DNA of 64,000 nucleotides from a virus. The stretch lies in the IMG/VR virus record IMGVR_UViG_3300037149_000100; one strand, 5' to 3'. The position numbers and the translations under genes were made by a program. Of this stretch, positions 1 to 64,000 are shown piece by piece. Numbering within the stretch: position 1 is the stretch's first letter; the number at the start of each line of letters is the position of its first letter. A model generated the notes under the pieces. The model was not told where the DNA came from. It made no database searches and saw only the letters and a program-made list of their open reading frames with translations.

Positions 1-23
1 ATAGGTAGAAAGAGGGAGCACTG

Positions 24-1037
24 TTGAGTTTCTGGACCCCGGTATCGTTGAACCAAATCGTGGGCAACGCTAGATCATTGGAGTTGCTCAGGGCAATCCT
101 GGAGAACCGAGACCGTGCTCCCTCTTCCTTTGTATTCGATGGAGCGAATGGAGTTGGAAAGAACACCATCGCTAGGTTGTTTTTCCAGGGCATGTTCCCT
201 GGTGAGAAGCCGAGGGTAGTTCAGCCTGAGTTCTTCTCACAAACATTGCAGCAAGACGATCTACAGGAGTGTCCCTGCATCGTTTGGGACCACGCAGAAC
301 GCCTCACCGTTGAGCAAGCGGATCAGCTCTGTGCTTATCTGGACAGGTCTGATGTGAAGTCGGTGTTCATCTTTCTGTGCGTCAACTACAACAAGGTGCA
401 TAAGGGTTTACGAGCCCGAGCCCTGCGGATTCCCTGTTTAAAGCCAAGTCGGGCGGATCTGACAGGTCTGCTGGGCTCCATTTGTGCTAGTCATCATTTG
501 AACTTTGAACTTGAAGCTCTAGATATGATTGCTTCTCGGACTGCTGATATCCCCTCACGGGCTATTCTCGATCTTCAGGCCATTTCTGTGTTGGGAAATA
601 TAGCGGTTGAAACGGTGCTTAAACTTCAAACCAATATTGAAGAACAGGCCATCCAGATTTTAACTCATATCGATGACCCTGACATCATGAAACTAGCTGA
701 TTCGATTAAGGATGCACACCCCATAGAGGAGTTTATTGACACTTTGTTCGAAGTGTACTCTACCGCTTTTTATGATAATACGAAATCTTTTGGGATTATT
801 GCTGAGAAACTGAGTAATTATAAAAGAGTGGGAGACATCTTCATCAAGTGGAAAGCTGCCACCTCCCTCCCCCCGTCTGCTCTTTTTATTCTCATAAAAG
901 AACTCGTGGACTCAAGAAAAATGGTGGAAACCCCTATCATTATTTCTTCCATCAAGAAGGAAATCACACGAACCCCCCCTATTCAGCCAACGGATACCTG
1001 GAAAAAGATAGTTTCTGAAATCGAGAAAAATAAGTGA
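24..1037 (+). CDS. Clamp-loader AAA+ subunit (DnaX/RFC-like)
   Basis: P-x-SL-xx-IVG N-terminus, Walker A GANGVGKN, degenerate Walker B WDHAE, RAR sensor region. Confidence 0.75.
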   Translation: MSFWTPVSLNQIVGNARSLELLRAILENRDRAPSSFVFDGANGVGKNTIARLFFQGMFPGEKPRVVQPEFFSQTLQQDDLQECPCIVWDHAERLTVEQADQLCAYLDRSDVKSVFIFLCVNYNKVHKGLRARALRIPCLKPSRADLTGLLGSICASHHLNFELEALDMIASRTADIPSRAILDLQAISVLGNIAVETVLKLQTNIEEQAIQILTHIDDPDIMKLADSIKDAHPIEEFIDTLFEVYSTAFYDNTKSFGIIAEKLSNYKRVGDIFIKWKAATSLPPSALFILIKELVDSRKMVETPIIISSIKKEITRTPPIQPTDTWKKIVSEIEKNK

Positions 1038-2131
1038 TATTACAATACGGTGATATAAAAAAGCTCAAAGGTCTCAAGTGGTATATCCTTGAGGTCAGAT
1101 CAGAGCGAACAGTGGAAAATGTGATTCGCCGGGTTGGTAAGACCATGCCCACAATTTTCAAAGATGGTGGATCCTGCGAGGTGTTCGTCCCTATTGAGGA
1201 CCGAGATCTCAACTTGTTCAGCCTGTCAACCTCTTCCTACGTATTCTTGCGCTCTGATCGAAAGAAAGAGTTGCAAAAGTTTAAAGGGGTCACGGGTGTG
1301 GTGGGGATCCTTTGTGAAGGAGAGCAGCAACGCATCGACAAGGCTTTGATGGTAGAGGATGACTACGTTCAGGAGCTAATCAAAACGACAGAAGAGAAAT
1401 TCATGAAGAGCCCAGAATCCATTCAGGTAGGCTCTTTCGTTCGTATTCTTGATGGTCTGGATAAGGGGTTCTGCGGACACGTATCTCACATAGATCGGGG
1501 TTATGCCCTGATTAGGGTAGAGCTTAAAACGAGACAGATGTTCATTGATACCCCCCTTCATAATCTCAAGGATCTGAGCTTTGTTCCCTCTCACTCCAGA
1601 GTGTTCTATTACTCTGACCTAGTGGATGAGTATGTGAAGGAGTATAGTGACGAAGCCATCATGACTCTAACCAAGGATTTGAAGTTCGTTATGGAAACGG
1701 TTGAACCTGCCCCAACGGATGAACCGGATGAAAAGAAGGTCAAGTACGGTAGGCAGAAGACTGTAACCGCTATGACAAAGAAACTGATATTCAGTGGAGT
1801 AAAGGACCCAAAAATCATTATTAAAGAGACATTGGCAGCCATTGAGTCCAGTGATATCAAAAAACCAAAGAGTGCGTTTATCTTTTACTCAATCCTTAAG
1901 CAGGCCATCATGGAGACCCTGTTCAAGGATGATACGAGAATCAAAACATACAAAGATGTGGTCAAGTATTACGGGGACTCCTACCGCTTTTCCCCAAAAA
2001 TGATCGCTGAATTGGATGAGCATTCTGTTCTCCCTCCGAAAAGTGAAACTTCAGATAAATCGAATCAACATTCCACAGTAATAAAAATTAGACTGACCAA
2101 GGAGTCAAAATGCCCAACACCACCGGAGTAG
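1034..2131 (+). CDS. NusG-family transcription factor (NGN+KOW) with C-terminal extension
   Basis: KWYILEV..E, SYVFL, VTGVVG, and KOW IQVGSFVRILDGLDKGFCG. Confidence 0.8.
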   Translation: MILQYGDIKKLKGLKWYILEVRSERTVENVIRRVGKTMPTIFKDGGSCEVFVPIEDRDLNLFSLSTSSYVFLRSDRKKELQKFKGVTGVVGILCEGEQQRIDKALMVEDDYVQELIKTTEEKFMKSPESIQVGSFVRILDGLDKGFCGHVSHIDRGYALIRVELKTRQMFIDTPLHNLKDLSFVPSHSRVFYYSDLVDEYVKEYSDEAIMTLTKDLKFVMETVEPAPTDEPDEKKVKYGRQKTVTAMTKKLIFSGVKDPKIIIKETLAAIESSDIKKPKSAFIFYSILKQAIMETLFKDDTRIKTYKDVVKYYGDSYRFSPKMIAELDEHSVLPPKSETSDKSNQHSTVIKIRLTKESKCPTPPE

Positions 2132-3195
2132 GATTAGACATCGGTACCGCTTACATCGTCTCCGCCAAGTCTGACACTGACAATAAAGTCAAAATTAGCT
2201 CCGTGCGAGATTGCTTTCTTGCTCTTCCTCTCGATCAGTCTCCCGCATTGGAGATTGCAGGCGTGGAGTTCATCGAAGGTGCAGAAGAGGTCTACGTGGT
2301 CGGTAACGATGCGATCAACCTGATTGGTGTGCTGGGTGGAGAATTGCGCCGACCCCTCAGCAAGGGCTTCATCAGCCCCAAGGAGGAAGATGGAAAGGAG
2401 ATTCTCCAACTCATTCTCCAGCAGATTCTGGGTAAACCCCAGGTTTCAGGAGAATTGGTGGCCTTCTCTGTCCCCGGTCCAATCTTTGATGTGGAGAGTG
2501 CGGTTGCACCTAAAACCAGTGGGGATACCTCCCTGGCCTTCCATACCAGCTTCTTCAAGAATCTCATCACTGACCTGGGCTACACGGCCCGTCCGGTTAA
2601 CGAAGCGGTGTCGGTGTGTTTCAACGAAACCATTTCCCCAAAGAACAAGGATGAGGTACCCCTCACCGGACTGGCCATCAGTTTTGGAGCCGGAACCACA
2701 AATCTGGCATTAATTTTCAAGTCAATTCCAGTCAAAACCTTCGCCCTGCCGTTTGGCGGAGACTACATTGATCAAATGGCAGCAAAGGCCACGGACTCTA
2801 CCCTCTCTCATATCACTCTGTTGAAGGAGCGTGGTGTGAATTTGATGACAGGAGCGGTTGTGGCCAAGGGTGAGTTTGACGACACTCAGACTGAACGTCA
2901 AGCAGAGGCTATTTCGGTAGCCTATGCGGACCTCATCACCAAGTTGGTCAACGCAACCAATAAATACTTCTCCTTTAATGAGAACAGGGTGGAAATTCCA
3001 GGCATGATTCCAGTTGTTTTGGCGGGTGGAACCACGAAGTCTCCGGAATTCATGAAGCTCTTTAACAAAATCTTCATGGAGAACTTGGATGTGCGGTTCA
3101 AGGTTTCTGAGGCACGGCTATCTGCTACCCCTCTGGATGCGACCGCTTCGGGTTGCTTGAATTACGTGAGGATTTTGAATTCCAAAAAGCAATAG
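2110..3195 (+). CDS. Actin-fold ATPase (MreB/ParM/FtsA-like)
   Basis: Phosphate-1 GLDIGT, connect-1 VNEA, phosphate-2 SFGAGTT, GGDYID, adenosine motif VLAGGTT. Confidence 0.8.
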   Translation: MPNTTGVGLDIGTAYIVSAKSDTDNKVKISSVRDCFLALPLDQSPALEIAGVEFIEGAEEVYVVGNDAINLIGVLGGELRRPLSKGFISPKEEDGKEILQLILQQILGKPQVSGELVAFSVPGPIFDVESAVAPKTSGDTSLAFHTSFFKNLITDLGYTARPVNEAVSVCFNETISPKNKDEVPLTGLAISFGAGTTNLALIFKSIPVKTFALPFGGDYIDQMAAKATDSTLSHITLLKERGVNLMTGAVVAKGEFDDTQTERQAEAISVAYADLITKLVNATNKYFSFNENRVEIPGMIPVVLAGGTTKSPEFMKLFNKIFMENLDVRFKVSEARLSATPLDATASGCLNYVRILNSKKQ

Positions 3196-3236
3196 TTGGA
3201 ATAGGGGTTTCTTAGTTGAGGCTCAAAGGAAACCCT

Positions 3237-4112
3237 ATGTCAGATAACAAACCAACCCCCCCATTGACTCCCATTGCAGCCCCTGCCTATGTTCCAGTGG
3301 CTCAACCACGATTTCAAATGCCTACCATCAATCTGAGTGGTGGGCATATTCTTATGCTTATTCTAGCCGTTGGGCTTACATGGTGGTTGACTAAACGTAA
3401 TCTGCCCACTCAGGCAATCGCACAGACTCAGATGGCAGAGTTCAAGGCTCTTTCAGATAAGGTGGACCAGCTTGCGGGGCATGTGGTTACCCAGTCTGAT
3501 TTAGAAAGTAAGGTCAAGGCTCAAATGGGGCCAGCTTTCGTTGCTGCGGTAAAAAAACAAGATGGAACACTTACAAATCTTGCCACAGCGGTAGGGCTGA
3601 TTCAGGGGCAACTATCCGCCATGGACCACACCACTGTTCAAAAAACTCCAATTGGAGGATTTAGCACAGTTCTAAGTCAGGATAGGGGCAAGGCCCCAGC
3701 GTTGACTAGTCTCTCACTTAGTTATGATCCCGCCTCTTCAGGTTTATCTAGTCAGTGGAACAACCACACCGAAAAATTTACAGCAAATTATGGGGAATGG
3801 AGAACCAGTGCGGACGGGGCCAGATCGGCTATTTCCTTGTCCAGAGACGTTTATGACGGCTCCACAAAAATTGGAACTGAACAAATTCCATTGGTGAACG
3901 GGGACGCTTATTTTAGCCAATCTGATATTGCTAGAACTGTCCCATTACCAAAATATACGTTTATGATTGGGTCTAGTTATGACCTCAGTACTGGGAAACC
4001 CAGGGTGAGTGGGCTGCTGGGACGGCAAATCACAGATGCATCTGGTGTAGCAACTGGTTTTGTTAATAACTCCTGGACCATCCTTTACACATATAGGTTC
4101 GGAGCAAAATAA
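3237..4112 (+). CDS. Membrane-anchored hypothetical protein
   Basis: RBS AAGGA; N-terminal TM segment, coiled coil, beta-rich C-terminus ending YTYRFGAK. Confidence 0.6.
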   Translation: MSDNKPTPPLTPIAAPAYVPVAQPRFQMPTINLSGGHILMLILAVGLTWWLTKRNLPTQAIAQTQMAEFKALSDKVDQLAGHVVTQSDLESKVKAQMGPAFVAAVKKQDGTLTNLATAVGLIQGQLSAMDHTTVQKTPIGGFSTVLSQDRGKAPALTSLSLSYDPASSGLSSQWNNHTEKFTANYGEWRTSADGARSAISLSRDVYDGSTKIGTEQIPLVNGDAYFSQSDIARTVPLPKYTFMIGSSYDLSTGKPRVSGLLGRQITDASGVATGFVNNSWTILYTYRFGAK

Positions 4113-4252
4113 TGCGTTTTTAATAGCAGATGTTACTCACATTTTTGTGCAAATTTGCCAATAGCATAAAAGTAAACCCGCATCTGAATAAACCGAATAT
4201 TCAATACCTTGAATAGGTGAGGAACCCCACTTTTGACATCATAGGAGATAGC

Positions 4253-4756
4253 ATGGCATCACCCATCAATCTAACCGGAGCCACAGGCTCAACTGGAACC
4301 ACCCCCTCCGTTCCACCTATCACTATCTCAATCAACAAAGAGCAGTTTGAAGCAGCGGTTCAGCAGTATCTGAATCTCTCTCCTGCAAAGGCCGAATTAA
4401 CCATCATCAAATCCCTTAACTGGCCTTCCTGCTGTGTTCCCCCAGCCCTTTGGACCACCATGGCAGATGTGGAGACCCTAATCGCCTTGGTAGCCTCAGC
4501 CTGCGAATTAGCTAAGGATGCCATCGTCAAGCAGTATGACCCTGCGGGAACACTGGGAAACAAGATTGACAACGAGATTGTCTTGGCTGTAGCCATTAAT
4601 ATTGTTGGCCAGTCCATCACTTTCGGCGGTATCTTCGGCGTCCTAGCTGAGCATCTGAAAAATGGCCTACTCTCTATGCTGGTCAGTATTTGGGTAGACC
4701 AGCAGCCTTCCAACTGGCTGGCTTTGGCAGAAAAAATTCTCGGTCTAAGTCTTTAA
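4253..4756 (+). CDS. Hypothetical protein
   Basis: RBS GGAG before ATG; open frame. Confidence 0.6.
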   Translation: MASPINLTGATGSTGTTPSVPPITISINKEQFEAAVQQYLNLSPAKAELTIIKSLNWPSCCVPPALWTTMADVETLIALVASACELAKDAIVKQYDPAGTLGNKIDNEIVLAVAINIVGQSITFGGIFGVLAEHLKNGLLSMLVSIWVDQQPSNWLALAEKILGLSL

Positions 4757-4767
4757 TCGGGGTTCAT

Positions 4768-5046
4768 GTGTGCCTTCTCGCTAAAATCGGTGATCATGAG
4801 TACATGGCCTTTTTTAAGCCCGTGTCGCAGGGTGGCACCGAGCACAGTGGGAAGGTGGAACTCAGAGATTCCACTTTCCAAATTGTTCCGCTTGACTCTA
4901 TACTTGGTCCCATCGGGAATATCCTTGTAAAGGATCCGACTGAAGCCAATTGGCATGAAATGCCCATAGAGGAGTTAAAACGATTGACCAAGGATGCAAT
5001 GACCCAATCCCTCGTCGGTCTCCAAACTCTTTCGCAGCAGTCATGA
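4768..5046 (+). CDS. Hypothetical protein (start uncertain)
   Basis: ORF fills the gap in a co-oriented run. Confidence 0.4.
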   Translation: MCLLAKIGDHEYMAFFKPVSQGGTEHSGKVELRDSTFQIVPLDSILGPIGNILVKDPTEANWHEMPIEELKRLTKDAMTQSLVGLQTLSQQS

Positions 5047-5085
5047 CAAAACACAGTATTAGTAGATCAGGTAGAAGGAGTTTGG

Positions 5086-5319
5086 GTGGGTGTCTTGAGC
5101 CTTAGTAAGTTAGACCGTATTGAACCAAAGGGCGGGACACGCTCAACATATGAGAAGAGGGCACCAGCGGGGTCCAAAGCAGCCCCCTGCTGCCTCCAAT
5201 GCAAGGCTCCATTTGATTTGGCCGAGCTGTCCATGGTAGACCAGATGGATGCGCTGGACGGAGTTGGACTTTGTGCGGATTGCCTGGAGGCAAATTTTCT
5301 TAAAGAAAATCACACATAA
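5086..5319 (+). CDS. Small Zn-finger protein
   Basis: RBS AAGGAG; CxxC...CxxC. Confidence 0.55.
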   Translation: MGVLSLSKLDRIEPKGGTRSTYEKRAPAGSKAAPCCLQCKAPFDLAELSMVDQMDALDGVGLCADCLEANFLKENHT

Positions 5320-5380
5320 CCGAGTAATACATAACATACCAGCGGAATCCTCCGCACCCATTCACTCAAAGGAGAGTCTT

Positions 5381-5587
5381 ATGACCACCAAGCCCGATGT
5401 AACCACAATCATCAAAGGAGAGTTCGCCAAGACCGATACGCTCACTGTCAAGCAGATCAGAGCGATCAGTCCCGAACTCGACAACGCCAATCTCGTTCGC
5501 AAGGGGTTCAAGACCCTGATTGCCGAGAACCTCTGCACCCTGGAGGGCAGCAAGCGCGGATCCAAGTACGTCCGTAAGCAGTCCTAA
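5381..5587 (+). CDS. Small basic winged-helix-like protein
   Basis: GAGTAATA motif upstream, RBS AAGGAG, LxxEGxxRGxKY wing-like end, terminator downstream. Confidence 0.55.
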   Translation: MTTKPDVTTIIKGEFAKTDTLTVKQIRAISPELDNANLVRKGFKTLIAENLCTLEGSKRGSKYVRKQS

Positions 5588-5624
5588 CCGGATATCCAAA
5601 GGCGAAGCAATAGTTGGTGAATAG

Positions 5625-5654
5625 ACCAGGGCTTGGAAACGAGCCCTGGTTTTT
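5625..5654 (+). terminator. Rho-independent terminator
   Basis: ACCAGGGCTT-loop-GAGCCCTGGT followed by T run. Confidence 0.7.
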
Positions 5655-5692
5655 GTTGTGCGACTTTTTCTCCCTCCTGTAGAGGGGACTTT

Positions 5693-6541
5693 ATGCGAAT
5701 TATCTATTTTATCCTGGCTGTCATTCTGTTATGTGTGCTTTTTTCTTGTGGGACCAGCAAACTCCCACTCCCGCCTCTCAGCAGCCCCCCTACTGCCGCC
5801 TCAGATACCCTCAAGACAACCTCCGCCGCAGATGCCCAATCCCGTTCCCCCGAAGCGGTAGGGGCATATGCGGGTCAAACAGAAACCACCTCACAGATGG
5901 TTACTCAGGCGGTCAAGAAGTCTCGCCATTTGAAAGTAGCTGCTACTCCTAAACCCCTTCCCCTCCCATCTCCAAAAGAGGCCATGGACACATTGGAGGT
6001 GGAAACGGATACATCCGCTTGGATTGTCGGTCGGACTGGAATCATAACCGTGGTGATTGCCGAGCCTGATATCATCTGATCCGCCCTATAGTCCGGAGAA
6101 ATCGGTATTGGGGCAACTCTCGTCCCCGTCTCCGCATACTACCTCGTAGCCCTCGAAGGAGCCCTTCCAGGGCAGTTTGACATTGCTCCCGCACCAGGAC
6201 AGCAGGAAAAACAACACAGGGCTCCCAAGGGCTATCCAGCCACTTGGCGGTATGAGGTAACTCCCCTTCGAAAGGGTAAGGTAGACCTCCTTTTCACCCT
6301 GAAGGTTTTTGATGAAAATGCCACGGCTGGCACTGATATCGCAACCCGACCTCTCCATCTTGATGCCTCCTCGAAGTTCCCCTCCTCATTTTTCTTCAGT
6401 CTAAACCGCACTATCACCACTGGCCCAGGATGGGGAGCAGTATTAGGAGTTGTGGCCGCTCTAATCACAGCGTTGGCATATTCAACATGGTGGAGGAGTC
6501 AGCGTAAAAGTCGGAAAAAGCATATCGCTTTCAAGGACTAA
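5693..6541 (+). pseudogene. Lipoprotein-like membrane protein interrupted by two in-frame stops (TGA 6077, TAG 6089)
   Basis: Signal peptide with LFSC; the same frame continues about 150 codons past the stops to a TM segment, basic tail and TAA 6539. Confidence 0.65.
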
Positions 6542-6586
6542 AGTAGACTGGTTTAACACTACCGTCTTCTCTAGAAAGGGGAAAGA

Positions 6587-6814
6587 ATGGACACCGTGAA
6601 GCAATCCTGTCAGGTGCTGGATCGTATTCTACGCCAAGGCGGAATGATAGACGAGTCAGCCCTGCCCTATGAGGATGATTTGCTTATGTATAGGCTGACC
6701 CAACGGAAGTTCATCCAGCCTACCGCCACGTATGATAGCGGTGAGCGCATTTTTGCCATAACCGATCAGGGTATGGCAGAACTTAAGCGGCATAATACCC
6801 GCACTGGGAACTGA
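6587..6814 (+). CDS. Small winged-helix-like protein
   Basis: LxxRKFI...FAITDQG pattern. Confidence 0.5.
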   Translation: MDTVKQSCQVLDRILRQGGMIDESALPYEDDLLMYRLTQRKFIQPTATYDSGERIFAITDQGMAELKRHNTRTGN

Positions 6815-6815
6815 C

Positions 6816-7130
6816 ATGTTCACTCCCGTTGATTACCGCATCCGCACTTATCAGTTGGCGTTGCGGGTCAATGGTTGGTTGTTCCCACAGGTATGGCTCG
6901 CCACCTACTCATTCGAGAATGTTTTGGAGCGAGCACCGGGTCTAGACAACATATACTTGGAATATACGCTGATGGTGGAAGATCCCACGTTTGGCAGATT
7001 TGAATTACCCAGTAATATGGTAGTAGAGTGGAAGACTGAAGGACGATGGTACCAGACTAAGCCACAGCTTGTGATAGATAGCCTGCTTAATGGAGGAGCA
7101 TACGATGACCGTAAAGCCCAAGAAGGTTGA
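6816..7130 (+). CDS. Hypothetical protein
   Basis: Starts 1 nt after the previous stop. Confidence 0.55.
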   Translation: MFTPVDYRIRTYQLALRVNGWLFPQVWLATYSFENVLERAPGLDNIYLEYTLMVEDPTFGRFELPSNMVVEWKTEGRWYQTKPQLVIDSLLNGGAYDDRKAQEG

Positions 7131-7284
7131 AGATATCGAAGATCAGATGGACACGGCGATTGGCCAGAAAGACCACAAAGAGGTTAAGAAGCATCGCCAT
7201 GGAATCAGCAAACATGCAGAGTCCAGCGTCAAACTGCGCCTCTCGGATGAAGTGGAGGAACCCCCAACCTGGAAATACGAGTAA
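7105..7284 (+). CDS. Hypothetical protein
   Basis: RBS GGAGGAG. Confidence 0.5.
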   Translation: MTVKPKKVEDIEDQMDTAIGQKDHKEVKKHRHGISKHAESSVKLRLSDEVEEPPTWKYE

Positions 7285-7292
7285 TAAGTAAG

Positions 7293-9248
7293 GTGAGGGT
7301 CGGCGTGGACGAACAGTGTCCCCTAGTTACACCGTATACCGAGAATGAAGGCATCCCTCAGAAGATGCTGGAGTTGCTCTACCGTATTCGAAAGCATGAT
7401 CCGGAAGAGGGGCCGATACCAGTCCCCATTCCGGCTTGTTTTCGTGAAGTCTCACTGACTCAGCATAAGCCAGTTAAACTGAAGAACTTCCAGACCCAGA
7501 TGGTTGCTCATTTGATAAAGATGCACCGATTCATCAATGGCGATGGGGTGGGTCTGGGTAAGTCGATATCCGCAATTGCTGCATCGGCTTATCTGCATGA
7601 GAAGCATGGGTGTAAAATCCTGGTTATGGGCACCAAGTCCACCACTTATCAGTGGAAGACGGAGGGGTTTGACGAATTCACTACCCTACGGACTCATGTG
7701 GTTACTGACACATACAACAAGCTGAAAGGCAGCCCAGCAAGACTTGCCCAAATTCGAGATTTCTTGGAAAATGACTTGTGCGATGTCCTGATTTGTAAAT
7801 ACACCTCCCTGGTGGGCAGGACTAAACCCCTAGAAGGTGAGTTTGATGAGAATGGCTACCCCATAGAGAAGGGACAACGCGAGGAAATAAGCCCAGAGGT
7901 GCAGGAGCTTTTAAACATCGTTCAGCCCCATGGGGAAAATTTGATACTGATTTGTGATGAGGCTCAGAAATTCAAGGCCACTACGACCCAGATTCGCAGA
8001 ATGATTCTTCAGTTACAAACCAGGGTGGGTAGGGTTTGGGCAATGACTGCTACGGTCATTCAGAATAGCTTGGATGAATTTTACAGTATTGCCAGTGCGA
8101 TTGGGATCCGACCTTTTGGGGGAATGTCCAAATTCAGAGATCATTTCTGCAAATATCAAATGACTTACATTGGTAATGGGAGGCAGAAGCCCTCTCTGGT
8201 GGGTTACCGCAATCTCAAAGAGTTCAAGATAGGGATGAGACCGTTCTATTTGGGGCGGTCTCAGGCTCAGGTAAAGGAACCACTCCCTAAGTTGACCACC
8301 CTTTACCACCCCATTGACCTGGATGCAAGACAGATTAAGATGTTTGAAGATATTAAAAGCGGGAAGCTAATACTCCCTCCCTCTGTTCATAAGGTAGCTG
8401 GGGAAATGGTTGAAAAGGACCGGGACCCCAGTAGCATGATGACTCAACTCTCTGTTCTCCAATTGATATCAAACCATCCTTGCCTGATTGATCCCTCTGA
8501 TAAAAAGGCGTTTTTCACTAAATCCCTCAGTCCAAAAGAAGATGCGTTGCTGGAACTCTTGGATGGAGAGCTAGCTGGAGAGAAGGTCTTAATCTTCACT
8601 AAATCGCGTAAATGGATTGACCGATTTGAGTATCTCTGTAAGAACGGCCACTTCACTGATCGTAAATTCTTACGAATCACTGGGGCCGAAGATGAGAAAC
8701 AACGAGACATTAATAAACGACTCTTTCAAACCAACCCCGATTATGACATGATGTTCATCAATACTGCTATCATGGAGGGGGCAAATCTTCAACAAGCCGC
8801 GCACATGATACTCTTGGATGTTCCATTCGGGTTTGGTGCGTTAATTCAACTAGTGGGGCGAATGCTCAGAATGTCCAGCCCTCACTCGGCTTGCACCCTC
8901 CACATTACCCTCGCAAAGGGCACGATTGATGAGTATACGATTGATGTGCTACGGGGTAAAAAAGGTGTATTTGAAGTCATTCTTGGAGAGTCCCATTCGG
9001 CGGGACTTCTGGACTCGGGGAACGATTTGGACCTATCGAGTGGGATGGAGACGTTGAACGACGATAAGGAGTTCAGAGAGCTTCTGACCGCTCATGTGAG
9101 AAAGTCGAAAATGGGGGATTTCCTAAACGGGAAGCTGATTGCCGCTGCCGCCAGTGAGGGCGAAGATTATGTGATGAGCTTCGAAAAAGATCCCAAAGAG
9201 AGTATTAAGAACAAGAAGAAATCATTCGAGTTTTCTGAGAAATGGTGA
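7293..9248 (+). CDS. SNF2-family (SF2) helicase
   Basis: GDGVGLGKS, DEAQ, MTAT, EGANLQ, QLVGRMLR motifs. Confidence 0.9.
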   Translation: MRVGVDEQCPLVTPYTENEGIPQKMLELLYRIRKHDPEEGPIPVPIPACFREVSLTQHKPVKLKNFQTQMVAHLIKMHRFINGDGVGLGKSISAIAASAYLHEKHGCKILVMGTKSTTYQWKTEGFDEFTTLRTHVVTDTYNKLKGSPARLAQIRDFLENDLCDVLICKYTSLVGRTKPLEGEFDENGYPIEKGQREEISPEVQELLNIVQPHGENLILICDEAQKFKATTTQIRRMILQLQTRVGRVWAMTATVIQNSLDEFYSIASAIGIRPFGGMSKFRDHFCKYQMTYIGNGRQKPSLVGYRNLKEFKIGMRPFYLGRSQAQVKEPLPKLTTLYHPIDLDARQIKMFEDIKSGKLILPPSVHKVAGEMVEKDRDPSSMMTQLSVLQLISNHPCLIDPSDKKAFFTKSLSPKEDALLELLDGELAGEKVLIFTKSRKWIDRFEYLCKNGHFTDRKFLRITGAEDEKQRDINKRLFQTNPDYDMMFINTAIMEGANLQQAAHMILLDVPFGFGALIQLVGRMLRMSSPHSACTLHITLAKGTIDEYTIDVLRGKKGVFEVILGESHSAGLLDSGNDLDLSSGMETLNDDKEFRELLTAHVRKSKMGDFLNGKLIAAAASEGEDYVMSFEKDPKESIKNKKKSFEFSEKW

Positions 9249-9251
9249 TAA

Positions 9252-10058
9252 ATGGAACCAAATAACGCTCCTAAATGCCCTCGCTGTGAGGGCGGGGGGC
9301 TCTTAAGGCGAGCCAATGGGATGTATGGGAAGTGTAGCTGTTTCTATACAAGGCAATTGGCAGCCCACCTAGGCCCCCTGACTTCTTTTCCTGAGATAAG
9401 CGGCCCATCTAAGCTCTCCCCATTTTTACTCAAGCGAAGAGGTAACGGCCTCATAGAGGTGGACTCCTTGGATGGAAGTATGCAGGCGTTCTCGGCTCAT
9501 TTGCGAAAGTCCCTCACAGAGGAGTTCTACGATGCGGTAGACAAGGGTCGCCTACCTATTACGTGGAGAGAAACCACGATGGTGGAAGTGACCGATATCC
9601 GATTTGGTAAGGCCACCTATGCGGAGAAACATGCACTCCTAACAGCCCCCCAGCTTCTCATTATTCGTGCCGCTTTCTGGCCCCCCTACCCTCAGCATTA
9701 TGACAATGTGCGAATGCTGATTGGGGATCGAATGAGTAAGACAAACCTTACGTGGCTGATAAACCCCAATTTTGCTAAGATGAAAGATGACAAAGCCATC
9801 CCCGCATCATTCAAAGAGCTTATCAAGGACATCATGAACTTGGATCGATACGTTCACATAACCAGGGAAGAGTCAAAGGGGGAGAGTGCGGCAAAAGTGA
9901 AGAAAACATCTGAAATGAATATTCACCAGGGATTCGGTGTAGCGGGTATTAATCAAAAGATGCTGACCGATGCAAATGATTCGGTTCAGGTTCGAATCGC
10001 AGGAATGGAGAAAACCGTTGAGCAGTATGACCGTAACCGCAGTGATGGTCAGTCTTAA
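9252..10058 (+). CDS. Zn-finger protein, possibly a degenerate DnaC/IstB-like helicase loader
   Basis: N-terminal CPRCxG...CSC; LLII and R-x-x-T-W pattern, but no intact Walker A. Confidence 0.4.
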   Translation: MEPNNAPKCPRCEGGGLLRRANGMYGKCSCFYTRQLAAHLGPLTSFPEISGPSKLSPFLLKRRGNGLIEVDSLDGSMQAFSAHLRKSLTEEFYDAVDKGRLPITWRETTMVEVTDIRFGKATYAEKHALLTAPQLLIIRAAFWPPYPQHYDNVRMLIGDRMSKTNLTWLINPNFAKMKDDKAIPASFKELIKDIMNLDRYVHITREESKGESAAKVKKTSEMNIHQGFGVAGINQKMLTDANDSVQVRIAGMEKTVEQYDRNRSDGQS

Positions 10059-10359
10059 GGTCGGAGATATGGACTATGGACGAGGGTCTGAACGTTTTGT
10101 TTCGCTACGTGGAGAGGTCCCTGAAGGTGAAGAGGGCATCCCAATCGACAACTACGATGATATCCTAACCAAAGTCCTGGATCTCCAATTAGAGGCTTGG
10201 GAAGCGGTGCAGGGCAGTAGGTATGTGGGAGGAGTCGTGAAGGCCCCACTGTTCAAAGAACTGATCGCCACGGCCCGAAAACGCACAAAACAAATGAAGC
10301 AATTTTTGATCGAGAGAGGCGAAGTAGATGCTACCGATATTGAATCAACTGAAAGCTGA
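10027..10359 (+). CDS. Hypothetical protein (start uncertain)
   Basis: ORF overlaps both neighbours in the operon. Confidence 0.55.
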   Translation: MTVTAVMVSLKVGDMDYGRGSERFVSLRGEVPEGEEGIPIDNYDDILTKVLDLQLEAWEAVQGSRYVGGVVKAPLFKELIATARKRTKQMKQFLIERGEVDATDIESTES

Positions 10360-11749
10360 GACCGTTCTGGAAGATACGGGCCTTCTGGAGAAGGTGGAGA
10401 AGCTCCGTGCAACCTTCATCTACAAATCATCTGAGGAGGCTTACTCCTTCGATGACTACTACCTGAAGCTGTTGAAAGAGGCGGATGGGGTGGAGCAGAT
10501 TACCCTACTATCCAGTGTGGCTCCGGGGACCGCTCAATCCTATCTGGTGCAACTCACTCAGTCGCTCCAATTGGTGACCGACAAGATTGAATCCATTCAT
10601 TCCCGATCCCTTTTCTTCCTGGGTAAGGTCCGTGCGGCTATTCATAACAAGGACAGCCTGGAAGCTGCCTTTACCGTGTGGTACCAGATCGCCATCGCTG
10701 ACATTCTTAAATCCCACGATCTCAAGTTCACCGCTTCGGTATGTAAGGCGTTGGCTGAGTCGGAGTTCACCCGCCTAATTGGCGAAGAGGTGGTCCTGGA
10801 GGGAATGGAGGAAGCGATTGGTATGCTCATTGAGCATCTGAAAAGTTCCAAGAAGCTGGCCATGGAGAAGTACAAGCTGGGCACCGAACAGGCCAACGCT
10901 TCACTCCTACATATGCCAGCCAGCCAGGGGCTGATGGAGAATGAAAACCCGTTCCCTCTGCTTAAGCAACGCTATGGCTCCCTCACAGCCGAACCCCAGA
11001 AACCTCAATATGACGATGAGGAGCCTGAGAGTGGACTGCCCGCAGAAGATGATGACCCCAACTATGTTGAAAGACGGGAGTTCGCGGGTCATGCCTTGAG
11101 TGACAAGATAGTCAAGATGGTCCAGGGAACTGTGGAGCAGGCAGAAGTTGGGGTAGTATCAGCGGCTGAGTTGGAACTAGCAGCTCAAAAATGGCGTGGG
11201 GAACAACTTAATGCCGTTCAAGAGGCTGAAGATGTGGCCCTTTTGCAGATGCTAACCTCTAAGAAGTTGGTAATTCTAGATACACAAGAGGCTGAAAACG
11301 AAGTAATAGAGGAAGTAGTGCTTGATCACCAGCTCACCTCTATGGAAGACTTGATCTCTCAGCTTCCGGACACTGGGTTTTATTATGGGGATCATCAGAT
11401 CGCAGAAGATGTGGCTGCTCACCCTGAAAATTGGACACCATTAGTGGTGAAGCGAGACCTTCCATCAGAAATTATCCATGATCCCTTTGTTGGGGATGTA
11501 AAGGTGGTAAGCGGAGAGAACGGCCCTGAGCTTGTCAAAGAAAAGGGTGAAAAGGAAATTCAATCCAAGCCGAAGAGCAAGCCAAAGTATGACGATGAAG
11601 ATGATGAGGATGGCATCTCTGTGCCTTCTTCAACCCCGGAGCCCCCCGCCCCGAAATCAGAGTCAGAACCAGTAACACCAGCAGTATCAACGGAAGTTCA
11701 ACCGGTCAAAAAAGATCGAAGAAAGATCACTTTTGACGACTCATTCTGA
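10328..11749 (+). CDS. Helical protein with long acidic low-complexity C-terminus
   Basis: 473-aa ORF inside the recombination block. Confidence 0.65.
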   Translation: MLPILNQLKAETVLEDTGLLEKVEKLRATFIYKSSEEAYSFDDYYLKLLKEADGVEQITLLSSVAPGTAQSYLVQLTQSLQLVTDKIESIHSRSLFFLGKVRAAIHNKDSLEAAFTVWYQIAIADILKSHDLKFTASVCKALAESEFTRLIGEEVVLEGMEEAIGMLIEHLKSSKKLAMEKYKLGTEQANASLLHMPASQGLMENENPFPLLKQRYGSLTAEPQKPQYDDEEPESGLPAEDDDPNYVERREFAGHALSDKIVKMVQGTVEQAEVGVVSAAELELAAQKWRGEQLNAVQEAEDVALLQMLTSKKLVILDTQEAENEVIEEVVLDHQLTSMEDLISQLPDTGFYYGDHQIAEDVAAHPENWTPLVVKRDLPSEIIHDPFVGDVKVVSGENGPELVKEKGEKEIQSKPKSKPKYDDEDDEDGISVPSSTPEPPAPKSESEPVTPAVSTEVQPVKKDRRKITFDDSF

Positions 11750-11778
11750 GTATCAATTTAGGTAGCAAGGAGCATCAT

Positions 11779-12591
11779 ATGGCGAACAAGCCAAAGTTTG
11801 ACGAAGACGAAGAGCTAGACCTCAAGCCCGGTCAGAAAGCCCCCAAAGGCTCTGCGGCTGGACCCGCTGGAACCAAGAGAGCCACACTGGAGAATGAGGA
11901 AGACCTCGATTGTGACTGGGGTGATACGGAACTGATGAAGAAGAAGGACCCAATGCCACGGGTCAGGCCAGAAAAGGGCAAGGCGGTTCGCTTCGCCATC
12001 CTCCCCTTCATCAAGCCCAAGAAGGGTTTCAACCACTACATCGACAAGAAGGGCACTTATCGCTGCCTCTCCACTGAGGATAGCGAAGGCATTTGCTGCA
12101 CCTCCGGGCTGGCTGGCAACGCCAACCTCGCCATCGTTGCACTAGTCGTGAAATACACCAACTGCGACCCCAAGACCGGCAAATACGGTCTGGACCGGGA
12201 CGGTCGGAAGATCGTGGACACTGAGTGGGAGTTGGGCCATGTTAGTCTCAGCCGCACCAACTACACCGCTATTAACCGTATGATGGAAGACGAAGATGGT
12301 GCCACTGGCACCCCTGAGACGGTCTATGACTTTGACATCATTATGACTCATAACGAGGCCACTGGCATTGGTTACACCCTCACCCGTGCATCCCGCACTC
12401 CCCGTTACCGCAAGGATCCAGAGATGGTTAAGGCTATCGAAGCAGAGGCCACTGAGAAGGGGCTCCTGGACGGCAAGTTGCTCACCGGACGGCTTGGCCG
12501 CAAGATCAACGCTATCGAGTGGAAGGCCCTGCTCTCCGGCCTCACCGGAGCCAATGATGATGATGATGCTTCGGACAATAGTGACCTGTAA
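11779..12591 (+). CDS. Single-stranded DNA-binding protein (gp32-like)
   Basis: VRFAILP, H...C...CC possible Zn site, acidic tail; own promoter motif and terminator; next to RuvC and RecA. Confidence 0.7.
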   Translation: MANKPKFDEDEELDLKPGQKAPKGSAAGPAGTKRATLENEEDLDCDWGDTELMKKKDPMPRVRPEKGKAVRFAILPFIKPKKGFNHYIDKKGTYRCLSTEDSEGICCTSGLAGNANLAIVALVVKYTNCDPKTGKYGLDRDGRKIVDTEWELGHVSLSRTNYTAINRMMEDEDGATGTPETVYDFDIIMTHNEATGIGYTLTRASRTPRYRKDPEMVKAIEAEATEKGLLDGKLLTGRLGRKINAIEWKALLSGLTGANDDDDASDNSDL

Positions 12592-12612
12592 GTAGCCCAA
12601 GAACTTGACACT

Positions 12613-12639
12613 CGGGGAGCCCCAGGGCTCCCCGTTTTT
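12613..12639 (+). terminator. Rho-independent terminator
   Basis: CGGGGAGCCC/GGGCTCCCCG followed by TTTTT. Confidence 0.75.
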
Positions 12640-12675
12640 GCCTCCCTATGGGGGAGTAGATGGAAAAGAGAAGTA

Positions 12676-13500
12676 GTGGCCCCACGTAAGCCGAAGAAAA
12701 CGTTCGCTGAAAAAATAACCTTCCCCTCCAAGGAGCCGGAGATAACACATTGGATGGTGCTGGGGCTGGACCCATCCTTGAGCCGCACTGGCTATGCACT
12801 TAGCCTGGATGGGCAGTGGATTGAAATCGGGTCACTGAAACCTGATGATTCATCCCTTCCGATTTGGGTTAGATCAAAAATGATCGCCGGAACAATAACT
12901 GAGCGACTTTATGAAGCTATCCAACCCACCCTCAAGCAGGCTCCCAAGGAGCTTGAATCTGGGGGTTATGGGTATGGGTTGTTGGTGTGCATGGAGGTTC
13001 CAACCCCTAGAAATGACTTCCTTAATATCGTCTCAAAGGCCATTCATGCCGATCTTCTCCCTCGACTTCCTTCCCTGTTTTCCTCTGTTCACGTTCTCCA
13101 AATTAATGCAGCTACGATGAGATCCAATATGGGGCTCACAGCAACCGGAGATAACAAGTGGGAGAATGTTCGCAAGAGTCAAGAGTTCGCGGACTCCAAG
13201 GTATACCCAGGCATCGATTCGGATTCATGTGATGCAATCCTATTCTCGAAATATGGTCATATGATAGCTGACCTCCTCTCTCCAGAGATGTTGGTAGGTG
13301 AGTCCCCAATGCTGCTAAGCCTCTGTGATAACACCCCAGTAGTGAAGGGTAAGGGTAAGAGAGCCAAAATCGTGACCAAGGGGATCCTCCATAATCCTGC
13401 ATATTGGTACACCTACACCCCAACCGAATACAGTATTAGCTTAAAAGACGCGACCGTTCCTCCGAAGAAGCGGCTGCAAAAAATCATCATAACCTTCTAA
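12676..13500 (+). CDS. RuvC-like Holliday junction resolvase
   Basis: VLGLDPSLSRTGYA, VCME, DSDSCDA. Confidence 0.8.
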   Translation: MAPRKPKKTFAEKITFPSKEPEITHWMVLGLDPSLSRTGYALSLDGQWIEIGSLKPDDSSLPIWVRSKMIAGTITERLYEAIQPTLKQAPKELESGGYGYGLLVCMEVPTPRNDFLNIVSKAIHADLLPRLPSLFSSVHVLQINAATMRSNMGLTATGDNKWENVRKSQEFADSKVYPGIDSDSCDAILFSKYGHMIADLLSPEMLVGESPMLLSLCDNTPVVKGKGKRAKIVTKGILHNPAYWYTYTPTEYSISLKDATVPPKKRLQKIIITF

Positions 13501-13508
13501 GGAGCAAT

Positions 13509-14753
13509 ATGGCTGTTAAGCGTATTAAACACAACAAAGAGGCAGGGGATTTCCCTGACCTTAAATCCGCATTTCTGGAAGCCCTGGAAGGTTTTGGAGA
13601 AGACCCCACAATCCAGAAGATGGAGGTGCAGGAAACGTTTGTCCCAATGGGGTCTATCATCCTGGACCACGTGCTTCAGTTGAAGGGCATCCCCGGTGGA
13701 GGTCGAGTCATCCAGATTCATGGTAAGGAGCATGGAGGTAAGTCCACTCTGTGTTATAATATCGTCAAGTCCTACCAACGTCTGACTGGAAAGGCGGCGG
13801 CAATTTTTGATTTTGAAGGGACCAGCACTCCTGAGTATTTCAAGTCTAACGGGGTCAACACTGATCGTGATGCTCTAGTCGTCTTCAAGAACAACTCTGT
13901 TGAGGCTGCGGTTCAGAAGTCAATCGTATTGATGAAGGCTGGAGTTAAAGTGTTCATCTATGACTCTGTTCCCCGCATGAAGTCCATGGTCGATGAGAAG
14001 GAGATCATGAACGGTAAGGCTTTTAAGAACACTGTTGGTCAACATGCAAAAACCATGAACATGTTCTTTGACCTCCTCCTCCCTTATGCCCAACACTACG
14101 ACTGCGTTCTGATTATGGTGAACCAGATTCGGGCCAGGATTGACGGGAGTCGAGAGGGTCAGTCGGCTGCGAAGTACTCCACCATCACCAATCTCAACTA
14201 CATCCTCCCTGGCGGGTATGCAATGCGCTTCATTCCCAGTCTGACTATCGAAGTCAATGTGGCTAAGGCCCTTCGTGCGGGTGGGGGTGAGTCCGATTGG
14301 GACATTGAACCCGGTGAGAACAAAGGTAATCATTATGTTGCAACTCGCATTGCCGTTCGTGTCCTGAAAAACAAGGTCACGATGGGTGGATACAGGGCTG
14401 GTGAACTCTACCTACGTTCTGGTCTTGGGTTGGATGACAACATTAGTATCCGAGAGCTAGCCTTCCGCTATAAGCTGATTGCTTACGTGGGGAAGAAGTG
14501 GATAGTGGGATTGGAATCTGATCCTATCGCCGTCTATGATTCCAAGGATTCGGCAATTCGGGATATGGTGATAGAGCAAAACCCTGTAGTCCTCAGCAAA
14601 CTACGAGAATTAGTTGTGACGGCTATCGAGAGCGATGAAGGTGGGTTCCTGATTCAGCCTTCGGAAGAGGATCTGGCTTCTTCTGATGAGGATTTCTATC
14701 AGAAAATCACCACTAAGGTTGCATTTGATGATGATGAGCAGGATCTGTCATGA
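13509..14753 (+). CDS. recA: RecA/UvsX recombinase
   Basis: GKEHGGKST, DFEG, YDSV, NQIR, PGG, KNK. Confidence 0.9.
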   Translation: MAVKRIKHNKEAGDFPDLKSAFLEALEGFGEDPTIQKMEVQETFVPMGSIILDHVLQLKGIPGGGRVIQIHGKEHGGKSTLCYNIVKSYQRLTGKAAAIFDFEGTSTPEYFKSNGVNTDRDALVVFKNNSVEAAVQKSIVLMKAGVKVFIYDSVPRMKSMVDEKEIMNGKAFKNTVGQHAKTMNMFFDLLLPYAQHYDCVLIMVNQIRARIDGSREGQSAAKYSTITNLNYILPGGYAMRFIPSLTIEVNVAKALRAGGGESDWDIEPGENKGNHYVATRIAVRVLKNKVTMGGYRAGELYLRSGLGLDDNISIRELAFRYKLIAYVGKKWIVGLESDPIAVYDSKDSAIRDMVIEQNPVVLSKLRELVVTAIESDEGGFLIQPSEEDLASSDEDFYQKITTKVAFDDDEQDLS

Positions 14754-15292
14754 TCATCGACTCCAACAACCTCATTCTCAAAGCCTTTTGGTTCCTAGCC
14801 CTCCTGGGCTCTACCCTATTCATGGCCACACACCTTTCCTACAGCCCCAGTGCCCTTCATTATGGATTGTGGGCTGGCGGGATTGTCTTGGGTGGCTACC
14901 TGACAGGGCTTCTGGGTGTCCTGACTTACACCGTGGCTCATTCCGGAGGGGTCGATCAGGCCCTTCGAGAAATGGATACGCTGGAAAAGTTTGTGGATGC
15001 GTTGGCTGAACCCTTCCCATGGGCCGATAAGGCTTTTTGGTTCACCGGGCTCTACCTCACCTCCCTCCTTTGGGACTGGCCACTTCTACACGGGGCTCTG
15101 CTGTGTGTCTCTGCTTCACTCCTAGCCACTACCGTTATCTGCATCATTCGCAATTTTCATCTCATCAGAGCCTTCCTTCGTCTCACGATAAAAGAAGTGA
15201 TGATTGAAAGTGCGATCAGGGATTTAGTCTCCCATATCTGGTCTTCTAAAGCGGGCAAGGAATGCGATAAAGAGGGCGAAGAGGAATCATGA
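14750..15292 (+). CDS. Multi-pass membrane protein
   Basis: About four hydrophobic segments; ATGA overlaps on both sides. Confidence 0.6.
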   Translation: MIIDSNNLILKAFWFLALLGSTLFMATHLSYSPSALHYGLWAGGIVLGGYLTGLLGVLTYTVAHSGGVDQALREMDTLEKFVDALAEPFPWADKAFWFTGLYLTSLLWDWPLLHGALLCVSASLLATTVICIIRNFHLIRAFLRLTIKEVMIESAIRDLVSHIWSSKAGKECDKEGEEES

Positions 15293-16521
15293 AGTTTCGA
15301 CTGGTAGGTAAGGATTTTCAGTCTTGGAAGACCTTCGATTTGAAAGTCAACGGGTTTACCATCATCGTTGGCAGTTCAAATCGAGGGAAGTCCGCCATTG
15401 TTAGATCTCTGCGTGGTATTCTGAGAAATCAGGTTCAGGATGCCTTCATTCGTCATGGTCAAAAAGCAGTAGAACTTAAACTCGAAGTAGAGGATGGGCC
15501 TACGGCGGTTCTGACTAGAGGGAAGACGTTAACCTATAGGGTTAATGGCGAAGACTTTGCCAAACTCAATGGTGATGTGCCCCAGCTAATCAAAGACCTG
15601 AAACTGGGGGAGATCACCATCGGTTCCGCCAAGCTGGACCCCACATTCGCAGGGCAGTTTGACAGCCAGTTCATGATGAACCTGTCTCCCAGCGAATTAA
15701 ACTCTGTATTCGGTCTGTTCAGCAATACCGAGCAGTTGAATCAGGGCAAGAAGGCCATTAACCTCAACAATACTGAAATCAACTCCCAGGCCAAGATGCT
15801 GGCTCTGGAAGTTCAGGTGGGTCATACCAAAATAGCCGCCATTGAGGAGATTAAGCTCCATTATCTTGCCCTCGCCCCTCAGCATGTTGAGGCTACCCAT
15901 AATGTGGAAGCGGCTCAGACAGTGCAGACTCTATTGAATCAGAGAGCAGTGCAATGGAGCAGGGTTGTAAGTCTAGAAAGCATCAACCGAATTACCCCAC
16001 CCTCCACCTTGAAGGTAGCGAAGTCACACAAGGTTCATGACCTCCTGCTTCATCGAACTCAGGTAACAACCCGTACCAAGGCCCTCCGCCAAGCCTCTCA
16101 GGTGGCTCTACCTTCGACCGAATTGGTCTCTCGCTACCTTCGCCTAGGGAAGAGCCTCCGACAGGTCCAGAAGCTCCAGGAACGTATTACGGTGGGCTCT
16201 GGGGTGCTGGTTTCGGCCCGTGAGGTCAAATGGGGTCTGATGGTAAGACGATGGGGATTGTGGAACAGCTACTTCCCCCTGCGAAAACGACTTGAAGCTG
16301 CCCCCTCTGTTGTCTCAGTGAGTATGAGCAAGCTGAACGAGGACTTGAAGACCCTAAAGCTTCTCTCCACTCATCCTAAGATTAGAGCCATAGTTGCGAC
16401 TCATAGTGGGGCACTGCTGAATAATCTCAGTGAACTTGCAATTCTGCACCAGCAACTTCATGAACTCACAAAAGATGTCATCTCATGCCCGAAATGCGGG
16501 TATCAATTTATCAAGGAGTAG
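15289..16521 (+). CDS. SbcC/Rad50/gp46-like ATPase, N-terminal half ending at the Zn hook
   Basis: DFQS, Walker A GSSNRGKS, Q-loop GQFD, coiled coil, terminal CPKCG; no signature motif or Walker B. Confidence 0.75.
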   Translation: MKFRLVGKDFQSWKTFDLKVNGFTIIVGSSNRGKSAIVRSLRGILRNQVQDAFIRHGQKAVELKLEVEDGPTAVLTRGKTLTYRVNGEDFAKLNGDVPQLIKDLKLGEITIGSAKLDPTFAGQFDSQFMMNLSPSELNSVFGLFSNTEQLNQGKKAINLNNTEINSQAKMLALEVQVGHTKIAAIEEIKLHYLALAPQHVEATHNVEAAQTVQTLLNQRAVQWSRVVSLESINRITPPSTLKVAKSHKVHDLLLHRTQVTTRTKALRQASQVALPSTELVSRYLRLGKSLRQVQKLQERITVGSGVLVSAREVKWGLMVRRWGLWNSYFPLRKRLEAAPSVVSVSMSKLNEDLKTLKLLSTHPKIRAIVATHSGALLNNLSELAILHQQLHELTKDVISCPKCGYQFIKE

Positions 16522-16523
16522 TC

Positions 16524-16805
16524 GTGGCCATAGCCGAAGAAATCCAAGACCTGAACAAACGGATATCCAGCTTGGAGAAGAAGCAGGAAGAAGTCAAGCG
16601 CACCCTGGCCGTTGAGGAGCACAAGCTCTCAGAGCTGGAGGCTCAACTCAAGGAAGAGGGCTACGATGTTTCCAAGATGTCTGATGAGCAGATCGAAGCC
16701 CTCATGGACAAACTCTCTGAAGAAATCAGCACTGAAATGGAAAGACTCAAGGGAATCATCGCAGAGGCCGAAAAGCAATATGAGAAGTTCCAAGAACTTC
16801 GCTGA
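16524..16805 (+). CDS. Coiled-coil protein
   Basis: RBS AAGGAG before GTG; heptad pattern. Confidence 0.6.
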   Translation: MAIAEEIQDLNKRISSLEKKQEEVKRTLAVEEHKLSELEAQLKEEGYDVSKMSDEQIEALMDKLSEEISTEMERLKGIIAEAEKQYEKFQELR

Positions 16806-17009
16806 GGTAATCTATGTGGCCTGAGTCACTCCCCCCTGCACCTTTTTACCCTCTCGTTCTCCCCATGAGGAGAGTAGAGCCGGTAGTGCGGATTCAGCCG
16901 CAAGCTCCTGATAAACGTGCCTTTAGGTTCTCAAACGATCAGGTCGGAACCCTCATTGATGCTTACGCCTAACCGAATCGGCTAGCCGTTCCATAGTGAG
17001 GAGAGTCCC

Positions 17010-17639
17010 ATGGAGTTTAAACTTGAACCCCAAGCCCTTATCCCCTGGAAGTTGATGGATACTAATCACTTACGTCAGGATTTGGCCTTGCTAGATATTG
17101 ATTACATGACTTTGGCTTTTGATGAGGGTTTTGAATGGTGCGATGTATCGTTACCTCAAGACAAGGCGCTCAAACTAGTTCGGTTTCTTGACACCCCCAG
17201 TCTGAGTCACAGGATAGCCTACTTGTTTGGACTGGTGGATACGGAGCGGCTTCAATCCGAGTGTTTTCGGAATTGTATTGGGGCAGTCGTTACGGACGAA
17301 GACCTTCGTATCCTAGGCTCTGGATTCAACCGTAAGCCCCCTTACTTCACTCATTGCAATACAATGGGGTGCAACCCGGAACGTATCTGTCGGGCCACTT
17401 TTCAACCTGAATTGGTGGCCCTGAGTAAACTAGAAGGCCCCACTCCCACCCCTGCCATCATGTTCTCCAGTGTGACTCCAAACTTAGCCAGTATCAATTT
17501 GTGTGAGCTTCACGGAGTATCAATCATTGTATACTTGGCCACCAGGAAGTTTTCAAAACTGGACACACCAGTCATTAGTTTCAAGACAGTGAAGTCCGGA
17601 ATACTTTTTCTTAAGGCCACCCTAGGAGCAGACGAATGA
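17010..17639 (+). CDS. dCMP-deaminase-fold protein with degenerate Zn ligands
   Basis: C....IGAVV...ILGSGFN...C...GC....C scaffold; HAE replaced by QPE and PCxxC by PNLAS. Confidence 0.6.
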   Translation: MEFKLEPQALIPWKLMDTNHLRQDLALLDIDYMTLAFDEGFEWCDVSLPQDKALKLVRFLDTPSLSHRIAYLFGLVDTERLQSECFRNCIGAVVTDEDLRILGSGFNRKPPYFTHCNTMGCNPERICRATFQPELVALSKLEGPTPTPAIMFSSVTPNLASINLCELHGVSIIVYLATRKFSKLDTPVISFKTVKSGILFLKATLGADE

Positions 17640-17917
17640 AGTTGGTTATTGATCTACGCAGGAAACGAGTCAAGATTGAGTTCGAGGCGACCCAGGATGA
17701 AATAGGGCAACCAGAGACTCCGGTCAACGTCGAAGTTAAAACCAACAAAAGACAGAATAAACAGATTCTGGATCAAATCCCTGACATCACCGGCAAGCTG
17801 CTGTATTACTTGACTATGACTAATGTGGTGCTTCTGAACTCCACCTACGCTGAGATGGAACAGATGATCATCAGGGCCTTAGAAAGCGAGAAGTGCAATG
17901 ATAAGCGACCCGTTTGA
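17636..17917 (+). CDS. Hypothetical protein
   Basis: ATGA overlap with RBS. Confidence 0.55.
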   Translation: MKLVIDLRRKRVKIEFEATQDEIGQPETPVNVEVKTNKRQNKQILDQIPDITGKLLYYLTMTNVVLLNSTYAEMEQMIIRALESEKCNDKRPV

Positions 17918-18260
17918 GCAAGAACACACGGCCATACTCAATCTTCTGGACCATCTTCACTTAGGGTTCAACTCTTCAGTCCTTTTGGGGGACCTGATTG
18001 ACCATCTGAGTAACCATTTCATTGATGAAGAGCGGATGATGAAAATTTGCAATTACCCGGAACGGGAACGGCATATCAACGAGCACCTTCTCATCCAAGA
18101 TTTCGTCCTGCCTCTCATTCCTCGTCTCCTAGTGGGTAATAGTTCACAAGAGGAACTTGACCTGATGAGGGAGAGAATGGCTCTACATATTTCTTCAGAC
18201 GATGCCAAGTTCATTCATTACGCTAACACCTACGCCCCGGAGATGTTCAAACCCTTATGA
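17898..18260 (+). CDS. Hemerythrin-like protein
   Basis: H..., HFxxEE, YP...HxxxH, HIxxxD ligand pattern. Confidence 0.8.
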   Translation: MISDPFEQEHTAILNLLDHLHLGFNSSVLLGDLIDHLSNHFIDEERMMKICNYPERERHINEHLLIQDFVLPLIPRLLVGNSSQEELDLMRERMALHISSDDAKFIHYANTYAPEMFKPL

Positions 18261-19273
18261 AACTGCGAAGGATAGATGACGAGGTAAACATTGTGTGGAT
18301 TACGGATATCCACCTTTCTGATCGTCCTCCCGGAAGGCGTTCTGACGCCTATAGGGAACAGATTTTTGCCAAGCTTCGTCAGGTCCGTCAGATCTGCGAG
18401 GACAACCATGCGATATGTCTGGTTGGTGGGGATGTGTTTCATATCAAAGCACCTAAGTCTCAGGCGAATAGCCTGTCTCTAATCAGAGAGACTATCGAAG
18501 TGTTCAGTGAGTTCCCCGGTGGCTGCGTGTATGGCTGTGTGGGGAACCATGACATCCAGTTTGACCGAATGGACACCCTTCCTCATCAACCATTGGGTAT
18601 CCTGATGGAGGCAGGGGTTTATCGGTCGTTGAACGAAGAACCTCTGATCATTGAGACCAGGGAGGAAGCGATGCTGGACCCTTCCTTCGTCATTCAAGTG
18701 GATACGTGGGACTATGCGGAACCAGCCGACACCTATGAAGCCCTGAAGCGATCCACGGCTCGTCCAGAGGGCATTGATTACCGTTTGGGTATCGTTCATG
18801 CATCTGGGTGCAGCGGTGACACGAAGATATTTGGTGAGCAAGTCAGCATGATTGGCTATAACCAACTCCGCAAGCTGGATTATGATATCCTGCTCTGGGG
18901 GCACGACCACACCAGGACTGAGACGGAACGCTGTGGCAACGTGACTCATATCAACCTGGGCAGCATCGCTCGTGCGGCCCTGTCCCAAGATGAGGCGGAT
19001 CGTCCGGTCAGTGCGGTGCTACTCAAATTCACCACCGAAGGAGCTAAGATTAAGGAGATTCCGCTTAGTGTGGTCCCTCTTGAGCAGGCATTCCGAGTGG
19101 AAGACAAGCGAGTAATAGATGTGAAGGACAGCACCAGCATGAAGGCATTTTTCTCAGAGTTATCAGAATCGGTGGACGAGATTCAATCCTCAGACCCGAT
19201 CACTGTGATTGAAGCTCTATGTAAAACGGATGCCAAACTGTGCGCTCACGTAAAGGAGAAGTGCAACCTATGA
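18257..19273 (+). CDS. SbcD/Mre11/gp47-like metallophosphoesterase nuclease
   Basis: TDIH, GGDVF, GNHD, GHDH, NLGS. Confidence 0.85.
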   Translation: MKLRRIDDEVNIVWITDIHLSDRPPGRRSDAYREQIFAKLRQVRQICEDNHAICLVGGDVFHIKAPKSQANSLSLIRETIEVFSEFPGGCVYGCVGNHDIQFDRMDTLPHQPLGILMEAGVYRSLNEEPLIIETREEAMLDPSFVIQVDTWDYAEPADTYEALKRSTARPEGIDYRLGIVHASGCSGDTKIFGEQVSMIGYNQLRKLDYDILLWGHDHTRTETERCGNVTHINLGSIARAALSQDEADRPVSAVLLKFTTEGAKIKEIPLSVVPLEQAFRVEDKRVIDVKDSTSMKAFFSELSESVDEIQSSDPITVIEALCKTDAKLCAHVKEKCNL

Positions 19274-20091
19274 AATCCGTCGAAGAGATTTGGCAATCCG
19301 AAGCATCCATGGAGGAAGCCTATAAGGATATTCTCCGTATTTCGAAGTTTGATCGTACGGCTGACGCGAGCAAGTTGGTCAATCGGGTAGTGGACAACGA
19401 GGTCATGATGACCATGAGTGGCACTCCCCTTTACTATGACAAACGGATTTGGATCCTTCAGCACATTCAAGACTTCAACCTAGCTAGCCAGCTTTTGCTT
19501 AACTGTCAGGAAGGGTCAGTCCGCTTTGATATTCCGAAGTTGGACAATGACACTCAAGCATGGCAAAGAGAGGGTAACTTTGAAGCCTCACCCTTCGATA
19601 AGAAGGCTAAGTTCATGGGTGGAGAAGATGAGAAATCTAAGAAGTTTAACACTATTCTTGCTGGAGTTCGTAATCTTAAGATTCTATCAGCGGGGTTGGT
19701 AGGTTTCAATAGTTTTCGAGTCAGCCCCATCGGCTCTACTCCAGCCCTGGCTGACCTGAATAATCTCTCGAATCTCTCCCTCATGGGATTGAACAACTAC
19801 GTGGGTCCGGATGTGAAAGTATGGGCACTAAACCACAAAGCCATCGAAGAGTTTATTCATCTTCGACATCTGGAGGATGGAAGTTTCATGGCGGATGGGT
19901 TGGCATACCCCATCTTCTCTAAGTCCGGTGGGGACATTGCACCCCGTACGATTACGAGTCGATGGATGGCCTATCAAGCTTTAAGCGAACGATTCCGTAT
20001 CTATGTGGTCCCCAAATACGATTCTATTCTTACGGTTGGGGATGATCTGCCAGAGGGCTTGAAGGAGTTTGTGAATGAGTTTAAGGGATGA
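19270..20091 (+). CDS. Hypothetical protein
   Basis: ATGA overlap; RBS GGAG. Confidence 0.6.
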   Translation: MKSVEEIWQSEASMEEAYKDILRISKFDRTADASKLVNRVVDNEVMMTMSGTPLYYDKRIWILQHIQDFNLASQLLLNCQEGSVRFDIPKLDNDTQAWQREGNFEASPFDKKAKFMGGEDEKSKKFNTILAGVRNLKILSAGLVGFNSFRVSPIGSTPALADLNNLSNLSLMGLNNYVGPDVKVWALNHKAIEEFIHLRHLEDGSFMADGLAYPIFSKSGGDIAPRTITSRWMAYQALSERFRIYVVPKYDSILTVGDDLPEGLKEFVNEFKG

Positions 20092-20326
20092 TTTGAAGGC
20101 TAAGCTCCGAGCCCCCGCCAAGGGTGGGTGGAAGGAACTGATCCAGAATAAGCCTGGGGTTCAGCAGTGTGTCATTGAGATCATAGGTGATACATTGGGG
20201 CAGGGTGCGGTGAATGCGAAGGGGGAAGCCCCTGACAATCTAGTTGCGTTCTTAGATCGCATTCTCCAGAAAAAACAACACATAAACGATTTGGATTTGC
20301 TTTTACTTTTGGATGAGGTTGAATGA
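20075..20326 (+). CDS. Hypothetical protein
   Basis: RBS AAGGAG. Confidence 0.55.
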   Translation: MSLRDDLKAKLRAPAKGGWKELIQNKPGVQQCVIEIIGDTLGQGAVNAKGEAPDNLVAFLDRILQKKQHINDLDLLLLLDEVE

Positions 20327-20949
20327 TGAAAATTGTAGAACCAAGTGTAACCCTTTTGCACCACACTCCTGATGCGGAGAAAGTTATCGAACGAGCCGGA
20401 AGGGTTTGTTGGAAATCAGAGGGGAATATCACTGAAGACTCTCACGTAGCCTTCATCAAAATGATCATGGACCCAAGCCGAAAGCATGAATCTGTATTGG
20501 AACATGCCTCCGCTGGGTTCAGCATTGTGTGTGACCGTGGCATCTCCCATGAGATCGTCAGGCATCGTATCGCTTCATACTCGCAAGCCTCTACTAGATA
20601 CTGCTGCTATGCGAAGGACAAGTTTGGCGGTGAAATTTCGGTTATTCGTCCGAGTGGGATTAAAGAAGGCACAAATGAGGGTGTTGTGTGGTATGAGGGT
20701 TGCTACCATGCTGAGCGGGCATACCTAAAACTCATTGAACTGGGGGTACTCCCTCAGAACGCTCGTTCGGTCCTTCCGACATGCCTCGCAACTGAGATCG
20801 TATGGACAGCAAACCTCCGTGAGTGGATGCATATCCTCTCCCTCAGGTCGGCAAAAGCTGCCCATCCAGACATTCGAGTTATTATGGAGATGATCAAACC
20901 TCATTTGGTAAGTATTGCTCCGACAATCTTTGCGAATTACGTTTCGTAA
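20323..20949 (+). CDS. thyX: Flavin-dependent thymidylate synthase
   Basis: HESVLEH, RHRIASYSQASTRY, ARSVLP, NLREW..LR. Confidence 0.93.
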   Translation: MMKIVEPSVTLLHHTPDAEKVIERAGRVCWKSEGNITEDSHVAFIKMIMDPSRKHESVLEHASAGFSIVCDRGISHEIVRHRIASYSQASTRYCCYAKDKFGGEISVIRPSGIKEGTNEGVVWYEGCYHAERAYLKLIELGVLPQNARSVLPTCLATEIVWTANLREWMHILSLRSAKAAHPDIRVIMEMIKPHLVSIAPTIFANYVS

Positions 20950-20992
20950 AGTCTGGAATACTGGTACCTCTTCTGTATGAAGGGGATCCCCA

Positions 20993-21535
20993 ATGGGCAC
21001 TTATTTTATCGTAGAGGCATCGCATTTATTTCGTGCCGGTGAGATTCATTCTTCTCAGCTTTATGTTATAGACGTAGTCAGCTATATCGCACGAGAGATA
21101 CTGAATGAACCGATTACTGAGACTTGGGTGCTATTTGGCTCAACCAAGGAGCAGCAGGCTGACAAGTATATCCAGGCGGTAGAGCGGACGGGTGTGAAAG
21201 TCATCCGCATGGCCCCGATTGATTCACGGATCATTCCAGGGAATATTTTCTATAAACCTTCTACTTATTTGCATGACATTTTTGCCACTTTGCCAACTGG
21301 ATCACAGGTGGTGCTAGTGGGGTTTCATAATACTCGATTTGAGGACTTGCTTCGTAAGTATCAGGAGCAGTTCCGAATCAGTATTTGCGCGTTCACTACC
21401 AAGTCCAAAACAAACAATGATATGAAAATCCCCGACCAATTTCTGCCCTTAGTCGAACGAGCGGTCAGTCTAGATGATCATATCTCTGGCATTAAAAGCG
21501 AGTATAAACGGTCCAAGCAGGTTGAAGTCCAGTAA
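20993..21535 (+). CDS. Hypothetical protein, possibly NYN/PIN-fold without catalytic Asp
   Basis: Strand/helix pattern FIVEASHL...VVLVG..RFEDLL...SLDD resembles LabA/NYN. Confidence 0.4.
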   Translation: MGTYFIVEASHLFRAGEIHSSQLYVIDVVSYIAREILNEPITETWVLFGSTKEQQADKYIQAVERTGVKVIRMAPIDSRIIPGNIFYKPSTYLHDIFATLPTGSQVVLVGFHNTRFEDLLRKYQEQFRISICAFTTKSKTNNDMKIPDQFLPLVERAVSLDDHISGIKSEYKRSKQVEVQ

Positions 21536-21580
21536 TAATCAAGTAAGGATCAAACTTTTTGACACTATGTAGAGGATCCG

Positions 21581-22201
21581 ATGAAATACAGCACTGTTAC
21601 AGAGGAGCAATTGGACGTACTCCAGCAAGGACTAGACTTACTGGCCCACGTTAACCATGACCTCGTACCCACTACGTTGTATTTATATGGCCTGTTAAAG
21701 CCAGGGAGCCCCATCCTTGCGAGTATCCAGGAAGCGGTCGGGGAAGATAACGCTGGAGAGATAAATGAGAGTGAGCTTAATATTGAAACCGCTGCTGTGG
21801 CTATTAGGCTTAGTAGTGATATTCTACAGTTTATTCTAGGCTCTGGCTATCGGGCAAACGATGAAGATTTCCAGTATATGATGAATGGAGAGCTACACGA
21901 GAGTAGTTTATCCTACGTTTCATCCAAGCCAACCCTACTCCTGTCCGAATTTGAAAAGGTAGCACTTGCAGATGACGGATATTGGTTGAAGGACTTTTTG
22001 CAAGCTGAGGGGGCTGGACGAGAGCAACAGAACCCTTCTGTAGTGACCCGCACCGAACCAGCTACAAAAGAACCGCATGGTGGGGCAGAGAATGTGCTGC
22101 ATGAGCAGTATCCTCACCAGTCATCACTCAAGCCCATAGTGGGTCGGCTCACCTCTGAGATGGTTGAGCAGTTGATTTGGAAGAATCGTCTAAAAACCTA
22201 A
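21581..22201 (+). CDS. Hypothetical protein
   Basis: RBS GAGG; 206-aa ORF. Confidence 0.6.
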   Translation: MKYSTVTEEQLDVLQQGLDLLAHVNHDLVPTTLYLYGLLKPGSPILASIQEAVGEDNAGEINESELNIETAAVAIRLSSDILQFILGSGYRANDEDFQYMMNGELHESSLSYVSSKPTLLLSEFEKVALADDGYWLKDFLQAEGAGREQQNPSVVTRTEPATKEPHGGAENVLHEQYPHQSSLKPIVGRLTSEMVEQLIWKNRLKT

Positions 22202-22212
22202 AGGAGACACAG

Positions 22213-22575
22213 ATGAGAGTGATGGATGCCCCACCCGCTGCCCAGTCACCAGTTGAGATTCAACTTGTTGTGTCATCCGAATATGAACAGGCTGTCTGGA
22301 AGCCTGACTACATCAAGGTGCTGCTTTGGTTTGAGACCGAACAGCCCCGAACCCTCGCTGCTAAAATATTGCAAGCTCCACCTTTTGAGATAGTAGGTCC
22401 AGTTTTAGAATATGTTGCTATACTTAAACCCGCCAAGAAAGTGTTCGATATGACCTGGGCTTTCCTGGAGGATTTCGAAACTCTCAAGGACAGGGGCGCG
22501 GTTCCTTCAGATGCCAAACTAGGCAGTTTTGACTTTATCGAGGAAGACAAACGTTTCCTGGCTTGGGTGATGTAA
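22213..22575 (+). CDS. Hypothetical protein
   Basis: RBS AAGGAG. Confidence 0.6.
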   Translation: MRVMDAPPAAQSPVEIQLVVSSEYEQAVWKPDYIKVLLWFETEQPRTLAAKILQAPPFEIVGPVLEYVAILKPAKKVFDMTWAFLEDFETLKDRGAVPSDAKLGSFDFIEEDKRFLAWVM

Positions 22576-22627
22576 AAAACGTATCTGAATCAGCCTCCCA
22601 CCGAGTATAATATGGTAGGAGGCTCTG

Positions 22628-22825
22628 ATGAGTGATAGTTCTACAAATACGGGTGGCGGGTGTGTCACGGTCGGTGGGCTCGTTGCGGTGATATTGAGTG
22701 CTGCTCTGAACCATTCATTCTGGTGGGGGTTGCTCCACTTTTTCTTCGGATGGTTCTATGTTTTGTACGCTTTGATTTGCCGGTCTCATGAGATCATGCC
22801 TGCCCTTCGAAGCATGTTCTCATGA
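22628..22825 (+). CDS. Small membrane protein
   Basis: GAGTATAAT motif and RBS GGAGG; W/F-rich TM segments. Confidence 0.6.
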   Translation: MSDSSTNTGGGCVTVGGLVAVILSAALNHSFWWGLLHFFFGWFYVLYALICRSHEIMPALRSMFS

Positions 22826-23034
22826 ACGAACCCACTGAAACTGAGCTTGAGCAATTGAGGATTGAGATTAGCCAAATGTCTCATTATCAGATGGCACGTA
22901 GGTATAGGTATGCTCCTTCGGGTGATCCGATGTTCCGCTTCGACCTTCCGTTGAACCGTTTGTTTATGGAGCGATTCAAGCAGTTGGGTGGGTGGACTCC
23001 GGAGATTTCAAAACAAGTTGGATGGGATTATTAA
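22822..23034 (+). CDS. Small phage protein
   Basis: ATGA overlap; RYAPSGDP...GGWTPEISKQVGW motif. Confidence 0.6.
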   Translation: MNEPTETELEQLRIEISQMSHYQMARRYRYAPSGDPMFRFDLPLNRLFMERFKQLGGWTPEISKQVGWDY

Positions 23035-23035
23035 T

Positions 23036-25225
23036 ATGGCAGAAGATAACAGACCATTTGAGGAAGCTGGCAAGGGCCTCATCATCAGCACCAATAACGA
23101 GCTGATTAACGCTCGCCACGCATATTATGCCCAAGCCCGCCCGATCATGACCGATGCGGAGTATGATCGGATGGAGCAGCAGCTATATGATATGGTGAAG
23201 GGGCTTCCCCAGTTCCGCTCCCTCGCCACCATTCTGACCACCGTTGGCTCTGACATGGTGAACAGCGGGGGTCGGATCAAGCACCGGACCCCCATGTTGA
23301 GTCTGGATAAGACCTACGATTTCGCAGAGCTTACCAGTTGGCTCGAACAGTTCCCCGGTCAACAATTCGTGATTGAACCGAAGGTTGATGGCTGCTCGTG
23401 CTCCACAATCTATATCAATCGCAAACTCATCAAAGCGGTAACCCGTGGTGACGGGCTGTTCGGTGAGGATGTGACGAAGCAGATGGCTGCAAGTGGCGCG
23501 GTTCCACTGACCTTACCGGAAGAGTTCTACCCAGAGACCCCCGTGGAAATCAGGGGAGAGGTGTTCATTGCCGTTTCCCAGTTTGACAAGTTAAACAAGG
23601 AATTGGAAGCTGAGGGTGAGAAGCCGTATGCCTCGCCTCGCAATCTTGCTGCCGGTTCGATGAAGCTGTTGGACCTTGAAGCAGTTCGGCGGCGGGGCCT
23701 ACGCATGTTCGTATGGGAGGTGAACGGCATCCCTCAAGACTACCTGAGCAAACGCTCCGCCTCCCTGGACTACTGTCATCAGGCCATCCAATACGTGACC
23801 CGCACGAACCCCTGCTTCCCTCAATCCATCCTGAGCGTCTGCTGTGATCCGCAGGGAGTGGTGGATGCGATTGATAATCAAATCCGCAAAGAGCGGGAGA
23901 TTGTCTGGCTAGGTGGCTTGGGTATGCATACCGATGGGGTGGTCATTAAGCTGGTTAGCCCACAGGCCCGCAAGGAAGCGGGTTTGGGCACACGAACACC
24001 GCACTGGGGTCTCGCATGGAAATACCCCTCTGAGAAGAAGGGAACGGTCCTGAAGGATGTGGTATGGCAGACCGGTCGAACCGGAAGCCTCACTCCCGTT
24101 GGTATCCTCGATCCCATCAATATTGGTGGAGCGATGGTCAGCAGGGTAAATCTGAATAATTATTCTTTCATAACCGAATTGGGAATTGGTATCGGTGATG
24201 AAGTTTTGATAAAGCGTGGAGGGGAGGTGATCCCTGTGTGCAGTGGGATTAGCCTAAAATCCCCCACTTCCATTCTCATTCCTGAACCAACTGTGTGTGC
24301 TTGCGGAGCACCAATCATTAGTGGAATTAACCCCAAATCCGGTGTGCTGACTCACTGGTGCGATAACTTTGAATGCTCCGAGCAATTGAAGGCTAAGCTC
24401 TGCTATGTGGCGGATCGCTCTGTTCTGGAGATTGATGAACTCGGCCCTGAACTATCCACCAAGCTGGTTGAAGAAGATTTTGTCACCACCTTCTCCGACC
24501 TGATGGAGTTCTCTAACAGCATCATCACTGGTCTGGAGAAGAGCAAGTCTGAAGCAGTCTCTCTCAAACTTACTGGTTTGGGTTTTAGTGCTGCCCAGAT
24601 CATCAAGATGTGCAAATCTCTAGAAACTGTGAAGACCCGTGAGTGGGACCGATGGTTGGCAAGCCTTGAAATTCCAGGTATTGGCAGGGTAATGAGTAAG
24701 GGACTGGCCACTCTGTGCCGACTCCAACCGGATGATATGCCTCGTCTCAGGGATATCCTCACCAAAGCTTTGAATGGTGAGAAGATTGACGGTATCGGAG
24801 ATGTGAAGAAAACTGAGGTGCTGTCCTATTTTGCCACGCATGGTCAATATTTCGATGAAGAGGTCCAGGCGCTCTACGATGCGGGGGTCAGGCCCAAGGC
24901 TTTGATTCAGGCAGCCGTAGCGGGCGAGCAGCCCTTGGCTGGCTATGTGGTTTGCATCACCGGGGAGTTCTACAGTTTCGGTGAGCGAGAACATCTGCAA
25001 AAATGCCTCGCTAGCATTGGGGCTACCATCAAGACCGGAGTGAGCAAGAAGCTGACCCATCTGATTGCCGGTGCTGAAGCGGGGCGCTCTAAGTTGGCTA
25101 AGGCGAAAGAGTTGAACATCCCGCTGCTCAGAGAAGATTGGCTGCGATTGGCATTTACGGATAATCACCTCCCACTGAAACCTAAGGGATTTGAAGCTGA
25201 AGATGCGGACGATGGATTCATCTGA
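23036..25225 (+). CDS. ligA: NAD-dependent DNA ligase
   Basis: YY..., DAEYD, PMLSL, EPKVDG, TRGDG, RGE, PRNLAAGS, Zn finger, HhH, C-terminal BRCT. Confidence 0.95.
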   Translation: MAEDNRPFEEAGKGLIISTNNELINARHAYYAQARPIMTDAEYDRMEQQLYDMVKGLPQFRSLATILTTVGSDMVNSGGRIKHRTPMLSLDKTYDFAELTSWLEQFPGQQFVIEPKVDGCSCSTIYINRKLIKAVTRGDGLFGEDVTKQMAASGAVPLTLPEEFYPETPVEIRGEVFIAVSQFDKLNKELEAEGEKPYASPRNLAAGSMKLLDLEAVRRRGLRMFVWEVNGIPQDYLSKRSASLDYCHQAIQYVTRTNPCFPQSILSVCCDPQGVVDAIDNQIRKEREIVWLGGLGMHTDGVVIKLVSPQARKEAGLGTRTPHWGLAWKYPSEKKGTVLKDVVWQTGRTGSLTPVGILDPINIGGAMVSRVNLNNYSFITELGIGIGDEVLIKRGGEVIPVCSGISLKSPTSILIPEPTVCACGAPIISGINPKSGVLTHWCDNFECSEQLKAKLCYVADRSVLEIDELGPELSTKLVEEDFVTTFSDLMEFSNSIITGLEKSKSEAVSLKLTGLGFSAAQIIKMCKSLETVKTREWDRWLASLEIPGIGRVMSKGLATLCRLQPDDMPRLRDILTKALNGEKIDGIGDVKKTEVLSYFATHGQYFDEEVQALYDAGVRPKALIQAAVAGEQPLAGYVVCITGEFYSFGEREHLQKCLASIGATIKTGVSKKLTHLIAGAEAGRSKLAKAKELNIPLLREDWLRLAFTDNHLPLKPKGFEAEDADDGFI

Positions 25226-25250
25226 GTATTAGAAAGGAGGAGATGAGAAA

Positions 25251-25616
25251 ATGGGATGGGGGGAGTGCATCGTGAACTATTTTCAAGAAAAGGCGAATGG
25301 GGCTGACATTGAGTTCACGCTTAACCGACTAAGCTCTTATCACAGGGGGGAATGGACGGTGAGCAACGGGGTTAGTTTCAAGCTTCACCCAAATCGCATG
25401 GCATATGCTTGGGTTGTCAGAGATGGCACTCGAATGGATATGTGGGAAACCAATTCAGGTTATTTGGTTTCGGATCCTCTGCTCAAGCAGTGGCTCTATG
25501 AGGGAGTGGCTCTGTTAGACCAAGAGCTAAAAGAACAAAGTCAGAGATGGGCTGCCGAACGAGCCCAAACAGAAAAAGAATTCGCAGCAATTTACCAACA
25601 ACAGGAGTCTAAATGA
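25251..25616 (+). CDS. Hypothetical protein
   Basis: Promoter motif and RBS AGGAGG. Confidence 0.55.
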   Translation: MGWGECIVNYFQEKANGADIEFTLNRLSSYHRGEWTVSNGVSFKLHPNRMAYAWVVRDGTRMDMWETNSGYLVSDPLLKQWLYEGVALLDQELKEQSQRWAAERAQTEKEFAAIYQQQESK

Positions 25617-25849
25617 TTATCACGCAAACCGTAGCCGATAGGCTGAAGAACAATCTCATGTTCGACAAGACCAACATCATGGGTGCCCAGGGGGCGATTC
25701 AAATTCTGTTCCGCAATGAGGACCAGCAATCAGTTGAAACCCTCTACTCTCTCCTCCGCAGTATCTCTGAGGGTGCGGATCGGTTGGTTGGGTTGGAAGT
25801 TCCCGATACAGAATTTTCTGGATCGATGGACTACAAAGACCAAAATTGA
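25613..25849 (+). CDS. Hypothetical protein
   Basis: ATGA overlap; RBS. Confidence 0.55.
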   Translation: MIITQTVADRLKNNLMFDKTNIMGAQGAIQILFRNEDQQSVETLYSLLRSISEGADRLVGLEVPDTEFSGSMDYKDQN

Positions 25850-25854
25850 GTAAT

Positions 25855-25975
25855 ACGTAGTAGGCACACGCCTTGCCGGTGTGGTGGTTCCCCTCCCTCC
25901 CACCCCCGGTAGTTTGAAGGACTTGATGATTGGTCCTTGTTCAAGCCCCCACCAAACAGTGGGGGTTCTTTTTTT
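25855..25975 (+). ncRNA. Candidate small RNA with a CCCUCCCUCC tract
   Basis: GAGTAATA motif at 25848, hairpins, terminator GCCCCCAC/GTGGGGGT plus T run; no ORF. Confidence 0.5.
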
Positions 25976-26061
25976 GTTGACAAGAAGATTCGATTCTGGC
26001 TATACTTAGTTCTTACGGTGCGTCTCGCACAAAACTGAGTATTACATAACAGGAGGAGCAC

Positions 26062-26871
26062 ATGGGACAACCCATCAAGGGCACGATCAGCAATATCATC
26101 TTCATCAAAGGGACCGGGAAGGATAATAGGGCTGCATATCAGGTTGGCACCGAGAGGGTGCCAGCGGCAGTCATTACTCGGCTATTGTCGGCAGTTGAAG
26201 GGGTGTCGGGCTTTCCTTTAGACCGCCACTTCTACCTAGGACTGAAGCGATACCCCGCTTTTATGGATGAGCTAGATGCCCAGGATATCTCTCCTGCCAT
26301 CGCTATCGCAGACCTCCAGAAACTTCAAGAGGGGACTAGTGCATTGTATTCGAGTAACCCCATCAACGCCTCTGGGGCTCGTAATGAGGCAGAAATGGAA
26401 AACATCATTGAGATGTTGACGGGGGTGAAGGTTCGACACTACGTAAAGAGTAACCCTAGGACGCATCTGCGATATGGCGCTGACCCTGAATGTGTGCATC
26501 ACTTTCCCGCACTCCAGAGAGGGCCTCAGAAGCATAAAGTGATTCCGGACCAAACTATGTGGGTTCCAGCCCTCCGTCACACCTACTTTGTGGAGGATAG
26601 AACCCAGACGGTTGGAGGTTCGGTTGACGCAAAGATATATAAGCTCCCCTCCCAGTATTTGAAAAATGGAGACATGTCGAAGGACCAAACTCTGGTGCTT
26701 GTGGCTGATGCCCCTGGCATCCCTGACTACGAAAAAGAAGCTATTGAGAGGGAGTTTCGTGATGCTGGTGCATTAGCGGGACGGAATTACCTGCTTTTCT
26801 GGTCTAAGGTGGATTTCGCAAAGGCATTTTCCAAGCCCATGAGTGAATGGCCAAAGACCCAGGGAGAGTAA
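26062..26871 (+). CDS. Hypothetical protein
   Basis: Promoter motif and RBS AGGAGG. Confidence 0.65.
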   Translation: MGQPIKGTISNIIFIKGTGKDNRAAYQVGTERVPAAVITRLLSAVEGVSGFPLDRHFYLGLKRYPAFMDELDAQDISPAIAIADLQKLQEGTSALYSSNPINASGARNEAEMENIIEMLTGVKVRHYVKSNPRTHLRYGADPECVHHFPALQRGPQKHKVIPDQTMWVPALRHTYFVEDRTQTVGGSVDAKIYKLPSQYLKNGDMSKDQTLVLVADAPGIPDYEKEAIEREFRDAGALAGRNYLLFWSKVDFAKAFSKPMSEWPKTQGE

Positions 26872-26875
26872 TGTA

Positions 26876-27610
26876 GTGTTGGAATTAAATAGAATCTATT
26901 GCGAGAATTGTTTGGACACGATGCTCAAGCTTCCGAAAGAATGTATAGATTTGGTAGTGACGAGCCCCCCTTATGATGATTTACGATGCTACAATGGCTA
27001 TAGCTTTGATTTTGAGGTAGTCGCTAAGGAGTTGTGTCGTATCCTGAAGCCTGGGGGGGTTATCGTTTGGATAGTGGGAGACTCGGTTCAGAAAGGTTCT
27101 GAGTCTCTTACGTCTTTCAAACAGGCTCTGTTCTTCAAGGGCCTAGGGCTAAATATCCATGACACAATGATTTATGAGAAGAACAGCCCCGCTTATCCAG
27201 CCAGAGCATGTGGCAACCGCTATACACAGATATTCGAATACATGTTCATCGTTACAAAGGGGAAGCCCAAGACGGTCAATTTGATTTGTGATAAACCAAA
27301 CAAGTGGGCTGGATGGAAGGATTTTTCAGGGAAACTGAAGAACCCCGTCCCTGATTTTTCTCCCCGCTGGAACATTTGGCGCTATGTGACGAGCTTCAAT
27401 GGGGTGAAGCACCCCGCTCCCTTTCCTGAAAGTCTTTGTAGGGATCACATTATCACATGGTCTAATCCAGACGATATTGTGTATGACCCTTTCATGGGGA
27501 GTGGAACCACAGCAAAGATGGCCCTGTTGGAGAAAAGAAAGTTTATCGGAAGCGAAATTTCAGAGGCATACTGTCTGATAGCTGAGGAACGAATTAAGAG
27601 TCTCCTATAG
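26876..27610 (+). CDS. DNA N4-C/N6-A methyltransferase (beta class)
   Basis: TSPPY precedes HPAPFP and DPFMGSGTT. Confidence 0.9.
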   Translation: MLELNRIYCENCLDTMLKLPKECIDLVVTSPPYDDLRCYNGYSFDFEVVAKELCRILKPGGVIVWIVGDSVQKGSESLTSFKQALFFKGLGLNIHDTMIYEKNSPAYPARACGNRYTQIFEYMFIVTKGKPKTVNLICDKPNKWAGWKDFSGKLKNPVPDFSPRWNIWRYVTSFNGVKHPAPFPESLCRDHIITWSNPDDIVYDPFMGSGTTAKMALLEKRKFIGSEISEAYCLIAEERIKSLL

Positions 27611-27655
27611 ACAAACTGACCCAATTGAGAGTATAATAGAGAGAAGGAGATTCCG

Positions 27656-27877
27656 ATGTCTGACCCAAGTCTGGTCGCACTGCCCCCTGAGGAAAAGCTG
27701 AAGGCCATCGCTGAACGTCTCCGTGACAAGGTTGCGGATTGGGGGGAGTGGGGTGGCGAGATGTACTGCTACGATGATGGGGAAGCTGCCCGTGATGAAG
27801 GTAAGGCCCTGGCCTACGAACAGGCTGCAGACGACCTGGAATGGATACTTCGTGCGTTCGGATTGGAGAAATCATGA
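27656..27877 (+). CDS. Hypothetical protein
   Basis: GAGTATAAT motif and RBS. Confidence 0.55.
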   Translation: MSDPSLVALPPEEKLKAIAERLRDKVADWGEWGGEMYCYDDGEAARDEGKALAYEQAADDLEWILRAFGLEKS

Positions 27878-28173
27878 AACACAAGACCAAGACCATCAAT
27901 TACCTCTCGTTCCGCGACATGGTGGCTCGGCTTGTCCCCAGGACGGCAGATGCTGGCCCCGCTGACGGGTTCCCGGTGGTGTTCTGCTTCCCTGGCATCG
28001 TGGAGGGCCTACCGGAATACATGATGGGCACCTACCTGATCGTGTCCTCCATGGTGGCCCAGCATCCGGACATTGCCATAACCCGCCCTGACGTTCTTGC
28101 CCCCAACACCGGTCCCACTGCAATCCGAGAGAATGGCCAGATCGTGGCCGTCAGGGGGTTCCAACGGTTTTAG
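27874..28173 (+). CDS. Hypothetical protein
   Basis: ATGA overlap; GLPE...YLIVS..VA...P.T pattern. Confidence 0.55.
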   Translation: MKHKTKTINYLSFRDMVARLVPRTADAGPADGFPVVFCFPGIVEGLPEYMMGTYLIVSSMVAQHPDIAITRPDVLAPNTGPTAIRENGQIVAVRGFQRF

Positions 28174-28234
28174 AGAGATTCTCAAGGTGCATCCTGCACG
28201 AACCGAGTATTAATAACCAAAAGGAGAAGCCTGA

Positions 28235-28840
28235 ATGCCTACTGGATACACCGCAATGATTTTCGAAGGGGCGACTGCCAAACAGTTCGCCGCTAGATGC
28301 ATGAGGGCATTCGGAGTCGCAGCCCACATGCGAGATGACGACTGGGATAAGGAAGTTCCCCGCCAACTTCTTGAAGACGAAAGCACTTGGCATAAGGAGG
28401 GACTCGAAAAGGCCAAGGCTGAACTGGAAGCATGGCATCTGATGCCTATGATGGATAAAATCATTTGGGCTCAGACTACAATCGATGATCGGATTGCTCG
28501 TTATGAAGCTGAGATTGCTGAAAATGAGATGAACAATTTGAAGTTGAAGAAGACCTTCGTTCTGATTTCCCACATGGCAGTTCCGGAGGAACTCAACAAT
28601 TTTAAGAGCTTCATGCTGGAACAGCTTAGCACCAGCATGGAGGACTCATCCTACTACAGGGAGGAAATCCAGAAGTTTAAAGAGAAGACCCCTGAAAGTT
28701 TCATAGCAGATCATTCGGAACAATTGGGGTGGGTGGTGAAGAATCATCAGAAACGTTTGGAAGAAGGCAGGGAGTGTCTGGTGAAAAATAATCGTATTCT
28801 TGCTCTGATGTGGGCTGCGATTGACAGCATCCCTGAATAG
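28235..28840 (+). CDS. Phage protein (MPTGYT N-terminus)
   Basis: Promoter motif and RBS; MPTGYT...CMRAFG. Confidence 0.65.
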   Translation: MPTGYTAMIFEGATAKQFAARCMRAFGVAAHMRDDDWDKEVPRQLLEDESTWHKEGLEKAKAELEAWHLMPMMDKIIWAQTTIDDRIARYEAEIAENEMNNLKLKKTFVLISHMAVPEELNNFKSFMLEQLSTSMEDSSYYREEIQKFKEKTPESFIADHSEQLGWVVKNHQKRLEEGRECLVKNNRILALMWAAIDSIPE

Positions 28841-28865
28841 TGGTAAAATAAGACAAGGGGTAAGA

Positions 28866-29474
28866 ATGAGCACCGGACTGAGCAGATTTTTCATTGAGTC
28901 CAGCAAGGATATTCCTGGCTGGACGGAGGAGCATAATACGGCCCTGGTCGATCTGATGAACAACCATGATTCAGTATTTTGGGAGGCGTGGATATGGGGG
29001 TTTCGAACAGGCTACCGTAAAGGGGTAGTCCTGGTATCTATCGCCCCGGAGGATCTCCCTGGCCCGTTGAAGTCCAGGGTCGTACCGGTGAGTCGCCAGA
29101 CTGAGTTCGTCACGGTCTGCAAATCTCGTGTGGCCGGTGAGACCCCTCGCAAGAAAACGATGGCTCTGGTGGATGAGTTGCCTGATGCCAAATACATCAC
29201 GGCTGTGCTCTATCATAAGGATGTGCTGGCTGAAGATTCAGACCGCTCCACTGAGTGTGATTGGGAGGTCGTGGCTGTTCTGTGTCAGGTGGACGAGGAA
29301 GAGCCCATGACCCCCGCTACGATGATGAGCAATCATTTCAAAGCGGATGGTGGAACCGCCACCCTGATGAGTCCTGAAACGTTTGAAGCAGAGCTTCGAA
29401 AAGCTTACAACTACTGGAAGAACAGGGCTATGGGAATCACAAAAGAGGAGTGGAACGAAGACAATGGAAATTAG
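28866..29474 (+). CDS. Hypothetical protein
   Basis: Open frame with GYRKGV..V and PMTP.TM..N motifs. Confidence 0.6.
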   Translation: MSTGLSRFFIESSKDIPGWTEEHNTALVDLMNNHDSVFWEAWIWGFRTGYRKGVVLVSIAPEDLPGPLKSRVVPVSRQTEFVTVCKSRVAGETPRKKTMALVDELPDAKYITAVLYHKDVLAEDSDRSTECDWEVVAVLCQVDEEEPMTPATMMSNHFKADGGTATLMSPETFEAELRKAYNYWKNRAMGITKEEWNEDNGN

Positions 29475-29934
29475 TGTGATTTACATCGATCAAGATGGTG
29501 TGCTAGCTCATTTTGATAAATGGAAAGATGCCCAGCCGGGGATCACTAGGGAGACCCTGTGGGATGAGGTGAAGAAAATCCCCCATTTTTATTCCACCCT
29601 AGAGGTAATGCCAGAGGCACACCGGCTCATGAGCTACCTCCAGAGCCTTCACATCCCTTTGGCCATCCTGACGGGCATTCCACGCAGAGCTACGGTGCCA
29701 GATGCAGAACAGGACAAAGCCGAATGGATACTCAAGAATTTTGGCCATATCGAGTTTCACATTGGTCCGTTCGCCCAGGATAAACAGAACTGGTCAGGTC
29801 CCGGTATGGTTTTGATAGATGACAAGCCGATCAACATCCAGCAGTGGGAACAGAAGGGAGGGAAGGGGTTCCTCTACGAGGGATTCCTGGTCCTCTACGA
29901 CGAAATGCAGGAATACCTTAAAGAGAGCATTTAG
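29464..29934 (+). CDS. HAD-family 5'(3')-nucleotidase
   Basis: IYIDQDGVLAHF, ILT, LIDD...NIQQW. Confidence 0.8.
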   Translation: MEISVIYIDQDGVLAHFDKWKDAQPGITRETLWDEVKKIPHFYSTLEVMPEAHRLMSYLQSLHIPLAILTGIPRRATVPDAEQDKAEWILKNFGHIEFHIGPFAQDKQNWSGPGMVLIDDKPINIQQWEQKGGKGFLYEGFLVLYDEMQEYLKESI

Positions 29935-29993
29935 TCATTTTGGACAGGCAAAAACGCTGTAAAAGACAGCCCCTTAGCTATTAAGGAGATCCG

Positions 29994-31872
29994 ATGGACG
30001 AAGCACAAAGAAGGGCAATTGAGTGGTATTCCCATTACCATAATTCACTTAAAGAAGGAGAAAAATTGGGCTCTCAGGAAGTTAAACATGCTTACCGAAT
30101 TGATGATGACACTCCCGCTGAGGTGTGGTATAATGATACCACGGTCCTAGAGCCGTGGAACCCATCCGAAGCAGACATTCAGATGCTTCATGCATGTGGG
30201 TTCGACTGGCTCTAACCTCACCCAAAGGAGCTTCTCATGCATCATCCCATTCTTCTTATCTCCGGCTCCGCCCTCATCGGATGGCTGATCCCCGAGTTTT
30301 TCCTCGCAATCTCTCACAGAAAGTTGACTGTGCCCGCACTGTGCAACATCATTTCCGCCGTGGGCTGTGGCCTTATTGTCGCTGCTATCGTCTGCCACTA
30401 AAGGAGCTTCGCATGGTCCCTATCCTCACTGTCAACACTCTCGTGTTCCTGTTTCTTGCCGTCATTTGGCAGCGGAGCGGTGGGTTCAACCTCTTCATGA
30501 AGTTCCTTTTCTGGGGGCTGACTCTGGTCAACGGTGTGACCCTGGCCCATGTGCTGGGATTCGTGGTGAAGGGGTGAGCATGGCTGAGCGTCCAACCATC
30601 GCTGTGGATCTGGAGACCTGGAACATCCTTCTGGAGGAACGGGATTCCTGCTATCAGGCCCTTAAGGATATCATCCGACACCAGTGCTACGTGGCCGGAA
30701 CAATGGCCGTGCATAGTTCCGTTCTGGCTATAGCTCGTCCGGTCGTCCAGAAGATCGAGCAGAGGGCGGATGTGTCATGATGCTCAGAGTCGTCAATCCC
30801 CATGACAGCCAGCATTTCCGAGACCGGCTGTTCACCCGGTTTGGCATCCTCCTGACCGCTTCTGACATGTGGCCTCTCCGAGACCAGCTTTGTACACTCA
30901 AGCCGGTCAAGATAGAAGATGGGGTTGCCACTTATCTGATGCGGCTTCAGGGCCGAGTCGTGTATGTGCTCTATGGTATCAAGCAGCAGAGGTTTATTAC
31001 CGCTACTCAACTGAATCACACCGAAACCATGGAGGCTGCGAGACTCAAATGAAAGCGAAATCCTACCAAGACTGGAAGATCCTGGGCTACCACGTTCGGA
31101 GGGGCGAGAAGGCCACCGGAGTAGACAGAGACGGCATTCCTACCTTCACCATCGATCAGACGGACCTGATTGAGGATGAGCTGGACTACCGGGACTGGCA
31201 CGGTCTGGATTAATTCTATACAAATCCCTCCAAAATCGGGTATAATAGGATAGGAGGGTCTATGACCAAGACCGAAACCCTGGCCAAGCTGCTCACTGAG
31301 GTGGGCCTGAAGGAAGTGACGGACCAACACCGTACCAAGAAATACCGGGTCTTCACTTCCATGGAGGAAGGTAAGTTCTATTTCGTCGGAACCCATGGGG
31401 CTCTGCGGAAGGGAGCAAAGTCCACTGACAGCATTTCGCTGGATGCCGATGTCTACATCGACAAAATCAAGCGCATTCTCAAGAAACGAAAGGAAGATTC
31501 CGAATGAAATTCTATCCCAACTCTTTTCTAGTCAAGAAACAAGGGCTCTCTGAGGAAGAAGTAAAGCTCATCGTGCTGAAGCATGAAGAGCGGGAAAAGG
31601 TCTTTGAGCAGATGGAGCGAATAGAGGATCCTCGTATGCTCCACTCTTTTGCCTCCCTGGTGGAACTGATTGAGTTTGAACTCCAGAAGCTTTGGAAGTT
31701 CCCCCAGGATGCCCAACAGCACTGCTGGTGGTTCCGGGTGCCCCACTGTCGCTGCCCTAAGCTGGACAATGCTGAGCGGGTCGGCACCGGCCAGCGAGTC
31801 ATCAACGGAGACTGCCCGGTGCATGGGTTCGAAGAGGAAGTTTCCCGCTTGCCGAATAAGCCCTTGTGCTAG
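29994..31872 (+). other. Run of about 8 small hypothetical genes (29994-30215, 30237-30401, 30413-30577, 30580-30780, 30777-31052, 31049-31213, 31262-31507, 31504-31872)
   Basis: Co-oriented ORFs with RBSs or ATGA overlaps. Confidence 0.55.
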
Positions 31873-31909
31873 AATCGCCAAATAGGGTATAATAAGGTGA
31901 GGAGTTAAA

Positions 31910-33046
31910 ATGCTTGAAGTTCAGAAGTTCCTTAAGAACGGCGGAACTCTTGAGATGCTCAAGGCAGACTACGGCATTAGTGCTCGTGTGAACGAGAGGC
32001 TGGGGGTAACTTGCCTCAATTACTCTCAAATCATGTCTCCAATGGGTCAGAAGATCGTCAGAGAGTGTCGTGCATTGGTGCTGGAGAGCACCACCTGGGA
32101 GGTGAAGTCATGCTCCTTCGAACGCTTCTTCAACTTCGGTGAGGGGCACATCCCCAAGGACTTTGACTGGGACAACTTCCAGACGCTGGAGAAGCTGGAT
32201 GGGTCGCTGATTCACTTCTGGTTCCATGACACTGAAGGCTGGCAGTGCGGCACCCGTTCGGTTCCGGATGCGGATACCGGCATGGATGACTCCGGTCTCA
32301 CATTCAAGCAGTTGGTCATCCAGACCATCAATGAGATGGGATCGTGTTGGGCTCACTGGACCGACAGCCTCATTCCAGGCTACACTTTTACCTTTGAATT
32401 GACCTCGCCAGAAAATATGATTGTGTGTGATTACCGGGGTCAGCGTAAGCTCACTCTGATTGGTATCCGCAACCTCGAAACCCTCAAGGAGGTGGATGTC
32501 CACCAGTGGCATCAGCCAGGGTATATTGCCCCCTGGCCGGTCGTGAAGCGTTACCCTGGCTTCACCCTGGATGCGGTGCAAGAAGCTGTACAGAAGCGTG
32601 ACCCGCATGACTTCGAGGGTTATGTGCTGGTGGATAAGAACTTTAACAGGGTGAAGATCAAGTCCTCCGCTTACGTGTTCATGTCCAGTCGTCGTGATTC
32701 CCTTGGGAAGTCGAACAAGGCACGGATCGAACTGATCCAAAATGATGCGGTGGATGATGTGCTGTCTAGCCTGCCTGAGTTCGTTCAGGGGAAAATCCTG
32801 GGTCTCCAACGGAAGCTCAAGACCCTGGTCCAGACCTGTGATGCCCTCTATCAGGCTGTAAAGGATGAGGATACCGATAAGGACTTCGCCCTGAAGGTCC
32901 AGCACGGGGGCTACAGCAGTGTCATGTTCGCTCTGCGGCGTGGCAAGGCTGTGGATTCGTGGGAGCATTTCAAGCGGATGAGCCCCAAGCGAGTATTAGA
33001 GTATCTGGATGAAGAAGACGACGAAGAGGAGACGGTATGCGAATAA
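31910..33046 (+). CDS. RNA ligase (T4 Rnl1-like)
   Basis: RECRALV, RFFN.GE, EKLDGS, FELTSP.N.IV, EGYV, RVKIKS. Confidence 0.85.
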   Translation: MLEVQKFLKNGGTLEMLKADYGISARVNERLGVTCLNYSQIMSPMGQKIVRECRALVLESTTWEVKSCSFERFFNFGEGHIPKDFDWDNFQTLEKLDGSLIHFWFHDTEGWQCGTRSVPDADTGMDDSGLTFKQLVIQTINEMGSCWAHWTDSLIPGYTFTFELTSPENMIVCDYRGQRKLTLIGIRNLETLKEVDVHQWHQPGYIAPWPVVKRYPGFTLDAVQEAVQKRDPHDFEGYVLVDKNFNRVKIKSSAYVFMSSRRDSLGKSNKARIELIQNDAVDDVLSSLPEFVQGKILGLQRKLKTLVQTCDALYQAVKDEDTDKDFALKVQHGGYSSVMFALRRGKAVDSWEHFKRMSPKRVLEYLDEEDDEEETVCE

Positions 33047-33928
33047 TTGGTGGGGAGCCCCTCCCAAACGGGACGAAGGTTAGCTTCTGCCTATCCGATG
33101 TGGTGACTGGCACCGGTATGATTCGGGGTATCCACACGATGCCTCAGCCGGTCCTGGGCTACGGCTACATCGTGGAGTGGGACTTTCTGTCCTGTGCGCC
33201 TTACGCATACCCCTGCATCTCCGTCTTCGATAGCGGCATCACGGTGATGGAATGATTGAAGATGGAGAGCGAAGACCCGGCGTGTTCTACAAGGATGGCA
33301 GGCCCCATCATTACGAATGCCAGGACTGCAAGAAGCCTGACCCTGTGCATTTCATGGTCAAGGACAGCATATGGGAAGAGGCGGGTATGGGTAAGGGTAT
33401 TATTTGCCCCGAATGCTTCGAGATCAGACTGGGACGGAGGCTGGGGATTCAGGATTTCAAGGATGTCCCATCCAACGACATGTTCTTCTATGGGTACCAG
33501 ATGGCCAAATCGCTCTATTACAATCCCCCGTTCATCGCCATCGCCACTTCTATCAAGCGATCAACCCACCCAGGAGAGGAAGTCCTGGAAACTGGGCTGA
33601 CCTTTCCCGATTACCCCTCATGCGAATTCATCGAAGCACATTTCACGATCCTCGACTCCGAGGACAAAAAGGAAAAAGAATGAAATATCTGTTTGTTTGC
33701 CTCGCCTTGGTTGCCCTGACTGCCTGTACGGATGCCCAGAGGGCCAAATATACCTCCATCGGTTCCGCTCACCACATCCAGCTTTACTCTGGGGGTAAGC
33801 TGATAGGTGAGTGGGACAGCACCGGAGCCGTCACCAATGAGGGCCAGTCTGATGGATTTGTCTTTGTGGACAAGAAAACCCGTGTGAACACGGAAATAGC
33901 CGGAGAGGTCATCATCACCCAGGAGTAA
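33037..33928 (+). other. Three small genes (33037-33255; 33252-33683 Zn finger; 33680-33928 lipoprotein with LTAC)
   Basis: Overlapping starts and stops; CxxC motifs; lipobox. Confidence 0.55.
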
Positions 33929-33968
33929 ACCGGGACTATCTGTTTCTCAACTGAAGGCAGGGATAGAA

Positions 33969-36803
33969 ATGAAGGAAGGTGCGTGGATTAATGGTAAGAC
34001 GGGGAAATTTGCCTGGATTACCGAACATGCGAGTTGGGTGAAAGACCCTGAGAATGCCCGATCGATTGGCGTTCCTGAAAGCGTAATCGAGAAAATCCAG
34101 TCTCTCCGTTCAGACTTCAACGGCAAGGGTCGTGAAGAGATCCTCGCTACCGTCATGCAGGCCGGGTTCATTCGGATGCGGGGGCATGGCTCATTCTGGA
34201 CGTTTGAGTTTACCATGCCCTCAGAAGAAGCGTTGTGGGCTTGCATGTCCTTCCTACAGGACTTCGCTGGCCCATTCACTCAATGCCGGTTTAACAACCT
34301 GAGGACCGGTGAGACCATAGACACCCTCTTTCAAGAATTCGAGAAGACGATGCAGCAAGATCCTACACAGATTTTGAGGATTGCGAAGGTTGTGACCTAT
34401 CCCCGAATGGCTTCGTTTTTGGAGCATGTGGGAGATGAGGTCAAGGTTGCCTCCGGCTACCCCAGATTGATGCAAATTATGAAAGGGTTGATACCCACCG
34501 TGCATACGTTTGGCATCATGTCTGTGGATAACCCTCAAAACCAAGCCCTCTCCGAAGAGGAGAATCAAAAGCGAAGAAATCAATTTAAGGCTGACCTCAA
34601 ACGTGGGTATTATGGCTACGTTCAGCACAATGGCATGTATGACCGCCCCGAAAAGGCGTTCTTTATCATGAATGTCAGATTGTCTGAACTGACCCAATGG
34701 TGCGGAGAGACTCAGTTCGACCAGGAGAGCTACATTTATGGTCAAGTGAACCACGACGAACATGAAGTCGTAATGACGCTGTATTATGGTGCAACACCGG
34801 GTCCACAGCGAAAGGTTGTGTTGAGAGTGGAGAATGGGGTTGAAAACTACTACTCAGAGTACAAGGGACGTAAGTTCGTCATCCCCTTCTTTGATGAAAC
34901 TGAAGCTCCTGAATCCGAAGAGTCCAATCTCCCCACTGGGGTCCCATTTGATAAGAATGATGTGGATACTCCGAAGAACGCTTCACAGTTAAACCTCATT
35001 CTAGCCAATGCAGAAGGTCTTCGAAAGGATGCGCTGGGCCTAACAGTCGGAATGGGCAATTGGAACAAACGAGGAATGCTTCTCCAGGCTGTGAGGCAGT
35101 TGGAGCCTAAGCCTAGGCCCAAAGTAGGGATGGACTCTAAGTATGAGCTTGCCCTAATTCTCAAGTATGTGCGAATGAATCTTAGCAGTTTCCGGAGTAT
35201 GCTGACCCGACCGGATGCGGCTAAAGCAATTCATGACAAACTTAAGAAGGAATGCCCTAGGGGTGAGTTGGCTGATCTGATGGCCCCGATAATCATGGAA
35301 CGGGCTCAAGGTGTAATTCAGGAGACCAAACTCAAACAAGCTCTGGAGGGAATGTTTAATTCCCAGCCGGGAATGAACGAGGAGTTGGATTACAAACGGA
35401 CCCTGGAGGATGAGAAGGGAGGGGCCACGAACGTCATGAAGGCCAGCCTGAAGACCGCTGTGCTGATCCCCCACACCCTGTCTAGTTTCAAAGATGATCA
35501 GACGAATCAGAAGGCAGCAGAACTGTTTTCCGATTACTCGGCCAGATTCGACACCGGTAAGGCCATCGCTCTGACCCGCAGGGATCTGATGCGATCAGAC
35601 TATGACATGGCCACAGCGGCTCCTAGGCCCCCTAGAGTGCCCTCCACCATCCCCCCTTCAGCCCCACCGAAACCAAAGAAGCCGGAGCCGGGGGCACAGC
35701 TTTTCAGTGATGAGGAGTTACGTTTTCCCACCGGTATGATTCAACAAGCCGCTCCCTCCCCCCTACGAGTGAAAGTGACTTCCCCCCAGGTGGATCCCAA
35801 GTTCTTCCGGTTCTGGATGGAGCAATTATACAATTCTGGTGCGTACCGACCCCTCACGCAAGGAGCCGTGCAGCAGGGCATCAGGGCGTCAGATGTGTTG
35901 GAATTGCCATTCTACAACGTCAAGATCAAGGATGTGGCACAGATTGGCCAGAACCTCCCAGACTACGATTTCCTCATTCAACGAGTGGGCAACACCGGGA
36001 AGGTGCTGACTCGAACGGCTCATAAGGTAGCAGCCTTGTTCCATGATCGTGGTTGGATTTTGCCAACTGGAGAGTTCTTACCCGTTAAGGGTGCGGTTAA
36101 TCTGGATATTCGTGAGTTTAATCAAGATGAAGAACATCATGATATGATTGCCGAACGCTACTTTGAAGGTGGGACCGAAGAAGCATATGATAATGAGTGG
36201 ATACGTATCGGCGTGTATGGTACGGAAGGTTATGCGGATCTGGGTGGCTGTAACGATAAGCAGTTTAACACAATGTGGAGTCATTTCAACGAAACAAAGC
36301 CTAAGTTCATTATTTTCGGCTATTTGGTTGAGGGTCGGTTAGACCTTGAGGACTTCTTGAAATGCAAAAATCTTGCAGGTATAGAGAGAGCGGTTAGACG
36401 CACTTACAGAACCGCCTCTGGGCAGCCTACTATGGGTTTCAACGTCAACGACTCTGCCGCTCCATTCACCGATTGGATACTTCGGGGTGAGAAGGAAATT
36501 GAGACTAGAAACTCCGACTCACTCAGACCTCACATTGGAGAACGAGTCGGTATCATCCGCACAGGGGTTGGCCCCGCTACCCTGGTTGGTTATTGCACCC
36601 TAGGTGAGCCCATTATCTATCGGGACAATCGAGACTTCCGTCAGGATCAGTCGCAGCATATGGTTCCAGAGGGTCCGATGTGGGACTTGTTCCCCGGAAT
36701 GATCAAGTATGGTTATCCTATTCTGGATGTGGAGCCGTGTGAACCCAAAGCAATTACCTCTCAAGGCCGAGTGTGGAGACGACTAGCAAGAATTGAAAAT
36801 TGA
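33969..36803 (+). CDS. 944-aa modular protein with DUF3293-like and C-terminal ASCH-like domains
   Basis: FGIMSVDNP...N..R....DL...QESY; ILRGEKEIETR...GERVGI. Confidence 0.6.
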   Translation: MKEGAWINGKTGKFAWITEHASWVKDPENARSIGVPESVIEKIQSLRSDFNGKGREEILATVMQAGFIRMRGHGSFWTFEFTMPSEEALWACMSFLQDFAGPFTQCRFNNLRTGETIDTLFQEFEKTMQQDPTQILRIAKVVTYPRMASFLEHVGDEVKVASGYPRLMQIMKGLIPTVHTFGIMSVDNPQNQALSEEENQKRRNQFKADLKRGYYGYVQHNGMYDRPEKAFFIMNVRLSELTQWCGETQFDQESYIYGQVNHDEHEVVMTLYYGATPGPQRKVVLRVENGVENYYSEYKGRKFVIPFFDETEAPESEESNLPTGVPFDKNDVDTPKNASQLNLILANAEGLRKDALGLTVGMGNWNKRGMLLQAVRQLEPKPRPKVGMDSKYELALILKYVRMNLSSFRSMLTRPDAAKAIHDKLKKECPRGELADLMAPIIMERAQGVIQETKLKQALEGMFNSQPGMNEELDYKRTLEDEKGGATNVMKASLKTAVLIPHTLSSFKDDQTNQKAAELFSDYSARFDTGKAIALTRRDLMRSDYDMATAAPRPPRVPSTIPPSAPPKPKKPEPGAQLFSDEELRFPTGMIQQAAPSPLRVKVTSPQVDPKFFRFWMEQLYNSGAYRPLTQGAVQQGIRASDVLELPFYNVKIKDVAQIGQNLPDYDFLIQRVGNTGKVLTRTAHKVAALFHDRGWILPTGEFLPVKGAVNLDIREFNQDEEHHDMIAERYFEGGTEEAYDNEWIRIGVYGTEGYADLGGCNDKQFNTMWSHFNETKPKFIIFGYLVEGRLDLEDFLKCKNLAGIERAVRRTYRTASGQPTMGFNVNDSAAPFTDWILRGEKEIETRNSDSLRPHIGERVGIIRTGVGPATLVGYCTLGEPIIYRDNRDFRQDQSQHMVPEGPMWDLFPGMIKYGYPILDVEPCEPKAITSQGRVWRRLARIEN

Positions 36804-36805
36804 TC

Positions 36806-36834
36806 TTGACGGGCCGGTGCCGATTGAGTATTAT
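36806..36834 (+). promoter_or_regulatory. Sigma70-like promoter heading the cassette array
   Basis: TTGACG-17 nt-TATTAT; includes the GAGTATTA motif. Confidence 0.7.
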
Positions 36835-36929
36835 AGATAAGAAGGTTCCGTTGTTTTTACAGAAACGGAACCTTTGACTGAGCAGCCGTGCTGCTTCTGT
36901 CCATTCCTTCACCCCTTCCAGGAGCGCCC

Positions 36930-37211
36930 ATGTGCGAATACCAGGGACACGAATTTGGAGCCCGCTACCCCGACTCCATGTGCATTGACGGCTATCTCTG
37001 GGACGCAGACAACTGCGACGACCAGGGCAACCTCTACGAGCCCATGGACGCCATCCCCTGCCCGATGTGCAGCCCGAAAGCCGCCATCGGCTGGTGGACG
37101 GAACGGTTCGATAGCCCCTCCAGGCGCAAAGCCCGCAAGGCTGCCCGTTTCCTGGTCGCGGACATTCGCCGGAATCGCGGCGTCGAAACCCTCAGCAACC
37201 CTGCCGAATAG
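36930..37211 (+). CDS. Cassette gene, Cys-rich
   Basis: RBS GGAG; C...CIDGYLWD.D...PCPMC. Confidence 0.65.
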   Translation: MCEYQGHEFGARYPDSMCIDGYLWDADNCDDQGNLYEPMDAIPCPMCSPKAAIGWWTERFDSPSRRKARKAARFLVADIRRNRGVETLSNPAE

Positions 37212-37250
37212 GCGAATGTCCAGGCGCAGCCCTGGACCAAGGAGAAAATC

Positions 37251-37418
37251 ATGACCCCTGAACAGTTTGAAAAAGCCCTGGAGGATGCCGTCAAGGGCGG
37301 GAGGGTAACCGTCACCATCAGCGAAAGCTGCCCCGAGGATGGCTGCAACGGGACACTCCACCGCATCTCCGAGAACCTCCAATGCTGTGACCAGTGCAAC
37401 ACCGTTTTCGGCGCCTAG
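37251..37418 (+). CDS. Cassette gene, 55-aa Zn ribbon
   Basis: RBS AAGGAG; CPEDGC...CDQC. Confidence 0.6.
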   Translation: MTPEQFEKALEDAVKGGRVTVTISESCPEDGCNGTLHRISENLQCCDQCNTVFGA

Positions 37419-37447
37419 CCACGCATGTCCAGAAAGGATAACCAACC

Positions 37448-37660
37448 ATGGACCCATTCACCCTCGATGACCTACTGAAAATGCACCCGCATCAGGTCGT
37501 GGAAATTCTGAACCGCTACCGGGAGGCGTTGGAGGAAGTGAAAGCCTCCGTCTGCGGCGAAGCGGTGTCCAAGTGGGGCATCGACCCCCAGACCACAAAA
37601 TCCCGCATCCGCATCGCCAATACCTGCGATGTCGCCCTTCTCAACCTGCCGAAAGGCTGA
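37448..37660 (+). CDS. Cassette gene
   Basis: RBS AAGGA. Confidence 0.6.
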   Translation: MDPFTLDDLLKMHPHQVVEILNRYREALEEVKASVCGEAVSKWGIDPQTTKSRIRIANTCDVALLNLPKG

Positions 37661-37679
37661 TGTCCATGAGGACAAACCC

Positions 37680-37877
37680 ATGACTAAGAAGGATGGACTG
37701 CCATCCGTGGCAAAAACCAAGTTCGAATTCGGATTCCGGCTGATCGGTATCCCCAAGATGTGCGCCAACTGCGCCCACCGGGATTACGCCTGCTGTGGAT
37801 TGAGCCCTCAGGACTTCACCATCGGCAAGCTCGACAACCACGTTTGCGACCGATGGAAGCGCAGCCACCTGAATTAA
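37680..37877 (+). CDS. Cassette gene, Cys-rich
   Basis: RBS GAGG; CANCAH...C...CDRW. Confidence 0.6.
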   Translation: MTKKDGLPSVAKTKFEFGFRLIGIPKMCANCAHRDYACCGLSPQDFTIGKLDNHVCDRWKRSHLN

Positions 37878-37901
37878 CCATCCTGTCCAGAAAGGTGAAC
37901 C

Positions 37902-38141
37902 ATGCCCAAGTGGCCGCCCTGTCCCACTCCAGTGTCTCCGCCCAGCCGGGGAGTCATCATCAAAACCTGCACCCACTACGTCATCGAGCGAAAAACGGCA
38001 GGACCAGAATGGGAGCCCTGGGCTTTCCCAAAGAATGACCGGCTGAACGCGCTGGAGACGCTGGAGTGGTGCCGCAAGGAACAACCCGGAGGCACCTTTC
38101 GGTTGATCTTCGAAACCCGTGAACACATCGCAGCCGAATGA
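37902..38141 (+). CDS. Cassette gene
   Basis: RBS AAGGTG. Confidence 0.55.
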   Translation: MPKWPPCPTPVSPPSRGVIIKTCTHYVIERKTAGPEWEPWAFPKNDRLNALETLEWCRKEQPGGTFRLIFETREHIAAE

Positions 38142-38359
38142 GGCTGTCTAGGATCCCTATGTCACAAACATGCAAACCAATCCGCCGATGGAAGTTGAAA
38201 GCTATGCGGCACTTGGGGAAAACCAACCCCCAATTAACCCGTTCTGGGGCGAAGCGGGTTTGCCCCTGGCAGAACCTATCCCCCCGTAACCTTCGCCTGT
38301 ATCGATAACCGTTGCCCAGGTTGCGGGCTGTAGTTGTCCACTATTCGCCCGGAGGGCAG

Positions 38360-38560
38360 ATGAAAACCGTCATCGTTGAAGGCAAACGATACCCCGTCAT
38401 TGAGGACCTGGGGTTCCAGCATGGGCGATGCTGCACCGCCGTTGAAGCCCAGACGCCAGATGGTCCCAGGATCGCCACCAAGGGCTCCCTCATCGGGTCG
38501 AAGTGGCAGTGGGCTGGACCCGCCCCCGTCTTGCCTCGCGGTCCCATTGCGGGGCAGTAG
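38360..38560 (+). CDS. Cassette gene
   Basis: RBS GGAGG. Confidence 0.6.
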   Translation: MKTVIVEGKRYPVIEDLGFQHGRCCTAVEAQTPDGPRIATKGSLIGSKWQWAGPAPVLPRGPIAGQ

Positions 38561-38834
38561 GCGCATGTCCATCTGGAGGAACCATGACCAGCAAGGAAAT
38601 GCTCAAAGCCACGTTGCCCAAGGACTGCATCTGGGAGAACATCGCGCCGCTTGGCCGTATTCCAAATTGGAGGATCATCCCAAAGCCGAAAGGGTGGGGT
38701 GAGTGATGGGCGCTTTCGACGATTCCTACCACATGACCTGGACCAAGGCAGATCGCCGCCGGATCAAGCGGGACCGCGCCAAGTCGCCCTTCGCATGGGT
38801 GCAGGCCCTCCCGCTGCCCTGGGAACGGTGAGCC

Positions 38835-39332
38835 ATGAACAGAGACGAGCTTGAGGCAAGTATTGCAGCGAGAAATCCGGAAGCATGGCGTCCATCTCAA
38901 ATATCATCCAAAGTGTCTCAGGAAATGGACGAGTTAATCCGGTGCCGCGCCATTCAGGGAATGGACGAGTTGATGTACTGCCGAGCCATCCTGTATCATG
39001 CAGGGGACTTCTCCACCAGCATCCATGGCGGCATTGAAGCCCTAGTGGCAGAGCGGAATGCCCTCCGTGCCAAAGTGCAGAGCCAGCGTGACCGGATCAA
39101 TGACCTTGAATCTTGGCGTCCAACCCCCCACCCCGCCGGGACGCCCTTGAAGCCGATGCCTGATCCGAAGCGCAGCGAGTGGCAAGCCGACCCCCTCAAA
39201 TGGATGTTCGCCATGTCGGAATGGGGCGAATCTGCCAGCGCCAGGATTGCAGACCTGGAAGCGATCTTGGCAACCAGCGTAATGTGCCCCAAGTGCGCCG
39301 AAGTCATCCTGCCCCACCAACAGATCCGTTGA
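38835..39332 (+). CDS. Cassette gene, coiled coil with CPKC
   Basis: Open frame ending just before the last TGTCCA. Confidence 0.55.
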   Translation: MNRDELEASIAARNPEAWRPSQISSKVSQEMDELIRCRAIQGMDELMYCRAILYHAGDFSTSIHGGIEALVAERNALRAKVQSQRDRINDLESWRPTPHPAGTPLKPMPDPKRSEWQADPLKWMFAMSEWGESASARIADLEAILATSVMCPKCAEVILPHQQIR

Positions 39333-39490
39333 TCCTGTCCAGGATCCCCCTGGACTTAACCACTCCCGAATCATCAGTTCGAAAAAAAAGAAAAAATAAA
39401 GCTATACAGAATTCCCAACTTCCGAGTATCATCATTGTAGGGCAGGAATGAAAAACAACCTTCCGGTCCTAATCATGGAGTCAGCCTTCA

Positions 39491-39645
39491 ATGTTCAATC
39501 TATTCGCCATTGCCAATCATACCCCACAGGGGTGGGCAAAGGTTTATAGTTTTTCCGCTGATCGCCTCCCCATGACTTAACACTCACGCAAATCCGAATC
39601 GGAACCCCCGTGAGTCCTTCCAAGAACCACGGGGGTTCGGCTTTA
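39491..39645 (+). promoter_or_regulatory. 29-aa leader ORF plus GC-rich hairpin before the tRNA array
   Basis: RBS GGAG, ORF 39491-39580, stem GAACCCCCGTG/CACGGGGGTTC. Confidence 0.45.
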
Positions 39646-39794
39646 TGGAGCCAACCCGAAAATCCTTGACAATTTCATAAAGCAAATTTAGTAACCCACC
39701 CTCCGCTTTAGGGCGAGGGGTGAAGGGTTCGGGGAGGGCTCCAGAAACTCCTCACTTGAAAAAATGGGCTACACACCTCTTAATTGAGGTGTGT

Positions 39795-40424
39795 ATGTTC
39801 AAGTCATGTATTCATTGTTCGAAAGAGTTCCAGGCCAAGGACAACAGAAAGAAGTTCTGCTCTCAGTCCTGTTCAGCTTCTCACGCGCAATTAGGGAAGC
39901 CGAGCCACAACCAAAAGAAGCCACGAAACCTGTGCTACTGTGGTAGCCCAATCGAAAACCCAGTCAGCGTGTTCTGTAGTGACCAGTGCCGCCAATCCCA
40001 AAAGATGGGAGGTATCACCGAATGGGTACAGGGCGGTCCAGCCCCGCTAGGGCCAGAATCAATCACCCGCTGGGTTAAGAAGTTGCGAGGAAGTGCCTGT
40101 GAAGAATGCGGGTGGGACCAACAAAACCCGGTATCAGGTAGGAGCCAGACCCAGGTGGACCACATAGATGGGGACAGCACCAACCTGATGTACACCAACC
40201 TCAAAGTGCTCTGCCCCAACTGTCACTCCATGACCCCCACATTCGGGAGCTTAAACCGAGGAAAAGGGACAAGGACTAAACGGTTCTCCAACCTCGTGCT
40301 ACTTCCACGCATCTGCCCCACTTGTGGTGACTCGTTCACTCCAATCAGCAAAAGGCACACAAGCTGTTCTCGTAAGTGCCGGGGTAAGGCAACGTATCAA
40401 AAACAAATATCTCGGAGTAGTTAA
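39795..40424 (+). CDS. HNH endonuclease with Zn-finger repeats
   Basis: CEECG...QVDHIDGD..N....NL..LCPNCH; FCS..C repeats. Confidence 0.85.
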   Translation: MFKSCIHCSKEFQAKDNRKKFCSQSCSASHAQLGKPSHNQKKPRNLCYCGSPIENPVSVFCSDQCRQSQKMGGITEWVQGGPAPLGPESITRWVKKLRGSACEECGWDQQNPVSGRSQTQVDHIDGDSTNLMYTNLKVLCPNCHSMTPTFGSLNRGKGTRTKRFSNLVLLPRICPTCGDSFTPISKRHTSCSRKCRGKATYQKQISRSS

Positions 40425-40484
40425 ACGGTAGAACCCAGTCCTGACATGGCTGTGACGGCAGTTCAACTCTGCCCTCTGAGACCA
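40411..40484 (+). tRNA. tRNA-Val(GAC)
   Basis: Cloverleaf, loop CTGACAT, ACCA end. Confidence 0.8.
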
Positions 40485-40494
40485 TCAAAAATTT

Positions 40495-40557
40495 TAGACA
40501 CTAACAGCAACCCAAAATTTCACCTTTGGCTGTGAAAAGCAAAATGTGTCGTGTCTA
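40495..40557 (+). ncRNA. AGAC-TAACAGCAA family element, short copy
   Basis: TAGACAC/GTGTCTA terminal stem followed by TAACAGCAA. Confidence 0.55.
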
Positions 40558-40558
40558 C

Positions 40559-40645
40559 GCTCTCGTAGCTGAAAGGATCAGCACCGGTCTACGAAACCGG
40601 GTACGTAACAGTCATACGCAGGTTCGAATCCTGTCGGGAGTACCA
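40559..40645 (+). tRNA. tRNA-Arg(ACG) with long variable region
   Basis: Loop CTACGAA, TTCGAAT T loop, ACCA. Confidence 0.85.
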
Positions 40646-40754
40646 TTCGCTGAAGGCCATTGGTGAATTAGGAGAATCCCCTCCTAGCTGATGGTGTTGT
40701 TGTGAGACTTGGGAAAGTCCAGGGGTGCCGATACACTCTCTTCAGTGAACCTAT

Positions 40755-40821
40755 CTCACTCGTAGCTCAGTTGGTAGAGCTTCAGTTTGTCGGGAGTTCG
40801 AGTCTCTCCGAGTGCGTTCCA
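40755..40821 (+). ncRNA. tRNA-like RNA lacking the anticodon arm
   Basis: Acceptor CACTCG/CGAGTG, canonical D arm and T arm, only about 11 nt between them. Confidence 0.6.
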
Positions 40822-40940
40822 AGAGTCAAGTCGTGAGACTTCGCGGTGTCTGTGAGCAGGATAAGGTCGCAGCGGGACAATGGAAGGGACGGATCGATAT
40901 GCCGTCACCGGAACCTAACCGGTAACTTTTTCGTAAACAT

Positions 40941-41027
40941 GCAACAGCAACAAAGTTGGAGAGTTGTGGCAGGCCGTAACCCTGTTGGATTAATCCTGAG
41001 AGAGTTCGAATCTCTCCTGTTGCACCA
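40941..41027 (+). tRNA. tRNA-Tyr(GTA), C33 variant
   Basis: Loop CCGTAAC, long variable arm, ACCA. Confidence 0.8.
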
Positions 41028-41030
41028 AAT

Positions 41031-41117
41031 GTCGGTCGCGCCTCACTGGACGGGGCACCAGTCTGTAAAACTGGCGGGAGCAATCCCTACTGGGTTCGAT
41101 TCCCAGGGTCGGCACCA
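41031..41117 (+). tRNA. tRNA-Tyr(GTA)
   Basis: Loop CTGTAAA, long variable arm, ACCA. Confidence 0.85.
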
Positions 41118-41118
41118 T

Positions 41119-41194
41119 GGCCCCATAGCTTAAACGGATAGAGCTTAGCCCTGCGAAGGCTACGGTTCCGGTTCAATTCCGGATGGGACTACCA
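41119..41194 (+). tRNA. tRNA-Arg(GCG)
   Basis: Loop CTGCGAA, ACCA. Confidence 0.8.
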
Positions 41195-41261
41195 AGTCTT
41201 GGTTGACAAAAAAGGTCATGATAAACATCGAACTTCTTCTTCCTCCTTTGTAGGAGAGAGC

Positions 41262-42317
41262 ATGAAAGTTCTGTTTATTCTGAAGCACAGGGACACTTAC
41301 TGGGGGGACTACTCCTCAACTACCACTTTGTCGTCTGGGCTATCTAATTCGGCCCAGTTCGTCTGCGATGCGTTGAATCTTTCAGGTGAGATCACCGCTA
41401 AGCTGGTGCAAGTAGAGGACAACAATCAAATTGACAAGGAAGTCACCCTATTCCGGCCTGATGTCTGCATTATCGAGGCTTACTGGGTTGTTCCGGAGAA
41501 GTTTGGGGTTCTGATTCCCCTTCACCCCCAGGTCAAATGGGTTGTTCACAACCATAGCGAGATTCCTTTCCTGGCCCAAGAGGGCATTGCAATTGATTGG
41601 AGCATTCGTTATCTTCAATACCCGAATGTCTTCGTCAGTGGCAACTCCCCACGGTCCTACCAGGACATGATTAATTTCCTGGTTCCAGTATATGGATTTG
41701 ATGCCATCAAACGGGTTCTGTTCCTGCCCAACATCTACCCATCTGTCCATCGTCGTCACTGCATCCCAAAGAAGCGGAACCACACCTTGGATATCAGTTG
41801 CTTCGGGGCCATCCGGCCCTTGAAGAACCACCTTCTCCAGGCTATGACTGCTATCGACTATGCGAACCAACGGCATTACAACTTGCGTTTCCACATTAAT
41901 GGGAGTAGAATTGAGGGGGGCTCAGCCTCAAACTCAATTCTCAAGAATCTGCAACTGTTGTTCCAGCACACACCCAACTGCGAATTAGTTGAACATCCTT
42001 GGTATCCACATGACGAGTTTCTGGGTATTATGGAACAGATGGATGTTTCGATGCAAGTCAGCTTCAGCGAGACGTTTAACATCATCTCAGCGGATGCGGC
42101 GACTGTCGGAGTCCCTATCGTCACTTCTTCTGAAGTGCTTTGGGCACCATGGTTCACCAGAGCCACCCCTACCTCCGCTCGTAGCATCCGGAAACGGCTG
42201 GACTTCATGCTGAAGTATGGCCCTCTCCCCGCAGTCGAGTGGTTGGTCCAGAACAGTCTGAATACTTACAGCAAAGAATCGCTGAAACAGTGGCTGTTTG
42301 ACTTGAAGAAACTGTAA
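41262..42317 (+). CDS. Glycosyltransferase (GT-B/GT4-like)
   Basis: FGAIRPLKN, SFSETFNI..AD...GVPIV. Confidence 0.75.
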   Translation: MKVLFILKHRDTYWGDYSSTTTLSSGLSNSAQFVCDALNLSGEITAKLVQVEDNNQIDKEVTLFRPDVCIIEAYWVVPEKFGVLIPLHPQVKWVVHNHSEIPFLAQEGIAIDWSIRYLQYPNVFVSGNSPRSYQDMINFLVPVYGFDAIKRVLFLPNIYPSVHRRHCIPKKRNHTLDISCFGAIRPLKNHLLQAMTAIDYANQRHYNLRFHINGSRIEGGSASNSILKNLQLLFQHTPNCELVEHPWYPHDEFLGIMEQMDVSMQVSFSETFNIISADAATVGVPIVTSSEVLWAPWFTRATPTSARSIRKRLDFMLKYGPLPAVEWLVQNSLNTYSKESLKQWLFDLKKL

Positions 42318-42388
42318 TACAAGCTGGTGCCTGCGTGACCGTCCCAGTCATAAGAGCAAAGGTCGTTAAAATTGCCACCAGTTTCCTT

Positions 42389-42476
42389 GGAAGATCGGCA
42401 AAGTTGGAGAGTTGCACTAGTTTGCTAAACTAGAGGCGTTCGCGTCTAGAGGGTTCGATTCCCTTATCTTCCGCCA
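42389..42476 (+). tRNA. tRNA-Ser(GCT)
   Basis: Loop TTGCTAA, long variable arm, GCCA. Confidence 0.85.
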
Positions 42477-42477
42477 T

Positions 42478-42593
42478 AAGACCCTAACAGCAATTAAAAT
42501 TCCCTGTTAAGGAGGTGGTAGCAGGTCCGACTCCTGCCGAACTGACATATCAGTTCGTAGCTCATCGGTCAGAGCACCTAGAAATTGGGTCTT
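42478..42593 (+). ncRNA. Circularly permuted tRNA-like RNA
   Basis: AAGACCC/GGGTCTT stem, TAACAGCAA, CTGTTAA, T arm, closed acceptor hairpin, D arm. Confidence 0.75.
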
Positions 42594-42771
42594 GATTTAT
42601 CTGGGTTCAGCAATGTGCTGTGGGGCCACCCCCACGGTTCCGGAGACGTTAGCTGACGAAAGCTGAGGGACGCTTCCCTTGGGCCAACCCCTTCGTGATC
42701 AATCGGCTGGTACTACGTGAGAGTCGTAGCTTGCCACCCCCGATGGTGGGCTGTAGCAGATCACGATTCAC

Positions 42772-42849
42772 GCTCCTATGGCGCAATTGGCGAGACGCCT
42801 ATGACTCAGACTCATAGTTCTGTCGGTTCGACTCCGACTAGGAGCACCA
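42772..42849 (+). tRNA. tRNA-Leu(CAG) with short variable loop
   Basis: Loop CTCAGAC, ACCA. Confidence 0.8.
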
Positions 42850-42850
42850 A

Positions 42851-42943
42851 AAGACCCTAACAGCAATTAACCCTTTTGCCTTGTACAGCAAACGAAGCGT
42901 GGTTCGACTCCACGGATGGCGTGGGCCTAGTTAAACGGGTCTT
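42851..42943 (+). ncRNA. AGAC-TAACAGCAA family element with T arm
   Basis: AAGACCC/GGGTCTT stem, TAACAGCAA, CGTGG-TTCGACT-CCACG. Confidence 0.65.
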
Positions 42944-42961
42944 GACTTTTTGCATCACCAT

Positions 42962-43038
42962 AGTCTCATCGTCTAGTGGCCAAGGACGCTTGCCTCTCAC
43001 GCAAGAAATCACGGGTTCGACTCCCGTTGGGACTACCA
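42962..43038 (+). tRNA. tRNA-Glu(CTC)
   Basis: Loop CTCTCAC, ACCA. Confidence 0.88.
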
Positions 43039-43153
43039 AAGACTCTAACAGCAATCCAAAATTCCCTGTTAAGGACGAGGTAGTGGGTCCGACTCCCACT
43101 GAGGCAGCACATAGCCTCATAGCTCATCGGTAGAGCGCGTATAAACGAGTCTT
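43039..43153 (+). ncRNA. Circularly permuted tRNA-like RNA
   Basis: AAGACTC/GAGTCTT stem, TAACAGCAA, CTGTTAA, T arm, TGAGGC/GCCTCA acceptor hairpin, D arm. Confidence 0.75.
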
Positions 43154-43159
43154 GACCAT

Positions 43160-43233
43160 GGTCCCATGGTGTAATGGAAACATACCTGCCTGTCACGTAG
43201 GAGAAGCGAGGTCAGTACTCGTTGGGACCGCCA
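43160..43233 (+). tRNA. tRNA-Asp(GTC) with atypical T loop
   Basis: Loop CTGTCAC, T loop GTCAGTA, GCCA. Confidence 0.75.
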
Positions 43234-43284
43234 AAATTCAACTATTGAATCCTCTGTAGCGGGGAGTACGCAGCCCGTTACGGT

Positions 43285-43476
43285 GTGGATGTTCTGGAAG
43301 AACGCTTCGAAGATGGTGAGGCAGCGATCATCAACGACCCCGATCCTCAGTGGGTCGCGTGGTATGACAACCGGTTGTTCTCCAACCTCTACCTAGAGTG
43401 GAATCGGCAACACCCGGAACTCCCTCCCATCGATCCTGATGAGGAGCCAGATGAACCGGATGAACCAGAAGATTAA
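43285..43476 (+). CDS. Small acidic protein
   Basis: RBS GGGGAG; 63-aa ORF. Confidence 0.5.
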   Translation: MDVLEERFEDGEAAIINDPDPQWVAWYDNRLFSNLYLEWNRQHPELPPIDPDEEPDEPDEPED

Positions 43477-43483
43477 AAACCAT

Positions 43484-43569
43484 GCGACTGTACCCGAATT
43501 GGTATAGGGGCCAGCTTGAGGTGCTGGTGGTGCAAGCCATTGTGGGTTCGAGTCCCACCAGTCGTACCA
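43484..43569 (+). tRNA. tRNA-Leu(GAG)
   Basis: Loop TTGAGGT, long variable arm, ACCA. Confidence 0.88.
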
Positions 43570-43865
43570 TTCTGGCACTAACCAGTAGGGCCTGTTCGAT
43601 GGGTTCGAAACCGGAGATCAGTGGCTCAGCTTACTACCCTTTGATGTTTGCTGAGTGAAACCTACTGGGAGTATAAAGCCTTTGCCGCCAACGTAGCGGA
43701 TAATACCGAAAGTATTTTGTGCTCTTTCGGGCCAGATAATCAAAGCCCACGGAAGATGATGGGGTTAAAGTCTCCTTCCACTACCAACATGTGGATGCTC
43801 ATGACGAGCGCCGTGGTGCCAATCGTTACCCCTAGAGTTTTGGAGATTTAGGGGTAACTCAGCCT

Positions 43866-43939
43866 GTGGCTATAGTTCAATGGTAGAACGGAAGATTGTG
43901 ATTCTTCTCATGAGGGTTCGATTCTCTCTAGTCACCCCA
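43866..43939 (+). tRNA. tRNA-His(GTG)
   Basis: Loop TTGTGAT, C73, CCA; position -1 is T. Confidence 0.85.
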
Positions 43940-44048
43940 TTCACTAGACCAGGACAAGGTTGTCCCTTCTCGCCGGAGAGGTCTGAGGTTCGATTCCTCT
44001 TAAAGACGGTCAAGTGGTTCGATTCCACAGTCTAGTGATTCATTCAAT

Positions 44049-44135
44049 GCCCGTAGCGCCACACGGTCGAGGCAGACGCCTGATAAGCGTCCTACGTAAC
44101 AGTTCAAGCAGGTTCGACTCCTGCTGCGGGTACCA
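44049..44135 (+). tRNA. tRNA-Ile(GAT) with long variable region
   Basis: Loop CTGATAA, ACCA. Confidence 0.8.
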
Positions 44136-44436
44136 ATCTTAGGGCGGCGTGGGATATAGACACGCAATCAGGCACTGATCCTGTCTGATACTTGAGGTGC
44201 TAACTGGAGGCGAACGTGAACAAATCCAGGACAACATGTGTGAGTGGCCATACCGCATGTTAGAAGCTGTGGGAGTCATGCCCCATCTCTAAGACTTTTC
44301 TTCGCCAAAACGCAGTATTAGATTGCAGGTAGCAACATCACCTGGAACCGCCCGATCCAACAGTGCCGAATTATAGTAACATTCTGACAAACAATCGGCC
44401 AATCGGGCGAGTTTATTTGACAATCAGTAAATCCAG

Positions 44437-44509
44437 TGCGGGACAGACCGGCCCTAGTTCAGGCCCATAACCTGATACGCAGGAGGTTCAATTCCTCCTC
44501 CCGCTTCCA
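44437..44509 (+). tRNA. tRNA-Met(CAT), initiator-like, C33, weak D arm
   Basis: 1:72 mismatch, loop CCCATAA, TCCA end. Confidence 0.7.
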
Positions 44510-44530
44510 TAATCATTTCAACACTTACAT

Positions 44531-44607
44531 GCCAGCCAAGCCAACTCGGGTGAGGCGCGAGATTCATATCCTCGATACGACCAGTTCGAAACTGGTGGCT
44601 GGTACCA
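44531..44607 (+). tRNA. tRNA-Met/Ile2(CAT)
   Basis: Loop TTCATAT, ACCA. Confidence 0.8.
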
Positions 44608-44609
44608 TT

Positions 44610-44691
44610 GGGTTAGAAGCAGAACGGTGCTGCACCAGCCTCTTAAGCTGGCTCTTCGGACTTGCGGGTTCAAATCCCGTCTAACCCACCA
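44610..44691 (+). tRNA. tRNA-Lys(CTT) with extended variable region
   Basis: Loop CTCTTAA, ACCA. Confidence 0.85.
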
Positions 44692-44791
44692 AAGCAGTAG
44701 CGGTGTTCAGCGGTTCTAGAGCCAATGAAGAATTCGGGGATAAATGCCTCTCCGTCTACAGCCTACCAGGGTTCTAGAACCCTGGTCTTAT

Positions 44792-44869
44792 GGGTCGATA
44801 GCTCAGGTCGGTTAGAGCGAAGGACTGAAAATCCTTAGATCCCTGTTCGAGATCAGGGTCGGCCCACCA
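44792..44869 (+). tRNA. tRNA-Phe(GAA)
   Basis: Loop CTGAAAA, ACCA. Confidence 0.85.
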
Positions 44870-44880
44870 TAAAACAAAAT

Positions 44881-44964
44881 GCTCCTATAGGCGAACTGGT
44901 CTAGCCACTGGATTTAGGTTCCAGGCCCTCGGGCGTCTCGGTTCGACTCCGAGTAGGAGCACCA
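44881..44964 (+). tRNA. tRNA-Leu(TAG)
   Basis: Loop TTTAGGT, variable arm, ACCA. Confidence 0.85.
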
Positions 44965-45000
44965 AAAAGTTGCTACCACACTCTCTAAAGAGGTGGGGCA

Positions 45001-45426
45001 TTGAACATTAAACAAGTCATCAAAGCAATTGGAAGACTCAACGAACGGGTAGCCGTATGGGGCACCAAGTGGTTTGGTTCCATGGTGGTGTTCTACCTGT
45101 TCTTCATCTGGGGCATGTTAGGCTTGATGCCGTTCATTCCCAAGAGCTTCCAAGACATCATCCTACTGGTCAGTTCTGCCTGGATTCAGTTGTGGGCGTT
45201 ACCTCTTTTGGCGGTCGGCACCGCAGTGCTGAATCGCACCTCGGAGGCACGGGCCTCCCAGGACCACGAGACCATCAAGAGCGAGTTCGAAGAAGTGAAG
45301 AACATGCACAAAGAAAATAGTGAGCTTCTCCGACTACTTAACGAGGAGACTGACGCTGACCGAGAGATGGATGCACGGATAAAACGCATCGAAACGATGT
45401 TGCTGGAGCAGAAGCATCAGAAGTAA
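45001..45426 (+). CDS. Membrane protein (DUF1003-like)
   Basis: FGSM..FY.F..W, two TM segments, SSAWIQL.ALPLL.VG, coiled coil. Confidence 0.6.
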   Translation: MNIKQVIKAIGRLNERVAVWGTKWFGSMVVFYLFFIWGMLGLMPFIPKSFQDIILLVSSAWIQLWALPLLAVGTAVLNRTSEARASQDHETIKSEFEEVKNMHKENSELLRLLNEETDADREMDARIKRIETMLLEQKHQK

Positions 45427-45428
45427 AT

Positions 45429-45504
45429 GGGTCCAAGGTGTTGAGGCGTGGCACACTGGTTTCGCACTCCAGAAGATCGAGTTGAACTCTCGATGGATCC
45501 ACCA
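45429..45504 (+). tRNA. tRNA-Ala(CGC)
   Basis: G3:U70, loop TTCGCAC, ACCA. Confidence 0.75.
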
Positions 45505-45539
45505 AATTGACTTTTCAAACCCTTAACTGAGGGGATTCA

Positions 45540-46016
45540 ATGTATCCAAGCCAAGCCACCAGGATGCTCTTTCGGTTGAAAAACCTACGTCTGCTACCTA
45601 AAGAGCTAGCCAGCAGGGCAAATGCCCAATGGCAAAAGCACGGAGACGCAATTTGGGAAGGATGTGGAACCCCAGAGGGCGATGGTATCTCAGCTTGGCT
45701 AGGTGATTTTGATGCCATGGGTGATGCTGATGAAGAGTTTCAGCGCAGTCGTGATATCTTAATGGCTGGAAAAGTATTATATCGAATCAGAGTGCAACAG
45801 AAAGAGATGAATTGGTCTGGGTTCAGTTTCCTCACCTACGGAAGATTCTGTCACTATGTTGGGCCACTCCCTCTGGCCTCACTGGAAAAGGTGCCCCTCG
45901 ATAAGTATGAGGATTGGTATGAGGTCTGTCCCAAGTGTTTGAAAGACACTGAGTTTCCAGATGAAGAAGATGGCTGTAAATGTAACCCTACCCCATTTGA
46001 AGAAGAACATTACTAA
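45540..46016 (+). CDS. Hypothetical protein
   Basis: RBS GAGGGG; C-terminal CPKC. Confidence 0.55.
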   Translation: MYPSQATRMLFRLKNLRLLPKELASRANAQWQKHGDAIWEGCGTPEGDGISAWLGDFDAMGDADEEFQRSRDILMAGKVLYRIRVQQKEMNWSGFSFLTYGRFCHYVGPLPLASLEKVPLDKYEDWYEVCPKCLKDTEFPDEEDGCKCNPTPFEEEHY

Positions 46017-46166
46017 CACCACGTGAGCCCTACCGTGGTAAAACAAAGGGTGGGTGATTGAAACTCGGCTGTCAAGCCAAGCTGCTCAGACATGGCGGAA
46101 CTTTCAATCTCACGGCAGTCCCTAAAACTGCTCAATTCGAGTATTAAACCTTTAGGAGTAGAAAAA

Positions 46167-46577
46167 ATGAAAATTGGTGATATCGTAACACTCAAAACCG
46201 GTGGTCCTCAGATGGGCATCGAATCTCTCTACAGCGCAGAGCCGGTGAATCGTTGGATCTGTGTGTGGTTCAAGGAAGGAATTGGCCATCAGAGGCTGGT
46301 TCATACGGAAGATGAGTTGACTTTGGTTGGAGCGGAAATCAAGGCTGCGGTTGAGACGAAACTGGAAGAGGCCAAGGCAGTGGTCGAGATTGCGGAAACC
46401 AAGGCTGCGGCTGAAGTTGCCAAGGTTGAAGTTCAAGCCAAGGCCGTTGAAGTCAAGGTTGAGGCGGAAGTCGCCAAGGCTGAAGTCCAGGCTGAGGCGG
46501 TTAAAACTGAAGTCGAAACCAAGGTTGAGACTGAAGTTGCCAAGGTTGAACCCAAGGCTCCCAAGGCTCAAAAATAA
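46167..46577 (+). CDS. YodC/DUF2158-like domain plus Ala/Glu/Lys/Val-rich repeat
   Basis: KIGDIVTLKTGGPQM...CVWF; EVAKVEV repeats. Confidence 0.7.
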   Translation: MKIGDIVTLKTGGPQMGIESLYSAEPVNRWICVWFKEGIGHQRLVHTEDELTLVGAEIKAAVETKLEEAKAVVEIAETKAAAEVAKVEVQAKAVEVKVEAEVAKAEVQAEAVKTEVETKVETEVAKVEPKAPKAQK

Positions 46578-46665
46578 TAAAAATTGTTGGACACCCTGGT
46601 TGCAAATACAGGGCGAATGTGATAGGGCGGTATCTATAAGTCGTGCCCTGTCCAACATCCATCAG

Positions 46666-46739
46666 TGCGGAGTAGCTCAGTGAAAGAGCACCGGGCTTAG
46701 TTCCGGAGGTCGGTGGTTCAAGTCCATCCTCCGCAACCA
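46666..46739 (+). tRNA. tRNA with fMet-like body and a non-canonical 6-nt anticodon loop
   Basis: CCGGG-CTTAGT-TCCGG; normal D and T arms; ACCA. Confidence 0.65.
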
Positions 46740-46796
46740 ATGCGTAACAGCCCCAGGTAGTGGGGGAGCCGGTTCTTAGCGCAACACCGGTATCAT

Positions 46797-46864
46797 ACGA
46801 CACGCACAGGGTGCAGATTGGACTCCAAATCCGATCTTGCGGAGTTCGAGCCTCCGGTGTCGTG
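46797..46864 (+). tRNA. tRNA-Trp(CCA) with minimal D arm
   Basis: Loop CTCCAAA; no encoded CCA. Confidence 0.7.
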
Positions 46865-46870
46865 CATAAA

Positions 46871-46950
46871 GGGGCATAGGGCTACTTGGGGTGGCCGCTT
46901 CCATGGCATGGAAGATATTCAGACGAGTTCAATTCTCGTATGCTCCACCA
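46871..46950 (+). tRNA. tRNA-Ala(GGC)
   Basis: G3:U70, loop ATGGCAT, ACCA. Confidence 0.8.
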
Positions 46951-47060
46951 TTTCAACACTTAAGACACACACAGCATTCAAATGGATAACGCCTTCGGGC
47001 CATTTGGTTCAAACCCAAAAATGCATCTTGATTTTCTGTTCCAAGGTTAGAGGTGCTTGC

Positions 47061-47795
47061 ATGAGATTCCTAACCTTAATCACTCTTTTGTTTTGCCTAG
47101 CCTTTCCAATGAGGGCTCAATCAGATCCGGATTGGCTGTCCGTATACGGACTCGGCAACAGCACCTCCACTCTCAGCAGCACCTCTAGCCCCTCTGGGGA
47201 TTCAATCCAAACTCACGGAGCTGGATGGGCCGCTCAGATTCAATGGAAGGAAGGTTGGAATCCTGATCAGGCTATTCAATGGCCCTTCTTCGAGTTCCGC
47301 TCTTATGCTCAAGGGCTCAACTCCACCACCGCAAATTGGGAAAGCTGGAGCATTGGTGATCGTTTCTACCCCAATTGGAATGCGTTAAAATACGAAAAGA
47401 TTCGAATCGGATTCGTCGGAGCGGTAGGCCGTTTAGTTGGAACCAACACCGTTCAGGCCACAACTTCTACAGCCGGTGGGGTCACTACCACAACTACTGC
47501 AACTTCCTCAAATTCAGTTTATGGGGGACAAGGGCGGGTAGCTCTCCGAATGGATCGAATTGAACGTAACGACCCAGCGAGTGGAAGCTGGGCTGAGTTT
47601 GGTATGATGTGGGATCCAATCATCGGTGAGGACAACGTATATCTTACGGGTCATTACATCATCTTCGGGCGTAAGAACCTTCAGGTATTTCTTGAACCCA
47701 CAACCAATTTCCATATGGGAAGTGGTGCAAAACAGAAAGATCAATTCAGTTTGTATTACGGAGTGAAGTTCAGTCTAGGTTCTTTGCTTCAATAA
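47061..47795 (+). CDS. Secreted, probable outer-membrane beta-rich protein
   Basis: Signal peptide; alternating aromatic strands ending YYGVKF. Confidence 0.6.
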   Translation: MRFLTLITLLFCLAFPMRAQSDPDWLSVYGLGNSTSTLSSTSSPSGDSIQTHGAGWAAQIQWKEGWNPDQAIQWPFFEFRSYAQGLNSTTANWESWSIGDRFYPNWNALKYEKIRIGFVGAVGRLVGTNTVQATTSTAGGVTTTTTATSSNSVYGGQGRVALRMDRIERNDPASGSWAEFGMMWDPIIGEDNVYLTGHYIIFGRKNLQVFLEPTTNFHMGSGAKQKDQFSLYYGVKFSLGSLLQ

Positions 47796-47799
47796 CTAA

Positions 47800-47879
47800 G
47801 GGGATGTAGCTCAGTCTGGTTCCAGAGCGTCAGGCCGTTAACCTGAAGCGCATCGGTTCAAATCCGATCATCCTCGCCA
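47800..47879 (+). tRNA. tRNA-Asn(GTT), C33 variant
   Basis: Loop CCGTTAA, GCCA. Confidence 0.8.
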
Positions 47880-47883
47880 GTAT

Positions 47884-47961
47884 TCCCTCTTAGCTCAGTC
47901 TGGTAGATGCGCGAAGCTGTTAACTTCGATGTCGTCCGTTCAAATCGGACAGGGGGTGCCA
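47884..47961 (+). tRNA. tRNA-Asn(GTT)
   Basis: Loop CTGTTAA, GCCA. Confidence 0.8.
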
Positions 47962-47963
47962 AT

Positions 47964-48048
47964 CGGAATGTGGGTCAGGGGTTGACCACCTGTTTTGGGT
48001 ACAGGGCTGTAATGGCACACGCAGGTTCGAATCCTGTCATTCCGACCA
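47964..48048 (+). tRNA. tRNA-Pro(TGG) with long variable region
   Basis: CGG start, loop TTTGGGT, ACCA. Confidence 0.85.
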
Positions 48049-48175
48049 TAGACCCCACGTGAGCCTCACCGTGGTTAAATAAGAGGATGATGGACTTGGC
48101 AGAATTAACGTTTCACCAGCTTGCAATGGAGATTCTGTCAAGCGGCCCCTCGTCTCGTTCAATGCGAGACACTAT

Positions 48176-48249
48176 GCCGCTTTAGTATATTGGTATTACT
48201 CATCTTTGGTAAGGATGTGAAACCGGTTCGATTCCGGTAAGCGGCTCCA
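48176..48249 (+). tRNA. tRNA-Thr(GGT)
   Basis: Loop TTGGTAA, TCCA. Confidence 0.85.
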
Positions 48250-48252
48250 GTC

Positions 48253-48320
48253 TATCTAGTAACTCAACAGAACAGAGTCCCCGGTGGTAACCAAGAGGGG
48301 TTCGATTCCCCAGCTATGCA
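48253..48320 (+). pseudogene. Degenerate tRNA-like sequence
   Basis: D arm ACTC/GAGT and T arm GGGG-TTCGATT-CCCC; acceptor and anticodon stems poor. Confidence 0.45.
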
Positions 48321-48381
48321 GGAATGAGCCTTGGTGAGGTGTGGGGAGATGAGGAATCGACACCCTCTTAGATAGACCTTA

Positions 48382-48452
48382 CGGAGTGTAAGTGAGCGGT
48401 TTACGGCAGTCCTCGGACGACTGAGACGGGAGTTCGACTCTCCCCACTCCGA
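48382..48452 (+). tRNA. tRNA-Pro(CGG)
   Basis: Loop CTCGGAC; weak D arm; no CCA. Confidence 0.7.
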
Positions 48453-48475
48453 CATTTTTCGACTACGCTGACCAA

Positions 48476-48549
48476 CGGTAGGTAGCATAAGTGGTAATGC
48501 GCCCCTCTGATCAAGGGAAATGGTGTCCCGAAAGCATCCCTACCGGCCA
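48476..48549 (+). tRNA. Atypical tRNA with GAT anticodon
   Basis: Acceptor CGGTAGG/CCTACCG, loop CTGATCA, T loop CCCGAAA, GCCA. Confidence 0.55.
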
Positions 48550-48664
48550 ATTTCGAGTAATAAGCTATATGACCCTTCTGTGGAGAGCAACAATGCTTTG
48601 GGATTGACCTGACACACCTTTTGATTACGATATGCGGCGGCGTACCGTATCACAAGGAGAACCT

Positions 48665-48913
48665 ATGTCAAAACCACGCACAAGACTCTTCAATCACACC
48701 GTTCCTCTCGTAACGGTTCAAGGCACAGACGTTAGTCTGAAGCCTGATCTCCTCCTCGTAATCGAGGGTGGTCGGATCCGAACCGCTCGAAGAAACCCGG
48801 TTGCCCCAATCAACCGCATCATCAGTCTGCTAGGAGATCTTCTGGAAGAACTGAAGGATGACAGGTACGCGGAAGAAATAAGAAAGAGTGGCAAGACTCT
48901 GAAGAAAAAATAA
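48665..48913 (+). CDS. Hypothetical protein
   Basis: RBS AAGGAG. Confidence 0.55.
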   Translation: MSKPRTRLFNHTVPLVTVQGTDVSLKPDLLLVIEGGRIRTARRNPVAPINRIISLLGDLLEELKDDRYAEEIRKSGKTLKKK

Positions 48914-48975
48914 GTTCAGGGTGGAAGCGAGTAAGTGTTGGCCCGAGCAAACTTTAACCAAAGTCGGGCCTCATA

Positions 48976-49052
48976 CGGTGCGTAGCACAGTCTGGGAGCG
49001 CACATCCTTGGGGTGGATGAGGTCGGAGGTTCAAATCCTCTCGCACCGACCA
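48976..49052 (+). tRNA. tRNA-Pro(GGG)
   Basis: Loop TTGGGGT, ACCA. Confidence 0.88.
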
Positions 49053-49196
49053 ACTTCTGAACTCTAACATAGAGGTCAGGATGAGAGGTTTTCTGAAAAT
49101 ACTCAGGACTCTGAAGAAGCATGAGATGGGTAAGGAAGCAATTCGCTCCTTATCTCCGAAGCCCTGAATGAGCCCTGGCCGTTGGGTGAGAAGCTG

Positions 49197-49559
49197 ATGT
49201 GTGGACTGGACATCACGAAGAAAGAGTTCCCTTACATCAGACGGAACATCAAAGGATACCTGGATTACATTTATCCGAGTGGTAATTACCCTGAGATATT
49301 CAATCGAATCTTCAGACCATGCAGCGTATGTGGGAAAGAAGATATATGTTTCATATATCGGAACGAGTTATTCTGCTCTGAGAAGTGTGAGAATCAGGCT
49401 GAATATTTCAAAATTGCTGAAATGATTGAAACGTATGCTCCAGCGATGTCAGAGAAGCGAAAGAAGTGGGTTCAGGGCCTACTGTTTCGAAACGCGATGC
49501 TGGAGAATTGGACGGATGAACAATACAAAGAGTTCATCCAGGAATATGAACACAAATAA
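49197..49559 (+). CDS. Zn-finger hypothetical protein
   Basis: CSVCG...FCSEKC. Confidence 0.5.
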   Translation: MCGLDITKKEFPYIRRNIKGYLDYIYPSGNYPEIFNRIFRPCSVCGKEDICFIYRNELFCSEKCENQAEYFKIAEMIETYAPAMSEKRKKWVQGLLFRNAMLENWTDEQYKEFIQEYEHK

Positions 49560-49563
49560 TAAT

Positions 49564-49647
49564 TGGGATGTCGCATAACGGTATTGCAGCAGATTCTGAT
49601 TCTGCCGTCGAAAGACACTCTAGGTTCGAATCCTAGCATCCCATCCA
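49564..49647 (+). tRNA. tRNA-Gln(CTG) with extra variable arm
   Basis: TGG start, loop TTCTGAT, GTC-GAAA-GAC arm, TCCA. Confidence 0.85.
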
Positions 49648-49671
49648 ATCAGAATTGAGTATCATACATAT

Positions 49672-49760
49672 GGAAGGTCGCCGGAGTCGGAGAGCCGGAA
49701 CAGCCTGGAAAGCTGTGGGCGTTATGCGTCCAGAGGGTTCGATTCCCTTACCTTCCGCCA
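49672..49760 (+). tRNA. tRNA-Ser(GGA)
   Basis: Loop CTGGAAA, long variable arm, GCCA. Confidence 0.85.
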
Positions 49761-49775
49761 TTTTAAGGAGGCCCC

Positions 49776-50141
49776 ATGGCCACGAAGTTAAAAACAATTG
49801 ATGACTTGAAAGCCGACAGGGCAGTCGTTAAGGCAGAGCTAGACAAGATTGATGAGCAAATCACTGAGCGTCTGAAGAAGACGCTGGTTCAGTGTACTGA
49901 CAATAATCATGGCAAAGGTTGCGGCATGGGAATGGAGATCGGTCAACTCGAATACATCCAGACCCACTGGTACACCCGACCTTCGGGTTGTATGGATGGG
50001 GACTACTGGACTCCGGGGGATGGTGAGTTTATTTGTCCTCATTGCACTCATCGGAATCGGCTGTATGACCGGCCTGAAATCGAGAAGCTGAGGTGCTTAT
50101 TTAAAAGTGTGAAGGATGAGTATGACAAGCAAACGTTTTGA
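49776..50141 (+). CDS. Zn-binding phage protein
   Basis: RBS AAGGAGG; QTHWY..P.GC..GDYW...CPHC. Confidence 0.6.
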   Translation: MATKLKTIDDLKADRAVVKAELDKIDEQITERLKKTLVQCTDNNHGKGCGMGMEIGQLEYIQTHWYTRPSGCMDGDYWTPGDGEFICPHCTHRNRLYDRPEIEKLRCLFKSVKDEYDKQTF

Positions 50142-50316
50142 CTCTCAGAGAGCTTTCCGGGTCGGTTTCAAAGGGGACTACCCTATGTGGACCGTAGAGG
50201 CTGCATCAGCAGAGGATGCGATCAGACAGATTGTTAAGTCAAGTAATTCAGACGGACTAAACAATTTAAGAGAAGAAGACTTGGAAGCTAAGTAATACAC
50301 ATATAGGAGGTGTCCC

Positions 50317-50977
50317 GTGGACATCATGGTAGAAATAAGAGCCGCTGAGGGAGGGGAAGATGCTGTCCTCCTCGTGCGGGATCAACTGAAGGCATATCTT
50401 CGTCGTGTGGAGCGGAGGGGACTTTAGTGCAGAATTATTGGAAGTGACGACTGGGTTTGCATCCTTCCTCGTTAGAGGTGAGGGAGCGGAGGAGTTCTTC
50501 AACGAAACTGGGGGTCATCGGTGGCAACATGTGAGTCCCACCGATAAAAACAAACGTGTTCACACCTCCACTGTTACGGTTGCAGCTTTAGCGATGCGAG
50601 CTACCTCGACCCACATGAACCCCAACGATGTGGAAATACAAACCACCAGAGGCTCTGGCCCAGGTGGGCAGAACCGAAACAAAGTGGAGAGTTGTGTCCT
50701 GGCGATTCACAAGCCAACCGGACTTTCGGTGCGGATTGATGGTCGGTCTCAATTGAATAATAAGAGGATGGCATTGCAAATCCTAGCCACCAAGCTGGAA
50801 GACCAGCACACCGAGCAGGAACAGAAACGGGTCAGCAGGGATCGCAAGGATCAAGTCGGCACCGGCCAGCGTGGCGATAAAATCCGTACCTATAGGGTCA
50901 GAGACAACATCGTCATTGACCATCGAACTGGTCAGAAATACCAGCTTTCTCGCTGGCTAGACGGAGTGAGAGAGTAA
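50317..50977 (+). CDS. Class-I release-factor-like protein (GGQ), join 50317-50424 and 50426-50977 through a +1 frameshift
   Basis: Frame 0 encodes VEIRAAEGGEDA; GGAGG-GGA-CTT-TAG site; +1 frame encodes ETGGHR, VHTS, GPGGQ, KIRTY. Confidence 0.85.
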
Positions 50978-50984
50978 GTAGTAA

Positions 50985-51056
50985 GCGGGTGTAGTTCAGT
51001 GGTAGAACGTTAGCTTCCCAAGCTAGATGTCGTGGGTTCAAGCCCCATCACCCGCT
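50985..51056 (+). tRNA. tRNA-Gly(CCC)
   Basis: GCG start, loop TTCCCAA, U73; no encoded CCA. Confidence 0.88.
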
Positions 51057-51670
51057 CAAATATGTAATTGTTGCAGTTTCTTGATGAAGTTCAGAAGCCT
51101 CTGAAGGACTTGCTCTTTTTGCTCTGCGGTTAATTTGGATGCTTCATCATTAAGCATCTGATCGGTGATATCCGTATCCCCACCGGTTTGAGCCAAGCAA
51201 AGCCAGAAGAATGCATCCGGCGCACTCTGCACCACTCCCGTGCCGGTCGCATACATCACGCCCAGGCACCCCATTGAGTAAGCCTCTCCCTGCTCTGCTG
51301 CGGCACTGAACCATTGGACTGATTGCAGAAGGTCCACCGGCCCTCCAAGCCCTAGGAACAGCATTGCCCCCAGCTTAGCCTGGGCCTCCATCTGGCCCTT
51401 CTGAGCGGCTCTGAGGAGCCACTGACGAGCTTCCGGAAGATTCTTCTCTACCTCCGAACCCAACAACAGCATGACCCCCAACTGAGCCATACTGTCTGCA
51501 TTGCCAGTCTTGGCCTGCTTTAGAGCTTCGGCTAGCCTCGCTGCCTTGACATCCTTTTCGACTGGAATTTGCTGTAAGGTAACATACGGTTGCGGGGTAG
51601 TGGGTGTGGCAGACTGACCGGCCCATAGGGATGCGGCGATAGTAAACGAGATGAGCCATTTGAGATTCAT
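51056..51670 (-). CDS. Secreted Sel1-repeat protein
   Basis: RBS AAGGAG; signal peptide; AQLG..L.G..V.K...A.QW...AAQKG repeats. Confidence 0.85.
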   Translation of the reverse strand: MNLKWLISFTIAASLWAGQSATPTTPQPYVTLQQIPVEKDVKAARLAEALKQAKTGNADSMAQLGVMLLLGSEVEKNLPEARQWLLRAAQKGQMEAQAKLGAMLFLGLGGPVDLLQSVQWFSAAAEQGEAYSMGCLGVMYATGTGVVQSAPDAFFWLCLAQTGGDTDITDQMLNDEASKLTAEQKEQVLQRLLNFIKKLQQLHI

Positions 51671-51771
51671 GTTGGTCTCCTTGGGGAGGTTTCTCAAGTA
51701 ACCCATAGTTAGTATTTTCTCAGCACAAAGCAATCTTTGCATTTCAGAGTATTATACTCACAGGAGCTAAC

Positions 51772-52272
51772 ATGTCTAAATCGGATACAATCGAACTGCT
51801 CAAGACCGCCAAGGCGGTTCGTATTGGCTACATAGGCGCGGATAGTGCGGTCTATCTGACCCCGGAATTCGCTGCCCAATTGGCCGAAGCGTTGGAGACA
51901 CCCGAACCCATAACCACTGAAACCAAGGGAACGCAGGAATTCCTGGACTACCTAGAGGCCAAGAGTCTGGGCCGGACGGTTGGCAAACCAGTTTGTTGCC
52001 AAACCTATACCGCCCAGTCTTAAGAGGTAACAATGAGTTGGTTTAGTCATAAGGAACCGGATCAGGTTATGCTGGTTATGCACGATGGGGCACATGTTCT
52101 GGTTGCTTCAGAATGGTTTTGCGATTTACTCTACGCCTCCCCGTATGGCCCTGGAACAGATCTGGGACGATGCGAACTTCTGGTCGGTGGAGCTGTGGAT
52201 GGGGTGAGCTATGTGAAGGGATGGAAGCCAGCTTCCCCAAACACTGAAGTTTATTACTGCCGTCTTATTTAA
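51772..52272 (+). other. Two small hypothetical genes (51772-52023, 52033-52272)
   Basis: GAGTATTA motif and RBSs. Confidence 0.55.
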
Positions 52273-52276
52273 CAAT

Positions 52277-52355
52277 GGTCTCGTAGCTTAGCCTTGGACA
52301 AAGCACCCCTCTCCTAAAGGGGAGACCGTGGATTCAAATTCCACCGAGACCACCA
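52277..52355 (+). tRNA. tRNA-Arg(CCT)
   Basis: Loop CTCCTAA, ACCA. Confidence 0.85.
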
Positions 52356-52372
52356 TTTGAGGATTAGAACAC

Positions 52373-53092
52373 ATGCCCCTGATACCCGGTCTCCCTCCGT
52401 TCCAACGCCGCCCCAACTTTTCTGGTGGCCGAAGGCATGTCAGCCCTGAAGCTGCCGAACGGGCCGCAGCAAGATTGGCTCAGATGGAAGCAGAGGACAG
52501 GTGGTTGAGTCGGTGGGTTCCTCGGATCTGTTACCTCGTGGTTGGCTTGCTCATAATTGTCGTCGTCGTTGCTGAACATTACCACAACTGAGTATTAGGT
52601 TTTGAGGAGGGTGGAGGATGCTTGAATGGCTTCAGCGTATTTTCATTGGGCATGTTCATTCTTACGAAGTCTACGCTAAGCGAGAGAGGGCCTCCCACGA
52701 TGGGGATCCCTGTACGAGTGGTGGAACTGTTTTCACTATGAGATGCAAACACTGCGGCAAGATGAAGCAATTTGACGTTTTCTAAAAGGATTGGCATGGC
52801 CATTTTATTCTACTTAGGGTTTCTGTGTATCACCATCTACCTCTCTGCGATTTGGATTGAGGCCCTCAGATGGCATGGTGGAGTTTGCCGTTGCAGCACC
52901 CCCTGGTCCAGAACTGAGACCCATATGGCAGGCAGGGGCCTATCCTATTTCTGCACCAACTGCCACGCCTCCATCTTGATTTTCCACCCGGTTGATAGAA
53001 AGTTCAAGGGCAAGTATGTGGACTGGCAGAAGATCATCAGGGATGATATCGAGCGAGAGCAAGGGACAATCCCACTTCCAGTATTGAAGTAA
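52373..53092 (+). other. Small membrane-protein genes (52373-52591, 52772-53092)
   Basis: Hydrophobic segments; RBS. Confidence 0.5.
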
Positions 53093-53128
53093 ACAAAGTC
53101 CTCTCAGTGAGGCAACCTATAAAAGGAG

Positions 53129-54118
53129 ATGCTAGTGAATAGCGACAAAGACGATATCAGCGAAGTCATCGGGACGGATATGAACAAGAATATGCTCAAA
53201 AGACCCCATAGGGAAGAGGTGAATGACTCTCCTGAAGGAGAGAAGAAGGACAAGCCGGTCGATGTGTCCAGTTGGGCCAACAGCGGCGTCACCTTCTTTG
53301 GTGTGGCAAAGACCTTTGCCACCCTACCCCCCAACTGCTATGAACCCAATATGAGTCAGCAAGGCCCCTACCTGGAAGAGATTCCGCTCAAGACGGACAA
53401 CCTGCTGGTGCTGCCGGATGATGCATCGAACGAGATCATCTCGGACTTTGCTGAGTTCTGGACGCTGAAGCCGCAATTCCAGGCCCGTGGGTTCCTCCAC
53501 AAGCGGGGCATTCTGATGTGGGGGCCTCCCGGTTCCGGCAAGACCAGCACTGTCCAGCAGATCATTCAGAAGGTCATCCATGACCTGGGTGGTATCGTGC
53601 TGATGGTCCAGAATCCCAGTGTGGCCGTGGAGTGCCTGAAGATGGTTCGAAAGATCGAACCTGATCGTCCTATCATCACCGTCATGGAGGATCTGGACAG
53701 CCTGATCTCCAAGTACGATGAATCTGGGTTCCTCTCTATGCTGGACGGCGAAGCTCAGGTGGACAACATTCTCAGCCTCGCCACCACCAACTATCCGGAG
53801 CGGCTAGACCCTCGCTTCATCGACCGGCCCAGCCGCTTCGATGTGGTCCGGAAGATCGACTACCCGTCCGATGAGGCCAGGGAGTTCTACCTGCGCCACA
53901 AGGAGCCCAGCCTGACCGAAGAGGAATTGGCTGCCTGGGTCGGTATGTCAAAGGGCCTGACCATTCCCCATCTGAAGGAAATGATCATCAGTGTCAAGTG
54001 CTACAACCGTGACCTGGATGAAACGGTCAAGCGTCTGAAGAAGATGCACACGAAGAAGTTCAAGGACGGCCAGGGTCTGGGCTTTGCTAGTGCGGAAGAC
54101 AAGACAGCATCACGTTAG
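53129..54118 (+). CDS. AAA ATPase
   Basis: KRGILMWGPPGSGKT, MEDLD, ATTNYPERLD..F.DRPSRFD. Confidence 0.9.
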   Translation: MLVNSDKDDISEVIGTDMNKNMLKRPHREEVNDSPEGEKKDKPVDVSSWANSGVTFFGVAKTFATLPPNCYEPNMSQQGPYLEEIPLKTDNLLVLPDDASNEIISDFAEFWTLKPQFQARGFLHKRGILMWGPPGSGKTSTVQQIIQKVIHDLGGIVLMVQNPSVAVECLKMVRKIEPDRPIITVMEDLDSLISKYDESGFLSMLDGEAQVDNILSLATTNYPERLDPRFIDRPSRFDVVRKIDYPSDEAREFYLRHKEPSLTEEELAAWVGMSKGLTIPHLKEMIISVKCYNRDLDETVKRLKKMHTKKFKDGQGLGFASAEDKTASR

Positions 54119-54124
54119 GGTAGT

Positions 54125-54598
54125 ATGCGAGAGATCATCAAATATACACCAGAAATGGCAGCAGAAGTGCGTCAGAGTCTACAGGAGTGCATTGCCCAAT
54201 TCGTGGGCTCCAGGATAACTCCAATGACTCTGACGACTCTTGAAGCTATGATCAAACAAAATGTTGAGAGGGTGTGGGATCCAGTCAAGCACTATGGCCA
54301 GCACGTAAATCTCAAGATCGAATGTGATCCGGACGACCCATCAAAGGTGCTCATATCCCCGAAGGATATGTACACGACAGTGATTCTTACCGGACAGTTT
54401 GATCGGTCGTATGATGAGATTCTGTTCCTCACCAAAGTGGTTGAGGACTATGAACATCACACCACATACGAATATGAGAACCCTGCTGGGCGCTACCTGT
54501 TCACGGTGTACCATCTCAAGATCATGGATCGTCTGACCGGAGAGGTGTATATCCTACATGAACCTGAGTCTTGGTTCTTCCCCGTGGAGATCAAATGA
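54125..54598 (+). CDS. Hypothetical protein
   Basis: 157-aa ORF following the AAA gene. Confidence 0.55.
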   Translation: MREIIKYTPEMAAEVRQSLQECIAQFVGSRITPMTLTTLEAMIKQNVERVWDPVKHYGQHVNLKIECDPDDPSKVLISPKDMYTTVILTGQFDRSYDEILFLTKVVEDYEHHTTYEYENPAGRYLFTVYHLKIMDRLTGEVYILHEPESWFFPVEIK

Positions 54599-54659
54599 CC
54601 TTACCGTGGCGAATCCAAGCAACTCCCGAATAGGTGAGTATTATAAGGTAGGAGTTGGT

Positions 54660-54965
54660 ATGACGAAAACCATTTGTAGCAATTGTCAGACTACTGAACA
54701 AAAGTGCCGGTTGACAATGAAGGTTAGGGAAGAACTGTTGAGGTTTATGCATCAACGTAAGTTGGCTATGGACGTAGACCGCCTACTCTATGAGTATCTG
54801 GATGCATACCCATTCGGTTCTGTTGAAGGGTTCGGCCAGTTTGTCAGAGGGGAAAAATTAGTCGTTCTTCCCAGAAGGCCGGTGCCGACTCGTGTCAAAC
54901 TCACCCCAGGCCCAAGCCTAGCCGATGTGCTGGATGAATTGAGAGGAAATCATGAGCGAGAATAA
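54660..54965 (+). CDS. Hypothetical protein
   Basis: GAGTATTA motif and RBS. Confidence 0.55.
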   Translation: MTKTICSNCQTTEQKCRLTMKVREELLRFMHQRKLAMDVDRLLYEYLDAYPFGSVEGFGQFVRGEKLVVLPRRPVPTRVKLTPGPSLADVLDELRGNHERE

Positions 54966-55290
54966 GGATTACAACATCAAGATCCCCCTCACGTTGAGGA
55001 AGAGCACCAAGGGCACCTATGTGTTTGCCAATGAGGAGTTCGGTTTCAGTGGCATCTACGTACCAAAGGGGCTGTTTCCTGAAGGTGCGGTTCCAAACTC
55101 AATCACCATGACTCTCACTCCCAATGAATGAACGCTGCCCCATCTGTGGTGAACACACCGTCGAACCTCACATCAAAGCGTGGGAGGGTGGGTTTGCCGC
55201 AGAAGTGGCGTATATCTGCACTACATGTGGGATTGTCGGATGGTGGGCCTATGGTTCTTATGATCCGAATATGCCTTTTGGGAATGTCTG

Positions 55291-56190
55291 ATGAGCGAAT
55301 TTGACGATCTGCTAGACCATCTGGAAGGGGCCGATGATGAGTCCTTTGCAGAGTGCTGGTCTGTGTCGATGTCTGATGAACGGGTTGCTGAAAGCTTCGC
55401 CCAGCACACACCGGAAGAGCAGGAAGAAATTCGAACCTACATCCATCAATGGTGGGTGGATCACAATAAAGCTCAATTCGCCATCCTTATTGTGGATGAG
55501 GCTACCAGGGAAGTGATTGAGAAATACCGGTCCATGTTTGAAGACATTCCAGGGTGGTCAGAATGAACGAGTGGGATGAACTGCTGGAGCATATCGAAGA
55601 GCATAAGGATGATCCGGTCCCCGAGAGCGAACCTGAACCTGTGCCCCAGGATGATATGTATTGGGCTGAACTGAGTAAAGACCCACATGCCTATGCGATT
55701 CGCTTAATGCAGACCGCTTGGGATCTTCGATTACCTAGAGAAGTGCAGAGTAGGGCAAAGGTGCGGTTGTTCCATCTTTGTTGGGGGGAGCATGAGCGGA
55801 TGGGATGATCTGTTTGAGCATCTGGAAGAAAACCCAAGTTGCCCTGATGTGGTAGTCAGCAGGGGCGATGTCGAGAATGTGGTCGTCCAGTTGATCGTGG
55901 AGAACGAAGAGCGTCAGGACACCTACATCTCCGTGGACGATCTGGTTCATCGACGGCTGGGATTCCAGAACGTAGTGACCCAGCAGGCTACATGGTTTGG
56001 CATCTCCACAATCCGAGAGATGCGACCATGTTTCATATCAAATCTCATGTGTACCCAACGGGGCCGACAAAAGATAGCCGCATGGATCTCAGCCGGTCGG
56101 GTTCCGAATATGAATGAAGAGGACCGCAATCAAATCATTGATCGAATTGGAGAGCCGTTCAGTGCGTTGTTTGAGCCCGATCCTGAGTAA
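55291..56190 (+). other. Three tandem genes sharing an N-terminal motif (55291-55566, 55563-55808, 55792-56190)
   Basis: MSEFDDLLDHLE / MNEWDELLEHIE / MSGWDDLFEHLE. Confidence 0.6.
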
Positions 56191-56205
56191 TAATTTAACA
56201 TAGGA

Positions 56206-56680
56206 GTGTGTATGCCGCATGATGTGAATGGAGAACTAATCTCTGACAACGATATCGTCTGGGTGAAATGTAAGGTGAGTGGAGTATCAACTTCCGAAGA
56301 GGCTTGCAATGTCACAGTGCAGCCTGTCCTTCCGCCCTGTGGGTCCACCTACAACCCCATCATTGTCCTCAACACCCAGCAGGTAATGAAAAATCCTGGC
56401 TGGATTGATCCATGGGATGAAGAGCACTAAGATGGAAGTTTGGGAATGCCCCGCTGTGATTGCAGCGGGTAAGATAGCGGCGGAGCATTTGAAGTTTCAC
56501 AGAAAGATGATGAGCGGTGGTATGGCAAAATACAAGGTCGAATGCTTCAGCAGAGGAGCCTGCATTTTTACCGAGACCGTAGAAGCGACCGACGAACATG
56601 AAGCCAAGCACATGGTGAACAAGATGGCCCTGGACCAGGGGCTCTTCCCAGTGCATTTTGAAGCGGTAGAGGAAAAATGA
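56206..56680 (+). other. Two small hypothetical genes
   Basis: GAGTAATA motif and RBS; co-oriented ORFs. Confidence 0.5.
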
Positions 56681-57456
56681 CCAGTATCATCAATGAGGAT
56701 GCACTCACCTATCTGCCCTCTATGCCTGCTCAGAGTGTAGATGTGGTTATCACCTCCCCCCGTTATAATTTTGGGAAGAATTACCCTGGAGTTTCAGATA
56801 AAACTTCAATGGATGACTATTTTCAAGAGATGAGAGAATTGGGTAAAGGGCTTTTGCATGTAATCAAAGAGGAGGGGGTGGTTTTTCTTAATGTAGGTTG
56901 TAGAGCGGCTAATCCATTACATGATGTGAATGTAGCTCAGTGTTTCTTGGATGTTGGGTGGGTTCTTCAAGAACGTATCATATGGCAGAAAGCTGATGAA
57001 GAGGGGAATGGCCACTTTACTCCTATAAACTCTAATGTTTATCTTAATAATTTGTGGGAGAGTATCTTCCTCTTCTCTAAGAAGGGAAGAGTGGGGCTTG
57101 ACAGACTGGCTATAGGAGTGCCCTATAAGGATCAAACCAACATAACTCGATGGAAAAGTGGGAAAACAGTCCATTGTCGTGGGGATATCTGGAAGATCCA
57201 TTATGAGACGATCCAAAGCAGAGATAAGGATAGAGCGGGGCATGAGGCGACTTTCCCTAGGGAATTAGTTATTCGTTGCCTTCGTCTAATGGAGAAAGGC
57301 AGGACAGGTCTTACAATTCTGGATCCTTGTTGTGGGATTGGAACAGTCCCTTGTGTTGCTGAAGAACAAGGGCACATCGGAATTGGCATAGAACTAAGCC
57401 CGTGTATTGCACTAGCCGCTAGGACTAACTTACAGATTAGCCAATCATGCCCATAA
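56677..57456 (+). CDS. DNA methyltransferase (beta class, SPRY variant)
   Basis: VITSPRYN, HEATFP, DPCCGIGT. Confidence 0.8.
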   Translation: MTSIINEDALTYLPSMPAQSVDVVITSPRYNFGKNYPGVSDKTSMDDYFQEMRELGKGLLHVIKEEGVVFLNVGCRAANPLHDVNVAQCFLDVGWVLQERIIWQKADEEGNGHFTPINSNVYLNNLWESIFLFSKKGRVGLDRLAIGVPYKDQTNITRWKSGKTVHCRGDIWKIHYETIQSRDKDRAGHEATFPRELVIRCLRLMEKGRTGLTILDPCCGIGTVPCVAEEQGHIGIGIELSPCIALAARTNLQISQSCP

Positions 57457-57644
57457 TTTACGACCCTAATCCAAGTTACCACTACCCTTTCTACTGTTAC
57501 ATCCACATGCTTCCGGATTGGACACCTTTCTATAAGAAGATGTCAAAATCCCGTAAGGGAGTCCCCAAATCAGAAGAGACTCGAAAAAAGATGTCTGAAG
57601 CCCGTAAACGAAGAGTATTAAATAACAAAGGAGAAACAAGATGA
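57447..57644 (+). CDS. NUMOD3-motif remnant
   Basis: KMSKSRKG..KSEETRKKMSEARK. Confidence 0.5.
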   Translation: MPIIYDPNPSYHYPFYCYIHMLPDWTPFYKKMSKSRKGVPKSEETRKKMSEARKRRVLNNKGETR

Positions 57645-57856
57645 GCAAGAACGTTATCTGGCCAATCGGCCTCAAGAAGCCCTCGAAGGGGGCGCACTCA
57701 GAGCGCCAGACATCCCATCGTGAAGGCTGGTTCCAACTGATGGTGCAGACCGCCAATGGTTGGGTCGGTGGGCCGAAGTTCCAAACCCCATGGGTGCCTA
57801 CCTGCATCCCCGCTGACAAGGTGTTCAACCAAGCGGAAATGATGAAGCGTAGTTAA
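57641..57856 (+). CDS. Hypothetical protein
   Basis: GAGTATTA motif and RBS AAGGAG. Confidence 0.55.
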   Translation: MSKNVIWPIGLKKPSKGAHSERQTSHREGWFQLMVQTANGWVGGPKFQTPWVPTCIPADKVFNQAEMMKRS

Positions 57857-57906
57857 AATTGTATTTCTAAGGGGAATTCCCTTATTTGCTTAAAGGAGCA
57901 AAACAA

Positions 57907-58491
57907 ATGAACAAACTTCTCAAGAATGCCCTGGTCGCTGCTTCAATCCTACTGCTAGGGACTGGTGCGGCTCAGGCTCAGACGACTCAATTCGGAGTCC
58001 AGGGAACCATCTCCTTCCCTCAGTCTGATCTTGGCACTCTGGTCAATAACAATGCAGGGGCCGGGGTGGGAATCAATGCTCGTGTGGATCTGGGCAAGGG
58101 GAACTCCATCGTTCCTCGCTTGGACTACACCAGATATTCGAACACCACGGATGGTGTTGATGTCACTGCGGATGTGACCTATGTGGGAGTGGACTACAAC
58201 TATTATTTCTCCCAGAAGTGTGGAGTAGGCCCTTACGTGGGACTCGGTGCGGGTTTCGCTAGCGTTCACATTGACGCCTCTGACGCCTGGGACTCCTTGT
58301 CGGTCAATGGGTCAGCCCCCTACTATGACTTCAATGCTGGCTATGCGTTCACCCGGCACTCCTCTGTTGAAGTTCGATTGATCAAGGCTACGATTAGCAA
58401 CTTCACTGGGAACTTTGATGGCTACAGTGCCTATTCGACTGAGAACTTCTCTGGTCAGACTCTGGATGTGTCCTATATCTACCGTTTCTAA
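57907..58491 (+). CDS. Outer-membrane beta-barrel protein
   Basis: Signal peptide AQA, DYNYYF, PYVGLGAG, C-terminal YRF. Confidence 0.8.
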   Translation: MNKLLKNALVAASILLLGTGAAQAQTTQFGVQGTISFPQSDLGTLVNNNAGAGVGINARVDLGKGNSIVPRLDYTRYSNTTDGVDVTADVTYVGVDYNYYFSQKCGVGPYVGLGAGFASVHIDASDAWDSLSVNGSAPYYDFNAGYAFTRHSSVEVRLIKATISNFTGNFDGYSAYSTENFSGQTLDVSYIYRF

Positions 58492-58509
58492 GCCTTAGCT
58501 CAGGCTCTG

Positions 58510-58537
58510 ACCCCAGCATGAAAGTGCTGGGGTTTTT
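58510..58537 (+). terminator. Rho-independent terminator
   Basis: ACCCCAGCA/TGCTGGGGT followed by T run. Confidence 0.7.
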
Positions 58538-58703
58538 GTTTCGATGAGGTAAAAATTATTCTCGGTTTTTTCTTCTCGATTCGAATCAACCCTGAGTATT
58601 ATGTAAACGGAACATAACATAGGCTGGCTCGGTGCCTTCGAACCGGACACTCCATGGACATCCTGTCCAACAGATCCGAACGGATCAACTCAAGGGAGAT
58701 TAA

Positions 58704-59417
58704 ATGAACAAGCTCTACACTCTACTCATCGCTGCGGCGATGCTTCTTTCCATCCCGGCTGCGGCTCAGACCGTCCAGGAGGGTACGGGATTCAACGGCT
58801 CGGCCACCCAGACCAACGGTGCCGTGACCCAGGGGGTCGTATCCTACGGCCTGCCCAGCAGCACCTGGACCGGTGAAACCCTCAACGGCGTCTACGTTGG
58901 CTCCTATGGTGTGGGTGGGTCCCAGGCCGGATACGTGGGCTTCTCCTCCCAGATGACCTCCACCAGCGCAGACGACGAGACCGGCAACGGTTCCGGCTAC
59001 ACCAGCGGCACCACCGTGGCCCAGGGCAACCTGATCCAGGGGGCCAACACGGTTGGCTCGCAGGCTAACGGCTCTACTGCCGGTAACGCCAACGTCTACC
59101 TGACCTCCGACACTGGCCAGAACAGCTACTACATGAATGGCAGCGGCAGCCTGACCACTGGCACCTCGGCCCTGATCGGCAACTTCACCGTGGCAGCCAA
59201 TGGTGGTCTCTCTCCCACTAACGGAGCGTTCGCTTCGTCCGCGACCACGGGTGAATTCAACTTCTCCGTGTCCGGTCTCACACCGAACATCGGCTGGCTC
59301 GGGAACGGCTCGACCGTGCAGACTGGTTATTCCCAGGTGTCCAACCTCGGAAACGGCTTCTCCGCCACCAGCACCGCTACCGTCACCTCTACGGCTTGCC
59401 CTGTCGTGAGCAAGTAA
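58704..59417 (+). CDS. Secreted Gly/Thr/Ser-rich protein
   Basis: Signal peptide; almost no charged residues. Confidence 0.7.
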   Translation: MNKLYTLLIAAAMLLSIPAAAQTVQEGTGFNGSATQTNGAVTQGVVSYGLPSSTWTGETLNGVYVGSYGVGGSQAGYVGFSSQMTSTSADDETGNGSGYTSGTTVAQGNLIQGANTVGSQANGSTAGNANVYLTSDTGQNSYYMNGSGSLTTGTSALIGNFTVAANGGLSPTNGAFASSATTGEFNFSVSGLTPNIGWLGNGSTVQTGYSQVSNLGNGFSATSTATVTSTACPVVSK

Positions 59418-59479
59418 GCTAGGCTTTTGCACTACCGGGGAGGGGTTCTACCCTCCCCCCTTTCCCAGGAGATACATCA

Positions 59480-60712
59480 ATGAAACGATTCCTTTCTCTG
59501 GCTCTGGCAGTGTGCATCGGTCCCCTGGCGTTCGCCCAGATCACCACGCCACACACTCCGCTCCAGCCTATCAGCACCAATGGTGCGACCGCCACCTCCA
59601 CCAACACTGTGGGTGCCAGCATCAACCAGAACTTTGAGGGCAGTGACCCCACGACCGGTCGCCTCTTCGTCAATCCAGTGCAGCCCTATCAGGCTCCTGT
59701 CGCCACCTACCTCGGTCCTTGGGCCACTGGGGCAAACATCCTGGATGACCTCCGGACCCTTCCGGAGACCATCACCGTCGAGCAGGCCAGACTCATGTAT
59801 AACGGGGGGGTGAGCGCACGGATCAATAAAATGGCCGATGGCTCATACCAATTTCGTTCCGTGCGGCTGCTCCGTCAACTCCCGCTTCGTCCCGTTCTGA
59901 ACGATGGGAAGCCTGTCCTCTCGCAGGATGGCCGCTCCTACCTGATGGAGCCGGATGAGTCCCGCTACAAGCGCATGGGCTACATCTTCCTTCAGGGCAA
60001 CGCCAAGGCTACAACCTTGGATGTGATCAGCAAGGCTGTGTTGGTCGGCCTGGACAACGGAGCCAACGAACTCTTCCTCATCAAGAAGGTCTCGAACACC
60101 CAGACCAGCAGCACCGGTTGGGGTATCGGCATCGGCTACGTCAGCGGTGGACTCAACGGCAACGAGATGAATCAGTCTCAGGCCGCTTCGGGTGGGACGG
60201 GGTTCAACCATGCGACCGCCAAGCCCCAGTATACGGAAGGACTGATCGTCCTGGCCCTTCAGGAAACTGATGCGCCTCCTGCTGTTATTCCCCCCCTGCC
60301 GGTTATCGAGCAGCCCAAACCCATCGTGGTCCCGGCTCCCGTAGTTCTGGCTCCGGTTCCCGCTCCTGTCGTAGTCCCCAAGCTGACCAAGCTGACCCTG
60401 GATGAGAAGATGGTCCACTTTGCCAATGGCAAGGCCACACTGACTCATGAGGGACAGGTCGTGATCGACAAGTTGGCTGCGGATCTGAACGGCAAGTCTG
60501 GCTACACCCTCTTGGTGGATGGCTACACCAGTTCGGTCGGCTCTCCGGCTCTCAATGAGAAGCTGAGCAAAGAACGTGCTGCGGTTGTGAGTGAGGCCCT
60601 GGTCAAGGCCGGTGTGCCCCGTGAATCGATCCAGATGAACGGCAAGACCAGCAAGGATCATGCGGCCAACCGCCGAGTGGATATCACGGTCGCCACGGCT
60701 ACGATTCAGTAA
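59480..60712 (+). CDS. Secreted protein with C-terminal OmpA-like peptidoglycan-binding domain
   Basis: Pro-rich linker, HF..GKA.L, GYT..G...LN.KLS.ERA, NRRVDI. Confidence 0.85.
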   Translation: MKRFLSLALAVCIGPLAFAQITTPHTPLQPISTNGATATSTNTVGASINQNFEGSDPTTGRLFVNPVQPYQAPVATYLGPWATGANILDDLRTLPETITVEQARLMYNGGVSARINKMADGSYQFRSVRLLRQLPLRPVLNDGKPVLSQDGRSYLMEPDESRYKRMGYIFLQGNAKATTLDVISKAVLVGLDNGANELFLIKKVSNTQTSSTGWGIGIGYVSGGLNGNEMNQSQAASGGTGFNHATAKPQYTEGLIVLALQETDAPPAVIPPLPVIEQPKPIVVPAPVVLAPVPAPVVVPKLTKLTLDEKMVHFANGKATLTHEGQVVIDKLAADLNGKSGYTLLVDGYTSSVGSPALNEKLSKERAAVVSEALVKAGVPRESIQMNGKTSKDHAANRRVDITVATATIQ

Positions 60713-61019
60713 AAGATTCCTTCATCCGATACCGGTGTCCTTAATTGGATGCCGGTATTAGTTTTGAAAGGAGAAGAATTGTGAGAGTCAAGAGCATGAA
60801 TCTCCCCGTTCCCCGCCGTATTCATCCGATGATTCGCAAGCATATGAAGCGGGTCTCTGATTGGCTCCGCAAGGTAGGCTACCGGGCCTACCATTTTGAA
60901 AAGCGGGTCAACCGATATTCCTGAATAGAAGTTTTCGAAAGTTTCTGTCTACAGATTCCCCAAGCAGAGAGTATTACATCATATGGATAAGTTCACGTAG
61001 ATTTTCTTATCAGGACCAA

Positions 61020-61093
61020 GCAGCCGTAATTCATCGGTAGAATGGTTTGCTCTAACCAGACTTAGGCGGGTTCGACTCCTGTCGGCTGCACCA
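61020..61093 (+). tRNA. Amber-suppressor tRNA (anticodon CTA)
   Basis: GCAGCCG/CGGCTGC acceptor, ATTC/GAAT D stem, GTTTG-CTCTAAC-CAGAC, TTCGACT T loop, ACCA. Confidence 0.85.
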
Positions 61094-61205
61094 TTGTATC
61101 AAAATTCCAAGGAGGACTCGATGTCTTAGACTCGCCCACCCTAACCTGTGGTATGCCCCACTGAACCAAATCGCATCAAGCCATTTCGTCATAAGGAGAC
61201 ATATC

Positions 61206-61874
61206 ATGGCAACCATCATCGACATCAACGAAACCAAACAGCCTCATGCCCCCCGGTTCACTGAAGAACAGAAAGAAGCGTGGCAGAAGGCGAAAGCCCT
61301 TCTCAAGAGCGGAATGACCAACACCCGTGCGCTTCACATCGCCATGTCCGAACTCCGCAAAGAGAACGGTCGGAAGCACAAGGGTCCAATCGAGACTGAG
61401 CCCAAGCGTGACGGCAAGCTGACCGAATATAAGGCTAAGCTGGTGAGCAGCCAGATGGCCGCACGGGTCGCCCAGTGGAAGGCTTATCTCCGTGATCCTG
61501 GGAGCCAGAAGCTCTTCATCATCGTCCGGAACGACCTCGAAACTTCCCAGAAGGCAGTGCAGGCCAGCCATGCGGCTGCGGAATTTTCCAAGCGCCACCC
61601 CCTCGCCCCTTGGGTCAACGGAACGATGGTCCTGCTGATCCCCGATCAGACCAGTCAGACCTTCCAGCGTTACCTGGAGGCCCCACACAGGCCAGTCAGC
61701 CCCACTTACCAGCATGATCCTTTCGAGGCATTTTGCCATGACCGCTTCTGGCCGTTCGAGTTCCAGACCGAATGGAGGGAGCCGGATCAGGGTAACCGCA
61801 TCACCGCTGTGGCCGTCCTCTCCTGCTTCAACAATGAACTTTGCAGCAAGCAGCATGGAGTGAAGCTCCTCTAA
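61206..61874 (+). CDS. Peptidyl-tRNA hydrolase 2 (Pth2)-like protein with N-terminal extension
   Basis: KLFIIVRNDL...KAVQASHA...W.N..MVLL...EPD....TAVA. Confidence 0.7.
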   Translation: MATIIDINETKQPHAPRFTEEQKEAWQKAKALLKSGMTNTRALHIAMSELRKENGRKHKGPIETEPKRDGKLTEYKAKLVSSQMAARVAQWKAYLRDPGSQKLFIIVRNDLETSQKAVQASHAAAEFSKRHPLAPWVNGTMVLLIPDQTSQTFQRYLEAPHRPVSPTYQHDPFEAFCHDRFWPFEFQTEWREPDQGNRITAVAVLSCFNNELCSKQHGVKLL

Positions 61875-61891
61875 TCTGCGTGAATCAACTG

Positions 61892-61916
61892 AGCCCCGCT
61901 TCGGCGGGGCCTTTTT
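61892..61916 (+). terminator. Rho-independent terminator
   Basis: GCCCCGC-TTCG-GCGGGGC followed by T run. Confidence 0.8.
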
Positions 61917-61939
61917 GTGGGTATTAGTTAGGGTGAGGT

Positions 61940-63280
61940 ATGAAGATGCAGAAGCTACGCAGAATGGATGCACGGTTGGAAGTAGATGTGACGGATGGTC
62001 AGCCTGACATAGAGGTTCTAAGAGAAATGGCCCAACGGCTGGCGATTAACCTACTCTGTGAGGATGACACAACATGCGCGGGTGTAGGGAGTGACAAATA
62101 CTGCATAACCTATAACATCCGACATTACGATGTCCCAGATGGGACTCCTATATTCAATGTGGATGAGGCAGCAGACCATCTTGAACTTACAACTCCTCCA
62201 ATCATTCAGCGAGTAGAAGTTCCAACTCCAGTCCCATCCCTTTCTTTTTGGGACTTCCTAGCAGGTAGGAGATAAAATGATGATAACAGCTTACAAAAAT
62301 TCAGGACACGCTCTAGTCGAAGATGCCTTAGCAATCATTTTGATAACTCTTATTCTTGCGTGGACTTGGGGGCTATGAGTATGCGAATCGTCAGTGCGGC
62401 TGTGTGTTATCAAGGTGTGATCTTCAGTCTTCCGGCCCCGAATCGGCACCATCATATCCTTCATGCAATGTATCAGATGGGGCTGCCTAACAGTAGCCAT
62501 AGGGAGCAGGGATTCCTTACGGATGAGGGGCACTACATTGATCGACTCGGAGCATTGGAGGTCGCTCAGGCTGCTGACCAGATCATTTCAAATGAGACGA
62601 CCTGGGTTCCTGCCATAGGTTTGTTTACGGAGGATTTATGGTAACAGCCCCACCCTGCCCACTCTGCCAGCAGCCTCTAAAGCGAGTCACTCAAGGCCCA
62701 TATTCCCCTCTGAACAGCGATCAATTTGATGCGGTGAAGGCGGGGGATTGGTTCTGCGAGTGTAGCAGTAACAGTAGGGGTCATGCCCCCTACGCCTACT
62801 TTTGGAGCAGGGAAGTAATTGTCATAGCTCCCGACTATCAGATTTAAGTTAAGGGAGGGTTTATGGACAACCCACATTTCACCTCAGATGATGTTCGTCG
62901 CCGCTTAGCTACGATCCGAGAAGACTTGGATCATGCTTACAAGATTGGAGCCAGGATTGCATCCCACGAACTTAGAGGGTATGAGCAAGCCCTCCAATGG
63001 GTATTAAGTTGCATGGAGAGTAAAGATGTTCCTACAGATCCCGAGGCGAATGGTAGGTAACTACTACGTTTGGCAAACCAGCACTTACGGCCAGGAGTTT
63101 CTGGACGGGTCGGCTCCGGCTGACATATACAAGATGAGACCGATGCCCTGCACCCCTGCGGGTGACTTGCAGGCCAGCTTCGGCACAGCCCTGGAAGCTG
63201 ACCTGATGCTTTCCGCCCTAGAGAAGCTAAGTGATGAGGACAGGGAGATTGCATTCCAAATTTCCCGTACGGGTAGATAA
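61940..63280 (+). other. Run of small hypothetical genes (61940-62275, 62375-62644, 62638-62847, 62863-63060, 63050-63280)
   Basis: Co-oriented ORFs; one carries QGFLT..G.YIDR...LFTEDLW. Confidence 0.55.
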
Positions 63281-63394
63281 ATTATTCAAGACTGCAAATA
63301 AAGGAGTTACAAATTTGCTCTGAAAAATCTTCCCGATCAGTATCTTTGCAAAAAGTTCTATACAAAACACCTCGAAACAGGGTATACTAGATAC

Positions 63395-63814
63395 ATGGGG
63401 GAAGAGAACATGACCAAGACGAAGAAAGAAGCGATGGATCAGGTCGAAGCGAACGCCCTGATGTCGTGGAAGATCGCTGCTCAGAACGCCATCCGCGATC
63501 TCGCGGGGAACAACAAGGAATTCGTCGCTGATGATGTGTGGGGCCTGCTCCAGCGGCGTGGTGTCCCTGCTCCTCGTGAGCCTCGTGCGCTCGGCCCGAT
63601 GATGAAGCTGGCGGCGGTCGCTGGAGTCATCGAGTGGACGGGTGTTCACAAGCAGTCCCGTCAGTCCCTGAACCATCAGCGTCCGGTGGTGATCTGGAAG
63701 TCCCACATCTACCGTGCCAAGCCGGTTCCGAAGGCCACCGTCACGGTCAAGCGGGGCGGGTTCCTCTCCTGGGTGAAGGCCATCTTCACCGGCAGGGATC
63801 GGGTGATCGCATGA
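63395..63814 (+). CDS. Hypothetical protein, possibly DNA-binding
   Basis: GGGTATACT motif upstream; F.ADDVW...EPRALGP pattern. Confidence 0.6.
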   Translation: MGEENMTKTKKEAMDQVEANALMSWKIAAQNAIRDLAGNNKEFVADDVWGLLQRRGVPAPREPRALGPMMKLAAVAGVIEWTGVHKQSRQSLNHQRPVVIWKSHIYRAKPVPKATVTVKRGGFLSWVKAIFTGRDRVIA

Positions 63815-64000
63815 GCGAGACTCCTTACAAGGATATGGAGTTCAAGGATCTCGTGACCGAACAGACCGGCAGAGCCCTCATGCAGTTGGGTGCGGGTTGC
63901 ACCCTCAAGTCCATCATGTGGGAGGCCATGTCTACCGCTCTGAGTTGGAAGCAGGAGCGTGACAAGGCTCTGAAGGAACAGGAACAGGAGAAGAAGGCAT

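Follow-up and report, generated by a model that had tools for sequence, protein, structure and literature searches.

A row of small genes in a giant phage from peat soil was found to be a gene-cassette array, the units of which are common to otherwise unrelated phages. The array lies in a 64,000-nucleotide stretch of viral DNA (IMG/VR record IMGVR_UViG_3300037149_000100, hereafter the window); the phage contig is 106 kb long and corresponds to ~37% of a complete genome. In the best explanation that we can offer, the probability of which we put at about 0.5, the cassettes are moved by an activity targeted at the hexamer TGTCCA, and the events are finished by ordinary phage recombination. More tentatively, we propose that the array represents a new phage system of site-specific gene capture, which would do an integron-like job with different parts at a site of ~16 nt with an asymmetric TGTCCA core. 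Phage accessory regions are a source of new anti-defence and host-takeover genes, and their fast turnover is largely unexplained.

As the initial annotation had it, the row is headed by a consensus-like promoter and a long inverted repeat (Table 1). The promoter is the top-scoring one within 36500-39800, and the leader that follows is strongly conserved (identical in L012, 99% in L018, and 99.9% in L019). The inverted repeat maps to the predicted 5' end of the transcript, where it may stabilise the RNA or act as an operator, and exact copies of it were found only in the same three relatives. Ten small ORFs, all on the same strand, span positions 36930-39332, and the region is indeed richer in GC than its surroundings (0.59 and 0.58 at 37-39 kb vs 0.49 and 0.52 in the flanking bins). 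Apart from the 10/12 site at the head, the sole plus-strand promoter match in 36898-39341 is a 9/12 site inside g10; other promoter-like matches are weaker 9/12 sites away from junctions, and no junction site scores as a promoter when the hexamer is considered as a promoter element. Terminators were not found at junctions, the sole plus-strand terminator-like match (38086-38102) being inside g5, and hairpins follow the hexamer at some sites only, none with a T run after it. An Rfam scan of 36500-40500 returned only a tRNA. The head promoter and the 5' hairpin serve the whole row of promoterless, mostly single-gene units, which agrees with the earlier description of promoterless cassettes behind a single promoter.

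Table 1. Features of the cassette array and its immediate surroundings (positions in the window).
Feature	Position	Strand	Remarks
Head promoter, sigma-70-type	36806..36834	+	TTGACG-17-TATTAT; 10/12 consensus matches
Leader inverted repeat	36842..36874	+	arms 11 bp, loop 11 nt
Junction 1, leader/first unit	36898..36903	+	place corresponding to integron attI
Unit 1, g1	36904..37216	+	ORF 36930-37211, 93 aa; phrog_20542 match, function unknown
Junction	37217..37222	+	runs on into small hairpin
Unit 2, g2	37223..37425	+	ORF 37251-37418, 55 aa
Junction	37426..37431	+	Logan contigs break here, then different sequence
Unit 3, g3	37432..37660	+	ORF 37448-37660, 70 aa; internal TGTCCA at 37566
Junction	37661..37666	+	immediately 3' of stop codon
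Unit 4, g4	37667..37883	+	ORF 37680-37877, 65 aa
Junction	37884..37889	+	TGTCCA
Unit 5, g5	37890..38144	+	ORF 37902-38141, 79 aa
Variant junction TGTCTA	38145..38150	+	precedes g6
Unit 6, g6	38151..38313	+	ORF 38159-38308, 49 aa, or 38170-38289, 39 aa; putative coding
Variant site TGCCCA and 15-nt remnant with terminal stop codon	38314..38334	+	probably a collapsed unit
Junction	38335..38340	+	exact alignment start of L154, L155, L156
Unit 7, g7	38341..38565	+	ORF 38360-38560, 66 aa
Junction	38566..38571	+	alignments of L008-L012, L018 begin at 38565 or 38566
Unit 8, three genes	38572..39335	+	g8 38584-38706, g9 38706-38831, g10 38835-39332
Terminal junction	39336..39341	+	small hairpin follows
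HNH endonuclease gene	39720..40424	+	PF01844 and phrog_1271 matches; neighbour just downstream of array

The hexamer TGTCCA occurs nine times on the plus strand of the array (36898, 37217, 37426, 37566, 37661, 37884, 38335, 38566, and 39336), one more than originally counted. The whole 106-kb contig contains 23 plus-strand copies, so that nine are found in a 2.4-kb array where 0.33 would be expected (Poisson P = 9.5e-11), and eight of the nine fall into the non-coding DNA that makes up 10.1% of the array (P = 8.6e-8). Over the whole window, TGTCCA is not enriched (47 copies vs 43.9 in shuffles); enrichment is strictly confined to the array and to one strand. The statement that the hexamer is missing from the ORFs has to be corrected, since the copy at 37566 is inside g3 and is not a junction. 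The TGTCTA variant recorded earlier is present at 38145, and a second degenerate site, TGCCCA at 38314, also works as a junction. A gap of 0-7 nt between stop codon and hexamer was confirmed at seven sites, but not at 38335, which is 26 nt past the g6 stop. The three small hairpins quoted at sites (TCCAGG..CCTGGA, TGTCC-ATGA-GGACA, and GTCCAGG..CCTGGAC) are present.

Comparison of near-identical strains revealed that whole units are inserted, deleted, duplicated, and reordered in natural peat populations, with the crossover within the hexamer or at its edge; the gain, loss, and reordering of units with breakpoints at TGTCCA that the initial annotation had suggested looking for were thus observed. 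The clearest view of a replacement is provided by L019, which is 99.93% identical to the window up to 36903 and 99.8% identical from 39335 (flanks of 4 kb and 0.5 kb), one 144-bp unit taking the place of all ten genes. Run X5 holds both forms, including the joint from 36903 to 39335. Four kinds of first unit follow the shared leader, namely g1 in the window, a two-ORF unit (113 and 117 aa) in L018, a 39-aa unit in L019, and g8 in L012, and alignments of the leader stop at 36903-36906. Behind other units, g1 is found 99.1-99.4% identical in L154, L156, and L158, and a truncated g1 is carried by L038. The exact g2 protein is present in L151, L162, and L163. The successor of g3 is g4 in the window, a 114-aa unit in L162, and another unit in L163, the alignments stopping at 37666-37667. 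A different unit precedes g4 in L155 and L160 and in loose ends of runs X3 and X5; like g1, the g4-g5 pair is near-identical in several neighbourhoods. Another unit precedes g6, with the TGTCTA variant retained between them, in runs X3 and X10, whose contigs leave the window after 38320 to enter a different unit, and TGTCTA is also the junction before g7 in L154 and L155.

The g7 unit (38335-38571) is 99.6-100% identical in L154, L155, L156, and L160, is duplicated in L160, and has at least four different upstream and at least four different downstream neighbours, while its alignment boundaries in L154, L155, and L156 are exactly 38335 and 38571. Junction 38566 was seen in six different upstream contexts. 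The three genes of the last unit, which are translationally coupled and have no hexamer between them, travel jointly in G002, G003, and L012 (94-95% nucleotide identity), L018 covering g8 and the start of g9 only; long and short alleles of g10 differ by a 199-bp segment (39069-39267). Over 20 independent alignment boundaries lie 0-8 nt from a hexamer edge, mostly within 3 nt, the overhangs of 5 and 8 nt being chance matches. Only three rearrangement boundaries lie off the hexamer: where a 48-bp 5'-UTR module common to g2 and a G002 unit ends, where an 11-nt shared tail module begins (38134), and within g1 in L038. These three indicate that general recombination via short shared modules also acts here.

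The site is not peculiar to the giant phage. Thirteen arrays with 71 junctions and uniform unit orientation were collected, and homologous units elsewhere carry the hexamer on both sides, a check that the initial annotation had suggested. The carriers of these arrays include GC-rich phages of 36-44 kb (59-64% GC vs ~50% GC in the giant phage). Outside the array, giant and small phages share no nucleotide similarity, and five weak protein matches (23-37%, e.g. helicase and DNA polymerase) were all that was found. After removal of duplicates, 45 of 56 units have a single ORF, and 57 of the 80 array ORFs are singletons. Most units encode tiny orphan proteins; DNA methyltransferases and an RNA ligase are encoded by some units of related arrays, cargo suggestive of roles in host takeover or counter-defence. 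In G000, G002, and G005, intergenic sites are restricted to the array. The 24.7 kb of array DNA contain only two non-junction plus-strand hexamers, and the junction hexamer always follows a stop codon, precedes the next ribosome-binding site, and is oriented with transcription. It tracks the preceding stop (median 4 nt, interquartile range 3-6), while its distance to the next start is loose (median 26 nt, range 5-141, or 5-57 nt except for one unit), and it has no Shine-Dalgarno sequence.

The array is not delimited by the hexamer only, as had been thought, since flank positions are biased and modules of 12-25 nt recur. Biased positions include -5, -4, -3, -1, and +9 to +11. CC and GG adjoin the core, and bias is limited to about five positions on each side. 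The flanks are degenerate, with a weak dyad symmetry (left, GMDCC; right, GGHGC) that exists at the consensus level only, where stop codons and ribosome-binding sites partly confound it. Left and right flank types pair freely at the hexamer. Tail and 5'-UTR modules of 12-25 nt (one of 48 bp) recur among unrelated ORFs: the 20-nt head at 37217 also precedes unrelated ORFs in G001, G002, G005, L021, and L024, with a one-mismatch copy at L038:132, and the head at 39336 also ends the array in G003. Many junction partners have just 6-7 nt of identity, for example leader-g8 vs g7-g8. Six to seven bases are far under the length that annealing proteins are known to use efficiently, and annealing-based recombination could therefore not repeatedly reuse such a point without some targeting. 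Folding of the site as an attC was considered and rejected, in keeping with the earlier statement that attC sites are missing: complementarity across the hexamer does not exceed the prediction from column composition, individual sites show no covariation, and the core, TGTCCA, does not match GTTRRRY. Pairing of tail with head is no stabler than with shuffled partners, in either the array form or the hypothetical circle form.

We favour a cassette array with an activity targeted at the hexamer. A unit starts at TGTCCA and ends, a median of 4 nt past its stop codon, at the next TGTCCA, and the hexamer would be the invariant core of a recombination site of ~16 nt with degenerate flanks. A sequence-specific activity, either a DNA break or strand exchange, encoded by the phage or its host, may be aimed at this core, and the event would be completed by ordinary phage functions, such as a single-strand annealing protein, an exonuclease, a Ref-like HNH nuclease, and a junction resolvase. 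The cargo is accessory. Such recombination functions adjoin the arrays of small phages: in G005, Erf, a YqaJ exonuclease, and a RecA-dependent Ref-like nuclease are encoded immediately upstream, a Ref-like gene is also upstream of the array in L021 and L136, and G002 has a junction resolvase upstream and an exonuclease with a gp2.5-like annealing protein downstream. The HNH protein encoded in the window was considered as kin of the Ref-like nuclease of G005 and is unrelated to it in sequence. Under the gene-capture proposal, unrelated peat phages of the same hosts, giant phages among them, would exchange single-gene units for counter-defence and host takeover by means of an enzyme of the phage or the host that reads the site.

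The tyrosine recombinase that the initial annotation advised looking for did not appear: PF00589, like PF00239, PF01797, PF01548, and PF01028, had no match in the 106-kb contig (~37% complete), G001, G002 (90% complete), G003, or G005 (with terminal repeats), and genes of integrase, resolvase, IS200/IS605, IS110, and topoisomerase IB types were not found in those contigs. The same PF00589 search detected the family in 14 of 14 control genomes. No candidate site-reading protein is common to giant and small phages outside the array. Circle junctions, in which the end of a unit would be joined to its own start, were not seen in contigs of three DNA runs; contigs drop rare forms. With no recombinase found and no circles seen, site-specificity is a property that we infer; of the earlier idea of an undescribed site-specific gene-capture platform, mobility of cassettes with breakpoints at the hexamer held, and the term site-specific keeps this conditional standing.

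Searches for arrays beyond this set gave little. Ten matches of a 19-nt probe to bacterial genomes look like chance, with no hexamer cluster nearby, and a generic probe from the small-phage leader hit 112 loci, nearly all of them chance matches, yielding one new array, L136. A nucleotide search of INPHARED with the array gave no match, and a cultured relative, Ralstonia phage RpY1 (DNA polymerase 60% identical), is without the array. The giant phage carries its own CRISPR array, the spacers of which match neither the small phages nor IMG/VR entries. No publication describing a hexamer-bounded array was found, and a literature search combining the hexamer, phage, and intergenic location returned nothing relevant.

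The main alternative, which we consider possible but less likely, is modelled on promoter-early stem-loops (PeSLs) of T4-type phages, which set a precedent for shuffling (Arbiol et al. 2010, PMC2839356; Comeau et al. 2014, PMC4122927). The hexamer junction would then be an intercistronic expression element, either an RNA-processing or stabilising signal or an asymmetric protein-binding site of the stoperator type, and units would be shuffled incidentally by phage functions for general or relaxed homologous recombination (Erf with YqaJ, gp2.5 with an exonuclease, or RecA with Ref), with no need for a site enzyme; TGTCCA would be the only portable homology because every unit carries it. The location of recombination genes directly next to arrays (G005, L021, L136, and G002) fits this scenario, as do the heads and tails of 12-25 nt (one of 48 bp) common to unrelated ORFs, with some crossovers at module edges. 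Folding just 3' of the hexamer is also modestly above background (P = 0.002). A stop-proximal, asymmetric element of one orientation that includes TGTCAA is known in the stoperator of phage L5 (PMC3029335). However, many junction partners have the hexamer alone in common, and the hexamer is absent from adjoining same-strand junctions between conserved genes of the same operons in G002 and G005, which would be odd for a general expression signal. Units carry neither a promoter nor a terminator of their own, and no repressor was identified. RNA-library contigs, which span the array in part, extend over two hexamers; this is weak evidence against the alternative, such contigs showing neither RNA ends nor proof of transcription.

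We consider it improbable that the hexamer is a regulatory or translational signal only, the variation being due to illegitimate recombination and selection for intact genes. Its constant position between stop codon and ribosome-binding site, in the direction of transcription, recalls the start-associated sequences of Cluster K mycobacteriophages (PMC3203893), but selection for intact genes would permit breakpoints at any point of the 25-50-nt spacers, whereas over 20 boundaries fall at hexamer edges and three elsewhere, and the hexamer is tied to the stop and not to the start, with no Shine-Dalgarno sequence. That chimeric contigs were joined via the repeated junction during assembly is hardly credible: a chimeric join further into L012 is possible (its left part is giant-phage-like, and its right part, including a helicase gene, is 99.6% identical to small phage G002), but the same arrangements recur in independent samples assembled by different pipelines (L154 with L156, L155 with L160), the flanks of L019 match over 4 kb and 0.5 kb at 99.8-99.9%, and, as shared junction sequence is mostly 6-24 nt and thus shorter than the assembler k-mer (31 in Logan), junction-spanning k-mers must exist in the reads.

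The array makes the turnover of accessory genes visible unit by unit, with flanks that differ by <0.1% around an array that differs by ten genes. If an enzyme reads the hexamer, the two would form a new recombination system whose site is very small, a possible tool, and an integron-like arrangement outside bacteria. If no such enzyme exists, a conserved element far shorter than a PeSL is enough to organise the exchange of modules between unrelated phages. Either way, the hexamer is a simple handle with which mobile phage genes could be pulled from metagenomes in bulk.

Several known systems resemble the array in part. In the pdif modules of Acinetobacter plasmids, gene modules are likewise bounded by short sites with a 6-bp centre; these are XerC/XerD sites of 28 nt (11-6-11) with conserved Xer arms and alternating orientation, and no recombinase is carried on the element because the host enzyme is used. 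The arms of our sites are not dif-like (judged against the dif consensus), and the sites all run as direct repeats. The start-associated sequences of Cluster K mycobacteriophages are also repeated asymmetric motifs of one orientation located upstream of unrelated non-structural gene families; they are 13 nt long with a Shine-Dalgarno core and lie 3-7 nt from the start (PMC3203893), unlike the hexamer, which has no such core and follows a stop (median 4 nt) instead of preceding a start closely (median 26 nt). Stoperators of Cluster A mycobacteriophages share with our sites the asymmetry, the small size, the location in short intergenic gaps by stops, and the orientation with transcription, and the L5 consensus GGTGGMTGTCAAG contains TGTCAA after A or C (PMC3029335). 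They are, however, spread genome-wide in 24-34 copies, bind a known repressor, and have not been reported as boundaries of mobile units (PMC3029335), whereas our sites occur in the variable array only, with no known repressor. PeSLs come closer: they too are short intergenic repeats at points of insertion, deletion, and replacement between close relatives, in regions with many small, non-essential orphan genes, and no dedicated recombinase is known for them. A PeSL combines a strong promoter with a terminator stem-loop and acts through homologous recombination, whereas the units described here have neither element, the invariant part of the site is only 6 nt, and one site is used across unrelated phage backbones.

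The closest comparison is with integrons, although the array is not an integron. The invariant hexamer with degenerate flanks differs from the folded attC of 55-140 nt with a GTTRRRY core, and the left and right parts of a junction show no mutual pairing. Neither IntI nor another tyrosine recombinase was found in the array contigs searched (the giant phage being ~37% complete), and such an enzyme may be encoded by the host. Integrase-less attC clusters (CALINs) have been reported in phage genomes (Qi et al. 2023, PMC9892861). Like an integron, the array has a promoter at its head and promoterless, mostly single-gene units in one orientation, whose ORFs end at or just before the site; the units are very diverse and consist mostly of orphan genes, and they recur as discrete, identical pieces with precise boundaries in different neighbourhoods and arrays.

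The array lies on a 106-kb IMG/VR virus contig (~37% complete by CheckV), which carries 29 tRNA genes and therefore comes from a giant phage. Runs bearing the locus represent peat, permafrost, and one freshwater metagenome, and belong to ~14 studies. All features named in the initial annotation were present at the locus. The GC content of the array is 58-59%, versus ~49-52% in both flanks. Among the ten array genes (g1 to g10), g1 alone matched a family, a PHROG whose function is not known.

Features of the array and recombination genes beside related arrays
Feature	Location	Strand	Contig or remark
Promoter TTGACG-17-TATTAT	36806-36834	+	Best promoter match in the region
Inverted repeat, 11-bp arms	36842-36874	+	
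Ten same-strand ORFs, 40-165 aa	Between 36930 and 39332	+	
TGTCCA copies	36898, 37217, 37426, 37566, 37661, 37884, 38335, 38566, 39336	+	
TGTCTA variant	38145	+	
HNH endonuclease gene	39720-40424	+	Shortly after the array in the window; unrelated in sequence to the Ref-like HNH nuclease of the small phages
Erf annealing protein, YqaJ exonuclease, RecA-dependent Ref-like HNH nuclease	Directly upstream of array		G005
Ref-like gene	Upstream of array		L021, L136
Junction resolvase	Upstream of array		G002
Exonuclease, gp2.5-like protein	Downstream of array		G002

Upstream of the array, a composite 944-aa ORF occupies 33969-36803. Relatives of residues 1-378, at 52% identity, occur in six IMG/VR contigs (L001-L006), the last ~260 residues are common to loci L012 and L019 only, and a family search returned nothing except a sub-threshold DUF3293 match. 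The 39403-39700 region, between the array and the HNH gene, contains a promoter-like site (39403-39432) and a GC-rich hairpin (near 39604-39640), and has no Rfam match. The depth of an RNA-library contig was 78 from 39449 onward versus 2-4 over the array, and the region may produce an abundant small RNA. Outside the window, a CRISPR array (C1:90-850) has 11 identical 36-nt repeats and 10 spacers; the sequences of spacers 6 and 8 agree at 92% over a 26-nt stretch. No spacer of the ten matched the collected loci, and the two searched against IMG/VR (5 and 10) had no exact match. ARAGORN predicted a tRNA with a CTA anticodon (amber-suppressor type) at 61020-61093, outside the main tRNA cluster.

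The hexamer TGTCCA had been counted eight times in the array and described as absent from its ORFs; we found nine plus-strand copies, one of which (37566) sits within g3. With just 14 plus-strand copies elsewhere in the 106-kb contig, 0.33 copies would be expected in the array (P ~1e-10). The non-coding 10% of the array contains eight of the nine (P ~9e-8). No enrichment of TGTCCA was observed when both strands of the whole window were considered. A second GC-rich island, at 58.7-60.7 kb and with up to 61% GC, has a perfect palindrome, TGGACA-tcc-TGTCCA (58655-58669), in its 5' leader; no array was seen there, and no similarity to small phages was detected. Two of the three ORFs in or beside this island match outer-membrane families (OmpA family and OMP beta-barrel).

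The nature of the locus is settled by comparing it with its relatives. A search with the leader hairpin among metagenome contigs retrieved L019, whose reverse complement is 99.93% identical to the window over 32860-36903 and 99.8% identical from 39335 onward; in place of the window's ten genes, it has a single 144-bp unit (39 aa) between the two hexamers. In L018, the same leader is followed by three different units and then by g8 (100% identical from 38566), while in L012 an identical leader is followed directly by g8. Logan contigs of three DNA runs, aligned to the locus, break at hexamers, with alternative neighbours present as loose ends. A joint between 36903 and 39335 occurs in the same run as the long form, and one contig proceeds from g7 through 360 nt of other sequence to g1, which is a reordering. 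Exact-protein look-ups of array genes yielded further arrangements: three different units precede g1, the g4-g5 pair stands behind another unit, and three alternative units follow g3, with alignments stopping at 37666 or 37667. L154, L155, and L156 carry the g7 unit at 99.6-100% identity, with alignment limits at exactly 38335 and 38571 and different neighbours on both sides. In L160 (1-1223), the order is g7, a 56-aa unit, g4, g5, g6, g7, and the second g7 looks like a duplicated unit of the kind found in integron arrays.

The left 1.1 kb of L012 (IMG/VR 3300050011_000326, 1-4092) is giant-phage-like, with 80% identity to 36030-36904 and the identical leader; the remainder, helicase gene included, matches the small phage G002 at 99.6% identity. 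L012 is either a true hybrid or the result of assembly having walked through the shared g8-g10 unit.

The alignments show that new adjacencies arise by recombination at the hexamer: over 20 alignment boundaries are 0-8 nt from a hexamer edge, and for most of them the distance is 3 nt or less. Rearrangement boundaries away from the hexamer number only three: the end of a shared 48-bp head module (a head lies at the start of a unit, a tail at its end), the start of a shared 11-nt tail module (38134), and a truncation within g1 in L038. The g10 product has a long allele in the window (165 aa) and a short one (101 aa; G002, G003, L012, and runs X3 and X5), in which a 199-bp segment (39069-39267) is replaced by 7 nt. 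This difference is a separate kind of event, and is not at a hexamer.

Probing with g10 and with junction heads that recur yielded 13 arrays, most of them on 36-44-kb phage contigs of 59-64% GC, such as G002 (90% complete) and G005 (127-bp terminal repeats). The nucleotide similarity of the window to these small phages is limited to 36898-39355; outside the array, giant and small phages share five weak, distant protein matches (23-37% identity), including a helicase and a polymerase. The junction site is common to otherwise unrelated phages. In the small phages, the intergenic hexamer is confined to the array, and it was not found at neighbouring conserved-gene junctions. Ralstonia phage RpY1, their nearest cultured relative, has no such array, and bacterial genomes gave chance matches only. 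Related arrays encode some recognisable products, among them Dam-like and C5 DNA methyltransferases and an RNA ligase.

In 71 junction sites (position bias was scored on 68 non-redundant ones), the hexamer is invariant save for rare TGTCTA and TGCCCA, which still function as junctions. G stands at -5 in 53 of the 68 (the G of a TGA/TAG stop codon), A or C at -4, any base but C at -3, and mostly C at -1; to the right, +9 can be any base except G, and +10 and +11 are G and C. The consensus can be read as a weak dyad about an asymmetric 6-nt centre. Complementarity in individual sites did not exceed the column-composition prediction, and no tail-head pairing was found in array or circle form; the junction is thus unlike an attC site in its folding. 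Right after the hexamer, folding exceeds background only modestly. The median distance from the stop codon to the hexamer that follows it is 4 nt, and from the hexamer to the next start codon 26 nt. Most units (45/56) have a single ORF, typically filling 80-97% of the unit, and 57 of the 80 array ORFs have no relative in the set. Several tail modules of 12-25 nt are found repeatedly beside unrelated ORFs, as are several head modules, of which some contain small hairpins.

Tyrosine and serine recombinases, IS200/IS605 and IS110 transposases, and type IB topoisomerase were absent from every genome searched (the 106-kb contig and contigs G001, G002, G003, and G005). We assign a probability of about one half to a sequence-targeted DNA break or strand exchange at the hexamer, which would be completed by the general recombination functions encoded beside the arrays. 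This is favoured because many partners share just 6-7 nt, because recombination returns to one point with great precision, and because the motif marks variable units only. The main rival is the promoter-early stem-loop (PeSL) model of T4-type phages (PMC2839356, PMC4122927), in which a conserved signal between cistrons also serves as portable homology. That signal could be a stoperator-like site, and the L5 stoperator consensus contains TGTCAA (PMC3029335); we hold this model to be a serious contender, with the odds nonetheless against it. Chimeric assembly is ruled out as the source of the junctions, since several arrangements repeat across independent samples and assemblers, and the sequence shared at junctions is shorter than assembler k-mers.

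No paper describing TGTCCA as a phage junction was found in the literature. Start-associated sequences (PMC3203893) differ from the hexamer in both position and content. The integron parts reported in phages (PMC9892861) are true attC sites, unlike the junctions described here. The locus resembles an integron in architecture and behaviour, but neither of the two defining elements, IntI and attC, was found.

What the first reader, a model, noticed from the sequence alone, without database searches (positions are those of the whole stretch)
40495..47029. Family of circularly permuted tRNA mimics with a shared AGAC-TAACAGCAA terminal module
Seen: at 42478 and 43039 the order is terminal stem, TAACAGCAA, an Asn-type CTGTTAA, T arm (GGTCCGACT), acceptor stem closed as a hairpin, D arm, terminal stem. 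That is a tRNA opened between the D and anticodon arms. Stems covary between copies (AAGACCC/GGGTCTT vs AAGACTC/GAGTCTT; GCAGG/CCTGC vs GTGGG/CCCAC). The same module carries reduced cargo at 42851 and 40495, and is degenerate at 46962. TAACAG is complementary to CTGTTA, so the anticodon could be masked or exposed. Known: bacterial Y RNAs (YrlA) have T-before-D tRNA mimicry and bind Ro60/TROVE proteins; permuted tRNA genes occur in some algae and archaea. Inference: a protein-binding handle with swappable tRNA-mimic cargo (nuclease decoys or RNP adaptors), or precursors religated by the phage Rnl1-like ligase.
Basis: partly seen in the sequence, partly recalled or inferred. Interest (0 to 1): 0.88.

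Follow-up and report, generated by a model that had tools for sequence, protein, structure and literature searches.

The report
Phage tRNA-mimic RNAs with ACAGCAA handle
Four small RNA genes among this large phage's tRNA genes share one conserved "handle" and carry tRNA look-alike parts; the same handle occurs in many phages next to a gene for a Ro60-shaped RNA-binding protein, a pairing I found in neither Rfam nor the papers I could search.

Summary
Four of the five reported copies are real: 40495-40557, 42478-42593, 42851-42943 and 43039-43153, all on the + strand. Each is a 7-bp closing stem (N-AGAC-N-C with G-N'-GUCU-N'), then UA-ACAGCAA, then variable cargo. The copy at 46962 is not supported.

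Two copies (42478, 43039) carry a complete rotated tRNA: an Asn-type anticodon hairpin, T arm, sealed acceptor hairpin and D arm. They match only the tRNA-like core of Rfam YrlA (32 bits; threshold 69).

The frame is a widespread phage RNA module:
- Its stem covaries and it sits in tRNA arrays.
- It travels with DUF2828 genes: 35 of 44 module-bearing records against 1 of 49 controls. Conversely, 73 of 80 DUF2828 loci hold a handle.
- A DUF2828 model matches Ro60 structures best.
- The handle has the architecture of Dictyostelium Class I RNAs.

Most likely these are Y-RNA-like partner RNAs that dock on a Ro60-like protein and display tRNA parts. The main weakness is that no DUF2828 or TROVE gene lies in the 106 kb held, about 37% of the genome. 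Maturation into a working tRNA by religation is unlikely.

This scan has noted the same handle family before, in many other genomes.

The parts
40495..40557 (+). Handle RNA E1 (63 nt). Closing stem 40495-40501 with 40551-40557; box UAACAGCAA 40502-40510; one cargo hairpin 40518-40537. Lies between tRNA-Val (ends 40484) and tRNA-Arg (starts 40559).
   Evidence: R1 43.1 bits (it was in the training set); independent R2 24.6 bits, E 0.001.
42478..42593 (+). Handle RNA E2 (116 nt) with a full rotated tRNA. Stem 42478-42484 with 42587-42593; box 42485-42493; Asn-type anticodon hairpin 42501-42513 (loop CUGUUAA 42504-42510); T arm 42521-42537; sealed acceptor hairpin 42538-42557; D arm 42560-42575. 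Starts 2 nt after the CCA of tRNA-Ser.
   Evidence: (z -3.6). Rfam YrlA 32 bits over model positions 23-86. R1 21.3 bits. Family covariation. Identical in independent assemblies L222 and L233.
42851..42943 (+). Handle RNA E3 (93 nt). Stem 42851-42857 with 42937-42943; box 42858-42866; a second ACAGCAA at 42885-42891; T-arm-like hairpin 42898-42914. Starts 2 nt after the CCA of tRNA-Leu.
   Evidence: R1 30.8 bits; R2 29.3 bits, E 7e-5. The fold of the cargo is not well defined (z -0.6).
43039..43153 (+). Handle RNA E4 (115 nt) with a full rotated tRNA. Stem 43039-43045 with 43147-43153; box 43046-43054; Asn-type anticodon hairpin 43063-43075 (loop 43066-43072); T arm 43083-43099; sealed acceptor hairpin 43100-43119; D arm 43122-43136. 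Starts directly after the CCA of tRNA-Glu and ends 6 nt before tRNA-Asp.
   Evidence: (z -2.5). Rfam YrlA 31.8 bits. R1 28.1 bits. Covariation.
46962..47031 (+). Doubtful decayed copy (box ACAGCAU, closing strand mismatched).
   Evidence: 10.1 and 11.9 bits, E 7.4 and 1.9. No closing stem; z +0.39.
31910..33046 (+). Context: Rnl1-type RNA ligase gene. An RlaP nucleotidyltransferase gene lies outside the window at L125:2751-3794 (-).
   Evidence: Pfam PF09511 at 3.9e-14; PHROG 562; PF10127 at 1.7e-8.

Best explanation
The four elements are small non-coding RNAs transcribed with the phage's tRNA operon and released by tRNA processing. They belong to a widespread phage RNA family not in Rfam.

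The constant part of that family is a handle: a 7-9 bp stem joining the 5' and 3' ends, two or three bases, an ACAGCAA box, and a trailing G. The variable part is built from tRNA pieces.

By analogy with Y RNAs on Ro60, the handle most likely docks on a ring-shaped Ro60-like protein of the DUF2828 family. The cargo is displayed to enzymes that recognise tRNA. In E2 and E4 the cargo is a whole tRNA body with a tRNA-Asn anticodon loop and a sealed acceptor end, so it cannot be charged.

Given the neighbouring Rnl1 ligase, the RlaP nucleotidyltransferase and 29 tRNA genes, the particle probably serves tRNA repair or surveillance, or acts as a decoy during host attack on tRNAs.

Shown: the structure, its covariation, family membership, the link between handle and DUF2828 genes across phages, and the Ro60-like fold of the DUF2828 model. 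Inferred: physical binding, the presence of the protein in this phage, and the biological role.

The frame recurs in other phages:
- 46 of 118 IMG/VR loci that hit the 14-base box pattern have the matching closing strand within 150 nt, where about 4 would be expected. They yield 107 distinct framed elements.
- The outermost stem pair, which was not used for selection, is paired in 30 of 31 elements as UA 13, AU 12, GC 4, GU 1.

Cargo:
- In 12 elements with full cargo, 13 of 24 pairs show compensatory changes in the T arm, the 8-bp acceptor hairpin and the closing stem.
- 57 of 106 elements hold a hairpin with a 7-nt anticodon- or T-type loop, against 17 in shuffles. 31 hold a T loop.
- CUGUUAA recurs in modules just upstream of DUF2828 genes. 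It equals the anticodon loop of this phage's tRNA-Asn at 47884-47961.

Link to tRNA genes:
- 347 tRNAs in 415 kb of module loci, against 2 in 636 kb of control loci.

Link to the protein:
- PF11443 is in 35 of 44 module-bearing records (8 of 9 near-complete), against 1 of 49 controls (Fisher p 5e-16). That one control really holds a module.
- 73 of 80 loci picked by DUF2828 alone have a handle within 3 kb, and 141 of 150 handles are on the gene's strand. Shuffles give 8-19 loci.
- In 5 of 6 loci a module lies 35-650 nt upstream on the same strand.
- The DUF2828 model (pLDDT 75.6) matches Ro60 of Thermus phage phiLo, Xenopus and Deinococcus best, full length, E 5e-10 to 1e-6.

Precedent:
- Y RNAs with a tRNA-like domain bind Ro60 in bacteria and phages (PMC4201824; PMC12135203).
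- Jumbo phages carry TROVE proteins with RNA-repair genes (PMC7824862).
Against: - No DUF2828 or TROVE gene was found in the 106-kb record, either with the Pfam models or with a profile of six DUF2828 proteins at E up to 10.
- None was found in three fragments of close relatives, and none is listed on contigs that extend both ends.
- The two large unassigned proteins show no likeness to DUF2828.
- The record is only about 37% of the genome, so this absence is weak evidence. But 9 of 44 module-bearing records also lack the gene, one of them rated complete.
- Binding has not been shown for any member.
- No diverged orthologues of E2 or E4 were found, so their own covariation rests on two paralogues plus distant family members.
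- The independent model R2 does not score the two long copies, because of insert-length penalties.
Confidence: 0.55

Rival explanations
1. E2 and E4 are permuted pre-tRNA genes. The transcript is cut in the acceptor loop, and the handle is removed and religated (for example by the phage Rnl1 ligase) to give a working tRNA-Asn.
For: All tRNA parts are present in rotated order, with the loop CUGUUAA of the phage's own tRNA-Asn. An Rnl1-type ligase and an RlaP gene are in the genome. Permuted tRNA genes are known in some algae and archaea (my own knowledge).
Against: - The acceptor hairpins carry no CCA, although 27 of 29 tRNAs here encode it.
- The T loop reads UCCGACU, whereas the 25 array tRNAs with a recognisable T loop all keep GUUC.
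- The anticodon stem is only 3-4 bp.
- Two ordinary tRNA-Asn genes already exist.
- The same frame holds cargo that cannot form a tRNA, both in E1 and E3 and in most of the 107 family members.
- The frame itself is the most conserved part, which is unlike an excised spacer.
Confidence: 0.06
2. They are canonical Y RNAs of the YrlA family that bind a standard TROVE-domain Ro60 (Rsr), encoded by the phage or its host.
For: Sub-threshold YrlA matches cover the T arm, acceptor-like hairpin and D arm. Phage YrlA RNAs are known (PMC4201824).
Against: - Scores are 32 and 31.8 bits against a gathering score of 69.
- Only model positions 23-86 align; the YrlA Ro-binding helix (positions 1-22 and 87-114) is replaced by the ACAGCAA handle.
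- No TROVE gene is in the record.
- The handle travels with DUF2828, not PF05731.
Confidence: 0.1
3. They work without a dedicated protein. They could be stand-alone tRNA decoys or competitors for host anticodon nucleases or modification enzymes. Or they could be structured spacers that guide processing and stability of the tRNA operon transcript.
For: - Each element abuts tRNA genes: 0-2 nt after a CCA, and 1-18 nt before the next tRNA.
- No partner gene is in the DNA held.
- 9 of 44 module-bearing records lack DUF2828.
Against: A mere spacer would not keep an invariant 7-nt box and a covarying stem across unrelated phages. Nor would it sit in the 5' leader of DUF2828 genes away from tRNAs. 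Eight of the nine records lacking the gene are rated incomplete.
Confidence: 0.2
4. They are DNA-level repeats (a miniature mobile element, a recombination site or an endonuclease site with terminal inverted repeats), not RNAs.
For: They have 7-bp terminal inverted repeats. An HNH endonuclease gene lies next to the array at 39720-40424.
Against: - The repeats change by compensatory substitutions while the interior differs completely.
- Orientation is fixed relative to tRNA and DUF2828 genes (141 of 150).
- The interior holds tRNA-type helices that covary.
Confidence: 0.03

Closest known systems
YrlA-type bacterial and phage Y RNAs bound by Ro60/Rsr (Rfam RF02553; Chen et al. 2014, PMC4201824)
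   Same: Small RNAs closed by a 5'-3' stem. Their interior is a tRNA mimic in the order T arm, acceptor-like hairpin, D arm. The inferred partner has the Ro60 fold (helical-repeat ring plus vWA domain). They are often found with RNA-repair genes.
   Different: The protein-binding helix of YrlA is absent and replaced by a stem plus ACAGCAA box. Scores are below the family threshold. The linked protein family is DUF2828 (PF11443 with PF25043), not TROVE (PF05731). E2 and E4 also keep an anticodon hairpin, and many relatives carry only one tRNA piece.
Class I RNAs of dictyostelid social amoebae (Kjellin et al. 2021, PMC7919456)
   Same: The architecture is the same: a 6-7 bp stem joining the ends, an adjacent 11-nt motif, a variable interior and a trailing (U)G. 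The amoeba motif is CCUUACAGCAA, with U, C, C, A, A fixed at positions 3, 6, 9, 10, 11. E2 and E3 read CCUAACAGCAA.
   Different: Class I RNAs are eukaryotic and 42-65 nt long. They have their own upstream promoter element, are reported as unique to Dictyostelia, and are bound by the RRM protein Rnp1A/CIBP. No tRNA-like cargo is described. Homology with the phage handle is not shown.
Ro60 of Thermus phage phiLo with Yrl1/Yrl2 (PMC12135203; PDB 9KOP, 9L5Y)
   Same: A phage-encoded Ro60-type ring protein with small partner RNAs encoded just upstream of its gene. It is the best structural match of the DUF2828 model.
   Different: It is a true TROVE protein. Its RNAs were defined by a CGAA motif in an internal bulge, not by an ACAGCAA box, and no tRNA-array context is described.
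Circularly permuted tRNA genes (red alga Cyanidioschyzon and some archaea; from my own knowledge)
   Same: The 3' part of a tRNA is encoded upstream of the 5' part.
   Different: Those genes mature into functional tRNAs through a circular intermediate. Here the acceptor end is sealed without CCA, the break lies between the D and anticodon arms inside a conserved handle, and most relatives carry incomplete tRNA sets.

Membership tests
YrlA (Rfam RF02553) | Reaches the Rfam gathering score (69 bits) | tested here: not met
   32.0 and 31.8 bits for 42513-42580 and 43075-43141.
YrlA (Rfam RF02553) | tRNA-like domain in the order T arm, acceptor-like hairpin, D arm | tested here: met
   Aligned to model positions 23-86. 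The helices covary across 12 family members.
YrlA (Rfam RF02553) | YrlA-type Ro60-binding helix (model positions 1-22 and 87-114) | tested here: not met
   No alignment to those positions in E2 or E4. The consensus can be seen.
YrlA (Rfam RF02553) | Encoded next to a TROVE-domain Ro60 gene | tested here: not met
   No PF05731 match in the 106-kb record. The record is only about 37% of the genome.
ACAGCAA-handle phage RNAs (not in Rfam; defined here and in earlier notes of this scan) | 7-9 bp stem joining the 5' and 3' ends, kept by compensatory changes | tested here: met
   All four window copies have 7 of 7 pairs.
ACAGCAA-handle phage RNAs (not in Rfam; defined here and in earlier notes of this scan) | ACAGCAA box two to three bases after the 5' strand; trailing G after the 3' strand | tested here: met
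   The box is invariant in alignments A2, A3 and A5. The trailing G is present in E2-E4; E1 has C.
ACAGCAA-handle phage RNAs (not in Rfam; defined here and in earlier notes of this scan) | Significant score with a model built without reference to this window's stem sequence | tested here: inconclusive
   R2 gives E3 29.3 bits and E1 24.6 bits. E2 and E4 are not scored; their long inserts are penalised.
ACAGCAA-handle phage RNAs (not in Rfam; defined here and in earlier notes of this scan) | DUF2828 (PF11443) gene in the same genome | tested here: inconclusive
   Absent from the 106 kb held and from fragments of relatives. About 63% of the genome is unseen.
Dictyostelid Class I RNAs | Short terminal stem plus an adjacent 11-nt motif with U, C, C, A, A at positions 3, 6, 9, 10, 11 | tested here: met
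   E2 and E3 read CCUAACAGCAA, against CCUUACAGCAA in the paper's sequence files.
Dictyostelid Class I RNAs | Dictyostelid gene with upstream DUSE promoter element, 42-65 nt, bound by Rnp1A/CIBP | tested here: not met
   These are phage genes inside a tRNA operon, 63-116 nt long. Protein binding cannot be tested here.
Permuted tRNA genes | Matures into a functional, chargeable tRNA with a CCA end | not testable with these tools
   The sequence argues against it: no CCA in the acceptor loops, a deviant T loop, and a 3-4 bp anticodon stem.

The most novel reading that the evidence does not exclude
The stem-plus-ACAGCAA handle is an ancient, portable recognition element for Ro60-like DUF2828 proteins. 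It is shared by hundreds of phages and by the unexplained Class I RNAs of social amoebae. In this phage it presents sealed tRNA-Asn look-alikes as decoys or adaptors for enzymes that read the GUU-type anticodon loop, such as anticodon nucleases or the queuosine-inserting transglycosylase. That would protect or repair the phage's translation apparatus.
Probability: 0.25. Interest if true: 0.85.

Novelty: new variant of a known kind. Interest (0 to 1): 0.7.

Why it matters
Ro60 with its Y RNAs is a conserved RNA-surveillance particle. Its bacterial and viral branches are barely explored.

A second, widespread branch with a different handle and a divergent ring protein would do three things:
- It would enlarge the Ro60 system.
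- It would assign a function to DUF2828.
- It would explain many unannotated spacers in phage tRNA arrays.

The match to Dictyostelium Class I RNAs would give a 20-year-old orphan RNA class a testable partner hypothesis. The tRNA-shaped cargos also bear on how phages cope with host defences that cut tRNAs.

Tried and rejected
- Rfam: only partial YrlA matches cover the elements, at gathering or at E up to 10.
- Literature: searches for the box string returned only unrelated papers. Five papers mention DUF2828 and none concerns phage RNAs. A search on Ro60, phage and tRNA mimics found no description of this handle.
- Orthologues of E2 and E4: one viral-contig pattern was mis-spaced and found nothing. 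A second gave one chance coding hit. A metagenome pattern gave 38 hits, of which only one is a real match, and it is an identical copy of this phage.
- The 351-aa gene inside the array has no relatives in viral contigs. It is found exactly only in assemblies of the same phage.
- Relatives found through the terminase are short fragments with neither the array nor DUF2828.
- Contigs extending both ends of the record have no handle modules, and no DUF2828 is listed on them.
- Profile comparison of DUF2828 with the 473-aa and 944-aa unassigned proteins shows no relation. PHROGs gave no Ro60-like assignment near the array.
- A generic scan of the window (any stem plus ACNGCA) is no better than chance: 17 hits against 6-14 in shuffles. 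Only the four AGAC copies stand out.
- Rotating E2 and E4 back into normal tRNA order and comparing them with the 29 resident tRNAs gave no close parent.
- Promoter and terminator scans were uninformative.
- Searches were rejected for size or frame and were repeated correctly.

Full report
**Setting.** The window is the minus strand of bases 9024-73023 of a 106-kb IMG/VR virus record that CheckV rates 37% complete. It is therefore a fragment of a phage of roughly 290 kb. It carries 29 tRNA genes on the + strand, and 27 of them encode their CCA end. It also carries an Rnl1-type RNA ligase (31910-33046), an NAD-dependent DNA ligase, a RecA-like protein and an SNF2 helicase. Outside the window lie an RlaP nucleotidyltransferase, a family A DNA polymerase and a weakly terminase-like protein.

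**Observation.** The exact string AGACNCTAACAGCAA occurs four times, at 40496, 42479, 42852 and 43040, all on the + strand. The other matches, at three mismatches, are at chance level. Each exact copy is preceded by one base and followed 63-116 nt later by the exact complement of its first seven bases. This defines four elements:
- E1, 40495-40557
- E2, 42478-42593
- E3, 42851-42943
- E4, 43039-43153

Each element is wedged between tRNA genes. E2, E3 and E4 start 0-2 nt after a CCA end. E1 and E4 end 1 and 6 nt before the next tRNA.

The order is closing stem, UAACAGCAA, a short hairpin with loop CUGUUAA, a T arm, an 8- or 6-bp hairpin in the place of the acceptor stem, a D arm, and the closing stem. 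The two copies differ by compensatory changes in the closing stem and the T stem, and throughout the acceptor hairpin.

The proposed fifth copy at 46962 fails. It scores 10.1 and 11.9 bits with two handle models (E 7.4 and 1.9), forms no closing stem, and folds no better than shuffles.

**Relation to YrlA.** Rfam's YrlA model matches E2 and E4 at 32.0 and 31.8 bits, far below the gathering score of 69. Only model positions 23-86 align; this is the tRNA-like core. The flanks that form the Ro60-binding helix of YrlA (consensus shown) have no counterpart. E2 and E4 therefore resemble YrlA in design but are not members of that family. No other Rfam family covers any of the four elements.

- In 46 of these loci the matching closing strand lies within 150 nt, where about four would be expected. 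The remaining hits are chance matches in coding sequence.
- A descriptor scan of the positive loci found 107 distinct framed elements of 42-152 nt.
- In an alignment of 31 short members, the outermost pair was not used in selecting them. It is paired in 30 of 31 as UA 13, AU 12, GC 4 and GU 1. The variable inner pair takes all four Watson-Crick forms.
- When the two bases before ACAGCAA can pair with the 3' side, the stem extends to 8-9 bp.

The constant part is thus a stem, two or three bases, ACAGCAA and a trailing G. Everything between is cargo.

**Cargo is made of tRNA pieces.**
- 57 of 106 elements contain a hairpin with a 7-nt loop of anticodon or T-loop type, against 17 in shuffled cargo (maximum 25). 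31 contain a T-loop motif.
- Twelve elements with the full set (E2, E4 and ten from other phages) align well. They give a consensus of closing stem, T arm, 8-bp acceptor hairpin and D arm. In that consensus 13 of 24 pairs show compensatory changes and almost none are broken.
- Several of those relatives have, in the same place as E2 and E4, a 5-bp hairpin with an anticodon-type loop.
- The loop CUGUUAA recurs in many unrelated members, including modules just upstream of DUF2828 genes. It is identical to the anticodon loop of this phage's tRNA-Asn at 47884-47961.

The "Asn-type" label is therefore apt.

The idea that UAACAG masks CUGUUA has no comparative support. The box is conserved whether or not such a loop is present. 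In six of the nine cargos that carry CUGUUAA, the box offers only four complementary bases.

**Context across phages.** Module-bearing loci hold 347 tRNA genes in 415 kb. The control loci from the same scan hold 2 in 636 kb.

**The protein link.** Earlier notes of this scan named DUF2828 as a companion. I tested this in four ways.
- Forward: PF11443 is present in 35 of 44 full records that carry a module, and in 8 of 9 rated at least 90% complete. It is present in 1 of 49 control records, and in 0 of 7 complete ones. That single control (L065) does in fact contain a module whose closing strand my scan missed. Fisher's p is 5e-16.
- Reverse: of 80 viral loci chosen only for encoding a DUF2828 relative (at least 495 exist), 73 have a generic handle (any 7-bp stem, two bases, ACNGCAA, closing strand) within 3 kb. 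141 of 150 handles lie on the gene's strand. Shuffled loci give 8-19.
- Adjacency: in 5 of 6 loci a module lies 35-650 nt upstream of the gene on the same strand.
- Independent model: the stem sequence differs between lineages while the box is constant. A model built only from such non-AGAC modules still finds E3 (29.3 bits, E 7e-5) and E1 (24.6 bits, E 0.001) in the window. It penalises the long inserts of E2 and E4.

**Fold of the protein.** An AlphaFold model of one DUF2828 protein was built with a six-sequence alignment (pLDDT 75.6, pTM 0.62). It has an N-terminal helical-repeat region followed by an alpha/beta domain. Its best PDB matches, over the full length, are the Ro60 of Thermus phage phiLo, Xenopus Ro60 and Deinococcus Rsr (E 5e-10 to 1e-6). 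Isolated vWA/MIDAS domains follow. By sequence the link to TROVE is marginal (E 0.11). The family is also annotated with PF25043 and partly with VWA_2.

**What is missing here.** The 106-kb record holds no DUF2828 or TROVE gene by Pfam model or by profile.
- Three fragments of close relatives have none.
- No DUF2828 family is listed on contigs that extend both ends, and they hold no modules.
- The unassigned 473-aa and 944-aa proteins are unrelated to DUF2828.

About 63% of the genome is unseen, so this is weak negative evidence. It is still the main reason my confidence is moderate. Nine of 44 module-bearing records also lack the gene, one of them rated complete.

**Mechanism.** Y RNAs bind Ro60 through their closing stem and use the rest of the RNA to tether other factors. 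YrlA RNAs carry a tRNA-like domain that tRNA enzymes recognise (PMC4201824). A phage Ro60 binds RNAs encoded just upstream of its gene (PMC12135203). Jumbo phages combine TROVE proteins with RNA ligases, RlaP and tRNA-end repair enzymes (PMC7824862).

By analogy, the handle is the docking site for the DUF2828 ring, and the cargo is the working end. E2 and E4 would present a whole tRNA body that cannot be charged. E1 and E3 would present single hairpins. Whether the particle recruits repair enzymes, sequesters host nucleases or modification enzymes, or gates an exonuclease cannot be decided from sequence.

**The religation idea.** Several observations count against it:
- There is no CCA in the acceptor loops of E2 and E4.
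- The T loop is UCCGACU, where the 25 array tRNAs with a recognisable T loop all keep GUUC.
- The anticodon stem is very short.
- Two ordinary tRNA-Asn genes exist.
- The frame is more conserved than its contents.

**Class I RNAs.** The published description of dictyostelid Class I RNAs lists a 6-bp stem joining the ends, an adjacent 11-nt motif with U, C, C, A, A fixed at positions 3, 6, 9, 10, 11, a variable interior, and conserved terminal bases (PMC7919456). Their sequence files show the motif as CCUUACAGCAA followed later by the closing strand and UG. E2 and E3 read CCUAACAGCAA in the same position. The architecture is the same. Common descent, or a shared partner, is not shown here. The paper reports Class I RNAs as unique to Dictyostelia.

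**Novelty.** Ro60/Y-RNA particles, phage Ro60 and tRNA-like Y RNAs are all known. A handle of this sequence, its link to DUF2828, and its modular tRNA-piece cargos appear in neither Rfam 15 nor the papers I could search. I class it as a new variant of a known kind. The scan has recorded the same handle family many times in other genomes. I re-tested the central claims of those notes rather than relying on them.

Noticed in passing
window 43941-44038 (+): A further structured spacer between tRNA-His and tRNA-Ile. A 9-bp closing stem that again contains AGAC/GUCU encloses two small hairpins and two T-arm-like hairpins (z -2.9). It lacks the ACAGCAA box, and the handle models do not find it.
   Followed up: partly
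window 40756-40816 (+): A 61-nt tRNA-like element (Rfam tRNA 36.5 bits) with acceptor stem, D arm and T arm. Only 11 nt stand in place of the anticodon arm, and there is no CCA.
   Followed up: partly
window 46740-46868 (+): A region after the odd tRNA at 46666. A UAACAGCC string follows a short AUGC...GCAU closure. Inside are two hairpins and a tRNA-shaped fold with a UCC-type anticodon loop and no CCA, which ARAGORN did not call (z -2.2; R2 13.9 bits, E 0.6).
   Followed up: partly
window 40559-40645 and 44049-44135 (+): tRNA-Arg(ACG) and tRNA-Ile(GAU) are both 87 nt, with long variable regions that share the string ACGUAACAGU. This is unusual for these tRNA classes. Seven of the 17 UAACAG sites in the window fall within 40502-46745.
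   Followed up: partly
window 46666-46739 and 61020-61093 (+): One tRNA has a six-membered anticodon loop (ARAGORN could not name it). Another has anticodon CUA, which would read the amber stop codon. I did not check whether the phage recodes stop codons.
   Followed up: no
window 42885-42891 (+): E3 carries a second ACAGCAA inside its cargo, just before its T-arm-like hairpin.
   Followed up: no
L125:2751-3794 (-), the same phage outside the window: An RlaP-family nucleotidyltransferase gene (PF10127, 1.7e-8). With the Rnl1-type ligase in the window, it suggests an RNA-repair set.
   Followed up: partly
L136:12675-15458 (-), a contig extending the record's low end: A 927-aa protein with a faint C2c1 (Cas12b) RuvC-like hit, encoded next to this phage's AntA-domain gene.
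   Followed up: no
window 39720-40424 (+): An HNH endonuclease gene directly upstream of the first tRNA of the array. GIY-YIG endonuclease genes lie in the structural region (L132).
   Followed up: no
L026:10514-10612 and relatives (L030, L091, L108, L115): In another phage group the ACAGCAA frame encloses an RNA that aligns to the whole YrlA model, including part of its Ro-binding stem (40.6 bits). A YrlA-like RNA is thus nested inside the handle.
   Followed up: partly

Follow-up and report, generated by a model that had tools for sequence, protein, structure and literature searches.

A shortened RF1-type release factor gene in a peat-soil phage that is predicted to become whole by a +1 slip at an internal CUU-UAG

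Can a phage release factor gene that is split between two reading frames by an amber codon still give rise to a complete protein, and what would such an arrangement respond to? The question is raised by a locus in the IMG/VR record IMGVR_UViG_3300037149_000100, a peat-soil phage known from a 106-kb fragment (37% complete according to CheckV), of which a stretch of 64 kb, here called the window, was analysed. The features of the locus are collected in Table 1. The 3' end of the first reading frame (ORF1) reads CGG AGG GGA CTT TAG and is followed by T, and the +1 frame (ORF2) is open from 50426 up to the TAA at 50975-50977, with the motifs SPT at 50534-50542 and GGQ at 50663-50671. If CTT and then AGT are read, the joined product comprises 219 aa with the junction ...RRGL/SAELL.... 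The pattern GGAGG-N3-CTTTAG is found once in the window, against 0.03 occurrences expected by chance, and it sits exactly on the frame junction. An earlier note on this DNA had described the ending GGAGG-GGA-CTT-TAG-T with the GGQ part continuing in the +1 frame, and this description was confirmed on the sequence. Upstream of ORF1, the preceding gene ends with a TAA in frame 0 (50293-50295), so that no RF domain 1 can be encoded ahead of it. Positions 1-100 of the PCRF profile had no match anywhere in the 106-kb record, and no further RF-like gene was found there. Gene callers annotate ORF2 alone, as a protein of 190 aa (P0002). As far as the layout tells, the shortened RF1-type factor can become whole only by a +1 slip at the internal CUU-UAG.

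Table 1. Coordinates of the factor gene, its signals and two tRNA genes in the window
Feature	Coordinates	Strand	Remarks
Ribosome-binding site AGGAGG of ORF1	50305..50310	+	6 nt before GTG 50317; from sequence
ORF1, frame 0, 36 codons + TAG; RF1 helix-alpha5 segment (EIRAAEGGEDA...)	50317..50427	+	
Internal Shine-Dalgarno-like GGAGG	50414..50418	+	3-nt spacer (GGA) to shift codon
Shift site CTT_T; proposed re-pairing of peptidyl-tRNA-Leu from CUU to UUU	50422..50425	+	
Amber stop TAG, frame-0 A site	50425..50427	+	
ORF2, +1 frame, 183 codons + TAA; remainder of domain 2, domains 3-4	50426..50977	+	
tRNA-Gly(CCC)	50985..51057	+	8 nt after factor stop
Amber-suppressor tRNA(CUA)	61020..61093	+	Rfam tRNA, 47.8 bits

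Which release factor is encoded across the two frames? In the joined protein, Pfam places the C-terminal half of PCRF at residues 2-88 and the RF-1 hydrolase domain (PF00472, E 1.6e-25) at residues 98-203, with ORF1 and ORF2 matching the PCRF profile in order. Among the NCBIfam profiles prfA ranks first with 184 bits, followed by prfB (119) and prfH (98), each of them under its own cut-off. For prfA (TIGR00019) the score is 184.4 bits against a cut-off of 423.25, with only profile positions 113-337 covered, and for PrfH (TIGR03072) the 98 bits compare with a cut-off of 166.65. When aligned to solved structures, the protein follows residues 89-311 of T. maritima RF1 and remains colinear through the junction (E 1e-42), compared to E 5e-26 for RF2 and E 2e-17 for PrfH. 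The length of about 219 aa and the lack of domain 1 given in the earlier note thus proved right, with an unbroken and unambiguous alignment to RF1 domains 2-4. In ORF1, the glycine and the acidic residue of helix alpha5 correspond to G116 and E119 of T. thermophilus RF1, two residues with a role in reading the first stop-codon base in the RF1 termination complex. ORF1 specifies a piece of the decoding element and is no disposable leader.

Further motifs point in the same direction: helix alpha5 is followed by GG(E/D)(D/E)A as in RF1, where RF2 has GGTEA; the tripeptide is preceded by Q-x-V, with Q at position -3 as in RF1, where RF2 has V; and the HTST after the tripeptide loop matches RF1, not RF2. 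Rooted on E. coli RF2, a maximum-likelihood tree with 106 rows places the short phage factors in a single clade (SH-aLRT 96) that is nested among bacterial RF1 sequences. On these grounds the factor is classified as a domain-1-less, RF1-type class-I release factor. Bacterial RF1 (prfA, TIGR00019) is its best family match, with domains 2-4 colinear and GGQ, Q-x-x, the T of PxT and HTST all kept; it differs from bacterial RF1 by the absence of domain 1, which makes the contact to RF3 and L11, and by the recoding site that interrupts the gene. PrfH is likewise devoid of domain 1 and belongs to the same length class (PMC1586002), but it is a much weaker match than RF1, and the phage factor has retained RF1-type decoding residues. 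No match to RtcB, the protein with which PrfH is paired, was found among the five neighbouring ORFs that were scanned with Pfam.

For a view of the family, DNA was fetched and gene models were built for 80 IMG/VR loci and 80 metagenome loci. The same +1 shift is needed in 53 loci, which represent 47 distinct proteins with about 40-85% identity to that of the window. All 47 have CTT as the P-site codon, followed by TGA in 38 and by TAG in 9 cases, and TAA was not found (0/47). The base after the stop is C in 28 of the 47 relatives and T in the window. GGAGG is located exactly 3 nt upstream in 30 of the distinct relatives, the other 17 being without an exact GGAGG, and in 52 of the 53 loci the span from EIR motif to stop measures 90 nt. 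Conservation of the site in homologues, which the earlier note had named as a check, was therefore found at the same codon in 47 distinct relatives, down to about 40% identity. Pairwise diversity at the three codon positions amounts to 0.29/0.25/0.61 in frame 0 before the site (46 relatives) and to 0.52/0.38/0.71 in the +1 frame after it, a pattern which indicates that frame 0 before and frame +1 after the site are both translated. Over the last four codons of ORF1, most commonly CGG AGG GGN CTT, third-position diversity drops from about 0.5-0.75 to 0.30, 0.42, 0.47 and 0; such low synonymous diversity points to a signal at the RNA level.

The protein database contains many relatives of 170-210 residues that span only the ORF2 part of the query, as is expected from gene callers if the frame change is conserved. 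Relatives in GenBank phage records come from huge-phage genomes without annotation, and the gene was found in no cultured phage. Two contigs from other samples carry a nearly identical copy: L083 with 99.72% identity over 2862 nt and L084 with 99.59% over 978 nt, both with an identical CTT TAG T and each with its own differences from the window. The alignment between L084 and the window begins at 50305, where the ribosome-binding site of the factor gene lies; the DNA upstream is unrelated, and this position looks like a mosaic boundary at the gene start.

Why should the stop at the site be amber in this phage? TAG is scattered within the frameshifted clade and the tree requires 8 TGA/TAG changes, at least 7 of which are forced by the well-supported branches alone; on this tree the amber version is placed as a derivative of the UGA version at least seven times. 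The closest TGA relative of the window (L085, 83% protein identity) differs at the site only by TGAGTCAG versus TAGTGCAG. The earlier note had spoken of a site re-tuned to UAG, which holds only in the sense that the usual stop of the family is UGA (38/47) and that amber arose from it repeatedly. TAA is one transition away from either stop, yet none of the 47 sites has it. It would place Lys or Asn in the +1 frame, and Lys is found at this position in RF1 and RF2 of E. coli and in one other bacterial RF1. Since TAA is absent though tolerable at the protein level, the site appears to be selected for a stop that is read by one factor only; the pattern argues for selection of a stop decoded by a single release factor.

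An in-frame TGA (rarely TAG) at or near the shift position interrupts the gene in 52 further loci, and only 9 loci are uninterrupted. In the largest in-frame-TGA group the stop coincides with the codon for the conserved Trp of RF1. On the tree, a few of the in-frame forms branch within the frameshift clade, which suggests that the stop gate persists while the means of its bypass changes. A 2016 recoding review states that neither RF2 nor antizyme is known to show such a substitution (PMC5009743). Among the in-frame relatives, of which L061, L038, L046, L024 and L049 are examples, some carry two TGAs, and an in-frame TAG was noted in three loci. Recoding of TGA and leaky read-through are candidate means of bypass in these phages. 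When TGA is read as sense, the cover by long ORFs rises from 0.56 to 0.84 within one block of 20 kb (L251, G006:210000-229999) on the 310-kb contig of L061, ORF cover with TGA, TAG or TAA as sense being a strongly biased statistic.

The specificity tripeptide was placed by the earlier note between SPF of RF2 and PxT of RF1. SPT indeed occupies the RF1 position, aligning gap-free with the PAT/PVT tripeptide of RF1; what did not stand is a coupling to the amber stop. The phage family mostly has PPT, and SPT, as present in the window, was seen in this family alone. All 79 loci sampled from bacterial genomes, most of them canonical RF1, have P as the first residue; measured against PxT, the S-P-T of the window thus has P replaced by S at the first position. 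In seven independent contrasts between serine in the tripeptide and an amber stop, about two changed the same way, one the opposite way and four were unchanged, and SPT is found alongside TGA, TAG and in-frame forms. As SPT is uncoupled from the amber stop, it is no evidence for a matched change in specificity. The tripeptide alone is in any case insufficient to fix specificity (PMC5776981). In the searchable literature we found no paper on the codon specificity of an S-P-T variant. Ito et al. (2000) reportedly described Ser in the first and Thr in the third position as permissive, and no conclusion here depends on it.

The factor gene lies inside a phage tRNA island (40.4-52.4 kb), and its relatives are also found among tRNA genes. 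The tRNA(CUA) at 61020-61093 would compete for the UAG of the shift site. The tRNA islands of two other amber-type contigs were found to lack a tRNA(CUA), and so was a UGA-type near relative; one in-frame-TGA contig has one (the 310-kb contig of L061; L248, G006:40000-48000). The idea that the amber gate travels with an amber-suppressor tRNA was rejected on account of these contigs, which show no general link. TAG recoding of the genome was likewise rejected, as the standard code gives a sensible gene map over the 106 kb covered. Only one pair of same-frame ORFs is split by a TAG (53123-54598), and it has its own ATG two codons later. Downstream of the tRNA(CUA) lie an AAGGAGG and a mini-ORF of two codons, ATG TCT TAG (61122-61130). 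The gene beyond the mini-ORF starts with ATG 61206 behind its own SD and encodes a product of 222 aa without a significant Pfam family.

Several tRNAs of the phage are of unusual form. In the tRNA at 46666-46739 (Rfam 57 bits) ARAGORN draws an anticodon loop of 6 nt (CUUAGU), which becomes 8 nt when the last G-U pair is left open; Leu-UAG or a stop reader are candidate identities. Between 40411 and 52355 a number of non-class II tRNAs are 80-89 nt long (Arg-ACG 87, Ile-GAT 87, Lys-CUU 82, Gln-CUG 84, Pro-UGG 85), with an extra arm drawn by ARAGORN in Gln-CUG, and a 61-nt tRNA-like Rfam match at 40756-40816 is not called by ARAGORN. In the flank of L026, ARAGORN predicts, next to the factor gene, a tRNA whose anticodon has four bases (CCUA). 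The sole minus-strand gene of the tRNA island encodes a Sel1-repeat protein of 228 aa (51056-51742) and has a sigma-70-like promoter match (11/12) at 51778-51751.

Taking layout, family and conservation together, we consider it probable that the full protein is made only via a programmed +1 ribosomal frameshift of the prfB kind. The claim of a prfB geometry with an amber stop was borne out in that SD, 3-nt spacer, CUU_U and a stop, here TAG, are all present and the cassette is conserved; the base after the stop, T here and not the weak-termination C of prfB, counts against the reading, as do the 17 relatives without an exact GGAGG. A ribosome initiating at GTG 50317 would reach CUU in the P site with UAG in the A site, while the GGAGG 3 nt upstream would pair with the anti-SD of the translating ribosome. 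The tRNA-Leu would then slip from CUU to UUU and decoding would resume at AGU in the +1 frame, by which the alpha5 decoding helix of ORF1 would be fused to the remainder of the factor in ORF2. In E. coli CUU_UAG works as a shift site, UAG having been the stop adjacent to it in the largest mutagenesis of the RF2 site, and at sites of this kind termination and slippage inevitably compete (PMC5009743). A shift site of the CUU-UAG kind would have to respond to the speed of UAG decoding. The sensor proposed in the earlier note, with the factor made only while UAG termination is slow, stands as an inference.

What would the amber site then report? Slippage would compete with UAG decoding, so that the yield of factor is expected to fall as RF1-type activity rises. 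It would presumably also fall as the phage tRNA(CUA) rises, because frame-0 read-through is a dead end after 15 to 17 codons (a TAG follows after 15 codons, then a TGA). Candidate readers of UAG in the infected cell are the host RF1, probably the product itself, and the phage tRNA(CUA). Should UAG be read by the factor itself, for which its RF1-type decoding residues speak, the loop would be a direct negative feedback and the RF1 counterpart of RF2 autoregulation; feedback by the amber-gated factor on its own synthesis is plausible on this basis. In the UGA-gated majority the gate would report RF2 activity instead, and feedback could only be indirect, for example by the factor relieving RF2 of UAA stops. 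Against autoregulation speaks that most relatives gate an RF1-type factor with UGA, and as an RF1-type product by the usual rules does not read UGA, strict autoregulation would not be the general logic of the family.

The alternative that survives best is a constitutive attenuator: the frameshift would be real, with a fixed low yield set by a slow-codon shifty stop, and involve neither regulation nor feedback by the product. With about eight TGA/TAG interchanges on the tree, the identity of the stop could matter little, and this alternative would likewise account for the many relatives which combine an RF1-type product with a UGA presumably not read by it, as well as for the missing link between stop type and tripeptide. 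It would leave unexplained why TAA, so close in mutational terms, is never used, and why interruption is kept where the bypass differs, with in-frame stops so much more frequent than uninterrupted genes; furthermore, competition between termination and slippage is built into sites of this type (PMC5009743). We therefore regard a purely constitutive device as unlikely.

Two other readings dispense with P-site slippage at CUU, and both appear highly improbable to us. In the first, a special phage tRNA with four-base decoding, or slippage during transcription of TTT, takes up the additional base. Odd phage tRNAs such as that with the 6-nt or 8-nt anticodon loop, and the four-base anticodon in the L026 flank, lend it some colour, but no anticodon fitting CUUU or UAGU was found among the 29 tRNAs of the window, and a conserved SD at fixed spacing together with an invariant CUU_U is the signature of prfB. 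A run of three T is moreover too short for polymerase slippage. In the second, ORF2 is translated alone from an internal start (e.g. GTG 50405), giving a GGQ protein without alpha5, and ORF1 is a separate leader peptide. Gene callers do choose internal starts (P0002-P0010), but GTG 50405 is not preceded by an SD, and such starts are not conserved, the upstream readings of the +1 frame varying among relatives; ORF1, in turn, is a conserved RF1 alpha5 segment under frame-0 constraint, and the two ORFs match the PCRF profile jointly and in order. Least credible of all is a broken gene or a one-base assembly error that yields no full-length factor, which a single window would by itself leave standing and with which the lone ORF2 of the gene callers agrees, but against which speak the site shared by two independently assembled contigs that each carry SNPs of their own, a frame change that recurs at one and the same codon, together with CTT and SD, in 47 distinct relatives, and purifying selection on both frames; the assembly error that the earlier note had named as its own possible undoing is thus contradicted by L083, L084 and the 47 relatives.

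How does the programmed +1 frameshift favoured here compare with known systems? The geometry is shared with the +1 cassette of prfB (SD, 3 nt, CUU UGA C), which in E. coli reads AGGGGG-TAT-CTT-TGA-C, and the product of both genes is a class-I release factor. The prfB site, however, is located at codon 26 in domain 1, whereas the phage has it at codon 37, within domain 2 and at the position of the RF1 Trp (...RRW/TGW); the stop is UGA followed by C in prfB and UAG followed by U in the phage; and the prfB leader is dispensable, in contrast to the phage ORF1, which specifies a piece of the decoding element. The two sites are not homologous. Of the description 'RF2-style' in the earlier note the style of the cassette remains, while the factor itself is of the RF1 type and the site of separate origin. 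A 2025 survey of more than 12,000 bacterial genomes found the prfB motif in 8,164, with TAG in none of them, and no convincing frameshift in prfA (PMC12421855). Recoded phages also carry class-I release factors, RF1 in TGA-recoded Jade and RF2 in TAG-recoded Lak and Agate; these are placed with tRNA genes as well and are proposed to manage stop-codon use during infection (bioRxiv 10.1101/2021.08.26.457843). Neither a frameshift nor a stop gate is reported there for the factor genes, and the module for code change is described as being written in the standard code; the 106-kb record studied here reads well in that code. In the searchable literature we found no description of a frameshift-gated RF1-type phage factor, nor, in the searchable papers, the combination of the RF2 switch in another gene with the stop of the other factor.

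A wider reading would join the amber-gated factor, the suppressor tRNA and the gene behind the ATG-TCT-TAG leader into a phage-run switch of UAG decoding in an otherwise standard code, which we regard as doubtful. If it were true, suppressor and factor would oppose each other at every UAG, with the frameshift site showing which of them wins; a set of UAG-gated genes would be timed during infection, and S-P-T would perhaps alter or broaden the codon specificity of the factor.

For translation factors that gauge their own activity, the frameshift of RF2 is the textbook case. In large phages a device of the prfB type appears to have been rebuilt at another place in an RF1-type gene, with a stop that flips repeatedly between UGA and UAG. 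The family would thereby offer a natural matched set of UGA and UAG sensors for testing the effect of stop identity, and the amber-gated members are a candidate for an RF1 autoregulatory loop. Current gene callers truncate such interrupted factor genes. The proteins themselves constitute a compact, presumably RF3-independent family of putative release factors with the unusual tripeptides PPT, SPT and PPN, which may be of use in genetic-code engineering.

What the first reader, a model, noticed from the sequence alone, without database searches (positions are those of the whole stretch)
60969..61916. Amber-suppressor tRNA beside a Pth2-like gene: a possible UAG-control circuit in a standard-code phage
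Seen: a canonical tRNA with CTA anticodon and CCA end lies outside the main array, behind a promoter motif and followed by a Pth2-like gene and terminator. TAG still ends normal genes (3195, 16521, 27610, 54118). Inference: together with the UAG-gated release factor, host RF1, the suppressor and the frameshift would compete at one codon; in-frame readthrough there gives only a short dead-end product. This could be a timed readthrough/termination switch or an early stage of amber reassignment.
Basis: partly seen in the sequence, partly recalled or inferred. Interest (0 to 1): 0.82.

Follow-up and report, generated by a model that had tools for sequence, protein, structure and literature searches.

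The report
Readthrough-gated hydrolase beside amber-suppressor tRNA
A jumbo phage that uses the normal genetic code carries a UAG-reading tRNA, and the enzyme gene next to it (a peptidyl-tRNA-hydrolase look-alike) appears to be translated only when a tiny leader's UAG stop is read through; the layout recurs in many distant phages and gives "orphan" phage suppressor tRNAs a testable purpose.

Summary
A canonical tRNA(CUA) with encoded CCA lies at 61020-61093, 8.7 kb outside the main tRNA array. It sits 44 nt behind an over-represented GAGTAWTA motif. A 222-aa gene follows; its C-terminal half has the Pth2 fold (Z 10.6). A strong terminator closes the unit. TAG still ends real genes.

Between tRNA and gene lies a leader, SD-AUG-UCU-UAG-ACU-CGC-CCA-CCC-UAA. 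A hairpin that pairs the gene's SD and AUG starts 2 nt after the UAA. I found a tRNA(CUA) in every locus with enough flank, and the leader plus hairpin in 24 of 25 loci. These belong to two subfamilies about 35% identical. The leader always ends in Pro-stop, mostly [R/K]-x-P.

Single-domain phage PTH2 genes instead carry the stop at codons 2-9, including mycobacteriophage Alice. In one locus the internal stop is UGA and the neighbouring tRNA is UCA.

Best reading: the hydrolase is made only while UAG is read through. Its substrate is unknown.

The link to the phage release factor is not conserved, and no TAG recoding is seen. Peat and permafrost RNA libraries hold contigs spanning leader and gene.

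This scan found the same design earlier on other DNA. I found no publication describing it. Nothing here is experimental.

The parts
60969..60976 (+). GAGTATTA, one copy of the over-represented GAGTAWTA motif (putative phage promoter element), 44 nt upstream of the tRNA
   Evidence: 23 copies in the window against 1.5 expected; 19 on the + strand. No sigma-70 consensus was found here. Promoter function is inferred.
61020..61093 (+). tRNA(CUA), an amber-suppressor-type class I tRNA. Anticodon 61052-61054, A73, encoded CCA 61091-61093.
   Evidence: ARAGORN; Rfam tRNA 47.8 bits. Orthologues in 6 diverged loci keep the cloverleaf through compensatory acceptor-stem changes, with invariant CUCUAA loop, A73 and CCA.
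61109..61115 (+). Shine-Dalgarno AAGGAGG of the leader ORF, 5 nt before its AUG
   Evidence: Sequence. A strong SD precedes the leader in 24 of 25 loci of subfamilies 1 and 2.
61121..61144 (+). Leader ORF: ATG TCT TAG(61127-61129) ACT CGC CCA CCC TAA(61142-61144), giving M-S-[UAG]-T-R-P-P-stop
   Evidence: Of the 25 loci of subfamilies 1 and 2 whose upstream region could be read, 24 hold such a leader, and all 24 end in Pro-stop. The TAG-to-second-stop distance is 15, 18 or 21 nt. It is the only such mini-ORF in the 106-kb record and in a 213-kb relative.
61146..61209 (+). Hairpin. The 5' arm (61146-61158) starts 2 nt after the leader's TAA. It pairs with the gene's SD core (G61195, G61196) and start codon (61206-61208).
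   Evidence: MFE fold -15.7 kcal/mol with the listed pairs. Across 24 loci the spacer folds with mean z -3.14, against -0.51 for 74 control 5' regions, Mann-Whitney p 3e-10. Flanking pairs change type between loci.
61206..61874 (+). 222-aa protein: conserved helical N-domain (about residues 1-99) plus a diverged Pth2-fold domain (100-222); ends TAA
   Evidence: 71 homologues; alignment A1; AF2 pLDDT 88; Pth2 structures Z 9.6-10.6. Homology to Pfam-positive phage PTH2 proteins is shown by tblastn and hhalign. RNA-library contigs cover it.
61893..61917 (+). Intrinsic terminator (GCCCCGC-TTCG-GCGGGGC followed by CTTTTTGTG)
   Evidence: Contigs from the RNA libraries end at 61846-61882, and none covers 61883-62400.

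Best explanation
The stretch is one transcription unit: putative promoter, tRNA(CUA), an 8-codon leader, a hairpin, the Pth2-fold gene and a terminator. The tRNA is cut out and acts as an amber suppressor.

A ribosome on the leader meets UAG as its third codon. If RF1 wins, the ribosome leaves. Its footprint ends before the hairpin, so the gene's SD and AUG stay paired and the gene stays off.

If the tRNA reads UAG, the ribosome goes four codons further to Arg-Pro-Pro-UAA, a slow-termination, arrest-like ending. With UAA in the A site the ribosome covers the hairpin's 5' arm, frees the SD and AUG, and the 222-aa protein is translated. Its synthesis therefore reports how much UAG is being read through.

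The protein is a diverged member of the phage PTH2 clade. I commit to it hydrolysing the ester bond of peptidyl-tRNA or N-blocked aminoacyl-tRNA that builds up when stops are overridden, such as short drop-off products and stalled readthrough ribosomes. That would keep the suppressor and other tRNAs recycled, made on demand.

What is shown in sequence: all the parts and their conservation. What is inferred: the stall, the unmasking and the enzyme's substrate.
For: 1. A real tRNA under selection.
2. Linkage. Subfamily 1 (about 200-220 aa): tRNA(CUA) lies 45-430 nt upstream on the same strand in every locus with enough flank, at 43-100% protein identity. Subfamily 2 (about 185 aa): tRNA(CUA) lies 16-307 nt downstream in 6 of 6 loci with enough flank. 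It is often the only tRNA within several kb.
3. Leader. SD-AUG, 1-8 codons, UAG, 4-6 codons ending in Pro, then a stop, in 16 of 17 subfamily-1 loci and 8 of 8 subfamily-2 loci. Pro codons vary synonymously. The motif is unique in 106 kb and in 213 kb.
4. Hairpin. It starts at or just after the second stop and pairs the SD and/or AUG. Folding z is -3.1 against -0.5 in controls, p 3e-10.
5. Independent convergence. Single-domain, Pfam-positive phage PTH2 genes (26-35 bits) put the stop inside the ORF at codons 2-9, before the conserved first strand, in 12 lineages. It is TAG in 10, TGA where the neighbouring tRNA is UCA, and TAA where it is UUA. Cultured mycobacteriophage Alice has gp150 'peptidyl-tRNA hydrolase' followed 250 nt later by an annotated tRNA-suppressor(cta).
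6. Pth2 fold.
7. RNA. Contigs from 4 peat or permafrost RNA libraries (4 studies) run from 61093-61147 to 61846-61882, that is from the tRNA 3' end to the terminator, with no cover on either side.
Against: - Nothing is experimental. Charging of the tRNA, the inserted amino acid, the stall and the enzyme activity are all untested.
- The predicted pairing probability of the SD alone does not differ from other genes (0.74 against 0.61-0.65). Only overall stability and the position of the stem are distinctive.
- RNAalifold on MAFFT alignments found no consensus structure. The pair table rests on per-sequence MFE folds.
- The 24 loci are not phylogenetically independent.
- The window protein misses Pfam's PTH2 cut-off. 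The Lys that I recall as catalytic in archaeal Pth2 aligns with an invariant Ser-Gln.
- From my own knowledge, canonical Pth2 is harmless when expressed in bacteria. Tight gating of a mere recycling enzyme is therefore odd and favours the feedback rival.
- One relative (L011) lacks the UAG leader.
- TAG ends 21% of this phage's long ORFs with no excess of back-up stops, so a strong suppressor should be costly.
- The contigs in RNA libraries could in principle come from DNA carry-over.
Confidence: 0.5

Rival explanations
1. Governor (negative feedback). The parts and the gate are the same, but the Pth2-like protein lowers UAG readthrough. It might deacylate or hydrolyse the suppressor's own aminoacyl- or peptidyl-tRNA, or release chains from ribosomes waiting at UAG. 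The module would then hold suppression at a low set point that a standard-code phage can afford.
For: Known translation-factor loops sense on their own mRNA the activity that the product controls, for example prfB and IF3 (own knowledge). Elaborate gating, kept by two different mechanisms, suggests that ungated expression is costly or that proportional control matters. TAG ends 20-21% of genes in this phage and in G002, so suppression must stay limited. The active-site region differs from canonical Pth2, with S-Q in place of G-K, which allows for an altered substrate.
Against: Single-domain forms of about 100 aa have no obvious means of recognising a CUA anticodon. An unspecific aminoacyl-tRNA deacylase would be toxic. 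No Pth2-fold enzyme is known to act on free-amino aminoacyl-tRNA or on ribosome-bound chains (own knowledge).
Confidence: 0.25
2. The suppressor, host RF1 and the phage release factor's CUU-UAG +1 frameshift site compete at one codon, forming a timed termination/readthrough switch or an early step toward TAG reassignment. The Pth2-like gene is an accessory.
For: This phage does encode a truncated release factor. Its N-terminal segment ends GGAGG-GGA-CUU-UAG-U, and the GGQ part follows in the +1 frame.
Against: No RF-1 domain was found in 5 related virus records that keep the tRNA, leader and gene, one of them 95% complete. No in-frame TAGs or TAG avoidance were seen in 106 kb here or in 213 kb of a relative. 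This reading does not explain the leader or the hairpin.
Confidence: 0.08
3. The leader senses general termination or proline-translation capacity (RF1 level, EF-P state) rather than the phage tRNA. The tRNA sits next to the gene only because tRNA-related genes cluster.
For: Pro-Pro-stop endings respond to EF-P and release-factor supply (own knowledge). UAG readthrough depends on RF1 as well as on the suppressor.
Against: The suppressor is the nearest, and often the only, tRNA next to the gene in dozens of diverged loci. The internal stop type follows the neighbouring anticodon: UGA with UCA, and TAA with UUA. Without a suppressor, UAG readthrough would be near zero and the gene permanently off.
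Confidence: 0.1
4. Chance neighbourhood. The mini-ORF and the stem are fortuitous, or the stem serves only in tRNA 3' processing.
For: Any SD-rich spacer folds in silico. SD pairing probability is not distinctive.
Against: 24 of 25 loci hold the leader. Its frame is fixed, it always ends in Pro-stop, and it is unique in each genome. Folding z differs from controls at p 3e-10. Subfamily 2 keeps the leader although its tRNA lies downstream of the gene.
Confidence: 0.03

Closest known systems
Arrest-peptide leaders that unmask a downstream SD (SecM-secA, ErmCL-ermC, and the RAPP/RGPP class ApdA, ApdP, ApcA; PMC7897499, PMC10951233, PMC12992588)
   Same: A short upstream ORF with its own SD. A conserved C-terminal Arg/Lys-x-Pro ending. 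A hairpin that sequesters the next gene's SD and AUG and begins where a stalled ribosome would sit.
   Different: The input here is readthrough of a stop codon placed before the arrest motif, not secretion, an antibiotic or a metabolite. [quoted passage not shown] The nascent chain is only 7-15 residues long. A stall has not been shown.
prfB (RF2) autoregulation through an in-frame UGA
   Same: An early in-frame stop codon on an mRNA of the translation apparatus acts as a sensor of how that stop is being decoded.
   Different: prfB uses a +1 frameshift and senses its own product. Here the escape is in-frame suppression by a co-encoded tRNA, and the regulated product is a hydrolase-fold protein whose effect on UAG decoding is unknown.
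Stop-codon-recoded phages with suppressor tRNAs (TAG read as Gln, 'code 15': crAss-like, Lak; PMC9523058, PMC10879173)
   Same: A phage-encoded tRNA(CUA), and the idea that in-frame stops delay expression until the suppressor is active.
   Different: This phage and a 95%-complete relative use TAG as an ordinary stop. The only gated reading frame I found is the leader of the gene next to the tRNA.
Orphan amber suppressor tRNAs and PTH2 genes of jumbo phages (XacN1, PMC5852040; Iyer et al. 2021, PMC7824862)
   Same: Standard-code jumbo phages with tRNA(CUA), and with archaeo-eukaryotic-type PTH2 genes.
   Different: The XacN1 authors found no target for the suppressors. Iyer et al. discuss PTH2 without mentioning suppressors. 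Here the two are linked physically and by a stop-codon gate.
Archaeal/eukaryotic peptidyl-tRNA hydrolase Pth2 (PF01981; 1xty, 1q7s, 3erj, 2zv3)
   Same: The fold of residues 100-222 (Z 9.6-10.6); the Q-x-x-H-A-A helix; an acidic residue in the E-P-D strand.
   Different: Below the Pfam cut-off. A two-residue shorter loop with S-Q where I recall G-K. An extra conserved helical N-domain of about 100 aa with no fold match.

Membership tests
Pth2 peptidyl-tRNA hydrolase (Pfam PF01981) | Sequence match to the family profile above its curated cut-off (23 bits) | tested here: not met
   The window protein scores 12.5-13.1 bits, E 0.11-0.18, over residues 102-130 only. A profile of 41 homologues finds no PDB Pth2 by sequence.
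Pth2 peptidyl-tRNA hydrolase (Pfam PF01981) | Pth2 alpha/beta fold | tested here: met
   AF2 model, pLDDT 88. 1q7s Z 10.6 (rmsd 2.4, 96 aligned), 1xty Z 10.2, 3erj 9.9, 1wn2 9.7, 1rlk 9.6, 2zv3 9.6. The next unrelated fold scores Z 3.0. Foldseek probability 0.9-1.0.
Pth2 peptidyl-tRNA hydrolase (Pfam PF01981) | Homology chain to proteins that pass the profile | tested here: met
   tblastn links residues 100-222 to single-domain phage proteins at E 1e-6 to 1e-11. Those proteins score 26-35 bits on PF01981 over the whole profile. Subfamilies 1 and 2 align at hhalign probability 99.7%.
Pth2 peptidyl-tRNA hydrolase (Pfam PF01981) | Catalytic residues (Lys and Asp of S. solfataricus Pth2, as I recall them) and esterase activity | tested here: inconclusive
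   Invariant Q119, H122, E192 and D194 fit the Q..HAA helix and the D-x-G strand. The Lys position aligns with an invariant S-Q. This alignment was made by eye against a motif recalled from memory. Activity cannot be tested here.
Amber suppressor tRNA | Canonical cloverleaf with a CUA anticodon in a 7-nt loop | tested here: met
   7-bp acceptor stem, 4-bp D stem, 5-bp anticodon stem, 5-bp T stem, TTCGA T-loop.
Amber suppressor tRNA | Maintained by selection as a tRNA (compensatory changes in relatives) | tested here: met
   Seven orthologues have different acceptor stems that all pair. CUCUAA, A73 and CCA are invariant.
Amber suppressor tRNA | Is aminoacylated and decodes UAG during elongation | not testable with these tools
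   Indirect evidence only: the reading frame after the leader's UAG is conserved (15, 18 or 21 nt, always ending Pro-stop). The amino acid is unknown. No paralogue exceeds 67% identity. A73 and G1-C72 do not fit the tRNA-Gln features I recall.
Arrest-peptide translational attenuator (SecM/ErmCL/RAPP type) | Short upstream ORF with its own SD and a conserved C-terminal motif | tested here: met
   24 of 25 loci. Endings are RPP, RSP, RAP, RGP, KPP, GPP, SPP, SSP or NSP followed by a stop.
Arrest-peptide translational attenuator (SecM/ErmCL/RAPP type) | Hairpin masking the downstream SD or AUG, overlapped by the stalled ribosome | tested here: met
   Partners of the SD or AUG lie -5 to +18 nt from the second stop. 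Stability z is -3.14 against -0.51 in controls. This is in silico only.
Arrest-peptide translational attenuator (SecM/ErmCL/RAPP type) | [quoted passage not shown] | tested here: inconclusive
   Here a stop codon occupies the place of the last Pro codon. The published mechanism concerns peptide-bond formation. No stalling data exist for this leader.
Stop-codon-recoded (code 15) phage | In-frame TAG in conserved genes, and TAG not used as a terminator | tested here: not met
   Reading TAG as sense gives no more gain in coding coverage than the other stops do. TAG ends 21 of 101 long ORFs here and 37 of 187 in G002. The Volactin, methylase and AAA genes end at TAG. Only 37% of this genome is in hand.

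The most novel reading that the evidence does not exclude
The tRNA, leader and hydrolase form a self-contained feedback controller of stop-codon readthrough. It would be a natural 'governed suppressor' that lets standard-code phages run a set, partial level of amber suppression, and it could have served as the stepping stone to full TAG recoding. The Pth2-fold protein would be the actuator that acts back on UAG decoding. This would explain why phages from mycobacteriophages to Lak megaphages keep orphan suppressor tRNAs.
Probability: 0.25. Interest if true: 0.9.

Novelty: new variant of a known kind. Interest (0 to 1): 0.78.

Why it matters
- Amber-suppressor tRNAs in phages that use the standard code have had no known target (XacN1). 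PTH2 genes of jumbo phages have been explained only in general terms.
- Here each gives the other a concrete role. The one frame that demonstrably needs UAG readthrough is the switch for the gene next to the tRNA.
- If the model holds, it is a natural sensor of nonsense suppression, built from an arrest-like leader. That is a new input for a known regulatory principle and a ready-made part for genetic-code engineering.
- It is directly testable. The same pairing exists in cultured mycobacteriophages of the Bixzunavirus group, and the leader is small enough for reporter work in E. coli.
- It may also bear on how phages tolerate, tune or evolve toward stop-codon reassignment.

Tried and rejected
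- RNAalifold on MAFFT alignments of the spacer gave only 4 pairs (subfamily 2) or none (subfamily 1), because the arms are out of register. I used per-sequence folds with controls instead.
- Pairing probability of the SD does not discriminate (0.74 against 0.61-0.65 in other genes), so I dropped it as evidence.
- N-terminal domain (residues 1-100): the AF2 model is poor (pLDDT 70, pTM 0.37, three helices). Foldseek against PDB gave nothing below E 4.9. The protein atlas gave no usable hit. hhalign does not align the N-domains of subfamilies 1 and 2. A shared H-[IV]-A-x-x-x-[LA]-R-G motif is seen by eye only.
- A weak Pfam UPF0181 hit (16.9 bits, below cut-off) was ignored.
- No theta or HDV-like ribozyme or other Rfam family lies between tRNA and gene.
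- tRNA identity by paralogy failed: the best match is 66-67%.
- Search for TAG readthrough targets: no excess of long in-frame extensions after TAG and no excess of back-up stops.
- RAS14/CM1 and L049-type homologues, which have a different long N-domain, have neither an early stop nor a nearby suppressor.
- LR756502 and LR756504 keep the early TAG but have no tRNA within 2.5 kb.
- The RNA-library contigs do not cover the tRNA itself or the flanks. That absence is not evidence of anything.
- Literature searches for a published link between suppressor tRNA and Pth2 returned nothing. Borges et al. 2022 is not in the library and could not be checked.
Full report
**Setting.** The window is the minus strand of bases 9024-73023 of a 106,154-bp IMG/VR virus record that CheckV rates 37% complete. 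An identical copy of the protein studied here lies on a 313-kb contig, so this is a jumbo phage. Related contigs come from peat, permafrost, lake and soil metagenomes.

**Checking the observation.**
- ARAGORN finds 29 tRNAs. Twenty-eight lie at 40411-52355 and one lies at 61020-61093, with anticodon CTA.
- Searched alone, that one scores 47.8 bits on Rfam's tRNA model, end to end. The whole-window run did not list it.
- It has a 7-bp acceptor stem, a normal D arm with GG, the loop CUCUAAC, a 4-nt variable loop, a TTCGA T-loop, A73 and an encoded CCA.
- No sigma-70-like promoter precedes it. GAGTATTA at 60969-60976 is one of 23 copies of GAGTAWTA, against 1.5 expected, and 19 are on the coding strand.
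- The ORF 61206-61874 falls below Pfam's PTH2 cut-off.
- An AlphaFold model built on 41 homologues (pLDDT 88) matches six Pth2 structures over residues 100-222 at Z 9.6-10.6. Unrelated folds score Z 3 or less.
- The terminator at 61893-61910 is strong.
- TAG ends a Volactin-like actin gene, a DNA methylase gene and an AAA ATPase gene, each with a full or near-full profile match.

**The pair is conserved.**
- The protein has 71 homologues of 160-240 aa, all without annotation.
- In all 8 IMG/VR loci that encode one (43-100% identity), a tRNA(CUA) lies 45-158 nt upstream on the same strand. The same holds in the metagenome loci with enough flank and in 5 further contigs.
- A second subfamily of about 185 aa shares the C-domain (hhalign probability 99.7%, 37% identity). 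Its tRNA(CUA) lies 16-307 nt downstream.
- The tRNAs differ in stem sequence but always pair, and they keep A73 and CCA.
- Often the suppressor is the only tRNA within several kb, so array clustering does not explain the link.

**The part that was missed.**
- Between tRNA and gene lies AAGGAGG, then 5 nt, then ATG TCT TAG ACT CGC CCA CCC TAA (61109-61144).
- An equivalent mini-ORF occurs in 16 of 17 subfamily-1 loci and 8 of 8 subfamily-2 loci. It has a strong SD, ATG, 1-8 codons, TAG, then 4-6 codons that always end in Pro before TGA, TAA or, in one locus, TAG.
- Most endings are [R/K]-x-P: RPP, RSP, RAP, RGP or KPP.
- Pro codons vary among CCA, CCC, CCT and CCG. The distance from TAG to the second stop is 15, 18 or 21 nt.
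- A scan of both strands of the 106-kb record and of a 213-kb relative finds this pattern exactly once in each, in front of this gene.
- The conserved frame after the UAG is the best available sign that the UAG is really read through by an aminoacylated tRNA.

**The hairpin.**
- From 2 nt after the leader's TAA, 61146-61158 pairs with 61195-61209. That region holds two G's of the SD and the AUG of the 222-aa gene.
- In the other loci, too, the SD or AUG pairs with sequence lying -5 to +18 nt from the second stop. In many subfamily-1 loci the Pro codon and stop (CCAUGA) pair directly with the start (UCAUGG).
- Positions flanking the SD change pair type between loci.
- The spacers fold with mean z -3.14 (n = 24). 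For 72-nt 5' regions of 74 other SD-bearing genes in the two genomes the mean is -0.51 (Mann-Whitney p 3e-10).
- SD pairing probability by itself is not distinctive, and alignment-based consensus folding failed.
- Geometry: a ribosome with UAG in the A site should protect to about 61139-61144, short of the stem. With UAA in the A site it should protect to about 61154-61157, covering most of the 5' arm. The footprint sizes come from my general knowledge.

**Convergent evidence from the wider family.**
- Proteins of about 100 aa that match residues 100-222 pass Pfam's PTH2 cut-off (26-35 bits).
- In 12 lineages their ORF begins ATG, then 0-8 codons, then an in-frame stop, then ATT, ATA or GTN, then the conserved first strand K-L-x-V-[IV]-T-R-x-D-L. 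In at least six of them no ATG, GTG or TTG lies between the stop and that strand.
- The stop is TAG in ten lineages, most with a tRNA(CUA) nearby.
- It is TGA in L048, where the tRNA 56 nt upstream has anticodon UCA.
- It is TAA in Lak-B4, where the nearest tRNA has UUA. That case is ambiguous, because an ATG follows five codons later.
- In cultured mycobacteriophage Alice, gp150 'peptidyl-tRNA hydrolase' is preceded in frame by ATG TAG and followed 250 nt later by an annotated tRNA-suppressor(cta). The annotated GTG start directly follows that TAG, so this case too is ambiguous. 204 Mycobacterium phages hold this gene.
- Two different mechanisms thus make synthesis of a PTH2-clade protein depend on suppression.

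- The phage release factor at 50318-50977 does have GGAGG-GGA-CUU-UAG-U, with the GGQ domain in the +1 frame.
- However, no RF-1 domain exists in five related virus records that keep the module, one of them 95% complete.
- Neither this record nor that relative shows TAG recoding. Coverage by long ORFs rises no more with TAG as sense than with TGA or TAA. TAG ends 20-21% of long ORFs. Back-up stops after TAG are not enriched.

**Expression.**
- Seventeen metatranscriptome runs hold part of the stretch.
- In four runs from four studies, contigs run from 61093, 61117, 61119 or 61147 to 61846-61882. That is from the last base of the tRNA's CCA, or shortly after it, to just before the terminator. 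No contig covers 60722-61092 or 61883-62400.
- Contigs cannot give strand, level or true ends, and DNA carry-over is possible. The gene-bounded cover fits a processed tRNA-mRNA co-transcript.

**Function.**
- The gate is well supported. The enzyme's job is not.
- Invariant Q119, H122, E192-P-D194, N197 and T200 fit the Pth2 active-site region as I recall it. The loop is two residues shorter, and S-Q stands where archaeal Pth2 has G-K.
- I commit to on-demand hydrolysis of peptidyl-tRNA or N-blocked aminoacyl-tRNA that arises when stops are overridden.
- The main rival is a negative-feedback governor of suppression. It has the better regulatory precedent but lacks a plausible route to substrate specificity in the 100-aa forms.

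**Prior knowledge.**
- Papers note suppressor tRNAs without targets in XacN1, an opal suppressor and Pth genes in Atu_ph07, and PTH2 in jumbo phages.
- None of my searches found the link or the leader described.
- This scan has reported the same design on other DNA many times: 70 notes in at least 53 genomes. One was later re-checked at 85/100 for the observation and 20/100 for the bold reading.
- Those notes supplied the comparison with RAPP/RGPP arrest peptides, which I checked against PMC10951233.
- What this window adds:
  - a form in which only the leader, not the gene, holds the UAG;
  - a structure control;
  - cover in RNA libraries;
  - the finding that the release factor is not part of the conserved unit.

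Noticed in passing
window 50318-50977: Truncated phage release factor lacking domain 1. Frame 0 ends GGAGG-GGA-CTT-TAG-T, and the PCRF/RF-1 (GGQ) part continues in +1. The codon-recognition tripeptide reads S-P-T, between RF2's SPF and RF1's PxT. In-frame readthrough gives 16 codons and then TAG. It is absent from 5 related virus records.
   Followed up: partly
window 53129-54598: The AAA ATPase gene ends in TAG (54116-54118). Two codons later, in the same frame, a 157-aa ORF without a Pfam match starts at 54125. Amber readthrough would fuse the two, making this a candidate natural target of the suppressor.
   Followed up: partly
window 40411-52355: Many tRNAs of the main array have unusual ARAGORN lengths for their type (Arg 87, Ile 87, Lys 82, Gln 84, Pro 85 nt), and one has a 2-base 'anticodon' (46666-46739). 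Six ARAGORN calls are missing from the Rfam gathering list, and Rfam adds one at 40756-40816. Other notes of the scan describe permuted tRNA-like genes here.
   Followed up: no
window, 23 sites (e.g. 5322, 7279, 25224, 36826, 58594, 60969): GAGTAWTA is 15-fold over-represented and strand-biased (19 of 23 on +). In relatives it lies either before the tRNA or between the tRNA and the leader (L024, L026, L062). It is a likely phage-specific promoter element.
   Followed up: partly
L011:4926-5021: The one subfamily-1 relative without a UAG leader. An anti-SD stretch TCCTCCTT lies 4 nt after the tRNA's CCA and is complementary to the gene's SD, so the SD may be masked until the tRNA is processed.
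   Followed up: no
L023:287-310 and L065:1412-1438: In the closest subclade the leader's own SD (GGAGGC) is complementary to its Ser-Pro-Pro codons (GCCTCC). This is a second small hairpin that could make leader initiation self-limiting.
   Followed up: no
G000:C1:82838 (+), outside the window: A second leader-like mini-ORF with an internal TAA: SD-ATG, M-Q-R-[TAA]-P-A-P-P-TAA. It is the only other stop-interrupted mini-ORF ending in Pro in the record.
   Followed up: no
L077 (mycobacteriophage Alice NC_028986.1, 91710-92412): gp150 'peptidyl-tRNA hydrolase' is annotated from a GTG that directly follows an in-frame ATG TAG. An annotated tRNA-suppressor(cta) lies 250 nt downstream. This is a cultured system in which the pairing can be tested.
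   Followed up: partly
window 2110-3195: A phage gene with a full-length match to Pfam Volactin (162 bits). It ends in TAG.
   Followed up: no
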